Origin: an uncultured Gemmatimonadota bacterium
GTDB taxonomy: Bacteria > Gemmatimonadota > CAZMKB01
Assembly (NCBI GenBank): GCA_964566685.1
Contig: CAZMKB010000006.1
Span: 1-32,769, forward strand
Direction: 5' to 3'
Length of the DNA stretch: 32,769 nt
Each line of letters starts with the position of its first letter. The stretch's first letter is position 1. Shown here piece by piece: positions 1-32,769 of this stretch. The notes under the pieces were generated by a model. That model was not told the origin of the DNA. It ran no database searches and saw only the letters and a program-made list of their open reading frames with translations. A program made the position numbers and the translations under genes.

Positions 1-618
1 GTCGTCATCGATTCCGTTGTCGGGTATTTCCCCCTCGTTTTTCCACATGTTGCCTTCGAGGTCTTCGTGGGTGAACTCGGTGCCGCTGTCGAGCACGCCG
101 ACGACGATCGAAGGATCCCCTTTCTCGAGCTCCCACCCCTCGGGCGCGTCGACGTCGGCATCGGGCACGCCCCCGGTCTGGCCGGTGTTGTGAAGTCCCC
201 ACTGCTCGTCGAAGTACGGGTCGTCGGGCATGAACTGCACGTACTCGCCGTAGGTCGTCGGCTCGACGAATTCGAACCGGCCGCTCCTCGTGAGGTTGAG
301 AGCTTCGGTGACGGGCTCTCTCCCGGTCCTGACATCGTAGATTCCCAGGCGGTTCACCCTGATGACCTCGAGACCGAGCTCATCGAGGATCCGCTCCTGG
401 CGATGTCCGTACCGGCCGTCCGGAAACCTGAGTGTGAGGATACCGGGAGTGACGGGAAAGAGCCTTTCCCCGTCGTCCTGAAACCAGATGCCGTTGATCT
501 GCACGTACGTCCTCTTTCCCACCTCGAGGTATCCGGCCGCTCCCGCGGCGCCGAGGGAGCCCGCCGCGAGAACCGAAACCGCGATAACCAGAGTGAGTGT
601 TCCGCCGATGCTCTTCAT
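1..618 (-). CDS. Subtilisin-like serine peptidase (S8 family), N-terminal 206 codons; the CDS runs off the left edge of the window
   Basis: Absent from the supplied ORF track because no stop lies in the window. My minus-strand translation from ATG 618-616 starts MKSIGGTLTLVIAVSVLAAGSLGAAG (signal peptide). It continues ...DDPYFDEQWGLHNTGQTGGVPDADVDAPEGWE...IVVGVLDSGTEFTHEDLEGNMWKNEGEIPDNGIDDD. The QWGL block, the VLDSGT catalytic-Asp block and NGIDDD are typical of S8 subtilases. GGGAG lies 5 nt upstream of the ATG. Confidence 0.8.
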   Translation of the reverse strand, partial: MKSIGGTLTLVIAVSVLAAGSLGAAGAAGYLEVGKRTYVQINGIWFQDDGERLFPVTPGILTLRFPDGRYGHRQERILDELGLEVIRVNRLGIYDVRTGREPVTEALNLTRSGRFEFVEPTTYGEYVQFMPDDPYFDEQWGLHNTGQTGGVPDADVDAPEGWELEKGDPSIVVGVLDSGTEFTHEDLEGNMWKNEGEIPDNGIDDD

Positions 619-640
619 ACTGTCTCCCTTTCATGAGCGA

Positions 641-669
641 TGCCTGCCTGAGTATAGCACAACACGGAG
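641..669 (-). promoter_or_regulatory. Sigma70-type promoter candidate for the S8 peptidase gene
   Basis: Minus strand reads TTGACT (669-664), a 17-nt spacer, then TATACT (646-641). This lies about 23 nt upstream of ATG 618, and the GGGAG Shine-Dalgarno falls in the short leader. Confidence 0.55.
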
Positions 670-782
670 TGGAAGTCAAAACGGTGAGGATTCTTTCCCG
701 GTGAATATCGTTCCTGTCGAAAGAGGAGCCGGTGATTCGAAGCCGGGCTCGTGCGAGGGGACATGGCGCCCCGCGACGGAAA

Positions 783-2141
783 TCACTCCGTCGAGATGTA
801 TCCGAGGGCTTCCAGCTTCTCGATCAGCTGCGAGTCGACCGGAGACGGGATGGGACGCGGCTCTTCCGTCCTCTCTTCCTTCTCGTAGGAGTCGATGTAC
901 TCGACACGCCGCTGTGATCTGAAATCAACGGTGAAGATGTCGAGCGGGACCGATCCTCTCATGTCGCGGGCCACGGGATGACCGGTCATGTAGAGGATGG
1001 CAGGTGTCACATCGAGAACGTGGAGGCCTGAGTGCCGGTAACCTCCACGTATACCGGCTCCGGCGGCGACGAAGACACCTCGCCGGCGGTGCTCGCCGGA
1101 GATGTGCAGGTGACTCCTGACATCCGAGCCCTGGAAGCCGTGATCCGAGACGACGAGCAGCCGGTCCCCGTCTTTCAGCCGGGAGGCGAATTCTCCGAGG
1201 AGCGAATCTGCGAAGATGTGATAGGAGCGGATGACCCCGCCGAGATGCTCCACGTCCGATTCCTTGGGCCCGGTCGAAGAGCCGCCGGGCTCCATGTATT
1301 TCCAGAAGAGATGCTGGACGATGTCGACACCCTCGATGTAAGGGCTGATGAAACCGACTTCCCGGGTGTCCATGAGATGGAGAGACGAGGAGGCATAGGT
1401 CATGTCGGCCGAAAGAGCTATCTTGAGCTCGTAGAGCTTCCTTCCTTCCTCGAGGCCGGGGACGAGCTCGCCGATACGGCAGATTCTCAGGACCTCTTCG
1501 GTTGTGATATCTTCCGGTCCTCTCCGGAACGGCGCGATCTCCTCGAGGAGCGTCCCGGGATACGTGTTGCCGTGGAGCTTCAATCCCGAGTGGATGTAGT
1601 TCGTTGTCAGGTCCCACCGGGAAATGCCGACGTGATCGGAGATCATGTAGCCGTTGACCGGACGGGCGGGCCACGTCGCCCACCACCCCGCCACGACGAC
1701 CTGCGTTCCCCATTCACCCAGAATCTGCCAGACCGGTGTGGCGGCCAGGTAGTTGCTCGTAATCGGGAACGTCACACCGCCGTCGTGCACCACGAAGTCG
1801 GTGATGCCGTGCTCCCGGGGAAGCTTGCTCGTGGCGATGGACGTCCAGATGGCCGGCGAAGTTCCCCACCTCTTTTCTTCGGGGAGGAACACCCACTCGT
1901 CGTCGAGTGAGAGAAGATCGGCGGAAGTGCCTCTTTCGATCAGCGCCGACAGGTGAGGGAGAACCCCCTCGTCGATGAGCGGCTCGATGACATCCCAGTC
2001 GGCACCGTCGAGGGCGAAGAGCACGACACGGCCCTGATTCCCGCCTTCATACCGGCCCGGGCGGTCGCCTTCGCATCCGGTGAGAGACACCAGGAGGATG
2101 AGCAGCGACAGCAAACGATTCATTTTCACATCCGTGAACAT
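783..2141 (-). CDS. Alkaline-phosphatase superfamily enzyme, type I phosphodiesterase/nucleotide pyrophosphatase-like lipoprotein
   Basis: ORF 783..2312, trimmed to ATG 2141 (MFTDVKMNRLLSLLILLVSLTGCEG, lipobox LTGC; ATG 2123 is also possible). Motifs seen: VVLFALDGADWD (metal-binding Asp), SPAIWTSIATS (nucleophile region), LLVVSDHGF and SGEHRRRGVF (distal metal ligands). The 57-aa upstream extension in the ORF track overlaps the preceding gene and is not protein-like. Confidence 0.75.
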   Translation of the reverse strand: MFTDVKMNRLLSLLILLVSLTGCEGDRPGRYEGGNQGRVVLFALDGADWDVIEPLIDEGVLPHLSALIERGTSADLLSLDDEWVFLPEEKRWGTSPAIWTSIATSKLPREHGITDFVVHDGGVTFPITSNYLAATPVWQILGEWGTQVVVAGWWATWPARPVNGYMISDHVGISRWDLTTNYIHSGLKLHGNTYPGTLLEEIAPFRRGPEDITTEEVLRICRIGELVPGLEEGRKLYELKIALSADMTYASSSLHLMDTREVGFISPYIEGVDIVQHLFWKYMEPGGSSTGPKESDVEHLGGVIRSYHIFADSLLGEFASRLKDGDRLLVVSDHGFQGSDVRSHLHISGEHRRRGVFVAAGAGIRGGYRHSGLHVLDVTPAILYMTGHPVARDMRGSVPLDIFTVDFRSQRRVEYIDSYEKEERTEEPRPIPSPVDSQLIEKLEALGYISTE

Positions 2142-2143
2142 AC

Positions 2144-2172
2144 GGGCTCCCCATCCGATCCACGGGGAGCCC
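2144..2172 (-). promoter_or_regulatory. GC-rich 9-bp hairpin whose 3' arm contains the Shine-Dalgarno of the AlkP/NPP gene
   Basis: Minus strand reads GGGCTCCCC-gtggatcggat-GGGGAGCCC-gt-ATG(2141). The arms are perfectly complementary (2172-2164 with 2152-2144). GGGGAG sits 5 nt before the ATG. No U-run follows the hairpin. Confidence 0.45.
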
Positions 2173-2250
2173 GTCGAGTCGAGAGCGGATCGGCTTCCGG
2201 CGAACCGCTTCACGGCCCGGTACGGGCGGGAAACGATCAGCCGGATCCGA

Positions 2251-2844
2251 TCAGGGGTAGAGGTAGCAGAGGCCGTCGATGTCGTCGAAATGGAGCGTTC
2301 TCTTGCTGTCATCGCCGTAGTTCATGTACGCGTACATGGTTGCGGCTGTGTAGGACGAGTGCCCCAGGCCGAGAACGTGACCCAGCTCGTGGCAGACGAC
2401 GCTCTGGATGTCGATTTCACTCCAGCCGGTCGGACCGGGCCCGCAGTTCCAGTCCCAGCCGGTGCACATTATCATGTCGCACTCGCGGTTGGGGCCGTTC
2501 GTGACGAGGTAGGTCACGCCGAGAACGCCCGGGTCGCAGGTATCCCACTTGACGACCTGCAGATCGTCGTTGCTCGGTACGGTCCTGTTCCTGATGCCGC
2601 CGTAGGCGAACCGGAAGTCCGAGCAGGAGACGACATTCCAGGCCCTCGCGCCCTGGACGAAGGCATAGTAGTCACCACACTCATCATTGAGGTTCCCGTG
2701 CGCATACATCACCGCGGGCAGGTACTGGTCGCCGAAGGGCGCCCACCATGTCGTGAAGGCGGAGAGCCCCGTTCCGGACGCGAGGAGAAACCCCGCCGCG
2801 AGAACGGCAATCATCATTTTCTGCGTTTTCGATTTCATCATCAA
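2251..2844 (-). CDS. Secreted minimal matrixin-like zinc metalloprotease (M10-like, metzincin)
   Basis: 197 aa. N-terminal signal peptide MMMKSKTQKMMIAVLAAGFLLASGTGLSA. Zinc site VVCHELGHVLGLGHSS matches HExxHxxGxxH(S), followed by a Met-turn-like TMYAYM. Eight Cys residues. GGAG lies upstream of the ATG cluster. Confidence 0.8.
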   Translation of the reverse strand: MMMKSKTQKMMIAVLAAGFLLASGTGLSAFTTWWAPFGDQYLPAVMYAHGNLNDECGDYYAFVQGARAWNVVSCSDFRFAYGGIRNRTVPSNDDLQVVKWDTCDPGVLGVTYLVTNGPNRECDMIMCTGWDWNCGPGPTGWSEIDIQSVVCHELGHVLGLGHSSYTAATMYAYMNYGDDSKRTLHFDDIDGLCYLYP

Positions 2845-2904
2845 GCTCCTTCGTGGAAACTCTTTCTCTCGGTTCAGTCGGAGATTCTACCGGATCGTAC
2901 CCGG

Positions 2905-3399
2905 TCACCGTTCGTTCAGGATGTAGCGATGGATCTCCGCGATGAACTTCTCGACCGTTTTTCCGTTTTCGACGACGACGCCGTCCGAGACGGTGAACAT
3001 TCCCTGTCTCCAGCCGAGAACATTGCTCTCGTACGACGGATCATCGAGCAGGAAGAGTATCAGGTCGTTTCCGACCCGGAACTCGGCCGTCTCGTGGACC
3101 ACCATCGCCGCGTCGCCGATCCTGCCGCCCGGCCGCTTGATGATGTACTCGCCGCCATCCACATACCCTTTGTAGACCTCATCGACCGAAACGGTCCCGT
3201 AGGTGTAGATGTAGCGGTTCTCAGGGCCCCACTCGGTCCAGGTCGAGGTCACCTCTCCCCTGAGGATGATGTCGGCGTCGATCGCGAGATCCCGGTCGGT
3301 GAACTCGATCAGCGTCGTGGCATGGAGAAGACGCGGGACCGCGATGGACAGAGACAGTACAACGATGAACATGGCCGTGAGGATCCTCCGGAATGACAT
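2905..3399 (-). CDS. Small secreted protein of unknown function (164 aa)
   Basis: Lower part of ORF 2905..3627. ATG 3399 is preceded by GGAGG (about 3405-3412) and begins a signal peptide, MSFRRILTAMFIVVLSLSIAVPRLLHA. A strong promoter candidate (3511-3539) lies inside the ORF-track extension, so the extension is unlikely to be coding. I recognise no family motif. Confidence 0.6.
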   Translation of the reverse strand: MSFRRILTAMFIVVLSLSIAVPRLLHATTLIEFTDRDLAIDADIILRGEVTSTWTEWGPENRYIYTYGTVSVDEVYKGYVDGGEYIIKRPGGRIGDAAMVVHETAEFRVGNDLILFLLDDPSYESNVLGWRQGMFTVSDGVVVENGKTVEKFIAEIHRYILNER

Positions 3400-3510
3400 G
3401 TACAGCCTCCTTGATACATGGTTGTGAGGATCACGTTCTGAGTGTCGTGCCCGCTTCTTCACTGAGAAAGCAACACACAGTTCACTCGCTTCTGCTCCTG
3501 GTTCACTGTA

Positions 3511-3539
3511 ATTGTACGACATTTCCGGGATTATGTCAA
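3511..3539 (-). promoter_or_regulatory. Sigma70-type promoter candidate for the secreted-protein/matrixin/NPP gene string
   Basis: Minus strand reads TTGACA (3539-3534), a 17-nt spacer, then TACAAT (3516-3511). Confidence 0.55.
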
Positions 3540-3555
3540 CTCGACGGGCCGGTCG

Positions 3556-3584
3556 TTGACTTTCCACCGGCTGTCCGGTAAATT
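3556..3584 (+). promoter_or_regulatory. Sigma70-type promoter candidate for the GT-C/TPR gene (divergent from 3511-3539)
   Basis: TTGACT (3556-3561), a 17-nt spacer, then TAAATT (3579-3584). Confidence 0.4.
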
Positions 3585-3609
3585 TCCCGGAGGCAGTCGC
3601 ATGCAACCT

Positions 3610-3651
3610 CCAGCTCGAGTTCTTCATACGATTTCGAGCGGGATTCGGGTC
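3610..3651. repeat. Intergenic repeat family, copy D
   Basis: Plus strand reads ccagctcgagTTCTTCATACGATTTCGAGCGGGATTCGGGtc. Its reverse complement aligns with copy B (28901-28941) at about 35 of 42 hand-aligned positions, including an identical 17-mer GCTCGAAATCGTATGAA. It lies in the presumed 5' leader of the GT-C gene. Confidence 0.7.
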
Positions 3652-3689
3652 AGGGCATTCTCACACAACCCATTCAGAGCACTCAGGCC

Positions 3690-5369
3690 GTGGACCGACC
3701 ATTTCTCCAGCACAGAGCCGCACCCTACTTCATCCTGTTCCTCCTCTCCCTCGCCATCCGCCTCGTCTACCTGTGGGAGATCAGCGGTTCACCGTTCTTC
3801 GATCACGCCGTCGTCGACGAGTACATCTACGATCACATGGCGAAGGCCATAGTCCGGGGTCTCCCCGAACAGAACGGCGTTTTCCGGCCGCCGCTCTATC
3901 CCATGTTCCTCGCCCTCTGGTACGCCATCATCGGCCCCGACGTCGGCATGATGCGGGTCATCCAGATGTTCATCGGTGCCGCGACGACTGTGATGCTCTA
4001 CCACTTCACGAAATCGGCGGTCGACCGGCGGACAGCGCTCGTCGCCGGGCTCCTTCACGCACTGTACTGGCCGGCCGTGCTCTTCCAGGCCGAGCTCCTC
4101 GCCATCTCGATCTTCAGCATCATTCTGCTCTTCACCGTCCACTTCTTCCACCGTGGGACGACGACGGGAGGCTCCCGGTTTTTCCTTGTTTCGGGCCTCT
4201 TTCTCGGCTGCGCGGCGCTCGTGCGGGGGACCGCTCTCCTCGTTCTGCCCGCCCTCCTGATCCATGGAACGGGCATGACGGGAGGCAGGCGGGCGTTCCG
4301 GTCGCTCGCCGTGTTCTGCGTGGCTGCGGGAGTCGTCATATCCCTCTCCGGACTGCGCAATTACGCCCGCACCGGCCACTTCATCCTGCTCTCGTCGAAC
4401 GGAGCGGTCAATTTCTACACGGGAAACGGACCCGAAGCCGACGGTCTGACCCCGGTGCCGCCGGGTGTGGAGTGGAACCGCATGATCAGGGAGCCGATCC
4501 GCCTGGGTCTCACGAGCCCCTCAGCCCAATCCCGGTACTGGCTCGAGAAGACGCTCGGGCACATCACAGGCGATCCCGCGCGCTTCATCGTCCTCTATCT
4601 GAAGAAATGCTACGCCTTCTGGAATGCCTTCGAAGTCTCCAACAACAAAGACATCTATTACATGCGGAACCTGTCGAAACTTCTCTCCCTGCCGCTCCCC
4701 GGATTCGGCCTCGTGGGAGCCCTGGCACTCCTCTCTCTTTTCGTTTGGAGGCGTCTCGGCCGGGAGACGAGACTCGCCTGGATGATCGTCGTCTTTTACA
4801 TGCTCGGCACCGCCCTCTTCTTCGCCGCGGCCCGGTACCGCATGGCGGTCATTCCGTTCTTCATCATCCTCGCGGCATGGAGCGTCACGGACCTCTTCGA
4901 CGACCTGTCACGAAAAAGACCCGGGAGCCTCGCGGGAAAATCGGCTCTTCTCATTCTCTGCCTGCTGTTCGTCAACCTCGACCCGCTCGACATCCGCGCC
5001 TCCGTCAGGACGAGGCCGACTTTTCAGATCGGTCAGATCCTTCTCACGGAGGGGAGAATCGAGGAGGCGCTCGCGCACATGGAGGAGGCGCTCGAGAGAG
5101 ATCCGGACGATCCCGACATCCTGAACAACCTGGGCGTGGCGTACAGGCGGCGGGGAGAGCCGGAAAGAGCCCTCGATTTCTATGAGCGGGCGCTTCGAGA
5201 GGGGGAGTTTTCCGGCGTCAGGTGGAACCTGGGGCTTCTCTACTTCGACCTGGAGCATTACGAAGAGGCGGAGCGCCAGTGGGAGAAGGCTCTCGAAGGC
5301 GATCCGCTCAATCCCGCCATCCGGTCGAATCTTGCGAAGGTTAAACGCCTACTGGCCGGAGATCGGTGA
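3690..5369 (+). CDS. GT-C fold glycosyltransferase (family 39 / ArnT-PMT-like) with C-terminal TPR repeats
   Basis: 559 aa with many predicted TM helices. An acidic first-loop motif VVDEYIYDHMA is present. The C-terminal roughly 130 aa are TPR-like (NNLGVAYRRRGEPERALDFYERAL, WNLGLLYFDLEHYEEAERQWEKAL). GTG start with no clear Shine-Dalgarno. Confidence 0.75.
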   Translation: MDRPFLQHRAAPYFILFLLSLAIRLVYLWEISGSPFFDHAVVDEYIYDHMAKAIVRGLPEQNGVFRPPLYPMFLALWYAIIGPDVGMMRVIQMFIGAATTVMLYHFTKSAVDRRTALVAGLLHALYWPAVLFQAELLAISIFSIILLFTVHFFHRGTTTGGSRFFLVSGLFLGCAALVRGTALLVLPALLIHGTGMTGGRRAFRSLAVFCVAAGVVISLSGLRNYARTGHFILLSSNGAVNFYTGNGPEADGLTPVPPGVEWNRMIREPIRLGLTSPSAQSRYWLEKTLGHITGDPARFIVLYLKKCYAFWNAFEVSNNKDIYYMRNLSKLLSLPLPGFGLVGALALLSLFVWRRLGRETRLAWMIVVFYMLGTALFFAAARYRMAVIPFFIILAAWSVTDLFDDLSRKRPGSLAGKSALLILCLLFVNLDPLDIRASVRTRPTFQIGQILLTEGRIEEALAHMEEALERDPDDPDILNNLGVAYRRRGEPERALDFYERALREGEFSGVRWNLGLLYFDLEHYEEAERQWEKALEGDPLNPAIRSNLAKVKRLLAGDR

Positions 5370-8300
5370 GGAGAAGGACCCGGCGAGCTCTCTGACGCGA
5401 ACGACGTCCCTCGATCGCCGGAAGCACTCCCTCATCTTCCTGTCTTTGAACTTCCGCGAGATCGATCCCGCGATCCTCAGGGCCTTGTCGATTTCCCTCT
5501 TTCCGGCCGCGAGCCGGCCGATCTCCCTCAGGAGCCGCGCGTTCTGGTAGTGGTAGAGCAACTCGAGGTACGGGTCGAGCTCGCCTGCATCGAGCCGAAC
5601 CGTACCGAGCCGATCGAGAGCCTCGCGGGCGCGTCCCTCGGCCTGCATGAGGATGAGCGTCGCGATCATGAACTTCACGGTGTACTCCCTGCTCTTCCTG
5701 TTCGAAGCGAGAGCCTCGAACTCGGTCAGATACTGTCTCGCGGTGTCCAGGCTGCCCTCTTCCGTATTGATTCTGATGAGCCAGAAGAGGTCGTTCATCT
5801 CGTATTCCTTCTTGCCGGTGTTTCTCGAGAGCACGAGGGCCCGTTCGAGATCCCTCCTCGCCTTCCTCGGGTCACCCAGGAAATAACCGGCCATCCCCCT
5901 GTTCCTGATGAAATCCGACTTGCTCCCCTGATCCTTGACCTGCTTGATGTGATCGATCGCCTTCCGGCTCCATTCGTAGGCTTTCGAATAGTCGCCGATC
6001 CGCTGGAATATTTCGCTGATGTTGTTGTAGCTGTATGCCTCGATGATCCTGTTGCCGGTCTCTTTCGCGTTCTCGAGAGCTCTTTCCGCCAGAGAGAGCG
6101 CATTCTCGTACTGCCCGCGCTGCAGTGCGATGATTGCGAGGTTGTTCCTGCACAGCGGCTGATAGGTCTTGTTCCCTGCTTCCTCGAGGATCCGGAGGGT
6201 CTTCCGGTAGTAGGCTTCCGCCCGGTCGCGCTCTTCCTTGTACCAGTAGATGACCCCCATGTTCATGAAGATCTTCGAAAGTCGCAGCTGATCGGGCTGT
6301 CTCCGGTCCATTTCCAGCGCGCGGTCGTAGAACTTGAGAGCCCGGTCGTATTCACCGCTGAAGAGATAGATGTTTCCGAAAGCGGCCAGGCTTTCCGCCT
6401 TGAGGCCGTCATCACCGGTTCCGATCGCATGGCGGAGGGTCCGCATCGAGTAGTCGTACGCGGCTTCGAACTCCCGTTTGAAGATCGATATGCTCGCGAG
6501 ATTCTTCAGTGCCATCCCGAGCTTCCGTTCGTCTCCGAGGGCGGTGCTGAGCTCGAGAACGCTTTCGATGTCGCGCTGGGCCCGCCTGTAGTCCCCGATT
6601 TGCTGGTGCACCAGCCCGCGTTCTTCGTGGAGGATCAGAAGATGCTCATCACCGAACCATTTTCCTCCGGAACGGTAGAGCTTCAGCGCCTTCCCGTAAA
6701 AAACGACGGCTTCGTCGTAGGCGAAGAGATCCCTCGCCTTCCGGGCAGCTCTGACGGCGTACTCGAAGGCCTTCCCGTGATCGCCGCCTGCCTCGAAGTG
6801 GTGTGCGAGCTCCTCGGAGCGCTCTTCCACTCCATGAGGGTCGTACTGCTCGATCGCCGCCGCGGCCCGCCTGTGCAGCTCGACCTTCGTGGTCTCCGGT
6901 ATGCCGGCATAGAGCGCGTGAGCGATGAAATTCTGCACGAATACGTAACGATCACCGTTGAACTCCCTGACCTCCTGGATGATGTTCCCCTGAATGCCCT
7001 CATCGATGATGTCGAGCAGGAATCCCTCGTTCGTCTGCAGGATCGTGAGCAGCACGTCGAACTCGAACTCGTTCCCCAGCACCGAGGCGGCCTGAAACGC
7101 CTTTCTCGCCTCCGGACTCATCTTTTCGATCCGTCGATTGGTGGCTTCCTGTATCGTGGGCGGCAGATCGCTGATGAGCCCCGGCTGTTTCTGCGACTTC
7201 TTCAGGTAATCCACCATCCCCCGGATGAAGAAGGGATTGCCTTCCGTCAGCCGGGAGAGCTCCTCCATCACGCGCTCTTCCGTCTCCTCTCCTTTCAGGA
7301 GGGTCCGGATCATCGCCAGCGACTCCTGCTTCGAAAGGCTCCGCAGAGCGATTTTCCGGTACCGTCCTTCCCGCTCCATCGCCTGGAGCTCCCGTTGCGC
7401 GAGGGCATTCTGGCTCCTTTCGGGAGAATCGGCGGCCGGCCGGCAGGTGCAGACGATCATGATCCGGCCCGACTCCATGGTCCGCGAGAGGAAGTGCAGG
7501 AGCGACAGGGAAGTGACATCAGCCCAGTGTATATCTTCGATAATCATCACGACGCCAACCGCTTCGGCCAGTTTCATGAGAAACTGCCTGAAGGCCTCGA
7601 ATACCAGGAATCGATCCCGTCCCCCGGTTCCGCGCCTGGTTTTCGGCAGTGAGCTCGCCCGTACCCACCGTGGTGCCAGCCGTGCAAGTTCGACGAGAGA
7701 AGCATCAGGCAGGTCGACCGCGTCGATGATCCTGGATTCCTGTTCGTTCGCCAGGCTGTGTGTGAGCAGATCCTTGAACGGAGCGAGCGGTACTTCGGCG
7801 GTCTCCTCGTTGCATTTCCCCCTGAGCGTAAGCATCTTTCTGTGTGCGACCTCGCGGGCTACCTGCTCCATCAGGAAGGTCTTCCCCAGACCGAGCTCAC
7901 CCCGGACGAGAAAGAACCCGGGGTCTCCCGCCTCCGCGCGCCCGACTCCCTTCAGAAGAAGATCGAGCTCCCACTTCTTCCCGAAGACCATCGGGACTCT
8001 GTCGCGGGACTTCGACTTTCTGTTTCCGCCGTCCGTGTGCCTGACGCGAACGGGCTTCCCCCTCGTCTTCGAGAGATACAGTGCCTGGTCGGCGAACTCG
8101 AGGAGACTGACGAGATCGACTGCATCCTCCGGAAACACGGCGAATCCCAGGCTGACCGACACGTCCTCCAGCCGGGCTTCGCATTTTTCCTCCCAGGAGT
8201 AGGTGCGGACGTTGCGCACGATGCGCCGTGCGATACTGAAGGCCTCTTTTTCCATCGCCTCCGGCAGGATGACGACGAACTCGTCCCCCGCCCACCTGCA

Positions 8301-8612
8301 CACGATGTCTTCGTCTCTCACCGATTCCTTGAGAATCGTCCCCACCTGCACCAGCACCCTGTCTCCGATCAGGTGACCGTACGCGTCGTTGATCTCCTTG
8401 AACCTGTTCACATCTATCATCATGAGAGAGAATTTCTTTCCGTGCTTCCTGCAGCGTTTTTCCTCCTCGTCGAGGCGCAGCCGGAAGTAGCGGCGGTTGA
8501 AGAGCCCCGTGAGATCGTCCATCAGGACCAGCTGCCGGAGCTTTTTCGGATCCCAGAACTCCCCCTGTTCGTGCGACGACGTGTCCTTCCTCTTTTCATC
8601 GGAAAAGAGCAT
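5349..8612 (-). CDS. Multidomain signalling protein: N-terminal GGDEF domain (A-site AGDEF, I-site RDED), P-loop NTPase (AAA_16/STAND-like), long TPR array
   Basis: 1087 aa. GGDEF domain: DDLTGLFNRRYF...D(+9 after N)...RDEDIVCRWAGDEFVVIL. AGDEF is encoded at 8277-8291, and RxxD lies 5 residues upstream as in the classic I-site. Walker A is GELGLGKT (7878-7901). Walker B-like is VVMIIEDIHWAD. The C-terminal roughly 600 aa are TPR-like repeats. The 3' end overlaps the convergent GT-C gene by 21 nt. Confidence 0.85.
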   Translation of the reverse strand: MLFSDEKRKDTSSHEQGEFWDPKKLRQLVLMDDLTGLFNRRYFRLRLDEEEKRCRKHGKKFSLMMIDVNRFKEINDAYGHLIGDRVLVQVGTILKESVRDEDIVCRWAGDEFVVILPEAMEKEAFSIARRIVRNVRTYSWEEKCEARLEDVSVSLGFAVFPEDAVDLVSLLEFADQALYLSKTRGKPVRVRHTDGGNRKSKSRDRVPMVFGKKWELDLLLKGVGRAEAGDPGFFLVRGELGLGKTFLMEQVAREVAHRKMLTLRGKCNEETAEVPLAPFKDLLTHSLANEQESRIIDAVDLPDASLVELARLAPRWVRASSLPKTRRGTGGRDRFLVFEAFRQFLMKLAEAVGVVMIIEDIHWADVTSLSLLHFLSRTMESGRIMIVCTCRPAADSPERSQNALAQRELQAMEREGRYRKIALRSLSKQESLAMIRTLLKGEETEERVMEELSRLTEGNPFFIRGMVDYLKKSQKQPGLISDLPPTIQEATNRRIEKMSPEARKAFQAASVLGNEFEFDVLLTILQTNEGFLLDIIDEGIQGNIIQEVREFNGDRYVFVQNFIAHALYAGIPETTKVELHRRAAAAIEQYDPHGVEERSEELAHHFEAGGDHGKAFEYAVRAARKARDLFAYDEAVVFYGKALKLYRSGGKWFGDEHLLILHEERGLVHQQIGDYRRAQRDIESVLELSTALGDERKLGMALKNLASISIFKREFEAAYDYSMRTLRHAIGTGDDGLKAESLAAFGNIYLFSGEYDRALKFYDRALEMDRRQPDQLRLSKIFMNMGVIYWYKEERDRAEAYYRKTLRILEEAGNKTYQPLCRNNLAIIALQRGQYENALSLAERALENAKETGNRIIEAYSYNNISEIFQRIGDYSKAYEWSRKAIDHIKQVKDQGSKSDFIRNRGMAGYFLGDPRKARRDLERALVLSRNTGKKEYEMNDLFWLIRINTEEGSLDTARQYLTEFEALASNRKSREYTVKFMIATLILMQAEGRAREALDRLGTVRLDAGELDPYLELLYHYQNARLLREIGRLAAGKREIDKALRIAGSISRKFKDRKMRECFRRSRDVVRVRELAGSFSSPISGQ

Positions 8613-8827
8613 CGATGAGAATTCGCCTCCAAATTTTCATGGTGAATGGGCTGAAGCTGCCCGGGCTGAACACCATGTGAAATTGCAAGATTCAGTCCAC
8701 CCGGGGCGGAGGATGCCCTCCTCTGCTCGGACTGCCGGCCCGAATTCGCGCATCGAGTGAGCTGAGCCGTGGTGTTCCTGTTGAAGACTACCGGACCAGG
8801 AGGATATCCGGCTTTGCTACAAAATTG

Positions 8828-8856
8828 TTGACAACATCCGTATTGTTTGGTACGAT
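8828..8856 (+). promoter_or_regulatory. Sigma70-type promoter candidate for the small secreted protein / BNR gene pair
   Basis: TTGACA (8828-8833), a 17-nt spacer, then TACGAT (8851-8856). The -35 is embedded in the 11-nt palindrome TGTTGACAACA (8826-8836). Confidence 0.45.
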
Positions 8857-8912
8857 TGAAACATCTCGGGGCTGACACTCTCTCCAGATTTACTTTTCGC
8901 ATGGAGGGCATC

Positions 8913-9331
8913 ATGCAGAAGTATCTTCTCTTTTTCGCAGCGATTCTCTCTCTCTCTCTCTGTTGACCGGTACCGTCTACGCAGAGGATGATCCGGATCC
9001 TCTTCCTGATATCATCATCCAGGTCGCAGTTCCGGATACCGTCGACATCTGGGACCGGTTCGATGTAACCATAAAGGTGTGGAATATGGAAGACACGACT
9101 GTGGTCGTCACCGCGTTCGACAGCTTCTTCGATCCTTCGCTTGGGTGGTACATCGGTCAACCGAAAAACCTAACACTCACTGCAAACAGGGATACTACTT
9201 ACGCGGGGCTTGGTTCACCTCATTTAGCAACCCTGGAAGGTACCTGGAAATTTTCTGCGTCCGTCAGTTTTGCGGAGGAAGAAGGTGACATCATCGACCG
9301 AGACTATAGAGAAACTGTAGTCATCGAGTGA
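8913..9331 (+). pseudogene. Small secreted beta-sandwich-like protein, reading frame interrupted inside the signal-peptide region by a (TC)8 tract
   Basis: ATG 8913 has GGAGGG 5 nt upstream and encodes MQKYLLFFAAILSLSLC, then a stop at 8964-8966. The 122-aa ORF 8963..9331 (LTGTVYAEDDPDPLPDIIIQVAVPD...) continues in another frame. Removing one TC unit gives MQKYLLFFAAILSLSLLTGTVYA/EDD..., a textbook signal peptide with an AxA-like cleavage site. Confidence 0.7.
8945..8961. repeat. Dinucleotide simple-sequence repeat (TC)8+T
   Basis: Read directly from the sequence: ttctctctctctctctctctg. It is the only long dinucleotide tract I noticed in the window, and it sits exactly at the frame break of the 8913-9331 gene. 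Confidence 0.95.
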
Positions 9332-9405
9332 AACTGAGTACCATGTCAGCCCCGGGATCACCGTTTTCATGGTATTCTGTGAATCCATCCTTTACGGAGG
9401 ACATC

Positions 9406-11544
9406 GTGCGAAAGAAGCTGACACTCTCTTTGTCTCTGTTCGTAACTGCTCTCTTCGTCCACACAGGTGTGCTCCCCGGTCAGCCAGTCGGGCCCCGGTT
9501 CCTCGAGAGGGGGATTCTTCTCCTCGAGCGGACCGGGACGGGAATTCATCTGTACCCCGAGGGGCCGGCGCTTCACGGGTTCGACCCGGCATCGGCGGGG
9601 CCCGGCGGCGACGTCCCGGGAGACGACATGCGCTCCATAAGGTCCTGGACGAGCGCGCATGGTCCGTATGGCGGGTACATCACCGGACTCACCGTCGATC
9701 CTCAGGATCCTTCAACGATGTATGTGGGCGGCATGGCGTTCGGCCTGTTCAAATCAACCGACGCCGGGGAAACATGGCTGCCGAAGCGAAACGGAATCGT
9801 CTGCGACTGGGTGAACCAGATCGACGTCTTCCCGGGGAATACGAACATCGTCGCAGCAGCCTCGTTCGAGCGGCTGAAGTGGAACGAGGGGGACGTGTAC
9901 GGCTCGATCGACGGTGGTGAGTCCTGGTTCTCCCTCGGTCTCGAGGGGATCGGGTGGTGGAGAGCCGTCCACCTAACGAGAAAGGACCCGCGTCGAATTC
10001 TCGCCGGTGGCGAGGCGGGGATCTATCTCAGCACGGATGCGGGCAAGTCCTGGTCCCACCGGAGCGGTACGACGACGGCCTGGCAGTTCACGAGCGATCC
10101 GTCGAGTCCCGACACCATCTACGCGGGTGGAGGACTGGGGAACAGGTACCGGAGCACCGACGGCGGCGAGAGCTGGAGTGATTTCGCCCAGTCCATTCCC
10201 AGTGACAACCTCTCCGGTGTCGCGGTCGACCCCGGCAATCCGAACACCATCTATTGCTCAGCCTTCTCTTTCCCTGTTGCTGACGGCACCGAGGGTGTAT
10301 ACAGGAGTACGGATTTCGGTGCATCCTGGTCACACATACTCACACAGAATGCGTGGACGATCAGGATCGACCCGTCGAACCCGGAGATGATCTGGGCGGG
10401 TGGAGCAGGGCCGTCATATCTCACCGATCCGAGAGTGTGGAGGAGCACGAACGGTGGTGCGACGTGGACCCAGTACGAGCTCGAAATCGAGCACTATTTC
10501 GCCCCTTCGGTGCACGTACTCGAGGTCGATCCCGGAAACGGGGATGAGGTGTACGTGGGGCTCTATAACGCCGGAGTCATGAGAACGACCGACGGAGGTT
10601 CCACCTGGGAGGACAGGAGCTCGGGACTGTCGGGCACGCTCATGAACTGTATCGCCGTTCATCCTTCCGAGCCGGCGACCATCTACGCAGGGACGTGGCA
10701 GGCCGAGCTCTGGAAGACGACCGACGGAGGAGATTCCTGGTTCTGGTCTTCGAACGGGCTCGACGACATCAATCACTCCGTCATGGATGTGGTCGTCGAC
10801 CCCAATGACCCAGGGACGCTCTTCATGGGAGCGGACAACAGCGGCATCTATCGATCGACCGACGGCGGGAACAGCTGGATCAACGTCTACCCCACCTATG
10901 ACCGGGTCTCCTCCGTCGCCATCAGCCCCCATGACTCGGAGGAGATCTGGGCCGGGAAAATCGGTGGTATCCTCAAATCCGTGGATGGTGGGGACACATG
11001 GGATAACATGCTGCCGGGGTACGCAACGAGTGTCGTTGCCGTGAGCCCGTTCGATCCGGAGCTCGTCTGTGCGGGAAATCTTGCACTCTCCGGGGGCGAC
11101 AAGGTAGTGATCTCGGTGAGCAGAAACGGGGGAGAAACCTGGGAAGAGCGCTACACGGACAGTTATGGAGGAATGATAACGTCACTGACTTTTTCCGAGG
11201 CCTATTCCGGTTTCATCTATGCGACGAGTCTCAATCACAACGTGATCAAGAGCTTTGACGCCGGCTTCACCTGGATTCCAGATTACGGTGGCTTCGATCC
11301 CGGTGGGAGAATCCAGGGGATCGCGGCCGATCCGCTTCGCCACAACACGGTCTATGCCGCAGTGAACGATGACAGGGGATTTTACGCGAGCTTCGACGGT
11401 GGAACCACGTGGTATCCCTTCAACGATGGCCTGTGGGTACGGTCTCTCATCACGCTCGAGGTGAATCCTCTCGGGAGCTACCAGATATTCTACACCGGCA
11501 CGAGCGGAGACGGCATCAGTTACAACTATATCCGGTTGCCCTGA
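9406..11544 (+). CDS. Secreted BNR/Asp-box repeat protein, probably tandem beta-propellers (VPS10/sortilin- or GH74-like fold class)
   Basis: ORF 9328..11544, trimmed to GTG 9406, which has GGAGG (9396-9400) 5 nt upstream and starts VRKKLTLSLSLFVTALFVHTGVLPG (signal-like). It carries 13 copies of the Asp-box S/T-x-D/N-x-G-x-x-W: STDAGETW, SIDGGESW, STDAGKSW, STDGGESW, STDFGASW, STNGGATW, TTDGGSTW, TTDGGDSW, STDGGNSW, SVDGGDTW, SRNGGETW, SFDAGFTW, SFDGGTTW. Confidence 0.8.
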   Translation: MRKKLTLSLSLFVTALFVHTGVLPGQPVGPRFLERGILLLERTGTGIHLYPEGPALHGFDPASAGPGGDVPGDDMRSIRSWTSAHGPYGGYITGLTVDPQDPSTMYVGGMAFGLFKSTDAGETWLPKRNGIVCDWVNQIDVFPGNTNIVAAASFERLKWNEGDVYGSIDGGESWFSLGLEGIGWWRAVHLTRKDPRRILAGGEAGIYLSTDAGKSWSHRSGTTTAWQFTSDPSSPDTIYAGGGLGNRYRSTDGGESWSDFAQSIPSDNLSGVAVDPGNPNTIYCSAFSFPVADGTEGVYRSTDFGASWSHILTQNAWTIRIDPSNPEMIWAGGAGPSYLTDPRVWRSTNGGATWTQYELEIEHYFAPSVHVLEVDPGNGDEVYVGLYNAGVMRTTDGGSTWEDRSSGLSGTLMNCIAVHPSEPATIYAGTWQAELWKTTDGGDSWFWSSNGLDDINHSVMDVVVDPNDPGTLFMGADNSGIYRSTDGGNSWINVYPTYDRVSSVAISPHDSEEIWAGKIGGILKSVDGGDTWDNMLPGYATSVVAVSPFDPELVCAGNLALSGGDKVVISVSRNGGETWEERYTDSYGGMITSLTFSEAYSGFIYATSLNHNVIKSFDAGFTWIPDYGGFDPGGRIQGIAADPLRHNTVYAAVNDDRGFYASFDGGTTWYPFNDGLWVRSLITLEVNPLGSYQIFYTGTSGDGISYNYIRLP

Positions 11545-11600
11545 TTGATCCACGCCGAGACCGGCAGACTCGCATCGGAGACATCCCCCGCCCGGACAGA

Positions 11601-11629
11601 TTGACGAACCGGTGCGATCCTCGTATCTT
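11601..11629 (+). promoter_or_regulatory. Sigma70-type promoter candidate for the DPP III-like gene
   Basis: TTGACG (11601-11606), a 17-nt spacer, then TATCTT (11624-11629). Confidence 0.4.
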
Positions 11630-11694
11630 TGAGTGGCGTCACCGTCACCGTGAGCCGTTTCCGCAAACGGTCGGATCCCGAACCGGAGGATGTC

Positions 11695-13377
11695 ATGAAA
11701 GTTACCGCGCTCTTCCTGCTCTTCCTCATGATCCTCTCCTGCGGTCAGCCGGAGCAGAAGAAGGAGGAGGAAGAGGAATACACCATCGATGGTCTCGAAG
11801 TGAAGCCGCCGGAGTACGTTCAGGGACAGCTCCGAAAATTCGCAGCCACCGACATCGAATACGACGAGAGCCTCCTGGACGACACCCAGCCACAGGTCCT
11901 CGAAAAACTGGTCGAAGCAGCCGGGTACATGGACGAGATCTTCCTCCGGCAGGTCTATGACCGCAATGTGGAGATCAGGGAGACGCTCAGAAAGAGCACG
12001 AATCCGGCTGCCGATCTGTATCTCGATTACTTCCTCATCAATTTCGGTCCCTTCGACCGCCTCGAGGACAACATCCCGTTCATCGGAAACGAGGAGAGGC
12101 CGCACGGTGCCGCATTCTACCCGGAGGACATGACGAAGGAGGAGTTCGAGACCTGGCTTGAAACGCATCCCGAGGACAGGGAGGCGTTCGAGAGCAACTT
12201 CACGGTCATCAAGCGTGACGGGACAGTGCTCTCCGCCGTCCCCTACTCGGAGGAGTACCGTGAATTCCTGGAGCCGGCCGCCCGGGCACTGCGTGAGGCG
12301 GCCTCGCTGACGGAGAATGAATCGCTCGCGGCATATCTCGAGAAGAGGGCGGACGCATTCCTCTCCAACGATTACTACGAGAGCGACATGGCCTGGATGG
12401 ACATGCACGACAACCTGGTCGATCCGACGATCGGGCCGTACGAAGTCTACGAGGATCGCCTGATGGGATACAAGGCGGCGTTCGAGGCCTTCATCACGCT
12501 CAAGGACATCGAGGAGAGCAGGAAGTTCGCGGAGTTCGGTATGTATCTGCCCGAGCTCGAGATGAATCTGCCCATCCCCGAGGAGTACAAGAACACGAAA
12601 CGCGGTCTCGCATCTCCCACGAGCGTCGCGACCGAGGTGTTCACAGCCGGTGACACGAAGGCGGGAGTGCAGACGATAGCGTTCAACCTCCCCAATGACG
12701 AGCGCGTGCGCGAAGCGAAGGGGAGCAAAAAGGTCATGCTGAAGAACGTCATCCGGGCGAAATTCGACAGGATCCTCGTTCCGATCGGGGCTCTCGTCCT
12801 GGAAGAAGAGCTGCACGACCAGGTGAATTTCGATTCCTATTTCTACCAGACCTACATGCACGAGATGGCTCACGGGCTGGGCCCCGGCAGGATCGTCGTC
12901 GACGGAACCGAGACCACCGTCAACAGGGAGCTGAAGGAGCACTACTCGGTCATCGAAGAGGCGAAGGCCGATATCGTCGGACTGTTGAACGTGTTCTACT
13001 TCTACGACCGGGGTCTCCTCGAGCAGGACCACAGGCAGACGCTCACGACGTTTCTCGCCGGGCTGTTTCGCTCGATCAGATTCGGGGTACACGAGGCGCA
13101 CGGCGGGGCGAACCTCATCGAGCTGAATTACCTGCGAGAGAAGGGTCACATTTCCTACGATCCCGAAAGCCGCCTCTACCGGATCGATTTCGAAACCGCG
13201 GCGGAGGGTGTTCGTGACCTCGCCCGGGAGTTCCTCATCATCGAGGCGCTCGGAGACTACGAGTCGGCTGCGCTGTTCATCGACCGCTACGGCACCGTCG
13301 GCGAAGATGTCGAGGACATCCTCGAGAAGCTCACGGAGATTCCGGTCGACATCGAACCGCAGTTCGAGATCAGGTGA
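11695..13377 (+). CDS. Dipeptidyl-peptidase III-like (M49-type) zinc metallopeptidase, lipoprotein form
   Basis: ORF 11629..13377, trimmed to ATG 11695, which has GGAGGA upstream. It starts MKVTALFLLFLMILSCGQP (lipobox ILSC). Zinc motifs are YMHEMAHGLGPG (HExxH) and VIEEAKADIVGL (EEAKAD). I recall this pairing from the atypical Caldithrix/plant NUDT3-type DPP III branch, as opposed to HExxGH/EECRAE. Confidence 0.65.
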   Translation: MKVTALFLLFLMILSCGQPEQKKEEEEEYTIDGLEVKPPEYVQGQLRKFAATDIEYDESLLDDTQPQVLEKLVEAAGYMDEIFLRQVYDRNVEIRETLRKSTNPAADLYLDYFLINFGPFDRLEDNIPFIGNEERPHGAAFYPEDMTKEEFETWLETHPEDREAFESNFTVIKRDGTVLSAVPYSEEYREFLEPAARALREAASLTENESLAAYLEKRADAFLSNDYYESDMAWMDMHDNLVDPTIGPYEVYEDRLMGYKAAFEAFITLKDIEESRKFAEFGMYLPELEMNLPIPEEYKNTKRGLASPTSVATEVFTAGDTKAGVQTIAFNLPNDERVREAKGSKKVMLKNVIRAKFDRILVPIGALVLEEELHDQVNFDSYFYQTYMHEMAHGLGPGRIVVDGTETTVNRELKEHYSVIEEAKADIVGLLNVFYFYDRGLLEQDHRQTLTTFLAGLFRSIRFGVHEAHGGANLIELNYLREKGHISYDPESRLYRIDFETAAEGVRDLAREFLIIEALGDYESAALFIDRYGTVGEDVEDILEKLTEIPVDIEPQFEIR

Positions 13378-14146
13378 GCAGAGGCCAGAGGAGGAGCAGA
13401 CCCAGCGGCCACAGGTAGTAGGAAAACAAGTGGAATTTCCCCCGGTGCAGCGCTTTGACGAGAATTCTCAGAGCAAGGTATCCGACGACGGTCGAGGTGA
13501 GAATCCCCGTGAGGAACGGGAGCGCCCCGATGTCGTTGTGGTGATACTGCAGCACGACCTCGAGGGCGTTGGCTCCGAGAATCGCGGGGATGGCAAGCAG
13601 GAACGAAAAACGTGCAGCGGTGGAACGCTCGACTCCCAGGAGGAGGGCCGCCGAAATGGTGAGCCCCGATCGGGACAGTCCCGGGATGATGGCGAGCGCC
13701 TGGGCGATTCCGATCAGGAGGGCATCACGGAACGTCATCCCCTCCACCTCCCTGCCTCCCTCGAGGGCACGGTGCCTCACGGAGTGAAGCACGACACCCG
13801 TGAGAATCAGAGTCCCTCCCACGAGCGATGTCGACGAGAACATGTTTTCGAGAAACAGCGCCACGAACAACCCCGCCACGACCGCCGGTATGGAGCCGGC
13901 GACGATGAGAAGGACGATGTGCCGTGCACTGTCACGGTGCGCTTCTTCCCCCCGGAGACCCCGCAGGATGCCGAGTAGATCCCGCCGGAAGTAGACGACG
14001 ATCGCGATGAGGGTTCCCAGATGAAGAGCCGCATCGAAGAGGAGCTCGGGCTCGTCGAACCCGAGCCATTCCTGGAGAATGACGAGGTGACCGGAGCTCG
14101 AGATCGGCAGGAACTCTGTCAAGCCCTGGAGGATACCCAGAAGCAT
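13370..14146 (-). CDS. uppP: Undecaprenyl-diphosphate phosphatase (BacA/UppP)
   Basis: 258 aa polytopic membrane protein. N-terminus is MLLGILQGLTEFLPISSSGHLVILQ, the hallmark EFLP(I/V)SS(S/T)GH motif. A second conserved block is GIAQALAIIPGLSRSG. The 3' end overlaps the convergent DPP III-like gene by 8 nt. Confidence 0.9.
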   Translation of the reverse strand: MLLGILQGLTEFLPISSSGHLVILQEWLGFDEPELLFDAALHLGTLIAIVVYFRRDLLGILRGLRGEEAHRDSARHIVLLIVAGSIPAVVAGLFVALFLENMFSSTSLVGGTLILTGVVLHSVRHRALEGGREVEGMTFRDALLIGIAQALAIIPGLSRSGLTISAALLLGVERSTAARFSFLLAIPAILGANALEVVLQYHHNDIGALPFLTGILTSTVVGYLALRILVKALHRGKFHLFSYYLWPLGLLLLWPLLT

Positions 14147-14222
14147 TGCCCGCAGCGGATCTATGTTGTATCCTCTCTCCTGGTGCTGTCGAACTCCCCT
14201 TCACGCCGTAAGACCGGCCCGG

Positions 14223-15605
14223 TTACGTGCTGGAGCTTTCAGCCGAATCCCGGTGTTCGAGCGGAAGGAAGACGGTGAAGCTGGTTCCTTCACCCTCGAC
14301 ACTCTCTACCTGAATCGATCCCCGGTGTGCGTCGACGATCCTTTTCACGATGGCGAGGCCCAGGCCGAGACCGTCGGAGGATCCGCCTCTGCCCGATTGC
14401 ACGAATCTCTCGAAGATCCGCTCTTTCATGTCATCCGGTATGCCGATACCCTGATCCCGGATTGATATGCCGATGAAACCTTCCCCCATCAGCCCGTCGT
14501 CCCGTTCGATGGAGATCGTGTCTCCGTCGTGGGAGAACTTGATGGCATTGTGGATGAGATTGATGAAGAGCTGCGAAAGACGCCGGCGATCGCCGTGGAT
14601 GAACGGGACCTCCTCTCCCAGCCGATTCACGATCTCGATTTCCCTGTCGCGGGCGATGGGATACGTCTCGGAGACACTTTGCTCGAGCATGTTCTTTACA
14701 TCGACCGGTTCCACTTCGAGCTCGACGGACCGGGACTCGAACCTCACCAGCTCGAGGAGGTCGTCGATCAGGAGTTCGAGCTTCTTCCCGCTCAGAAAGA
14801 GCGTCTCGACCAGCTGTTTCTGATTCATGTTCAGCGTACCGAAGGAATCTCCCCGCAGTGCTTCGGACGTAGTGAGAATCGGGGTGAGCGGTGTCCGCAG
14901 CTCGTGAGACAGATTCTCGAAGAACTCCTTCCGGGCTCGTGAAGTTTCCGACAGCTCACTGAAGGCCCGCTCGAGCTGGCGGGAGCTCCGCTTCAGACGT
15001 TCGACTTCGGACTGGAGATCTTCATTCCGATCAGCGAGATCGCGATGATCCTCCGACACCCTGCGAAGTTGTGACCGCGCTTTCGCCAGTGCGAGAAGCT
15101 GTACGAAAAAGAGCGCCGCGAACGGTGAAACCATCAGAGCCTCGTCCACATCCCGTTCCGAGTACATCCACTCTGCGGACCTGCCCAGAACCAGGGCACC
15201 GGTGATCGTCCCCCGGATGAAGAGAGGAAACGCCAGGATGGAATAGTCCGGTACGGCAGGGAGGGGGTGACCGGATTCGGGATCCCGTCCGTTGACAAAC
15301 ACACCGAGCCCGGTCTCCACGACATCGGCTGCGATCATGTTCGTCCACCTCGCCTGATTCTGAAGAGCCTCCGGCAGCTTCCGGCTGGCGACCCGGTTCA
15401 CCTTCTTCCGGGCGTGATTCACCGAGAAGAGCACGCTCCACGATGCCTCGAAGTACTGCTCGAACGCGCAGTTGATCACGGACGGCGAGGCATCGTCCCA
15501 CCCGGCGGCAGAGAGGAGCCGGAGGAACTCCCCGATCCTGCGGTGGACTCCGGGTGAATTTCCGGTGGTGTCCCGAAGATCAGCGGAGTCGCTTTTCTCG
15601 ATCAC
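14223..15605 (-). CDS. Cytoplasmic sensor histidine kinase (GAF-like N-terminal region, HisKA, HATPase_c)
   Basis: 460 aa. H-box is LSHELRTPLTPIL, N-box is LINLIHNAIKFS, G-boxes are IRDQGIGIP and GLGLGLAIVKRIV. The GTG start overlaps the upstream kinase stop (GTGA at 15602-15605). Confidence 0.85.
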   Translation of the reverse strand: MIEKSDSADLRDTTGNSPGVHRRIGEFLRLLSAAGWDDASPSVINCAFEQYFEASWSVLFSVNHARKKVNRVASRKLPEALQNQARWTNMIAADVVETGLGVFVNGRDPESGHPLPAVPDYSILAFPLFIRGTITGALVLGRSAEWMYSERDVDEALMVSPFAALFFVQLLALAKARSQLRRVSEDHRDLADRNEDLQSEVERLKRSSRQLERAFSELSETSRARKEFFENLSHELRTPLTPILTTSEALRGDSFGTLNMNQKQLVETLFLSGKKLELLIDDLLELVRFESRSVELEVEPVDVKNMLEQSVSETYPIARDREIEIVNRLGEEVPFIHGDRRRLSQLFINLIHNAIKFSHDGDTISIERDDGLMGEGFIGISIRDQGIGIPDDMKERIFERFVQSGRGGSSDGLGLGLAIVKRIVDAHRGSIQVESVEGEGTSFTVFLPLEHRDSAESSST

Positions 15606-18043
15606 CGTTCGGCCTCCTCCCGCAGGCCTCTTCGCTCCTCGTCTCCGTTGTATGCCGGCAACCTGACTCTGAACGTCGATCCCTCACCAACCTTGCTCGC
15701 GATGTCGATCTCCCCGTCGTGGGCCTCCACGATCTTCTTCACGATCGCCAGCCCCAGCCCCGCCCCCTGGTACTTTCTCGTCGCCGAGCCGTCGACCTGG
15801 TAGAAGCGGTCGAAGATCTTGTGGAGCCTCGTTTCCGGGATTCCGATGCCGGTGTCGCTGACCTCGAGCTCGACACGCGAACCGTTCGAGTCCGCCTGCC
15901 TGGCCGAACAGCGCACGGTTCCGCCCTCCGCGGTGAACTTCACCGCGTTTCGCAGGAGATTCGTGAGGAGCTGAATCAGATGCCGCTCATCCCCCCTGAT
16001 GGACGGTATCTCCTCCTCCACCCTTTCGTCGAGGGTGATGCCCTTCTCCCGGGCCAGGGGGGTGACTTCCCGCAGGCTCGATCCGATCAGCATGCCGGCA
16101 TCGATCGCCTCCATGACGAACTCGAGTTTCCCATCCTCCATGCGGGACAGGTAGAGGAGATCCATGATCAGCTCATTCAGCCTCTTGCCGCTCTGATTGA
16201 TGGACTGCAGCACTTCCTCCTGCCGTTCTTCCAGCTCGCCGAGGCGCCGCGAGAGGAGCATGTCCGAATTGATGATGATCGGCGCGATGGGCGTTTTCAG
16301 CTCGTGGGTGATGTTCTGGAGAAATTCGGCTTTGAACCTGTCGGCTTCGACGAGCTCGGCATTGACTTTTTCCAGCTCCCTGTTCGACTCCTCGAGCTTT
16401 TTCGCGAACGCCTCGATGTCTTCCTTCGAAGCACGGAGCTTCTCATTGAGAATCTCGAGCTCCCGGGTTTTCTGCCGGGCTTCGGCAAAGAGCCGCTGGT
16501 TTTCAATGACCACCGCCACCTGGTTCGCGAATATCTCGAGCGTCTGTATGGTTTCGAGCGAGGGCCTGACCCCTTCCTTTGGATCCTCGACCAGGAGGAA
16601 CCCCACGATCTTCCCCACTCTGGATTCGATCGGGACGAACAGTGCGGCGTGGTTTTTCGGGGGAAGACGCTTCTCCGTGTCGCCGACGACGAGGTCATCG
16701 TCCGGAGACCGGGAAGCCGACAGGAGGGGTTCGTCGTTGTAGATGAGATATGATCGTCCGACTCTGTTCTTCTCGTCCATCAGATTACTGAACGATTCCC
16801 ATGAGAGGCTCCTGCCGATCAGCTTTCTGACGACCTCCTTGTCCTCACTCGCAAGAGCCTTGATCGTCACGTTTTCGCCGTCGCTCTCGACCATCCCCAG
16901 GGCGACGGAGTCGATGTCGGTCGAGAATCGCACGGACCAGACGATCTCCCGGAGCAGATCGTCGAGGAACACCTGGAGCCGGAACGAGTTGCTCGTGACG
17001 AGGATCTGCCTGAGACGCTGCGTCTTTCGTTCCATTTCCTTCGAGAGACTGCTGGTGTGGAGACCGAGAGCGATGTGCTTCGCTATCAGTTTCATGACCT
17101 CGAGTTCTTTCTGCGTGTAGGCCCGCGGACGCATGTCGAACAGCTCGGCAGTGCCGATGACCCTGTTTTCCACGAAGAGAGGAGTGATCAGAGCCGAACA
17201 GAACGATCCACGGCCGGGGGCGCCGGTTTCCCCCTCCTTCCCTCCGGTGTCACGGGACATGTCGGTGATGAGAACCGGCCGTTTCATCTCGATCGTCCTC
17301 CCGTGGGGTGAACCGTCGAGGAGATTCACCCGGGACTGGACCGGCCGGCTGTCATGACGGGAATCGACGTAGGCGCCGAGCAGCTCCGAGCCGTCGGCGG
17401 TCAGTGTGTGGAGTGCCATCCGGTGATGGGGAATGAGCTGTCTCACGATTCTCGAAAGGTCGAGGAGCCGCTCCGTTTCCTCGGAAGGGTCGGTGAAGAG
17501 ATTGACGATCAGCGACAGTGCGGACAGGACCCCCTGCTCTTCGGCGACCTTCTCCTTCAGCCTCATTTTCTCGAGGGTGTCCGACATGACCACGAGGAGG
17601 GCCGATTCACCTTTCCACCTGGTCGGCTTCACCGAGATATCGACGGGAATCGTAACCTCGTCGGAGCGTTCCAGTTCGAAGGCGAGCGAAGCGTCCGTGT
17701 CGCTTTCGAGGACCTTCTGCATCGCGACGCTGAGATCCCCGGTGGAGTTCTCGGAGAGAACGTCGTAGAGAGTCGTTTTCGAGAGTTCCTCGCGCGTGAA
17801 CCCGATGAGCTGATACGCCCTCTTGTTGAATTCGAGAATGGAAAAATCGCTGGTTCGAACGAAGAAGCAGGCTTCGTTGATTCCATGGAGAAGAGAGTTG
17901 AAGCGGACCTCGAGATCTTCCAGTTTTCCCAGATCCCTGACGCCCTTCACCTCGTATTTCCTGCGCCAGCCGAGAAAGCTCCGGAGGCTTATCAGGAGGA
18001 GGCTGGAGAGGAGTAGAACGATGATCAGGACGGTTCTGTCCAT
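15602..18043 (-). CDS. Membrane-anchored sensor histidine kinase (TM, PAS-like, two GAF-like regions, HisKA, HATPase_c)
   Basis: 813 aa with an N-terminal TM helix MDRTVLIIVLLLSSLLLISL. H-box is ITHELKTPIAPII, N-box is LTNLLRNAVKFT, G-boxes are VSDTGIGIP and GAGLGLAIVKKIV. GGGGAG lies upstream of ATG 18043. Confidence 0.85.
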   Translation of the reverse strand: MDRTVLIIVLLLSSLLLISLRSFLGWRRKYEVKGVRDLGKLEDLEVRFNSLLHGINEACFFVRTSDFSILEFNKRAYQLIGFTREELSKTTLYDVLSENSTGDLSVAMQKVLESDTDASLAFELERSDEVTIPVDISVKPTRWKGESALLVVMSDTLEKMRLKEKVAEEQGVLSALSLIVNLFTDPSEETERLLDLSRIVRQLIPHHRMALHTLTADGSELLGAYVDSRHDSRPVQSRVNLLDGSPHGRTIEMKRPVLITDMSRDTGGKEGETGAPGRGSFCSALITPLFVENRVIGTAELFDMRPRAYTQKELEVMKLIAKHIALGLHTSSLSKEMERKTQRLRQILVTSNSFRLQVFLDDLLREIVWSVRFSTDIDSVALGMVESDGENVTIKALASEDKEVVRKLIGRSLSWESFSNLMDEKNRVGRSYLIYNDEPLLSASRSPDDDLVVGDTEKRLPPKNHAALFVPIESRVGKIVGFLLVEDPKEGVRPSLETIQTLEIFANQVAVVIENQRLFAEARQKTRELEILNEKLRASKEDIEAFAKKLEESNRELEKVNAELVEADRFKAEFLQNITHELKTPIAPIIINSDMLLSRRLGELEERQEEVLQSINQSGKRLNELIMDLLYLSRMEDGKLEFVMEAIDAGMLIGSSLREVTPLAREKGITLDERVEEEIPSIRGDERHLIQLLTNLLRNAVKFTAEGGTVRCSARQADSNGSRVELEVSDTGIGIPETRLHKIFDRFYQVDGSATRKYQGAGLGLAIVKKIVEAHDGEIDIASKVGEGSTFRVRLPAYNGDEERRGLREEAER

Positions 18044-18062
18044 AAATCACTCCCCTGCTGGC

Positions 18063-18773
18063 TCACACGGTCTCCATGTACCGGAGATAGACGTTCTCGA
18101 GGTCACTCTGCTGAAAGCTCTGCCTGTCCATGACGGTCATCAGCCTCCCCTCGCGCATGATACCGATCCTGTCGGCGATCGCTTTCGCCCGGAAGATGTC
18201 GTGTGTCGACATGAAGATCGTCTTCCCTTCATCTCTCATTTCTTCGAGGAGACCGAGAAACTCCCTGGCGGCTTTCGGATCGAGACCGGACGTCGGTTCG
18301 TCGAGCAGAACGACGGGAGCCTGTTTCGTGATCGCTATGGCGATACCGAGCTTCTGGAGCATCCCCTTCGAGAATTCACTGACGCGCATTTCGTGGACGG
18401 CGCTGTCGAGACCGACCCTCTTCATGATAGCGTAGCAGCCGCTTCTGTCCAGATCGCTCCTTCCGCCGATACGGGTGAAAAATTCGAGATTCTGCCGGGC
18501 GGTGAAAGCGCCGTACAGCCGGACGTTTTCAGAGACGAACGACACGTTCTCCTTTGCCCGGAGCGTGTCCTCGAGGATGTCGTGACCGCATATCCTCGCC
18601 GTGCCCTCGGTCGGTTCGATCAGGTTGAGGAACAGGTTGATCGTCGTCGTTTTTCCAGCTCCGTTCGCTCCGAGGAGACAGAATATCTCTCCTCCCGACA
18701 CCTCGAGATCGAGATGGTCGAGGGCGAGCAGTCCGTCTTCGTAACATTTTGTGAGACCGACGGCTTCGAGCAC
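18063..18773 (-). CDS. ABC transporter ATP-binding protein (ABC-2/DrrA-BcrA-like subfamily appearance)
   Basis: 236 aa. Walker A is LLGANGAGKTTT, signature-like is FSKGMLQKLGIA, Walker B is VVLLDEPTSGLD. GTG start lies 11 nt after the upstream stop. No permease gene is adjacent on either side. Confidence 0.85.
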   Translation of the reverse strand: MLEAVGLTKCYEDGLLALDHLDLEVSGGEIFCLLGANGAGKTTTINLFLNLIEPTEGTARICGHDILEDTLRAKENVSFVSENVRLYGAFTARQNLEFFTRIGGRSDLDRSGCYAIMKRVGLDSAVHEMRVSEFSKGMLQKLGIAIAITKQAPVVLLDEPTSGLDPKAAREFLGLLEEMRDEGKTIFMSTHDIFRAKAIADRIGIMREGRLMTVMDRQSFQQSDLENVYLRYMETV

Positions 18774-18784
18774 GCGTGTCCCCC

Positions 18785-20314
18785 CTATCTCTTCGCAAGT
18801 CTCAAGCCAAAGTACACCACTCCCGCCACCATGATGAACAGGACGAAGAGGAGCAGCAGGGAGAAGAGCAGGCTCGAACCGGCCTTGACGTGAATCCTCA
18901 CGCGCTTGTCCTCCGCCTGGACGAGACGGTTGTTGCTGGTCGCTTCGGTCCTGATCCTGACGACGTAATCGCCGATTTCGATGCCCTCCGGAAGATCCAG
19001 CCGGACATCGACGGGGGCATCCTTCTCCGGATCGAGCGTCGTGATGACTTCCGGTTCGAGCGACGCACGCCAGGCGAACGGCGTTTCGGCCTTGACCAGA
19101 ATGTTGTCGAGCCTCCTCGTGCCGGCATTCTTGATGGAGATCTCCATCTCGACATCCTCTCCCACGGAGATCTCGTGGTAGAGGTTCGCGGCGTTCACCT
19201 CGATCTCCCCGACGCCGCGGGGGATCAGCGTGAGCGCCACCTTGCCGGCCTTGATGAGGTCCAGCTGGTCTTCGGTGAGATCATCCGCTTCCGTTGCCAG
19301 GGCATCGAGCTGGCTCCGCGCCTCCTGATCGAGAACCATGGCATAGAATTCTATCGGGCGGTCGATCTCCACCTGTCCGTCCACCCGTTCACCGAGAAAG
19401 AGCCGGAGATTGAGATTCTGAACCGTTTCGCCCTCGGTGAATTTCACCTGGGTCAGGCGTGCTCCCGTCGAGGGATCGGCGAACTCGTAGTGAATCTGTG
19501 AGGGAAGGTTGAGCACGGCGAGACCGAAGATGTTCACCTCGTCGGTGAACCGCTCGAGCTTCAGATCGTACGTCGCCGAGCTCCCCAGGTCGGCCTCCTG
19601 GGAGAACTTCGAAGAGGTGAGCGTGACGACATCCGCCGTGCTGTCCTTCTCGAGGAAAACCTTCTTCTCGACTTCCTTGTCATAGTACGATATCGCCACG
19701 ACCGCCTCGTTGACGTCCCGGAGCAGGCCGAAATCTATCGTGACCGGATTCCCGTACCGCATGACATCGATCTTCTGCTCGTAGGGTCTGCTGATGATTG
19801 TGCCGTCCATCTTGAGAGAGACGAAGACGTTCTGCAGCTCGTAGAGCTTGATGTTATCCGTAATAACGTCATCCTCGAGCATCTTGATCTCTTCGAGCTT
19901 GAACGCGCCCCCCATGGTGTTCTGCAGCGTGATCTTCACCCGCTTCTCACCCTTCTCGTCCTGATACTTGATTGCGTTCTTGATCATGATGTGGGGCTTC
20001 TCGTAGGCCAGATCGAGGTATCTCTGGCTGTATTCCACCTCGCGCGTCAGGTATTCCGTCTCGATCTCATTGTACTTTTCCCGGGAAATGAGCTCTTTCT
20101 CGAGGAGCTCCTTTGCGCGCTCGTACCTCGTACGGGCGTCCATCAGGCGCACGTGGGCTTTCTTCAGCTCGAGCAGGCGGTAGCGCTCGTCACGCTTGAG
20201 GTCGATGATCTCGAGGTCATCGTACTGGGGAGCCGCCCGGCAGGAGGAGACTTCTGCTGCGAACAGGACGAACAGGAGAAGACAGGAGCAGAGTACGGAA
20301 GCGCTGCATCTCAT
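18785..20314 (-). CDS. Exported, C-terminally membrane-anchored protein: N-terminal coiled-coil (membrane-fusion-protein-like hairpin), beta-rich middle, NEW3/CARDB-like domain
   Basis: ORF 18785..20425, trimmed to ATG 20314, which has GGGAGGG 6 nt upstream. Signal peptide is MRCSASVLCSCLLLFVLFAAEVSSCRA. A heptad-like stretch reads LKKAHVRLMDARTRYERAKELLEKELISREKYNEIETEYLTREVEYSQRYLDL. The distal domain EMEISIKNAGTRRLDNILVKAETPFAWRASLEPEVITTLDPEKDAPVDVRLDLPEGIEIGDYVVRIRT resembles NEW3 domains. The terminal TM helix is LLFSLLLLFVLFIMVAGVVYFGL. Confidence 0.6.
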   Translation of the reverse strand: MRCSASVLCSCLLLFVLFAAEVSSCRAAPQYDDLEIIDLKRDERYRLLELKKAHVRLMDARTRYERAKELLEKELISREKYNEIETEYLTREVEYSQRYLDLAYEKPHIMIKNAIKYQDEKGEKRVKITLQNTMGGAFKLEEIKMLEDDVITDNIKLYELQNVFVSLKMDGTIISRPYEQKIDVMRYGNPVTIDFGLLRDVNEAVVAISYYDKEVEKKVFLEKDSTADVVTLTSSKFSQEADLGSSATYDLKLERFTDEVNIFGLAVLNLPSQIHYEFADPSTGARLTQVKFTEGETVQNLNLRLFLGERVDGQVEIDRPIEFYAMVLDQEARSQLDALATEADDLTEDQLDLIKAGKVALTLIPRGVGEIEVNAANLYHEISVGEDVEMEISIKNAGTRRLDNILVKAETPFAWRASLEPEVITTLDPEKDAPVDVRLDLPEGIEIGDYVVRIRTEATSNNRLVQAEDKRVRIHVKAGSSLLFSLLLLFVLFIMVAGVVYFGLRLAKR

Positions 20315-20397
20315 GGAACACCCTCCCGGCGAGGCTTCGAATTGCGCTCCGGATCTCACCACAGCTGCCCTCGGTCGTGAGAAGGAGTCATCCAATA

Positions 20398-20425
20398 ATC
20401 TTATAGAGAGCGCCCCAAAAGTCAA
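20398..20425 (-). promoter_or_regulatory. Sigma70-type promoter candidate for the NEW3/ABC/kinase operon
   Basis: Minus strand reads TTGACT (20425-20420), a 16-nt spacer, then TAAGAT (20403-20398). It lies just downstream of the rpoD-like terminator. Confidence 0.4.
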
Positions 20426-20485
20426 CGGAGGAAGGGACGGGGAGACCCCGGATCACGTGTCAGTCCGGATGCAGGGAATACGGTG

Positions 20486-20523
20486 AAAAAAAAGTGAGGG
20501 CGAAGCGTAACGACTCTTCGCCC
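20486..20523 (-). terminator. Rho-independent terminator downstream of the sigma-factor gene
   Basis: Minus strand reads GGGCGAAG (20523-20516), a 10-nt loop, CTTCGCCC (20505-20498), tcac, then T8 (20493-20486). It starts 23 nt after the stop codon at 20546. Confidence 0.75.
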
Positions 20524-20545
20524 CCTGCTCTGTTCTGTCTTCCCT

Positions 20546-21400
20546 TCAGTTGAGGAAGGATTCGAGCGGCCTGCTCCGAGAAATGTGCCGCAGCCGGCTG
20601 ATGGCCTTCTCCTTGATCTGCCGGACTCGCTCCCTGGTGATACCGAGAATGGAACCGATTTCTTCGAGGGTCATCGGTTCGCTTCCGTCGAGACCGTAGT
20701 AGAGTTTGAGAATCCTCGCCTCGCGTTCCTTGAGAGTCGAGAGCGACGCCTTGATGGTCGTCGTGAGTGCGTTCTCGTATGTCCCCTCGTCTGGACTCGG
20801 ATGGAAGTCATCTGCGAGGTAGTCGCCGAGCTTGTTGTCCTCGCCGGGGGTGATCGGCGCCTCGAGAGATGCATGCGGCTGGGAGATCTTTAGCGTCTTG
20901 CGAAGCTCTTCGGGATTGAGATCCATTTCCTGGGCGAGCTCCTCGACGCTCGGTTCGCGGCCCAGCGTCTGAGTGAGGGTGTTGGCCTTTCTTCCAACCT
21001 TGTACAGTGCACCCGCTTTGTTGAGAGGCACCCGCACGATTCGTGACTGCTCCGCGAGAGCCTGGAGAATAGCCTGACGGATCCACCACACCGCGTAGGA
21101 GATGAACTTGATCCCCTTCGTTTCGTCGAACTTGAGCGCCGCCCTCATCAACCCGACGTTTCCCTCATTGATGAGATCTGCGAGTGAAACACCCTGGTTC
21201 TGGTATTTCTTCGCCACGCTTACGACGAAACGGAGGTTCGACCTGGTGAGCTTGTTCAGGGAATTCTTGTCTCCCTTCTTGATCCTGCTCGCCAGCTTGA
21301 TTTCCTCCTCCCGGTCGAGAAGCGGATAAGTGGAAATCTCCTTCAAGTACAGATCCAGGGAATCTTCTTCAAAGGAGTTGTCCTTTTTTTTCAGATCCAT
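20546..21400 (-). CDS. rpoD: Sigma-70 family RNA polymerase sigma factor, short primary-like form (regions 1.2, 2, 3 and 4; no long region 1.1)
   Basis: ORF 20546..21430, trimmed to ATG 21400, which has AGGAGG 10 nt upstream. Motifs: LYLKEISTYPLLDREEEIKLA (region 1.2/2.1), NLRFVVSVAKKYQNQG, ISYAVWWIRQAILQALAEQSRIVRVPLNK (2.3/2.4 into 3.0), EARILKLYYGLDGSEPMTLEEIGSILGITRERVRQIKEKAISRLR (4.2). The length and the IVRxPLN block resemble the short primary sigma factors of the Bacteroidota/FCB group as I remember them. Confidence 0.7.
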   Translation of the reverse strand: MDLKKKDNSFEEDSLDLYLKEISTYPLLDREEEIKLASRIKKGDKNSLNKLTRSNLRFVVSVAKKYQNQGVSLADLINEGNVGLMRAALKFDETKGIKFISYAVWWIRQAILQALAEQSRIVRVPLNKAGALYKVGRKANTLTQTLGREPSVEELAQEMDLNPEELRKTLKISQPHASLEAPITPGEDNKLGDYLADDFHPSPDEGTYENALTTTIKASLSTLKEREARILKLYYGLDGSEPMTLEEIGSILGITRERVRQIKEKAISRLRHISRSRPLESFLN

Positions 21401-21481
21401 GTGGACCTTACCTCCTGCCAAAACTGCCACAAGGATAACAGACGGGTGGCGCTCATTCTGTAAGCCAGCTTACACTTTCCC

Positions 21482-22210
21482 CTACCTGATGATGTTCCCG
21501 ATCCTCCCGAAGCGAGGCAGGAACTTCTCCCTGTCCCAGGAGAAGTAGATGAAAAGCGGTTTTCCGACGATAAGACCCCGGTCCACGAATCCCCACATCC
21601 TGCTGTCCGAGCTGTTGTCCCTGTTGTCGCCCATGACGAAGTACTTGTCTTCCGGTACGACGATGGGACCGAAATTGTCCCGAACCAGCGGAAACCGGGG
21701 AGTTTTCACGACCTCCGTCGTCTTGCGTGGATTACCCGTTATTCTCTTCGAAATGAACCTGACGTAAGGCTCATCGAGCCTTTCGCCGTTCACGTAAACC
21801 GCTTTGTTGATCATCTGGACGGTGTCACCCGGTACCGCGATGCACCTCTTGACGAAATCCAGGTCTTCATCGAGAGGATACTTGAAAACGACGATGTCAC
21901 CCTTTTCGGGTTCATCGATCGATGGGAGATGAATGTCCGTAAAAGGAATCTTCGGACCGTACACGAGCTTGTTGACGAGGAGAAAATCACCGACGAGAAG
22001 CGTGTCCTCCATGGAACCCGTTGGTATCTTGAACGCCTGTATGAAAAACGCCCTGATGAACAGGAAAAGGACGAAGGCGATGACGAGTGATTTCGCCCAC
22101 TCACGACCCTGATTCCTCATCCAGCTGTTGATGCCCTTCTGCTCGGTCTCCTTCATCTGTACCGAATGCTCCGGATGGGGCTTCCTCCGCTCGGGGGGTT
22201 CGGCCACCAT
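21482..22210 (-). CDS. lepB: Signal peptidase I
   Basis: 242 aa with a TM anchor KSLVIAFVLFLFIRAFFIQAF. Catalytic Ser box is IPTGSMEDTLLVGD. Lys box region is GDIVVFKYP...VKRCIAVPGD. Also present: YFVMGDNRDNSSDSR. Confidence 0.9.
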   Translation of the reverse strand: MVAEPPERRKPHPEHSVQMKETEQKGINSWMRNQGREWAKSLVIAFVLFLFIRAFFIQAFKIPTGSMEDTLLVGDFLLVNKLVYGPKIPFTDIHLPSIDEPEKGDIVVFKYPLDEDLDFVKRCIAVPGDTVQMINKAVYVNGERLDEPYVRFISKRITGNPRKTTEVVKTPRFPLVRDNFGPIVVPEDKYFVMGDNRDNSSDSRMWGFVDRGLIVGKPLFIYFSWDREKFLPRFGRIGNIIR

Positions 22211-22244
22211 GTTATAAAACGAATCCCCTGTCTTGTTCCACTCT

Positions 22245-23729
22245 TCACACGTCGATCTGGGCTCTCTGGAGCTTCCCGCTGTAATCGACGTACACCGTCT
22301 TCAGTTCCGTGAAGAACTCATAGGGCCCCCATCCGCCTTCCCTGTGCCCGTTCCCCGTCTCCTTGACTCCTCCGAAGGGAAGATGGCACTCCGCACCGAT
22401 TGTGGGTCCGTTGATGTAGGTGATACCCGCTTCTATTTCTTCTATTGCGGCGAAAGCGGCGTGGACGCTTGCGGTGTAGATGGAAGACGACAGCCCGTAT
22501 CGTGAATCATTGATGACGTCCATGGCTTCCTGAAGGTCGGCGACCTTCAGCACGGAGAGTACCGGGCCGAATATCTCTTCCCGGGCTATTCTCATCCCTC
22601 GGGTCACATCGGAGAAAACCGTCGGCTCGTAGAACCAGCCCTTTTCCAGGACGCCGTCCACCGCTTCCTTCCCGCCGCAGAGAAGTGTCGCCCCTTCGTT
22701 CCTGCCGATCTCTACATATTCGTCCACGATCCGGCGCTGATCCCGGTTCACGAGCGGTCCCACGTCCACCGACTCGTCGAGCCCGTAGCCGAGCTTGAGC
22801 TTCCCGGCCCGCTCGACGACCATGTCGACGAATCGATCGTGGATCTTCTCGTGGCAGATGAGCCTGCTCGTCGCGGTACAGCGCTGTCCAGTGGTGCCGA
22901 ACGCTCCCCAGAGGACGCCTTCGAGAGCGAGCTCCAGGTCGGCGTCGTCCATGACGATCTGGGCATTCTTCCCGCCGAGCTCGAGCGAGACACGCTTGAG
23001 CGTCGACGCGGATCCTTCCGTGATGGTTTTCCCCACGGCGGATGAGCCGGTGAAGGAGATGAGATCCACCCCCCGGTGCTCGACCAGCGGCGTGCCGACA
23101 CCCCACCCTCCTCCGTGAACGAGGTTGACCACACCACCGGGTATGCCGGCGTCGGCGAGTATCTCCACCAGTGTCGTGGCGCTCAGGGGCGTGTCGCTGG
23201 CCGGCTTGAAGACCACGGTGTTGCCGCAGGTGAGTGCGGGGAAGATCTTCCAGGTCGGGATTGCGATGGGAAAATTCCATGGTGTGATGATCCCGGCGAC
23301 GCCGACCGGCATCCTCGTGGTCGTGGCGAACTTCCGGGGCAACTCCGAGGGAACCGTTTCGCTGAAAAGACGCCTTCCTTCTCCGAAAGCGTAGTACGCC
23401 GTGTCGATGCCTTCCTGCGTGTCGCCGCGCGTTTCGACCAGGATCTTCCCCATCTCCCTGGTCATGTTCCGGGCGAGCTCGTCCTTGCGGGCGGTGAGGA
23501 TGTCCCCGACGCGCTTCATGATCTCGGCGCGCTTCGGTGCGGGAACTCTGCGCCAGAAGGGATATGCTTCGCGGGCTGCGGCAACCGCTTCATCGACATC
23601 GCGGTGATCGGAATCGGGGAACACCCCGATGAGATCGTTCCGGTGGGCGGGATTTCTGTTCTCGAAGGTCTTTCCCGACTGGGCGGGTACCCATGAGCCT
23701 GCGATGTAGTTCGAGTACGTTTCCGTCAA
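22245..23729 (-). CDS. NAD(P)+-dependent aldehyde dehydrogenase family protein
   Basis: ORF 22245..23795. I prefer the in-frame TTG at 23729 (LTETYSNYIAGSWVP, a typical ALDH N-terminus) because a strong promoter candidate (23768-23795) lies inside the longer ORF-track version. Motifs: FTGSSAVGK, the catalytic Glu block LELGGKNA, the catalytic Cys block GQRCTATSR, and EEIFGPV. Confidence 0.85.
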   Translation of the reverse strand: MTETYSNYIAGSWVPAQSGKTFENRNPAHRNDLIGVFPDSDHRDVDEAVAAAREAYPFWRRVPAPKRAEIMKRVGDILTARKDELARNMTREMGKILVETRGDTQEGIDTAYYAFGEGRRLFSETVPSELPRKFATTTRMPVGVAGIITPWNFPIAIPTWKIFPALTCGNTVVFKPASDTPLSATTLVEILADAGIPGGVVNLVHGGGWGVGTPLVEHRGVDLISFTGSSAVGKTITEGSASTLKRVSLELGGKNAQIVMDDADLELALEGVLWGAFGTTGQRCTATSRLICHEKIHDRFVDMVVERAGKLKLGYGLDESVDVGPLVNRDQRRIVDEYVEIGRNEGATLLCGGKEAVDGVLEKGWFYEPTVFSDVTRGMRIAREEIFGPVLSVLKVADLQEAMDVINDSRYGLSSSIYTASVHAAFAAIEEIEAGITYINGPTIGAECHLPFGGVKETGNGHREGGWGPYEFFTELKTVYVDYSGKLQRAQIDV

Positions 23730-23767
23730 CGATCCACCCTTCGTTCCGGCAAAGAAAATAGTAGATA

Positions 23768-23795
23768 AATATACGCGTAGAACGAAACCTGTCAA
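23768..23795 (-). promoter_or_regulatory. Sigma70-type promoter candidate for the aldehyde dehydrogenase gene
   Basis: Minus strand reads TTGACA (23795-23790), a 16-nt spacer, then TATATT (23773-23768). Confidence 0.5.
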
Positions 23796-23838
23796 CAGTT
23801 AATCGCCTGAGGACTTTCCCCAATTTTTTCCGCGCCGT

Positions 23839-24212
23839 TCAGCCATCGAAGAGCCGAAGCTGTGGCGAAGCGAGCAGAGGCTTTGTATGGGCTCTTGAGG
23901 GGCCGTAGCTGATCGTGAAGACTTCATCCTTGCCTCCGGTCACCTTCACCACTGTCTCCTCATAATACATCGGACACGCCAAAGCCAGGTCCAGAGTCAC
24001 ATGCGGCGCCCCCTTGAAGATCAGGTGACGGTCCCCCTTGAGTCTGATGATGAACCGGGCACCTCTCTTCCTGAACATATCGAATCGAACAGTCTTCCCC
24101 GGTCCCTTCCACGGTCTTTCACCCAGATGCCCCGGTCCTTCGTGCCGGCACGAACCGCATCCACCGCCTTCCCGATCTCATCGTTCTCGCTCACCTTACT
24201 CAGTTCGGACAT
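23839..24212 (-). pseudogene. Relic of an IS4-like DDE transposase (fragment around the first catalytic-Asp region), frameshifted
   Basis: Two overlapping ORFs (24021..24212 and 23839..24078) join into ...GIWVKDRGRDRGRLFDMFRKRGARFIIRLKGDRHLIF... if one copy of a tandem 5-mer (atcga atcga, 24079-24088) is removed. The pattern xVxDRGxDxxxLFxxLxxxGxxF(I/V)IRLKG is typical of IS4-family DDE_Tnp_1 transposases. Only about 120 codons remain and I found no inverted repeats. The region is visibly AT-richer than its flanks. Confidence 0.5.
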
Positions 24213-24281
24213 TGATTTCTGGGGAAAGTCCTGTTGATCGGAATTGATCGGGGAAGATCTCAGGGAAGGGCGCTTCCCCCC

Positions 24282-25673
24282 TCAGGAATTCCCCCCTCGG
24301 GAATCGTCGCCGGATGAGCGTTTCAGGCCGTATTTCTCGATCTTCTTGTAGAGATTGCTGCGCTGCATTCCCAGCTTCCGTGCCGTTTCGCTGACGTTCC
24401 AGTCGTTTTCCTCGAGTTTCCTCTTCAGAAACTCCTGCTCTGTCCCTTCCCTGAACTCCTGGAACGAGTCGAACGAATAATCGGCGGCCGGAGCCTCGTG
24501 CCGACCGGCCTCGAAGTCTGCCTCGACGTCTTCGCGGGTTATGACCTCTCCGGTGGAGAGAATCGCCATCCGCTCCACGACGTTTCTCAATTCCCGGATG
24601 TTTCCGGTCCAGGAGCGTCCCTTCAGAAATTCCATGGCGCCGTCCTCGACGGCGGGAGCCCGAATGCCGTTCTCGAGTGCGTAACCCTCGAGGAAAGCGC
24701 GCACGAGCTCGGGAATGTCCTCCCGCCGCTCCCGCAGCGGAGGAACCGATATCTGCACCACATTGAGACGGTAGAAGAGGTCCTCCCGGAAGGTCCCTTT
24801 CCGGATCTCCTCCTGGAGGTCCTTGTTGCTCGCGGAAAGAATCCTCACGTCCACTTCGAGTTCTTTCTGTCCACCGAGCCGCGTCACGGTACCGGTCTCG
24901 ATGGCCTTGAGAACCTTCGATTGGGCCGGGAGCTCCATGTCTCCGATCTCGTCGAGGAACAGTGTTCCGCCGTCGGCGAGCTCGAACTTGCCCTTTCGCG
25001 CCGTCATCGCGCCGGTAAAGGCGCCTTTCTCGTGCCCGAAGAGCTCAGACTCGACGAGCTCCCGCGGTATCGCGGCACAGTTCAGCTCGATGAAGGGGCC
25101 ATTCGACTTTCTGCTCATGCGATGGATGTACCGCGCGACCAGCTCCTTTCCCGTGCCGTGCTCACCGGTGATCAGAACACGGGCGTTGGTCGCCGCGACT
25201 TTTTCCGCCATTTCGATCACTTCCCGAATCGCCGCGCTGCTTCCGACGATCCGGTATTTCCGGTCGACATCGGTTCTGAGATCCCTGTTCTCTCGTATGA
25301 GCTTCACCGCGGAGAGCGCATTCTCGACCGTGATGAGCACCCGGTTCTCGTCGAGCGGCTTCTCGAGAAAATCGAAAGCGCCCTTCTTCAGAGATTCGAC
25401 GGCCGTCCCGATGGTACCGTGACCTGAAACCATCACGACGGCGACATTCTCCCCCACCGTTTCCTTCAGGCGACCGAGAACCTGGATTCCGTCGATGCCG
25501 GGAAGCTTGACGTCGAGCAGGACGAGATCCGGCTCCTCCTGCTCGAACGCGTCGATCGCGGACTCGCCGTCCCCCGCGAGAGTGACCCGGTACCCTTCGT
25601 ACTCGAGGAGCTGTTCGAGGCTCTTCCTGACGCCTTCTTCGTCATCGACGACCAGTATTCGTTCTCCCGGCAT
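24282..25673 (-). CDS. Sigma54-dependent response regulator (NtrC family: REC, AAA+ activator, Fis-type HTH)
   Basis: 463 aa. REC domain: ILVVDDEEGVRKSL...LVLLDVKLPGIDG. Walker A is ITGEHGTGKE, the GAFTGA loop is HEKGAFTGAM, Walker B is TLFLDEIGDM. HTH is NVSETARKLGMQRSNLYKKIEKYGL. GGGAGAG lies upstream of the ATG. Confidence 0.9.
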   Translation of the reverse strand: MPGERILVVDDEEGVRKSLEQLLEYEGYRVTLAGDGESAIDAFEQEEPDLVLLDVKLPGIDGIQVLGRLKETVGENVAVVMVSGHGTIGTAVESLKKGAFDFLEKPLDENRVLITVENALSAVKLIRENRDLRTDVDRKYRIVGSSAAIREVIEMAEKVAATNARVLITGEHGTGKELVARYIHRMSRKSNGPFIELNCAAIPRELVESELFGHEKGAFTGAMTARKGKFELADGGTLFLDEIGDMELPAQSKVLKAIETGTVTRLGGQKELEVDVRILSASNKDLQEEIRKGTFREDLFYRLNVVQISVPPLRERREDIPELVRAFLEGYALENGIRAPAVEDGAMEFLKGRSWTGNIRELRNVVERMAILSTGEVITREDVEADFEAGRHEAPAADYSFDSFQEFREGTEQEFLKRKLEENDWNVSETARKLGMQRSNLYKKIEKYGLKRSSGDDSRGGNS

Positions 25674-25695
25674 CCTTCTCTCCCTAACGGTCGAT

Positions 25696-25735
25696 CTACC
25701 AACCCGAATTATTCATACGCTTTCGATTTTGGCGG
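25696..25735. repeat. Intergenic repeat family, copy C (opposite orientation to A and B)
   Basis: Minus strand reads ccgccaaaaTCGAAAGCGTATGAATAATTCGGGttggtag. It shares TCGAAA-NCN-TATGAATAA-YYC-RGG with copies A, B and D, and lies between the thpR stop and the ntrC-type start. Confidence 0.55.
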
Positions 25736-25741
25736 CCGCTT

Positions 25742-26302
25742 TCATCCCTCTTTTTCCAGCGGGATGCTCTTCCTCGTCGTGTAGAGGGGACCCTCGGATC
25801 TGAGTACACTCTGTATGACGTGCAGGCTGTCGATGTGGAACGTGACAGGCTCGAACACGGCCTGCTCGAGCCTCCTGCAGAGCTCCTTCAGGTTACGCGT
25901 CCCCTTGACCCTTCCGATCGTCAGGTGCGGCGTCCAGCACTTTTTCTCGGGCGGGAACCCGATGCTCTGGAATCCCGTTTCGATCCGCCGGTGAAGGTTC
26001 ATCAGCCCTCTCGCCTGGTGAGCTCTCACCCAGACGATCCGGGGCCTGCGAAGCGACGGGAACGCACCGACCTCCTGGATGCGAAGATCGAAAGGGGGAA
26101 TCCCGCCGGCCGACAGGCGGGACACTTCATAGATTTCCCCGAGCCTCGTCTCCTCGACCTCTCCGAGAAACTTGAGCGTAAGATGCATGTTCTCCGTTTT
26201 CACCCATTTCACCTGAGCATCTGCTCGGGTGAAATCTTCGACGAGATCTCCCAGCCGATCTTTCAGCTCCTCCGGCAGTGCCAGTGCAAGAAAAAGACGC
26301 AT
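25742..26302 (-). CDS. thpR: RNA 2',3'-cyclic phosphodiesterase (2H phosphoesterase, LigT/ThpR)
   Basis: 186 aa with the two HxT/Sx motifs, NMHLTLKFLGEV and TPHLTIGRVK, at the spacing typical of LigT. Confidence 0.85.
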   Translation of the reverse strand: MRLFLALALPEELKDRLGDLVEDFTRADAQVKWVKTENMHLTLKFLGEVEETRLGEIYEVSRLSAGGIPPFDLRIQEVGAFPSLRRPRIVWVRAHQARGLMNLHRRIETGFQSIGFPPEKKCWTPHLTIGRVKGTRNLKELCRRLEQAVFEPVTFHIDSLHVIQSVLRSEGPLYTTRKSIPLEKEG

Positions 26303-26347
26303 CGTTCGTTCCCTTCCTTCACTCCGTCCCGGGGCTCCTTACCCCTC

Positions 26348-27067
26348 TCAGGAGAAGGGGAGACCGGCCGTCGACCTCCAGAGGAGATCCATCACCGCGG
26401 CGCAGGCACCCTCTTTTATGTCCCGCCTCCCGCCGATGAGCCTCAGGCGCTTCAACACGGCCCTGCCTTCACCCTGAAAACCGACGTAGACGGTACCGAC
26501 CGGCTTTTCCGGAGATCCACCGTCCGGCCCCGCGATCCCGGTGACCGCGATCCGGTAATCGAATGATCCGTACTGGGAAAGTCCCGCCAGCATCTCACCG
26601 CATGCCTGCCTGCTCACCGCTCCCCATCGATCGAGGGTCTTCCGGGACACACCGAGCATGCCGACTTTCGAATCGTTCGAGTACGTCACCACGGAGAGCA
26701 TGAAATAGGAGGAGCTTCCGGGGACATCGGTCAGCCTGTCGGACAGGAGTCCGCCGGTCAGTGATTCGGCGACGGCGATTTTGTTTCCGGCGTCAATGAG
26801 ACGCCGTCCGACCGCCTCGACGATGCTCTCATCACCGTTACCGTAGACGTACTTCTCGAGCGAGCTCTCTATTCTCCCCATTGCCGACGCATACCGTCCG
26901 GGATTCCGGCTCAGATCATGGACGAAGACATCGTAACCCGGCGGTGCAGGGAGAAATGCTATGGACACGGCCGGTTCGGATTCCCGGAGAGACCGGACGA
27001 GTTCCGCTGCCTGCTTTCTCGACAGGCCGGCGATTCTGATCGGATTCCTGATCGTCACTGGTTTCAT
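26348..27067 (-). CDS. cinA: CinA-family protein lacking the N-terminal MoCF-binding domain (linker region plus nicotinamide-nucleotide amidohydrolase PncC domain)
   Basis: 239 aa. The C-terminal domain reads KIAVAESLTGGLLSDRLTDVPGSSSYFMLSVVTYSNDSKVGMLGV...IAVTGIAGPDGGSPEKPVGTVYVGF, the classic CinA_C/PncC pattern. The first roughly 85 aa resemble the CinA middle region. ATG 27067 has no clear Shine-Dalgarno and directly abuts repeat copy A. Confidence 0.8.
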   Translation of the reverse strand: MKPVTIRNPIRIAGLSRKQAAELVRSLRESEPAVSIAFLPAPPGYDVFVHDLSRNPGRYASAMGRIESSLEKYVYGNGDESIVEAVGRRLIDAGNKIAVAESLTGGLLSDRLTDVPGSSSYFMLSVVTYSNDSKVGMLGVSRKTLDRWGAVSRQACGEMLAGLSQYGSFDYRIAVTGIAGPDGGSPEKPVGTVYVGFQGEGRAVLKRLRLIGGRRDIKEGACAAVMDLLWRSTAGLPFS

Positions 27068-27071
27068 TTGT

Positions 27072-27107
27072 CAGCCCTGCTCGAAACCCTATGAATAACC
27101 CAGGCTA
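27072..27107. repeat. Intergenic repeat family, copy A
   Basis: Plus strand reads cagccctgCTCGAAACCCTATGAATAACCCAGGCTAG. It fills the 37-nt gap between the pgpA stop (27105-27107) and the cinA start (27067). Confidence 0.6.
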
Positions 27108-27632
27108 GAGAATTCCCGAAGCGAGCATGACACGAAGTACGATGTTTGCATAGACACCGGCCAGGACGTCGTCGATGACGATGCCGACGCCCCCCGGCAG
27201 GTGCTGAGATCGTTTCACCGGCCACGGCTTGACGATGTCGAAAAATCGGAACAGGACGAACGCGGCCGTTATCACGGAGAACTCGAATCTTTCGATGGAG
27301 AAAACGGTCACCAGGAATCCGCACACTTCGTCGAGGACGATCGGCCCGGCGTCGTGGCCCAGCTTCTTCTCGGCTTCTCCGGAGCTGAGAATCCCGATCA
27401 CGACCAGGACGACGATCAGGGGAAGTTCCACGACGGACGGCTCCTTCAGGAAGACGAAGACGCCGCTTGCCAGGACGAGCGTCGTCGCCGTGGCTGGCAT
27501 GAATGGAAAGAAGCCGAGACCGAACACGGAAGAAAGAGCGACGTGGAACCGGGAGAATCTTCCCGGCCGGTCGCCCGCTACTGCGGCTGCATCCTGAACT
27601 GTCGTCATGACGCGACCCCGTGCGCTCGCCAT
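27105..27632 (-). CDS. pgpA: Phosphatidylglycerophosphatase A
   Basis: 175 aa. Motifs: SSVFGLGFFPFMPATATTLV, GPIVLDEVCGFLVT, FVLFRFFDIVKPWPV, PGGVGIVIDDVLAGVYA. These match the PgpA blocks as I recall them from E. coli PgpA (GFGSGLSP..PGT, WDEFIGMW, FRILDMWKPWPI, GGMGIMIDDIVAG). Confidence 0.85.
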   Translation of the reverse strand: MASARGRVMTTVQDAAAVAGDRPGRFSRFHVALSSVFGLGFFPFMPATATTLVLASGVFVFLKEPSVVELPLIVVLVVIGILSSGEAEKKLGHDAGPIVLDEVCGFLVTVFSIERFEFSVITAAFVLFRFFDIVKPWPVKRSQHLPGGVGIVIDDVLAGVYANIVLRVMLASGIL

Positions 27633-27681
27633 CCCGTTCTCACTCGTCCGCGGGTCCGTCTCCCGGCACCGGCCCGTCCTC

Positions 27682-28302
27682 TCACCCGAGCAGGTTCCTG
27701 AATCTGAGGATGTAGAGGAGGCCGGAGATCGCCGTGAGGGCGATGACGAGCCAGAGCGTGTAGTAATTCAGGTACCGGTGAAAGATGTCGAATCCCTGGA
27801 AATGAATGTCGGTATAATCCCGGGCGACTCCGAGGTGCACGTACCGGACGAGAACCGAGCCGATGAAGAAGTTCTGCGTGAGGGTCTTCAGCTTCGCAAG
27901 CCCGCTTGCCTGGAGATAGTTCCCCTGCTCCTTGACGATGTAACGGAACAGCATGATGATCACCTCTCTGCCCATAATGACCAGGATGATCCAGAGCTTC
28001 ACGTCCTGGAAAGCCGCCGCCTGGTTTCTGAGCAGGTAGAACGGAATGAAGGCTGCGGCGAGCAGACACTTGTCGGCGAGCGGGTCGGCTACTTTTCCGA
28101 ATTCCGTAACCACCCCGTGTTTTCTTGCGAGGTAGCCGTCGTAGAGATCGGACACGGCCGCCGTGAGGAACACGAAGAATGCGAACACCCGGGAGAGGAT
28201 ATCGTCGGAGTACAGGATGAGGATGAAGAGCACCGGACTCAGCAGGAGCCGGATCACGGTGATCTTGTTGGGAAGGGTCACGTGGCGCCCCCTCCGGGCC
28301 AC
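27682..28302 (-). CDS. pgsA: CDP-diacylglycerol--glycerol-3-phosphate 3-phosphatidyltransferase
   Basis: 206 aa. N-terminus LPNKITVIRLLLSPV, then the CDP-alcohol phosphatidyltransferase motif DLYDGYLARKHGVVTEFGKVADPLADK, i.e. D(x2)DG(x2)AR(x8)G(x3)D(x3)D. An alternative in-frame GTG at 28281 would give a GTGA start/stop overlap with the upstream gene. Confidence 0.9.
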   Translation of the reverse strand: MARRGRHVTLPNKITVIRLLLSPVLFILILYSDDILSRVFAFFVFLTAAVSDLYDGYLARKHGVVTEFGKVADPLADKCLLAAAFIPFYLLRNQAAAFQDVKLWIILVIMGREVIIMLFRYIVKEQGNYLQASGLAKLKTLTQNFFIGSVLVRYVHLGVARDYTDIHFQGFDIFHRYLNYYTLWLVIALTAISGLLYILRFRNLLG

Positions 28303-28868
28303 TCGATCGGCTTCCCGGCGGCCGTGCCTGTTTCGATCAGGTGGTTCGAGACGGTCATGAATGTTTCGAGAACACCTTCACCCTGAATCGCCGAAGCCCT
28401 GAGAGAATCCTTCCGGAAGAAATTGACCCTCCTGTCGAGCACCTCGAGGGGGAGGGCCCCCGGCAGATCGGACTTGTTGAACTGCAGGACGACCTGAGTC
28501 GATTCGACGTTCCGCTTCCACGCCGTGAGCGCATCCATGAGAGTCCACAGGGAAGCACGGCTCTCCTCGATGCATTCGAGCTGCGAATCGAGGACCATCA
28601 CGATGCCGTGACTGTCGTGGAGAATCATCTTCCAGAGATGCTGATAGTCCTCGACCGACGGCAGGCTGGTGAGCTTGAAGTGGATCGGCTCGCTCACTCC
28701 CGACACGAGCGTGAACGAGAGGAAATCGATCGGCGACTTCCCGATACTGGAGACGCTGGCGCTGATAATGGACGAGAGATCGCCGTGGGAGATCGCCGTT
28801 TCGATGAAGCGCAGGTTCGTGGTTTTCCCACTCCCGCGCGGACCGCAGTATGCAAGCCTGAATTCCAC
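28278..28868 (-). CDS. MglA-family small Ras-like GTPase, divergent switch II
   Basis: 196 aa with a GTG start. P-loop is YCGPRGSGKTTNLRFI (MglA-type GKTTNL). G4 is LQFNKSDL (NKxD) and G5-like is ASAIQGEG. Block-for-block similarity to Myxococcus MglA as I recall it: IDFLSF~FFDFLPL and HGIVMVLDSQ~DGVVFVADSQ. Where MglA has TVPGQ, this protein has SLPSV. Confidence 0.7.
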   Translation of the reverse strand: MEFRLAYCGPRGSGKTTNLRFIETAISHGDLSSIISASVSSIGKSPIDFLSFTLVSGVSEPIHFKLTSLPSVEDYQHLWKMILHDSHGIVMVLDSQLECIEESRASLWTLMDALTAWKRNVESTQVVLQFNKSDLPGALPLEVLDRRVNFFRKDSLRASAIQGEGVLETFMTVSNHLIETGTAAGKPIEWPGGGAT

Positions 28869-28900
28869 GAACGACCCGTTTCGCTGATGATTGGATGTCA

Positions 28901-28941
28901 GACCGGATCCTGCTCGAAATCGTATGAATAACCCGGGCTGC
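28901..28941. repeat. Intergenic repeat family, copy B
   Basis: Plus strand reads gaccggatcctGCTCGAAATCGTATGAATAACCCGGGCTGc. It begins at the recR stop codon (28941-28943) and lies about 43 nt upstream of the MglA-like GTG. Confidence 0.7.
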
Positions 28942-29534
28942 TAACGCAGCTCCCGTCTTCCTTCCAGTGCCCGGGATATGGTCACCTCGTCGGCGTATTC
29001 GATGTCCCCGCCCACGGGGAGACCTCTCGCGATTCTGGTCACCTTCACTCCCGCGGGTGCGAGCACCTTTTTCAGATACAGTGCCGTCGCCTCCCCCTCT
29101 ACACTCGGATTGGTTGCGACGATGACCTCGCGTACTTCTCCGTTTCTGACACGGGAGAGGAGTAGATCGACGGTCAACTGTTCCGGACCGATCCCGTCGA
29201 GAGGTGAAAGAACCCCCCCGAGCACATGATAGAGACCCCGGTATTCACCCGAACGCTCGATGGCGCTGACGTCGCTCGCTTCCTCGACGATGCAGATAAC
29301 CGACCTCTCACGGCCCTCGTTCCGGCAGACGTGACAGGGATCCGTTTCCGTGAGATTTGCGCACACCGAGCAGGGCTTCACGTTTTCCTTGACCTCCCTG
29401 AGCGCATTGCACAGTGCGTCCGTCTCACTCTTCGACGTCTTCAGAACGTGATAGGCAAGACGGTGGGCCGTCTTCCGCCCGATTCCGGGAAGCCTGGCGA
29501 ATTCCTCGACGAGTTTCTCGATCGCTCCCGACAT
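28941..29534 (-). CDS. recR: Recombination protein RecR
   Basis: 197 aa. N-terminal HhH region is LVEEFARLPGIGRKTAHRLAYH, the C4 zinc finger is CSVCANLTETDPCHVC, and the Toprim block is ICIVEEASDVSAIE. Confidence 0.92.
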   Translation of the reverse strand: MSGAIEKLVEEFARLPGIGRKTAHRLAYHVLKTSKSETDALCNALREVKENVKPCSVCANLTETDPCHVCRNEGRERSVICIVEEASDVSAIERSGEYRGLYHVLGGVLSPLDGIGPEQLTVDLLLSRVRNGEVREVIVATNPSVEGEATALYLKKVLAPAGVKVTRIARGLPVGGDIEYADEVTISRALEGRRELR

Positions 29535-29549
29535 GGACCGTCCGCAGGA

Positions 29550-29870
29550 TCAGAACAGACCGGGAAGGCTGACGTCTCCCGTCACCTTCTTCATTTCCGC
29601 CGCTGCCATCTCCGAAGCCTGGCCGAGAGCTTCGTTCACGGCGGCGAGCAGAAGATCTTCCAGGAGCTCTATTTCCTCGGGATTGACGACTTCGGGCTTT
29701 ATCCTGATCTCCACGATCTCCTGCTGCCCGCTGGCGATCACCTCGACGACTCCGCCGCCGGCGGAAGCACTGATTCTCTTCTCTGCCAAATCTTCCTGTA
29801 CCTTCTTGATGGCACCCTGCATTTTCTGTGCTTGCTTCAGAAGCTGGCCTATGTTCTTCATCTTCCCCAT
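29550..29870 (-). CDS. ybaB: Nucleoid-associated protein YbaB/EbfC
   Basis: 106 aa. Reads MGKMKNIGQLLKQAQKMQGAIKKVQEDLAEK...GGGVVEVIASGQQEIVEIRIKPEVV...DLLLAAVNEAL. It sits in the canonical position between dnaX and recR. The second ATG (29861) may be the true start, given the GAGGAGG spacing. Confidence 0.9.
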   Translation of the reverse strand: MGKMKNIGQLLKQAQKMQGAIKKVQEDLAEKRISASAGGGVVEVIASGQQEIVEIRIKPEVVNPEEIELLEDLLLAAVNEALGQASEMAAAEMKKVTGDVSLPGLF

Positions 29871-29895
29871 ATCCTCCTCTTTATGTCATGTCCTG

Positions 29896-31479
29896 TTACG
29901 CTCCGTGATCTATCTCCTCGGCATCCAGGATCGCTCTCAGATCGTCGACTGTCGTGTCCGCTCCGGCGCACTCTTCGTCATGCACCGGCGGCGTGCCTTC
30001 TTCATCGAACCGGATCTTCAGAAAAACATTCTTTCCGCACACGCTCGACATGCACTCGTTCATCAGAGAGACGTGTGCAGGGTGCTCGAGCTGCTCCCTG
30101 GTGAAAGAGTTCATGCATCCCGCCCGCAGGGTAAACATCTCTCCGTCGAATGCCAGCGGTTCCGCGCGGGCCAGGAGCCCGAACAGAGTGACTTTCTTCC
30201 GCCTGATCGTTTCCATGAAAAACCGCCAGATCTCGGTCGCGTCACTGCTTTGGACCACCTTCCCGCCGGGATTCTTCCGGGGATTCGAGCCCTCGTTCTT
30301 CACCTTCCCCGCCGCGTTACCCCGGCTCACCTTCTCCGGGCTCTTCCGACCGCCGCCCGTGTCCTTCTCCAGGGAGATGAACCTGAGAAGCATCGTTTCG
30401 AGCATGACCCTCTTGAGTTCGGAATTCCTGAAGAGCTCCCTGGAGAGGGACAGACGGTCGAACATGTCGAACAGGCGCGCTGTCTCGAACTGCGGCAGGA
30501 TGTCCCGGTATTCCGCAATGATGGAGTCCGGCACCTCGAACACGTCCTCCTGCTCGTCCCCCTGCATGAGAACGATGAGATTCCGGATGTGCTCGATGAG
30601 CCCGTCGTAGAGCTCGCAGAGATCGATCCCGCTCAGTGCGACTCTGCCGAGAAGACCGATCACCGTCTTCCCTTCACCGGCGGCGATGCCCTTCAGCAGA
30701 TTCACATACAGTTCATCCTCGACCATACCGGTGACGACGAAGACGTCGTTCGCATCGAAGCCGCCCCCGGCAAACGCACGCAGCTGATCGAAAAGGCTCA
30801 GTGCATCACGGAGGCTGCCTTTCGCCTTTCTTGCGATGGCGTAGCGTGTTTCCTCGCTGAGCTCCAGGCCCTCATGGCCGGCGATCCGGCTCAGATAAGC
30901 CGCAATCGCCGACCTGCCGACCTCCCGGAAATCGAACCGCTGGCACCTGGACAAGATCGTCAGAGGAACCTTCCGGGGCTCGGTCGTCGCAAAGATGAAC
31001 ATGACTCTGTCGGGGGGTTCTTCGAGAGTTTTCAGAAGAGCGTTGAACGCCTCGTTCGTCAGCATGTGCACTTCGTCGATGATGTAGACCTTCGTCGTCG
31101 CCTTGCCGGGTGCATACCCGACCTTCTGCCGGAGATCCCTGACGTCGGCGATCCTCCTGTTCGAAGCTCCGTCTATCTCGATGATGTCGAGCGCTCTGCC
31201 CTCCCTTATCTCGACGCACATGTCGCACTCGTCGCACGGCTCTGCACCGTCGCGCGAGCTGCAGTTGACCGCCTTCGCCAGGATCCTCGCCATCGTCGTC
31301 TTCCCCACACCCCTCGGCCCCGCGAACAGATAGGCGTGCGACAGCCTTCCCTGAACGATCGCGTTCCGGAGAGTCGTGGAAACGTGTTCCTGCGAGAGAA
31401 CCTCGCTGAAGAGACCCGGCCGGTATTTCCTGGCACTCACCAGTGCTGTTTCGACAGGTATCAGAGAATCATTCTTCAT
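29896..31479 (-). CDS. dnaX: DNA polymerase III subunit tau (gamma/tau family clamp-loader ATPase)
   Basis: 527 aa. Motifs: ARKYRPGLFSEVLSQEHV, Walker A GPRGVGKTT, Zn module CSSRDGAEPCDECDMCVEI, Walker B VYIIDEVHML, and SRC motif ILSRCQRF. Confidence 0.92.
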   Translation of the reverse strand: MKNDSLIPVETALVSARKYRPGLFSEVLSQEHVSTTLRNAIVQGRLSHAYLFAGPRGVGKTTMARILAKAVNCSSRDGAEPCDECDMCVEIREGRALDIIEIDGASNRRIADVRDLRQKVGYAPGKATTKVYIIDEVHMLTNEAFNALLKTLEEPPDRVMFIFATTEPRKVPLTILSRCQRFDFREVGRSAIAAYLSRIAGHEGLELSEETRYAIARKAKGSLRDALSLFDQLRAFAGGGFDANDVFVVTGMVEDELYVNLLKGIAAGEGKTVIGLLGRVALSGIDLCELYDGLIEHIRNLIVLMQGDEQEDVFEVPDSIIAEYRDILPQFETARLFDMFDRLSLSRELFRNSELKRVMLETMLLRFISLEKDTGGGRKSPEKVSRGNAAGKVKNEGSNPRKNPGGKVVQSSDATEIWRFFMETIRRKKVTLFGLLARAEPLAFDGEMFTLRAGCMNSFTREQLEHPAHVSLMNECMSSVCGKNVFLKIRFDEEGTPPVHDEECAGADTTVDDLRAILDAEEIDHGA

Positions 31480-31608
31480 CGGACTCGATCCCAGCCCCTG
31501 GATCGGAACTTCCGTGTTGTCAACACGTTCCGGCGAACATCGAATCGGTGGCCGGTCTGTCCGGCGGTGAGATGTATTCCGGGAGAGATCACGACCTCGG
31601 ATTTTGCT

Positions 31609-31637
31609 ATACTAACACCTGTCCAAATCGATGTCAA
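31609..31637 (-). promoter_or_regulatory. Sigma70-type promoter candidate for dnaX-ybaB-recR
   Basis: Minus strand reads TTGACA (31637-31632, overlapping the upstream TGA stop), a 17-nt spacer, then TAGTAT (31614-31609). This implies a leader of roughly 120 nt. Confidence 0.45.
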
Positions 31638-32704
31638 GGCACTCCCGCACCGGTATCGGCACGCAGAGCCCGGAGGTTCTCGCGGGCCGCCCGAAAGCCC
31701 GGCTTGAGCCGCACCGCCTCCATGAAGTGGCGCTCGGCTTCCTCTCTCTTTCCCTCCCCGGCGAGGAGGAGGCCGAGACTGTTGTGGGCGCCGGCATGAT
31801 GCGGCGCTCTCTCGAGCACGTCGAACAGGCACTCCTTCGCCTCTTCGGTGCGGCCGAGAGCCGCGAGCGACTGTCCTCTGGCGAAGAGGATGTCGGGATC
31901 GGAAGGATTCAGAGAGAGAGCATTCTCGAAGTGCTCCAGCGCCTCGTCGAACTCTCCTGTCCGGTGGAGAGCCACTCCGAGGTTGTAGTGCGCCCTGGGC
32001 TGGTTCCGATTCACGGCCAGTGCGCGCCGGTACTCCCGGATGGCGGCTTCGAAGTTCCCCGTCCGGGCCAGTGCGAACCCGCGGTTGACATAGGGTTCCG
32101 CATAGGTTGGTTTGATCTCCGTTGCTCTGCGGAAATGCTCGAGCGCCTCGGAGGTTCTTCCCTGCCTGTCGAGGGCGATTCCGAGGTTGTTGTGAGCCAC
32201 GTAGTTGCCGGTGGTGACGTGGATCGCGTGCCGGAACAGCCGGATCTCGTCCTGCCAGAAGCCGACCTGTCTTCTCGTCGCGAAGAAGCAGGCGACGACG
32301 ATCCCGATGGAAAGGACCGCGGACAGGGAGACACGAAACCGGTTCCCCGCCGCCCACCCGGCGATGACCCAGACGAATCCCGTGAAGAGTCCGACAGCGG
32401 GAAGGTAGAGGTAGCGGTCGGCCAGAGCCTGTGCTCCCTGCTGAACGAGGCCGATCACCGGCACCAGGATGCCGAGATACCAGAAGACACCGACGGCGAA
32501 GGCGGGGGAACGGCGGACGTACCTGACGGCCGGGAACAGGAGGAGCAGGATGAGGAGAACGGAACCGATGACGGTCCACAGGGGAAGTCTGTCCAGCGGG
32601 TGGGGATAGAAGACCGCGAGGTCAACGGGGATGATGAGCTTTCTGATGTAGGTGACGTACGAAACGACCACGTTTCCGAGACGAACATCGAGCCCGATAT
32701 CCAT
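31634..32704 (-). CDS. TMTC/DUF1736-like membrane protein with C-terminal TPR repeats; apparently lacks the N-terminal GT-C catalytic half
   Basis: 356 aa. N-terminus is VSYVTYIRKLIIPVDLAVFYPHP (DUF1736-like), then 4-5 TM helices and at least six TPRs (e.g. AHNNLGIALDRQGRTSEALEHFRRATEI, AHYNLGVALHRTGEFDEALEHFENAL). An in-frame stop lies at 32744-32746, so the ORF cannot extend further upstream. Confidence 0.7.
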   Translation of the reverse strand: MDIGLDVRLGNVVVSYVTYIRKLIIPVDLAVFYPHPLDRLPLWTVIGSVLLILLLLFPAVRYVRRSPAFAVGVFWYLGILVPVIGLVQQGAQALADRYLYLPAVGLFTGFVWVIAGWAAGNRFRVSLSAVLSIGIVVACFFATRRQVGFWQDEIRLFRHAIHVTTGNYVAHNNLGIALDRQGRTSEALEHFRRATEIKPTYAEPYVNRGFALARTGNFEAAIREYRRALAVNRNQPRAHYNLGVALHRTGEFDEALEHFENALSLNPSDPDILFARGQSLAALGRTEEAKECLFDVLERAPHHAGAHNSLGLLLAGEGKREEAERHFMEAVRLKPGFRAARENLRALRADTGAGVP

Positions 32705-32769
32705 CAGTGTACCGGCCCAAGTTTTATTTAAAAAATTTTCTTCCTATACTTCCTCGGACTGGGTGGTTA

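Follow-up and report, generated by a model that had tools for sequence, protein, structure and literature searches.

A gene in the 32,769-nt window analyzed here (the whole stretch of contig CAZMKB010000006.1, from an uncultured Gemmatimonadota bacterium) joins a GGDEF domain to a P-loop NTPase and a long TPR array, raising the question of how such a domain is switched and of whether the protein is a cyclase, a receptor or part of a defense system. Diguanylate cyclases (DGCs) are usually described as switched by N-terminal sensors via a rigid helical linker. The product of the gene at this locus is probably a soluble diguanylate cyclase that receives its input through a STAND NTPase equipped with a TPR sensor. 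Signaling through an effector-NTPase-TPR grammar is known; what is new is GGDEF as the effector on a STAND-TPR protein. A GGDEF effector of this kind had been described as uncharacterized, in keeping with our literature searches, in which no description of GGDEF fused to STAND/NTPase/TPR, AAA_16, "STAND ATPase" or NB-ARC was found; what turned up was incidental, namely a catalogue number, tables of domains in Leptospira and a 2005 kinase census that lists kinase-TPR-GGDEF.

Domain anatomy and the NTPase module

The reading frame proposed at 5349–8612 is real, although it lies on the minus strand, a correction to the original prediction; it is a single ORF encoding 1087 aa plus a stop codon (ORF list and translation). 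Upstream of its start an in-frame stop is reached after just eight further codons, and orthologues can be aligned right from the first residues of the protein. The three domain types expected were all matched by Pfam, with GGDEF at aa 30–186 (E 1.8e-47), AAA_16 at aa 209–387 (E 2.5e-23), TPR_12 in six stretches and TPR_MalT at aa 699–885, and an AlphaFold2 model of the whole chain (mean pLDDT 85.5) gives the borders (Table 1). The motifs that had been read from the letters can each be located, namely the N...D pair of the GGDEF domain (N39RRYFRLRLD48), the RDED I-site ahead of AGDEF, Walker A GELGLGKT, with K244 correctly numbered, and Walker B MIIEDIHWAD, whereas the TPR region, put at ~600 aa, comes to ~510 aa in the model even when the arm is included. 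The protein is soluble and cytoplasmic: the predicted absence of TM segments is upheld by a Kyte-Doolittle profile that peaks at 1.48 over 19 aa, and that of REC, PAS and GAF domains by Pfam.

Table 1. Features of the GGDEF-STAND-TPR gene, with coordinates in the 32,769-nt window
Feature	Position	Strand	Basis
Whole CDS: GGDEF, tether, NOD (NBD-HD-WHD), arm/TPR	5349..8612	-	Pfam, AlphaFold2
GGDEF domain, aa 22-188, with D67, N39/D48, K182	8049..8549	-	PF00990, Foldseek, conservation
I-site R99-D-E-D102 (RxxD product-inhibition site), A-site five residues on	8307..8318	-	Sequence
A-site A108-G-D-E-F112 (AGDEF variant)	8277..8291	-	Sequence
Disordered basic tether, aa 189-208, at the GGDEF-NOD junction	7989..8048	-	pLDDT
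NBD of the NOD, aa 209-425, including sensor-I-like R391 ("TCR")	7338..7988	-	AAA_16, model
Walker A G238-E-L-G-L-G-K244-T245	7878..7901	-	Sequence
Walker B strand and next motif V354-V-M-I-I-E359-D360-I-H-W-A-D365	7518..7553	-	Sequence; model strand 354-359
HD with GxP motif T456-E-G458-N-P460-F-F	7173..7337	-	Model helices 428-473
WHD, aa 481-572, and start of next helix, with F558, H580	6897..7172	-	Model, conservation
Arm and TPR solenoid, aa 573-1081, ~12-13 helical hairpins, presumed sensor	5370..6896	-	Pfam, model

The NTPase is a STAND-type NOD, MalT/PH0952-like and of AAA_16 type, as had been suspected. A STAND NOD is defined as an AAA+-like NBD-HD module with a STAND-specific winged helix (PMC6468293), and the protein has the Walker A and B motifs, the NBD-HD-WHD order, the GxP motif and WHD His, and an arm followed by TPRs. 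Modeled in isolation (pLDDT 89.6, pTM 0.83), the module shows an NBD with an alpha/beta core; in the whole-chain model the WHD has the pattern H485-541, E545-547 and E555-558. Its best PDB matches in Foldseek, aligned over ~400–450 columns, include 2QEN (PAB2304), MalT (8BOB, second in rank), Apaf-1, the NLRs NRC2/3 and PH0952 (6MFV, sixth), with Cdc6/ORC behind the STAND structures, and 6MFV is also the best match of the whole chain (E 4.6e-14). A phmmer search of PDB sequences with aa 188–609 detected no meaningful similarity (best E 0.43, to protein A); kinship to MalT, PH0952 and Apaf-1 is visible at the fold level only.

Residue conservation agrees with this assignment. The Walker B acids E359/D360 belong to the STAND hallmarks that are invariant or almost so in 44 relatives. 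G238, G241, G243 and K244 of Walker A, R391, G458 and P460 (the GNP motif), F516, F558 and H580 are invariant also in a set of 54 sequences that includes LuxR, XRE, PK and AC fusions, the string TEGNPFF being common to LuxR-, XRE-, kinase- and AC-fused modules. H580 would be the ADP-contacting, "MHD"-type His of the WHD, at a position of the MalT "YHPLF" type. The second Walker B acid, at position 360, is Asp in 29 and Asn in 15 of 44 relatives (D365 is kept in 40), so that, judged from the alignment, some members may hydrolyze ATP slowly or have no need to do so. Modules homologous to the NOD are carried by class III cyclases, kinases, LuxR, XRE and BTAD proteins, and the effector-NTPase-TPR grammar attributed to the protein is real. 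A tree of NTPase modules places the GGDEF-fused ones in clades of their own, adjoined by AC- and kinase-fused (AAA_16-TPR) clades, with Escherichia coli MalT as an outgroup whose branch is very long, at 4.0 substitutions per site.

The tether that precedes the NOD has pLDDT below 50 at aa 193–206 and is hypervariable (5–20% identity to orthologues); the spacing from A-site to Walker A is 114–137 aa across 156 family members. C-terminal to the NOD, the TPR region is modeled as regular helix pairs (pLDDT ~90) that match 6MFV, LGN and Pins in Foldseek. The solenoid is presumed to be the sensor, although it could instead act as a mere scaffold that localizes the enzyme.

The GGDEF active site and its probable product

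The GGDEF domain was matched by PF00990 with 161.6 bits, where the curated cut-off is 23.8, and the protein by TIGR00254 with E 1.3e-48, and in Foldseek the domain superposes at ~2 Å rmsd on the active DGC structures 3IGN, 4URG and 5LLX (TMt 0.85–0.89, likewise at ~2 Å, for 3IGN, 4URS and 4URG). The residues that we take to be the metal-binding Asp (D327), the phosphate-binding Lys (K442) and the guanine contacts (N335 and D344) of PleD have counterparts in D67, K182, N39 and D48. Across 44 relatives spanning several phyla, D32, R40, D67, K72, N75, D76, G109-D110-E111-F112 and K182 are invariant and N39 is kept in 38, and from this pattern we infer cyclase activity. The I-site is similarly retained (R99 in 42/44, D102 in 41/44), and RxxD is present in 79 of 81 further family representatives, as against ~44% of GGDEFs generally (PMC3974145), an argument for c-di-GMP as the cognate nucleotide. 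The protein very probably makes c-di-GMP, predicted to occur under an ATP-driven, NLR-like oligomerization switch with a TPR sensor.

Compared with GG[D/E]EF, the A-site differs solely in its first Gly, which is Ala. AGDEF is found in 7/7 close orthologues and is, by alignment, a lineage-conserved A-site; in the wider family it is seen in 42 sequences versus 30 with GGDEF in one set and 34 versus 47 in another (a share of ~42–58%), and the two forms interchange between sister clades. AG(D/E)EF accounts for 1.6% of all GGDEFs, the first position tolerates G, A, M and H, and the AGDEF enzyme VCA0965 of Vibrio cholerae makes c-di-GMP in vitro (PMC3974145). The caveat attached to this variant, that it left the function open, is thus largely lifted by lineage conservation, interchange with GGDEF, the invariant catalytic residues and the activity of VCA0965. 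The replaced first Gly still counts against cyclase activity.

An AGDEF domain without catalytic activity, serving as a receptor for c-di-GMP (through the I-site) or GTP, is improbable; the protein would in that case be a c-di-GMP-responsive STAND scaffold. In receptor-only GGDEF domains the retention of all catalytic residues is unexpected, and here the metal-, phosphate- and catalysis-related residues are without exception invariant in relatives from several phyla. A non-canonical A-site beside an intact RxxD would suit a receptor, as would the variation of the N+9 Asp across the family, and a preprint on NbdA calls the AGDEF domain of that composite protein degenerate; the swap between AGDEF and GGDEF in sister clades, the active VCA0965 and its tolerant first position (PMC3974145), and the lack of a partner EAL or HD-GYP domain that could use an allosteric GGDEF all speak against it. 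The identity of the product is a separate matter, and turns on D48, which corresponds to PleD D344 and reads the Watson-Crick face of guanine. In 125 resolved family members this position, whose register was set by an ungapped sequence pattern rather than a ligand-bound structure, carries Asp in no more than 10% of cases and Glu in 13%, and close orthologues have D/D/N/D/D/C, so that the Asp of the predicted N...D pair is kept in this protein but is no fixed feature, and specificity rules may differ. Asp is found here in canonical DGCs and Ser in Hypr enzymes, and enzymes with a residue other than Asp exclusively have GGDEF (PMC6456294); the A-site of the 125 members is always xGDEF and never xGEEF. 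These observations, together with the Asn or Cys of some close orthologues, would fit a Hypr-like or promiscuous enzyme that makes another or an additional cyclic dinucleotide, with the same role for the STAND module. Such a product is nonetheless decidedly unlikely, given the canonical N39/D48 pair of the protein itself, the near universality in the family of the c-di-GMP-specific RxxD I-site, the rarity of the Hypr-signature Ser/Thr (10/125) and the way in which the register was set. A broader proposal, also unlikely, is that proteins with N-terminal GGDEF-STAND-TPR layout form an enzymatic class of their own, with an NLR-like oligomer as the platform that activates cyclic-dinucleotide synthesis by a catalytic domain that has departed from canonical GTP specificity. 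With xGDEF exclusive and the Watson-Crick-face Asp replaced in about three quarters of the family, the cyclic dinucleotide could vary from one member to the next or be a mixture; were this so, the protein at 5349..8612, with its Asp kept, would be the c-di-GMP-making reference member.

Genomic context and proposed mechanism

The GGDEF-STAND-TPR family is abundant, its layout being found in 81 of 143 top cluster representatives (50% identity), and is labeled in databases only as "diguanylate cyclase" or "TPR protein". Species-representative genomes were scanned by GGDEF-domain patterns, which yielded mostly generic cyclases, and among the matches the N-terminal-GGDEF layout was not seen in any cultured organism; the one match from a cultured isolate that spans GGDEF and TPR, in Tissierella sp. 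P1, was rejected, its layout being Pkinase-AAA_16-TPR with a C-terminal GGDEF.

In its own lineage the gene looks like ordinary core signaling and not phage defense. It lies in a syntenic block of core genes of ~20 kb, with signal peptidase, sigma-70, DnaX, HKs and UppP as neighbors, which is conserved in three orthologous loci (orthologues ~55% identical), and exactly two paralogues occur in each of the six genomes sampled from the order, a pattern of vertical inheritance and not of patchy distribution. The neighborhood survey that had been suggested as a check also covered four loci of distant homologues, where V-ATPase, CoA ligases, peptide ABC transporters and similar genes are adjacent, unrelated housekeeping contexts without defense genes. 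The 3′ end of a convergent PMT_2/TPR glycosyltransferase gene overlaps the gene by 18–21 nt in all orthologous loci; a functional link was considered, but as the whole ~20-kb block is syntenic and the genes are convergent, the adjacency by itself is no specific sign of one, and distant homologues do not have this neighbor.

The defense-like logic that had been put forward would make the protein an NLR/Avs-like immune sensor, in which the TPRs sense a protein of a phage or mobile element, oligomerization of the STAND module follows and a burst of c-di-GMP leads to dormancy or another form of defense. The effector-NOD-repeat grammar is indeed that of Avs proteins and NLRs, with Apaf-1 and plant NLRs among the structural neighbors of the module, and GGDEF is a rare nucleotide-signal effector in predicted conflict systems, although of vWA-MoxR type and not STAND (PMC7159879). 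This role is nevertheless highly improbable and was rejected on PADLOC, synteny, phyletic pattern and sensor conservation: the sole PADLOC-DB hit was to the generic TPR model PDLC01169 (E 1.6e-12), with no match to an Avs or other defense NTPase model at E <= 0.1, the core block and the two paralogues are stable, distant homologues sit among non-defense genes, and the TPRs, at 50–60% identity to orthologues, are no less conserved than the NBD. There is also no dedicated c-di-GMP-activated effector next to the gene.

GGDEF activation follows the general rule that two domains are brought together. For the diguanylate cyclase favored here, pairing of two GGDEF domains by ligand-triggered oligomerization would, by analogy, be the most economical mechanism, and we infer its steps from STAND biology, with oligomerization taken from homology; the AlphaFold2 models are of monomers and do not bear on the active state. 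STAND proteins alternate between a closed ADP form, autoinhibited by the TPR sensor, and an open ATP form that multimerizes (PMC6468293). At rest the NOD would be closed through the arm and TPRs and the protein monomeric, with its N-terminal GGDEF domains kept apart. Binding of a cytoplasmic inducer (possibly a metabolite, peptide or protein) to the TPRs would open the NOD, ADP would be exchanged for ATP and the protein would multimerize, whereupon flexible tethers of ~20 residues and constrained length would raise the local concentration of GGDEF domains, GTP-loaded pairs of which would form c-di-GMP, with output limited by product inhibition at the RxxD I-site. The c-di-GMP would go to an ordinary network of HD-GYP phosphodiesterases and PilZ receptor, and not to a dedicated immune effector; the genome encodes five HD-GYP-type proteins and one PilZ, with no EAL. 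Of five full-length GGDEF proteins in the lineage, two are of the GGDEF-STAND-TPR type, so that much of the c-di-GMP input there probably comes by this route. If this scheme is correct, the switch is a C-terminal, NTP-dependent oligomerization machine of the MalT/Apaf-1/NLR class that acts by induced proximity of tethered catalytic domains. A characterized member would establish a new way in which c-di-GMP signaling receives its input, give a simple enzymatic read-out of the activation of STANDs, an event difficult to assay where the STAND is a transcription factor, and show whether an AGDEF or non-Asp active site alters the product.

Comparison with known systems

The tripartite effector-NOD-repeat grammar is shared with Avs proteins and with NLRs and Apaf-1, and Apaf-1 and NLRs of NRC/ZAR1 type are structural neighbors of the NOD. 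The effector, however, is none of the killing domains of nuclease, protease or TIR type, and the GGDEF-STAND-TPR protein further differs from Avs in having no PADLOC NTPase match, vertical, syntenic inheritance and a non-diversifying sensor. The closest sequence relatives of the NOD and TPRs are the TIGR03903 (TOMM kinase/cyclase fusion), Rv0386 and PknK types; TIGR03903 matches aa 193–861 with E 9.7e-57, at 192.6 bits against a family cut-off of 705.75. Class III cyclase- or kinase-AAA_16-TPR proteins have TEGNPFF and R391/H580 in common with the GGDEF-STAND-TPR protein, and in the cyclases the effector is likewise an N-terminal domain of nucleotide-cyclase fold that needs dimerization. In these relatives, however, the effector is PF00211 (cAMP/cGMP) or a kinase, whereas PF00211 has no match in the 1087-aa protein and GGDEF (cyclic dinucleotide) occupies the effector position.

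PH0952 of P. horikoshii (6MFV) and MalT (8BOB) have the same succession of NBD-HD-WHD, arm and TPR-type sensor, and in PH0952 the effector is likewise N-terminal. In these proteins an inducer frees autoinhibition, followed by ADP/ATP exchange and multimerization (PMC6468293), but their effectors are DNA-binding domains, whereas that of the GGDEF-STAND-TPR protein is a dimerization-dependent enzyme. VCA0965, an experimentally active DGC, also combines an AGDEF A-site with an RxxD I-site (PMC3974145), but has a five-TM N-terminal domain and neither NTPase nor TPRs, and AGDEF is evidently of independent origin in the two. PleD, WspR, DgcZ and the bacteriophytochrome DGCs share the catalytic domain, RxxD and catalytic residues. 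Their sensor (REC, PAS, GAF, CZB or PHY) is N-terminal and usually joined by a rigid helix or coiled coil, whereas in the GGDEF-STAND-TPR protein GGDEF lies at the extreme N-terminus and is linked by a disordered tether to an NTP-dependent module of ~880 aa on its C-terminal side.

Gene anatomy and the catalytic domain

The start of the open reading frame encoding the GGDEF-STAND-TPR protein is sound, since the open frame (1095 aa) extends just eight codons upstream of the ATG and orthologues align from their first residues. Pfam profiles returned GGDEF (aa 30-186, E 1.8e-47), AAA_16 (aa 209-387, E 2.5e-23) and TPR (TPR_12 in six stretches, plus TPR_MalT), and the AlphaFold2 model of the full chain, for which 44 homologues were aligned, has high confidence (mean pLDDT 85.5). 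The motifs quoted in the original prediction were all located, namely N39RRYFRLRLD48, R99DED102 followed after five residues by A108GDEF112, Walker A G238ELGLGKT245 and Walker B V354VMIIED360, then IHWAD365. It had also proposed a protein lacking transmembrane and conventional input domains, in agreement with a maximum hydropathy of 1.48 over any 19-residue window, below membrane-like level, and with the failure of Pfam to detect REC, PAS or GAF domains in the 1087-aa protein. A TPR array is present as proposed, but the model borders give a repeat region of ~510 aa rather than ~600 aa.

Features of the GGDEF-STAND-TPR protein, its gene neighbourhood and selected relatives (domain borders from AlphaFold2; identity is to orthologues)
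Feature	Position	Strand	Identity	Remarks
Whole CDS	5349..8612	-		1087 aa, one long ORF (ORF list, translation)
GGDEF	aa 22-188		~70%
N39-D48 segment	aa 39-48; nt 8469-8498
A-site	aa 108-112; nt 8277-8291
Disordered linker	aa 193-206		5-20%
Alpha/beta NBD	aa 209 to ~425		~48%
Helical domain (HD)	aa 428-475		~48%
Winged helix (WHD)	aa ~485-570		~68%
Paired helices (arm + TPR)	aa 573-1081		50-60% (TPR)
PMT_2 (GT-C) glycosyltransferase	3690-5369	+		C-terminal TPR
Extra-gene regions	8613-11544; 13370-14146			extra relative to orthologous loci
Family-less ORF	8963-9331			122 aa
BNR/Sortilin-Vps10 repeat protein	9328-11544			738 aa
UppP/BacA	13370-14146
Tandem histidine kinases	14223-18043	-		813 and 460 aa
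In-genome paralogue (L002, P0122)	G000:C16:20308-22584			1170 aa
HD-GYP+GGDEF variant (P0053)	L014 8001-12788			~1600 aa; also P0044-P0058
Tissierella sp. P1 protein	L024 2113-7488			1792 aa

Among 44 proteins with the GGDEF-STAND-TPR layout, drawn from several candidate phyla, residues D32, R40, D67, K72, N75, D76, H80, D84, R106, G109, D110, E111, F112 and K182 are invariant (44/44), and the I-site residues R99 and D102 are kept in 42/44 and 41/44, respectively. The domain superposes at ~2 A on the active diguanylate cyclase (DGC) structures 3IGN, 4URG and 5LLX. Judged by its sequence, with every catalytic residue present, it is a standard DGC, and cyclase activity is predicted.

The alanine in the A-site is no one-off decay, since AGDEF occurs in 7/7 close orthologues and is common in the wider family (AGDEF n=42 and GGDEF n=30 among the first 120 homologues; n=34 and n=47, respectively, among 81 further cluster representatives with the layout). 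In vitro synthesis of c-di-GMP has been shown for the AGDEF protein VCA0965, and the first A-site position tolerates A, G, M and H (Hunter et al., PMC3974145); AG(D/E)EF accounts for only 1.6% of GGDEFs and RxxD is found in ~44% (PMC3974145). The retention of RxxD in 79/81 family cluster representatives with the layout, against ~44% generally, speaks both for a catalytic domain subject to product feedback and for c-di-GMP being its cognate nucleotide. In the window's protein, c-di-GMP is the product indicated by the I-site together with the canonical N39/D48 pair.

Residue D48, which we take to be the equivalent of PleD D344, the Asp reading the guanine Watson-Crick face, is not conserved: two close orthologues have N or C instead, and most other clades a non-acidic residue. 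In a family-wide active-site survey of P0001-P0265, D accounted for 10% and E for 13% of ~125 resolved members at this position, and the A-site was always xGDEF, never xGEEF. Canonical DGCs carry Asp at the D344 position and Hypr cGAMP synthases Ser, and enzymes without this Asp were reported to have GGDEF as their only A-site motif (Hallberg et al., PMC6456294). Because most members lack Asp at this position and in view of that reported pattern, a small probability is kept that nucleotide specificity is altered in parts of the family. The combination of an xGDEF-only A-site with a mostly non-Asp guanine position is unusual for canonical DGCs, and the near-universal RxxD contrasts with the variable Watson-Crick-face Asp. 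The position equivalent to PleD N335 is Leu in 19% of the ~125 members, namely those of the Gemmatimonadaceae GGDEF-only clade ('LPLRGAF').

The NTPase module and its relatives

The assignment of the NTPase to the STAND class rests on its nucleotide-binding oligomerization module (NOD; NBD, HD and WHD). In an alignment of 54 sequences, which also took in homologous modules that carry LuxR, XRE, kinase, AC or OmpR-type effectors, invariant columns comprise G238, G241, G243 and K244 of Walker A, R391 in a 'T-x-R' after strand 384-390, G458 and P460 of a GxP inside 'TEGNPFF', and P484, G513, F516, F558 and H580, the last being part of an 'F-x-H-x-L' motif in the winged-helix region, at the same position as 'YHPLF' in the E. 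coli MalT sequence. Residues 200-620 modelled alone gave a pLDDT of 89.6 and a pTM of 0.83, and the best PDB matches of the module were, in order, PAB2304 (2QEN), MalT (8BOB) and Apaf-1 (3SHF, 3SFZ, 1Z6T), followed by tomato NRC3/NRC2 and PH0952 (6MFV), and only then by Cdc6/ORC and other AAA+ proteins. The whole chain matched PH0952 best (E 4.6e-14), to our knowledge the sole TPR-sensor STAND with a crystal structure; phmmer against PDB sequences recovered none of the MalT, Apaf-1 or PH0952 relationships. The module did not cluster with non-STAND AAA+ families, an outcome that would have refuted the original prediction; it is a STAND NOD and carries every hallmark of nucleotide handling.

Family database annotation is generic only, and the best NCBIfam match, TIGR03903 (TOMM kinase/cyclase fusion), covers the NOD-TPR part (aa 193-861, E 9.7e-57) and lies far below the family cut-off. 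Cluster representatives matching some part of the protein at E <= 1e-30 numbered 9915, and 81/143 of the best new ones have the GGDEF-then-Walker-A layout; the homologue list opens with GGDEF fusions and continues with the same module joined to HTH_XRE, LuxR/GerE, BTAD, Pkinase, class III cyclase and OmpR-type domains. In a quick maximum-likelihood tree of 118 modules, NODs group by effector. One GGDEF clade holds 47 rows (46 GGDEF-fused and one without a recognised effector), including the window's protein and its in-genome paralogue, and a second, of 28 rows from Gemmatimonadaceae, mixes HD-GYP+GGDEF (~1600 aa) with GGDEF-only forms; the clades with AC, kinase, LuxR and XRE/BTAD effectors adjoin these, and E. 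coli MalT forms a very long outgroup branch. Because the deep branches have SH-aLRT support only and several are unresolved, we conclude only that the fusion is ancient and was mostly passed on vertically inside clades, and claim no exact number of origins.

Two further architectures were observed. The Gemmatimonadaceae variant has the order TPR - HD-GYP (PF13487/PF01966) - GGDEF(AGDEF) - NOD (AAA_16/NB-ARC) - TPR, placing phosphodiesterase-type and cyclase domains for c-di-GMP on one STAND scaffold; the genome of P0053 (GCA_020851035.1) also encodes a GGDEF-only member, P0063. The protein of the cultured isolate Tissierella sp. P1 (Pkinase - AAA_16 - TPR - ... - GGDEF) has its cyclase C-terminal, a second, independent mode of joining STAND and GGDEF, and could allow STAND-controlled c-di-GMP synthesis to be studied in a culturable organism.

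Genomic setting and the question of defence

By gene content the window is core chromosome, with genes for a type I phosphodiesterase, the PMT_2/TPR glycosyltransferase, a BNR/Sortilin repeat protein, M49 peptidase, UppP, two histidine kinases, an ABC ATPase, sigma-70, signal peptidase I, aldehyde dehydrogenase, an NtrC-type activator, LigT, CinA and DnaX. The order S26 - sigma70 - NPCBM_assoc - ABC - HK - HK - M49 - GGDEF-STAND - PMT_2/TPR - hypothetical - M10 - Phosphodiest is the same in three orthologous loci (L007-L009) that are ~55% identical. The glycosyltransferase gene is convergent with the cyclase gene, their 3' ends overlapping by 21 nt, and an overlap of 18-21 nt is maintained in L007-L009, which could reflect mere synteny or 3'-end antisense coupling. 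Relative to these loci the window has additional genes, the family-less ORF and the BNR/Sortilin-Vps10 gene between the cyclase and M49 genes, and UppP/BacA between M49 and the histidine kinases. The latter (PAS-GAF-HisKA-HATPase and (GAF)-HisKA-HATPase, genes overlapping by 4 nt) lie downstream of the ABC ATPase and NPCBM_assoc protein and have no adjacent response regulator, an arrangement kept in L007-L009.

The original prediction allowed for either signalling or defence-like logic, and these fared differently. The PADLOC search of the protein gave a generic TPR match only. In a phylum sample of 61 genomes, exactly two paralogues occur in 6/6 genomes of the window's order and a weak match in only 1/55 of the others; the second paralogue (AGDEF, I-site RSID, Walker A GPAGSGKS) shares just 32% identity with the first, and the duplication is taken to be old since the pair is present in all six. 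One Gemmatimonadaceae genome also has two family members. Four distant members have unrelated metabolic or housekeeping neighbours and are mostly monocistronic, with no defence genes found nearby. In immune receptors the sensor part evolves faster than the rest. The presumed TPR sensor here, from the alignment with orthologues, evolves no faster than the remainder of the protein. No sign of an immune role was seen in PADLOC, phyletic pattern or TPR conservation, or in the genomic context of the seven loci inspected, and the signalling interpretation is the one retained. The genome encodes five full-length GGDEF proteins (two of GGDEF-STAND type), two partial GGDEF matches, five HD-GYP-type (HD_5) domains and one PilZ, with no EAL domain found, an ordinary c-di-GMP network that the enzyme can feed.

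Proposed mechanism and comparison with known systems

A GGDEF domain is active only when paired with a second one, both loaded with GTP. STAND proteins have two states: with ADP they are closed, arm and sensor keeping them autoinhibited, and when an inducer binds they open, with ATP, and multimerise (PMC6468293). From these properties and the domain and motif findings, we infer that an inducer would bind the TPR and promote ATP-dependent multimerisation, that the tethered GGDEF domains would be brought into proximity and produce c-di-GMP, and that feedback through the I-site would limit the output. That orthologues conserve the TPR suggests that its ligand is endogenous and itself conserved, whether a small molecule or a protein. 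The tether is hypervariable in sequence and tightly bounded in length (in 156 members, 114-137 aa separate the A-site from Walker A). PleD- and WspR-type enzymes have rigid helical couplers, whereas the disordered tether fits a proximity mechanism rather than one of torque or register.

Searches of bioRxiv and of 8.1 million PMC papers for GGDEF with STAND/NTPase/TPR, AAA_16, 'STAND ATPase' or NB-ARC yielded no description of the architecture, in line with the suggestion that a GGDEF-effector STAND is uncharacterised; Kaur et al. (PMC7159879) name GGDEF solely among the rare effectors in vWA-MoxR conflict systems, and a kinase-TPR-GGDEF protein was listed in a 2005 census (PMC1262709). What is new relative to anything found described is the use of a C-terminal STAND as the input module of a DGC. 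Biochemical study is worthwhile because it would define a new c-di-GMP input logic and because such a cyclase would provide an enzymatic read-out of STAND activation. In the window's protein a known type of signalling protein carries a new effector, and within its own large family it is a typical member; the GGDEF-STAND-TPR order, though abundant in sequence databases, is unsurprising as domain grammar, and effector-NOD-TPR is common to this protein, MalT, PH0952, AfsR and the mycobacterial cyclase/kinase-STAND proteins.

Follow-up and report, generated by a model that had tools for sequence, protein, structure and literature searches.

A gene for a small secreted protein in the stretch of DNA analysed here (32,769 nt, hereafter the window) is split into two reading frames by a (TC)8 dinucleotide tract located in its signal-peptide coding region. 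On comparison with the relatives of the gene, the tract is one unit over the in-frame length of seven. The explanation put forward, to which about an even chance of being correct is given, is a genuine and recent replication slip of one additional unit in an incidentally hypermutable tract, which would have left an OFF allele that can be reverted by the loss of one unit or the gain of two.

Gene anatomy and reading frames

The ATG of the small gene (8913, forward strand) follows the Shine-Dalgarno sequence GGAGGG (8903-8908) after 4 nt; the relatives carry GAGGGGG at the matching position. Frame 0 from this ATG reads MQKYLLFFAAILSLSLC and stops at TGA 8964-8966. The resulting fragment of 17 codons plus stop (8913-8966, forward strand) comprises the n- and h-regions of a signal peptide and can be aligned to the signal peptides MWKKILVFSAVLSLSLL, MWKKLLMLVAVLSVVLV and MRSFSLLVMSLVCL of the relatives. 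The (TC)8 tract (8945-8960, forward strand) starts at nt 33 of the gene, occupies codons 11-16 of the small ORF and codes for L-S-L-S-L of the h-region. A T at 8961 follows directly, so that the tract may also be written as (TC)8T (8945-8961); TRF gives 8.5 copies at 100%. The rest of the gene lies in a second frame with an offset of +2 nt (8963-9331, forward strand), which codes for TGTVYAEDDPDP..., is open for 122 codons and stops at 9329-9331. Encoded in it are the c-region TGTVYA, with signal-peptide cleavage predicted after the Ala at 8981-8983 that ends this motif, and a mature all-beta protein of ~115 aa. No start codon is present upstream of the TTG at 8963 in the +2 frame, which is therefore unable to carry a signal peptide of its own. 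The initial annotation had described the GGAGGG, the ATG, the tract, the TGA at 8964 and the displaced second frame, and all of its coordinates were confirmed. Its further statement that the two parts are fused by removal of one TC unit or addition of two was reproduced when tract lengths of 5-12 units were modelled in silico: full-length in-frame products of 138 aa and 140 aa are obtained with n = 7 and n = 10, and translation stops after 17-28 codons with n = 8, 9, 11, and 12.

At 17 nt, the TC tract is the longest period-2 run of the window. In 300 first-order Markov simulations of the window, the longest run averaged 9.8 nt and did not exceed 15, so that 16 nt was not reached once; the tract is beyond chance. 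No further long simple repeat was found in the 32.8 kb, the runners-up being A8, T8, C7, and (AG)5. The T8 (21384-21391; A8 on the coding strand) lies near codons 13-15 of a sigma-70-family gene, and an A8 (20486-20493) is located just downstream of the same gene. Both are in frame and under the usual cutoff of at least 10 for A/T tracts.

Relatives and conservation of the small gene

The repaired precursor was compared with 5.8 billion proteins and gave one relative, P0002, with 53% identity over 98% of the query, N-terminus included. An exhaustive HMM search of 1.84 billion representative proteins yielded four clusters in total, including that of the window (the new ones are P0123 and P0124), as well as two weak matches to large CARDB or prealbumin-like repeat proteins. 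The DNA of the relatives was obtained via P0002 and via orthologues of the BNR protein encoded downstream; loci beyond P0002 were reachable only through the orthologous BNR protein. GTDB species genomes scanned with the small protein and with the BNR protein contained no further copy. Metagenome contigs were scanned with protein patterns and with a conserved 21-nt DNA probe, and neither scan yielded a true relative; five matches of the probe in these contigs were false by tblastn. The exact product of the window ORF has no record elsewhere, its protein clusters consisting of one member from one contig, and the product P0009 is likewise without a record elsewhere. The family is very rare, with four members, each next to a BNR propeller gene.

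The three relatives (loci L001, L007, and L008/L009) each have an intact copy of the small gene, in a single frame and with a signal peptide; these signal peptides are MWKKILVFSAVLSLSLLVTTELPAQ, MWKKLLMLVAVLSVVLVATDLLAQ, and MRSFSLLVMSLVCLMSRATVVQA, followed by D, G, and G, respectively. The part of the window protein encoded in the second frame is 44-55% identical to the three relatives. Across the four proteins 29 residues are invariant, including the motifs PDTV, NxEDTxVVV, GxxSPHxA, GxWxF, and GIIDRD, and all 29 are retained in the window copy. Judged by this conservation, the small gene is a genuine conserved secreted-protein gene and not a chance ORF. Its first description as a secreted-protein gene is borne out by the three in-frame relatives of like architecture. 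The locus of a more distant propeller orthologue (L010/L011) is without the small gene. The constant position just upstream of one subclade of BNR/Sortilin-Vps10 propellers suggests that the small protein may be a dedicated partner of the propeller.

Automatic gene calls misplace the start in this family. The window ORF was called (P0001) as a leaderless 122-aa protein from TTG 8963. The copy in L008 (3484-3921) was called from an internal ATG (3526), by which the signal peptide is dropped and the true ATG missed (the same in L008/L009), and the copy in L001 was called from 4409, 13 codons too early.

Predicted structure and base composition

The AF2 model of the small protein is a 7-strand beta-sandwich with a pLDDT of 71. 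Among compact structural matches, the CARDB domain 3idu ranks first (TM 0.61), and the model fits generic Ig-like/FnIII-type domains of GH3 enzymes as well. A 2-sequence HMM of the family gave a weak match to a CARDB-containing protein (E = 1e-5), and none of the four family members matched a Pfam family.

The small gene had been noted as visibly AT-richer than its neighbours, and this holds both for total GC (0.48-0.53 versus about 0.60) and for GC3. The latter is 0.55 in the small gene, 0.75 in the adjacent propeller gene, and 0.72-0.81 in the other genes of the window, whereas in the relatives it is similar in the small and the propeller genes (0.57-0.62). The low GC3 of the window copy might reflect local recombination or transfer, or else a different selective regime.

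Ancestral tract length and origin of the pure run

At nt 33 of the gene, L001, the closest relative, reads GTT CTC TCT CTT TCT CTT CTC (V-L-S-L-S-L-L). The window modelled with seven units reads ATT CTC TCT CTC TCT CTG TTG (I-L-S-L-S-L-L). Since LSLSLL stands at an equal offset in L001 and its length is reproduced only by n = 7, (TC)7 is the ancestral in-frame state.

The TC stretches of the relatives are an interrupted (TC)4.5 in L001, (TC)3.5 in L007, and (TC)4 at a different position in L008. The initial annotation had held that absence of the tract from all relatives would argue against a switch; the long pure repeat is indeed absent in all three, and the test is a weak one because the relatives are distant (44-55% identity). 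The purity of the run in the window stems from its Leu codons, which are CTC there and not CTT; CTC makes up 57% of the Leu codons in the genes of the window and CTT 7.7%. Both Ser codons of the tract are TCT, a codon that accounts for 6.6% of Ser codons in the window, and they are shared with L001, which makes them ancestral. A neutral route to the pure run is thus available, by which synonymous drift from CTT to CTC under GC3 pressure would suffice. The same peptide motif, LSLSL, is also found in the signal peptide of the propeller, where it is coded by the non-repetitive codons CTC TCT TTG TCT CTG (9424-9438), and it can therefore exist without need for a DNA repeat.

Cause of the split

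The tract had been named at the outset as the cause of the split, and its length is the sole defect found in the gene, the closest relative showing seven units to be the in-frame length. Gradual decay into a pseudogene is ruled against by the open frame of 122 codons, the retention of all 29 invariant residues, the intact promoter, Shine-Dalgarno sequence, and ATG, and a normal divergence ratio between the small protein and the BNR protein (1.15-1.41 in pairs with the window versus 1.14-1.72 in other pairs). Since all but the 2-nt excess is intact, the change is recent, reversible, or artefactual.

An artefact of assembly or sequencing would imply an intact gene with a true tract of (TC)7 or (TC)10, the extra unit being due to PCR or sequencing stutter or to consensus calling in low-complexity sequence. 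Just one repeat unit is in excess, in the sole low-complexity stretch of the gene, and the remainder is flawless, as an artefact predicts. The contig is of metagenome type and from an uncultured organism, and the collections searched hold no independent assembly (clusters of one member, one contig). However, the ~28 other genes of the window have full-length domain matches and no split ORFs, and no other frameshift was found in the window as a sign of poor assembly. The intact genes include recR with C7 (29213-29219) and the sigma factor gene with T8 (21384-21391), homopolymers at which an indel-prone assembly would be expected to fail first. A dinucleotide run of 16 nt fits well inside a short read and is not known as a frequent source of consensus errors. 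The base-level assembly quality of the window looks good, and the ~28 intact genes make an indel artefact less probable; it is kept as an unlikely possibility.

Recoding offers another way of reading the locus, in which the (TC)8 tract would be passed by a +2 or -1 ribosomal slip or by RNA polymerase slippage, or in which re-initiation at TTG 8963 would yield a leaderless cytoplasmic form. For CUC and UCU, codon-anticodon pairing is fully regained once the frame has moved by 2 nt within the run, and the stop codon overlaps the TTG in TGTTGA. Against programmed frameshifting stand the three single-frame relatives, in which no shift is conserved, the absence of an X XXY YYZ slippery heptamer, and the absence of a stimulatory RNA structure downstream of the tract (the fold of 8940-9060 has z = 0.22 versus shuffles). 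The TTG at 8963 has no Shine-Dalgarno sequence, and a product without signal peptide would be unlike the exported relatives. Neither efficient +2 frameshifting nor dinucleotide transcriptional slippage is known as an established mechanism. Recoding in any of these forms is considered highly improbable.

The initial annotation had read the tract as a candidate ON/OFF switch. An evolved contingency locus would be one in which (TC)n is kept by selection as a stochastic and reversible device and the window was captured in the OFF phase. Such a locus might also have polar effects on the propeller gene and would be analogous to the CT repeats of Helicobacter pylori oipA, hopZ, and sabA, a precedent for this exact design. 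The tract has 8 units, above the cutoff of at least 6 units for dinucleotide repeats in phase-variable genes (PhasomeIt criteria, PMC6321876), it is located in the 5' part of the coding region, and its unit is not divisible by 3. In silico, the gene is ON at 7 or 10 units and OFF at 8 or 9, and it is otherwise perfectly intact. A secreted product whose gene shares an operon-like arrangement with that of a surface or secreted propeller belongs to the typical target class, and both Ser codons of the tract are the rare TCT. On the other hand, the TC stretches of the relatives are short and interrupted, with at most 4.5 units, that of L008 lying elsewhere, and no second long SSR exists within the 32.8 kb, a single window of the genome. 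The TCT codons are ancestral and the purity of the run results from the genome-preferred CTC, so that selection for repetitiveness is not needed; moreover, the codon usage of the small gene is atypical throughout (GC3 0.55), hence TCT is unremarkable there. The authors of the cutoff themselves state that passing it is no proof of efficient reversible switching (PMC6321876). What stood of the switch reading is a real gene, a tract that is its only lesion, and a repeat number above the cutoff; the step from a hypermutable tract to a contingency switch found no support. An evolved switch is accordingly rated as unlikely, and the comparative evidence, as far as the aligned loci allow, favours an incidental hypermutable tract over it.

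The preferred explanation, a single recent slip in an incidental tract, would proceed as follows. The L-S-L-S-L codons of the signal peptide would have turned into a pure TC run in the lineage of the window. One slipped-strand mispairing during replication would then have extended (TC)7 to (TC)8, adding one unit and 2 nt. Translation from ATG 8913 would halt after 17 codons, the exported protein would not be made, and the allele would be OFF or null. The gene would come back into frame if the run lost one unit or gained two, which makes the change reversible in principle; a dinucleotide run of 16 nt is intrinsically hypermutable. We infer that the frameshift is located in the DNA and not in the assembly, that slippage caused the extra unit, and that the OFF state is reversible. 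If the gene is useful, it is a little surprising that the dominant genotype should be OFF when the relatives have kept the gene; either an artefact or an adaptive OFF phase could lie behind this.

Comparison with known repeat-containing genes

In Neisseria, the opa genes form a multigene family with a conserved repeat, in which CTCTT pentamers are repeated in the signal-peptide region. Like opa, the window gene has a pyrimidine-rich repeat that codes for the hydrophobic core of the signal peptide, and its frame is set by copy number. Unlike opa, its unit is a dimer and not a pentamer, and there is no homology between the proteins.

A closer analogue, and the better analogy for the design of the locus, is provided by the CT repeats of H. 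pylori oipA and hopZ. In this species, oipA (hopH), hopZ, sabA, and babB carry CT repeats in the 5' signal-peptide coding region and are switched by slipped-strand mispairing (PMC10564699, PMC3960876). For oipA, 5-11 repeats were reported; the tract is length-polymorphic over hundreds of H. pylori strains, and switching was shown experimentally (PMC10564699, PMC3960876). The window gene shares with the Hop genes the CT/TC unit, the signal-peptide location, a frame set by tract length, and an OFF stop soon after the tract, and its tract is comparable with the range of lengths of oipA. Its product, in contrast to the Hop proteins, is predicted to be a small, possibly CARDB-like beta-sandwich and not an outer-membrane beta-barrel, and has no protein homology to them. 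Membership in the Hop outer-membrane family was rejected, as the protein has no Pfam family and is predicted to be a beta-sandwich of ~115 aa; the likeness is one of mechanism only. The window tract is, unlike the repeats of H. pylori, absent from all known relatives and known from a single sequence. H. pylori is a host-adapted pathogen rich in SSR loci, whereas the organism of the window is an uncultured environmental bacterium.

Frameshift nulls and nascent pseudogenes that are generated by slippage at incidental microsatellites are a general concept. The window gene resembles such nulls in its single-unit expansion, in the purity of its run by synonymous drift, in being otherwise intact, and in showing no sign of selection for the repeat. 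It differs from pseudogenes at incidental microsatellites in having neither secondary inactivating mutations nor faster divergence; if it is a pseudogene, it would be a very young one that is still revertible.

The locus also resembles predictions of the PhasomeIt type, having a dinucleotide tract of at least 6 units in an ORF and its longest product in one of three frames (PMC6321876). Calls of this kind gain weight from conservation over many genomes (PMC6321876), whereas the window locus is without such conservation.

Promoter, downstream propeller gene, and neighbours

The small gene is preceded on the forward strand by a predicted sigma-70-type promoter (8828-8856), consisting of TTGACA (8828-8833), a 17-nt spacer, and TG-TACGAT with the -10 box at 8851-8856; 10 of 12 positions match and the -10 box is extended by the TG. 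A promoter candidate belonging to the gene itself had been proposed before, and this element agrees with it. L001 has TTGACA-17-TATAAT at the equivalent position, and L007 has promoter-like hexamers. As read from the aligned loci, the position of the promoter, the Shine-Dalgarno sequence, the start codon, and the spacing to the propeller gene are conserved.

Downstream on the same strand (9406-11544) lies the gene for a secreted beta-propeller of 712 aa and of the BNR/Asp-box (Sortilin-Vps10) type, with a GTG start and the Shine-Dalgarno sequence GGAGGA (9396-9401). The protein matches Pfam PF15902 (Sortilin-Vps10, E = 4e-31) as well as BNR and PSII_BNR. The 13 Asp-boxes ascribed to it earlier were recovered with a relaxed motif, and 9 with a strict one. 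In L001, L007, and L008/L009, too, the next gene after the small one codes for an orthologue of ~710 aa, at a spacing of ~75-85 nt, the spacer in the window being 74 nt. The short spacer, in which no terminator was predicted, and the conserved synteny make it plausible that the two genes are co-transcribed, with the small gene as the first of a two-gene unit. A polar effect of tract switching on the propeller gene would likewise be plausible.

Divergently oriented (5349-8612, reverse strand) is the gene for a 1087-aa protein with an N-terminal GGDEF diguanylate cyclase domain, an AAA_16/STAND-type NTPase, and many TPR repeats, whose start is 300 nt from the ATG of the small gene. Further away, the dnaX-ybaB-recR cluster (28941-31611, reverse strand) is ordinary; the best named relatives of its RecR are from Zixibacteria, with ~65% identity, and closer RecR proteins with 90-91% identity (P0128, P0129) are encoded on short contigs. 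An ORF of 724 aa over this cluster (29533-31707, forward strand) was rejected as a spurious high-GC shadow ORF.

Long-range RNA helix around the small cistron

In each of the four loci, the strongest inverted repeat of the region has its two arms on either side of the small cistron. In the window, the 5' arm ATCTCGGGGCTGACA (8863-8877, forward strand), located at the predicted 5' end of the mRNA, can form 15 bp, one of them U.G, with the 3' arm TGTCAGCCCCGGGAT (9344-9358, forward strand), which begins 12 nt past the stop of the small ORF. The arms of the relatives are at 4402-4418/4871-4887 in L001, 398-427/859-888 in L007, and 3430-3444/3953-3967 in L008. In the four loci the first arm lies 7-12 nt after the -10 box and the second 12-31 nt past the stop codon, and the loop enclosed by the helix (~430-510 nt) holds the whole small cistron.

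The arms have a GCUG/CAGC core in common, and the flanking pairs vary between loci yet remain complementary. In an ungapped core-anchored alignment, 80.6% of cells are paired, versus 29-47% after displacement of the partner by 1-3 columns, and 10 of 18 helix pairs have double-sided changes; the observed values were reached by 0-1 of 500 shuffles, in an alignment of only four sequences with a register chosen by the analyst. Partition-function folds of the whole transcripts (~560 nt; 566 nt for the window) gave helix pair probabilities of ~1.0 for the window and for L007, 0.94 for L008, and 0.32 for L001. RNAduplex energies of the 5' UTR against the spacer were not discriminating (p = 0.02-0.2, with non-cognate pairs scoring alike), and the helix was therefore judged by positional covariation together with the whole-transcript pair probabilities. 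No Rfam element was detected in the region, either at the gathering threshold or at E ≤ 1. By these two measures, a conserved and covarying long-range mRNA helix is predicted to enclose the small cistron in all four loci.

Each of the three near-matches in the arms is a G.U pair when read on the sense strand, which favours a role in RNA over one in DNA. A DNA inverton is also unlikely from the lack of a recombinase gene in the four loci and the location of the promoter outside the arms. The helix might act as an RNase III-type processing stem, protect the 5' end, or link translation of the small ORF to the downstream message.

An exact 13-nt direct repeat, GCTGACACTCTCT, occurs at 8871-8883 in the 5' UTR, where it overlaps the 5' arm, and at 9417-9429 among the signal-peptide codons of the propeller. 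Through this repeat the 3' arm could pair instead with 9417-9423, enclosing the Shine-Dalgarno sequence and start of the propeller gene. Inspection of L001 by eye showed no counterpart, and the repeat may be due to chance.

A combined model, in which a working switch in a free-living uncultured bacterium with kinship to Zixibacteria toggles a secreted CARDB-like partner of the BNR propeller, and the translation state of the helix-enclosed cistron (17 versus 138 codons) alters processing, stability, or expression of the propeller mRNA, is regarded as decidedly unlikely. If true, a change of two bases in a repeat would control a two-gene secreted module.

Implications for the organism and the family

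As it stands, the value of the finding is mainly practical and consists in the corrected annotation of a small gene, which should be entered as a 138-aa secreted precursor that is frameshifted and possibly phase-variable, in place of a leaderless 122-aa protein from TTG. The long-range helix around the cistron is perhaps a more original lead than the tract. If the frameshift is real and the tract variable in length, the locus would represent, in a little-studied uncultured lineage, repeat-driven ON/OFF control of a secreted protein, of the design known from oipA, outside host-adapted pathogens.
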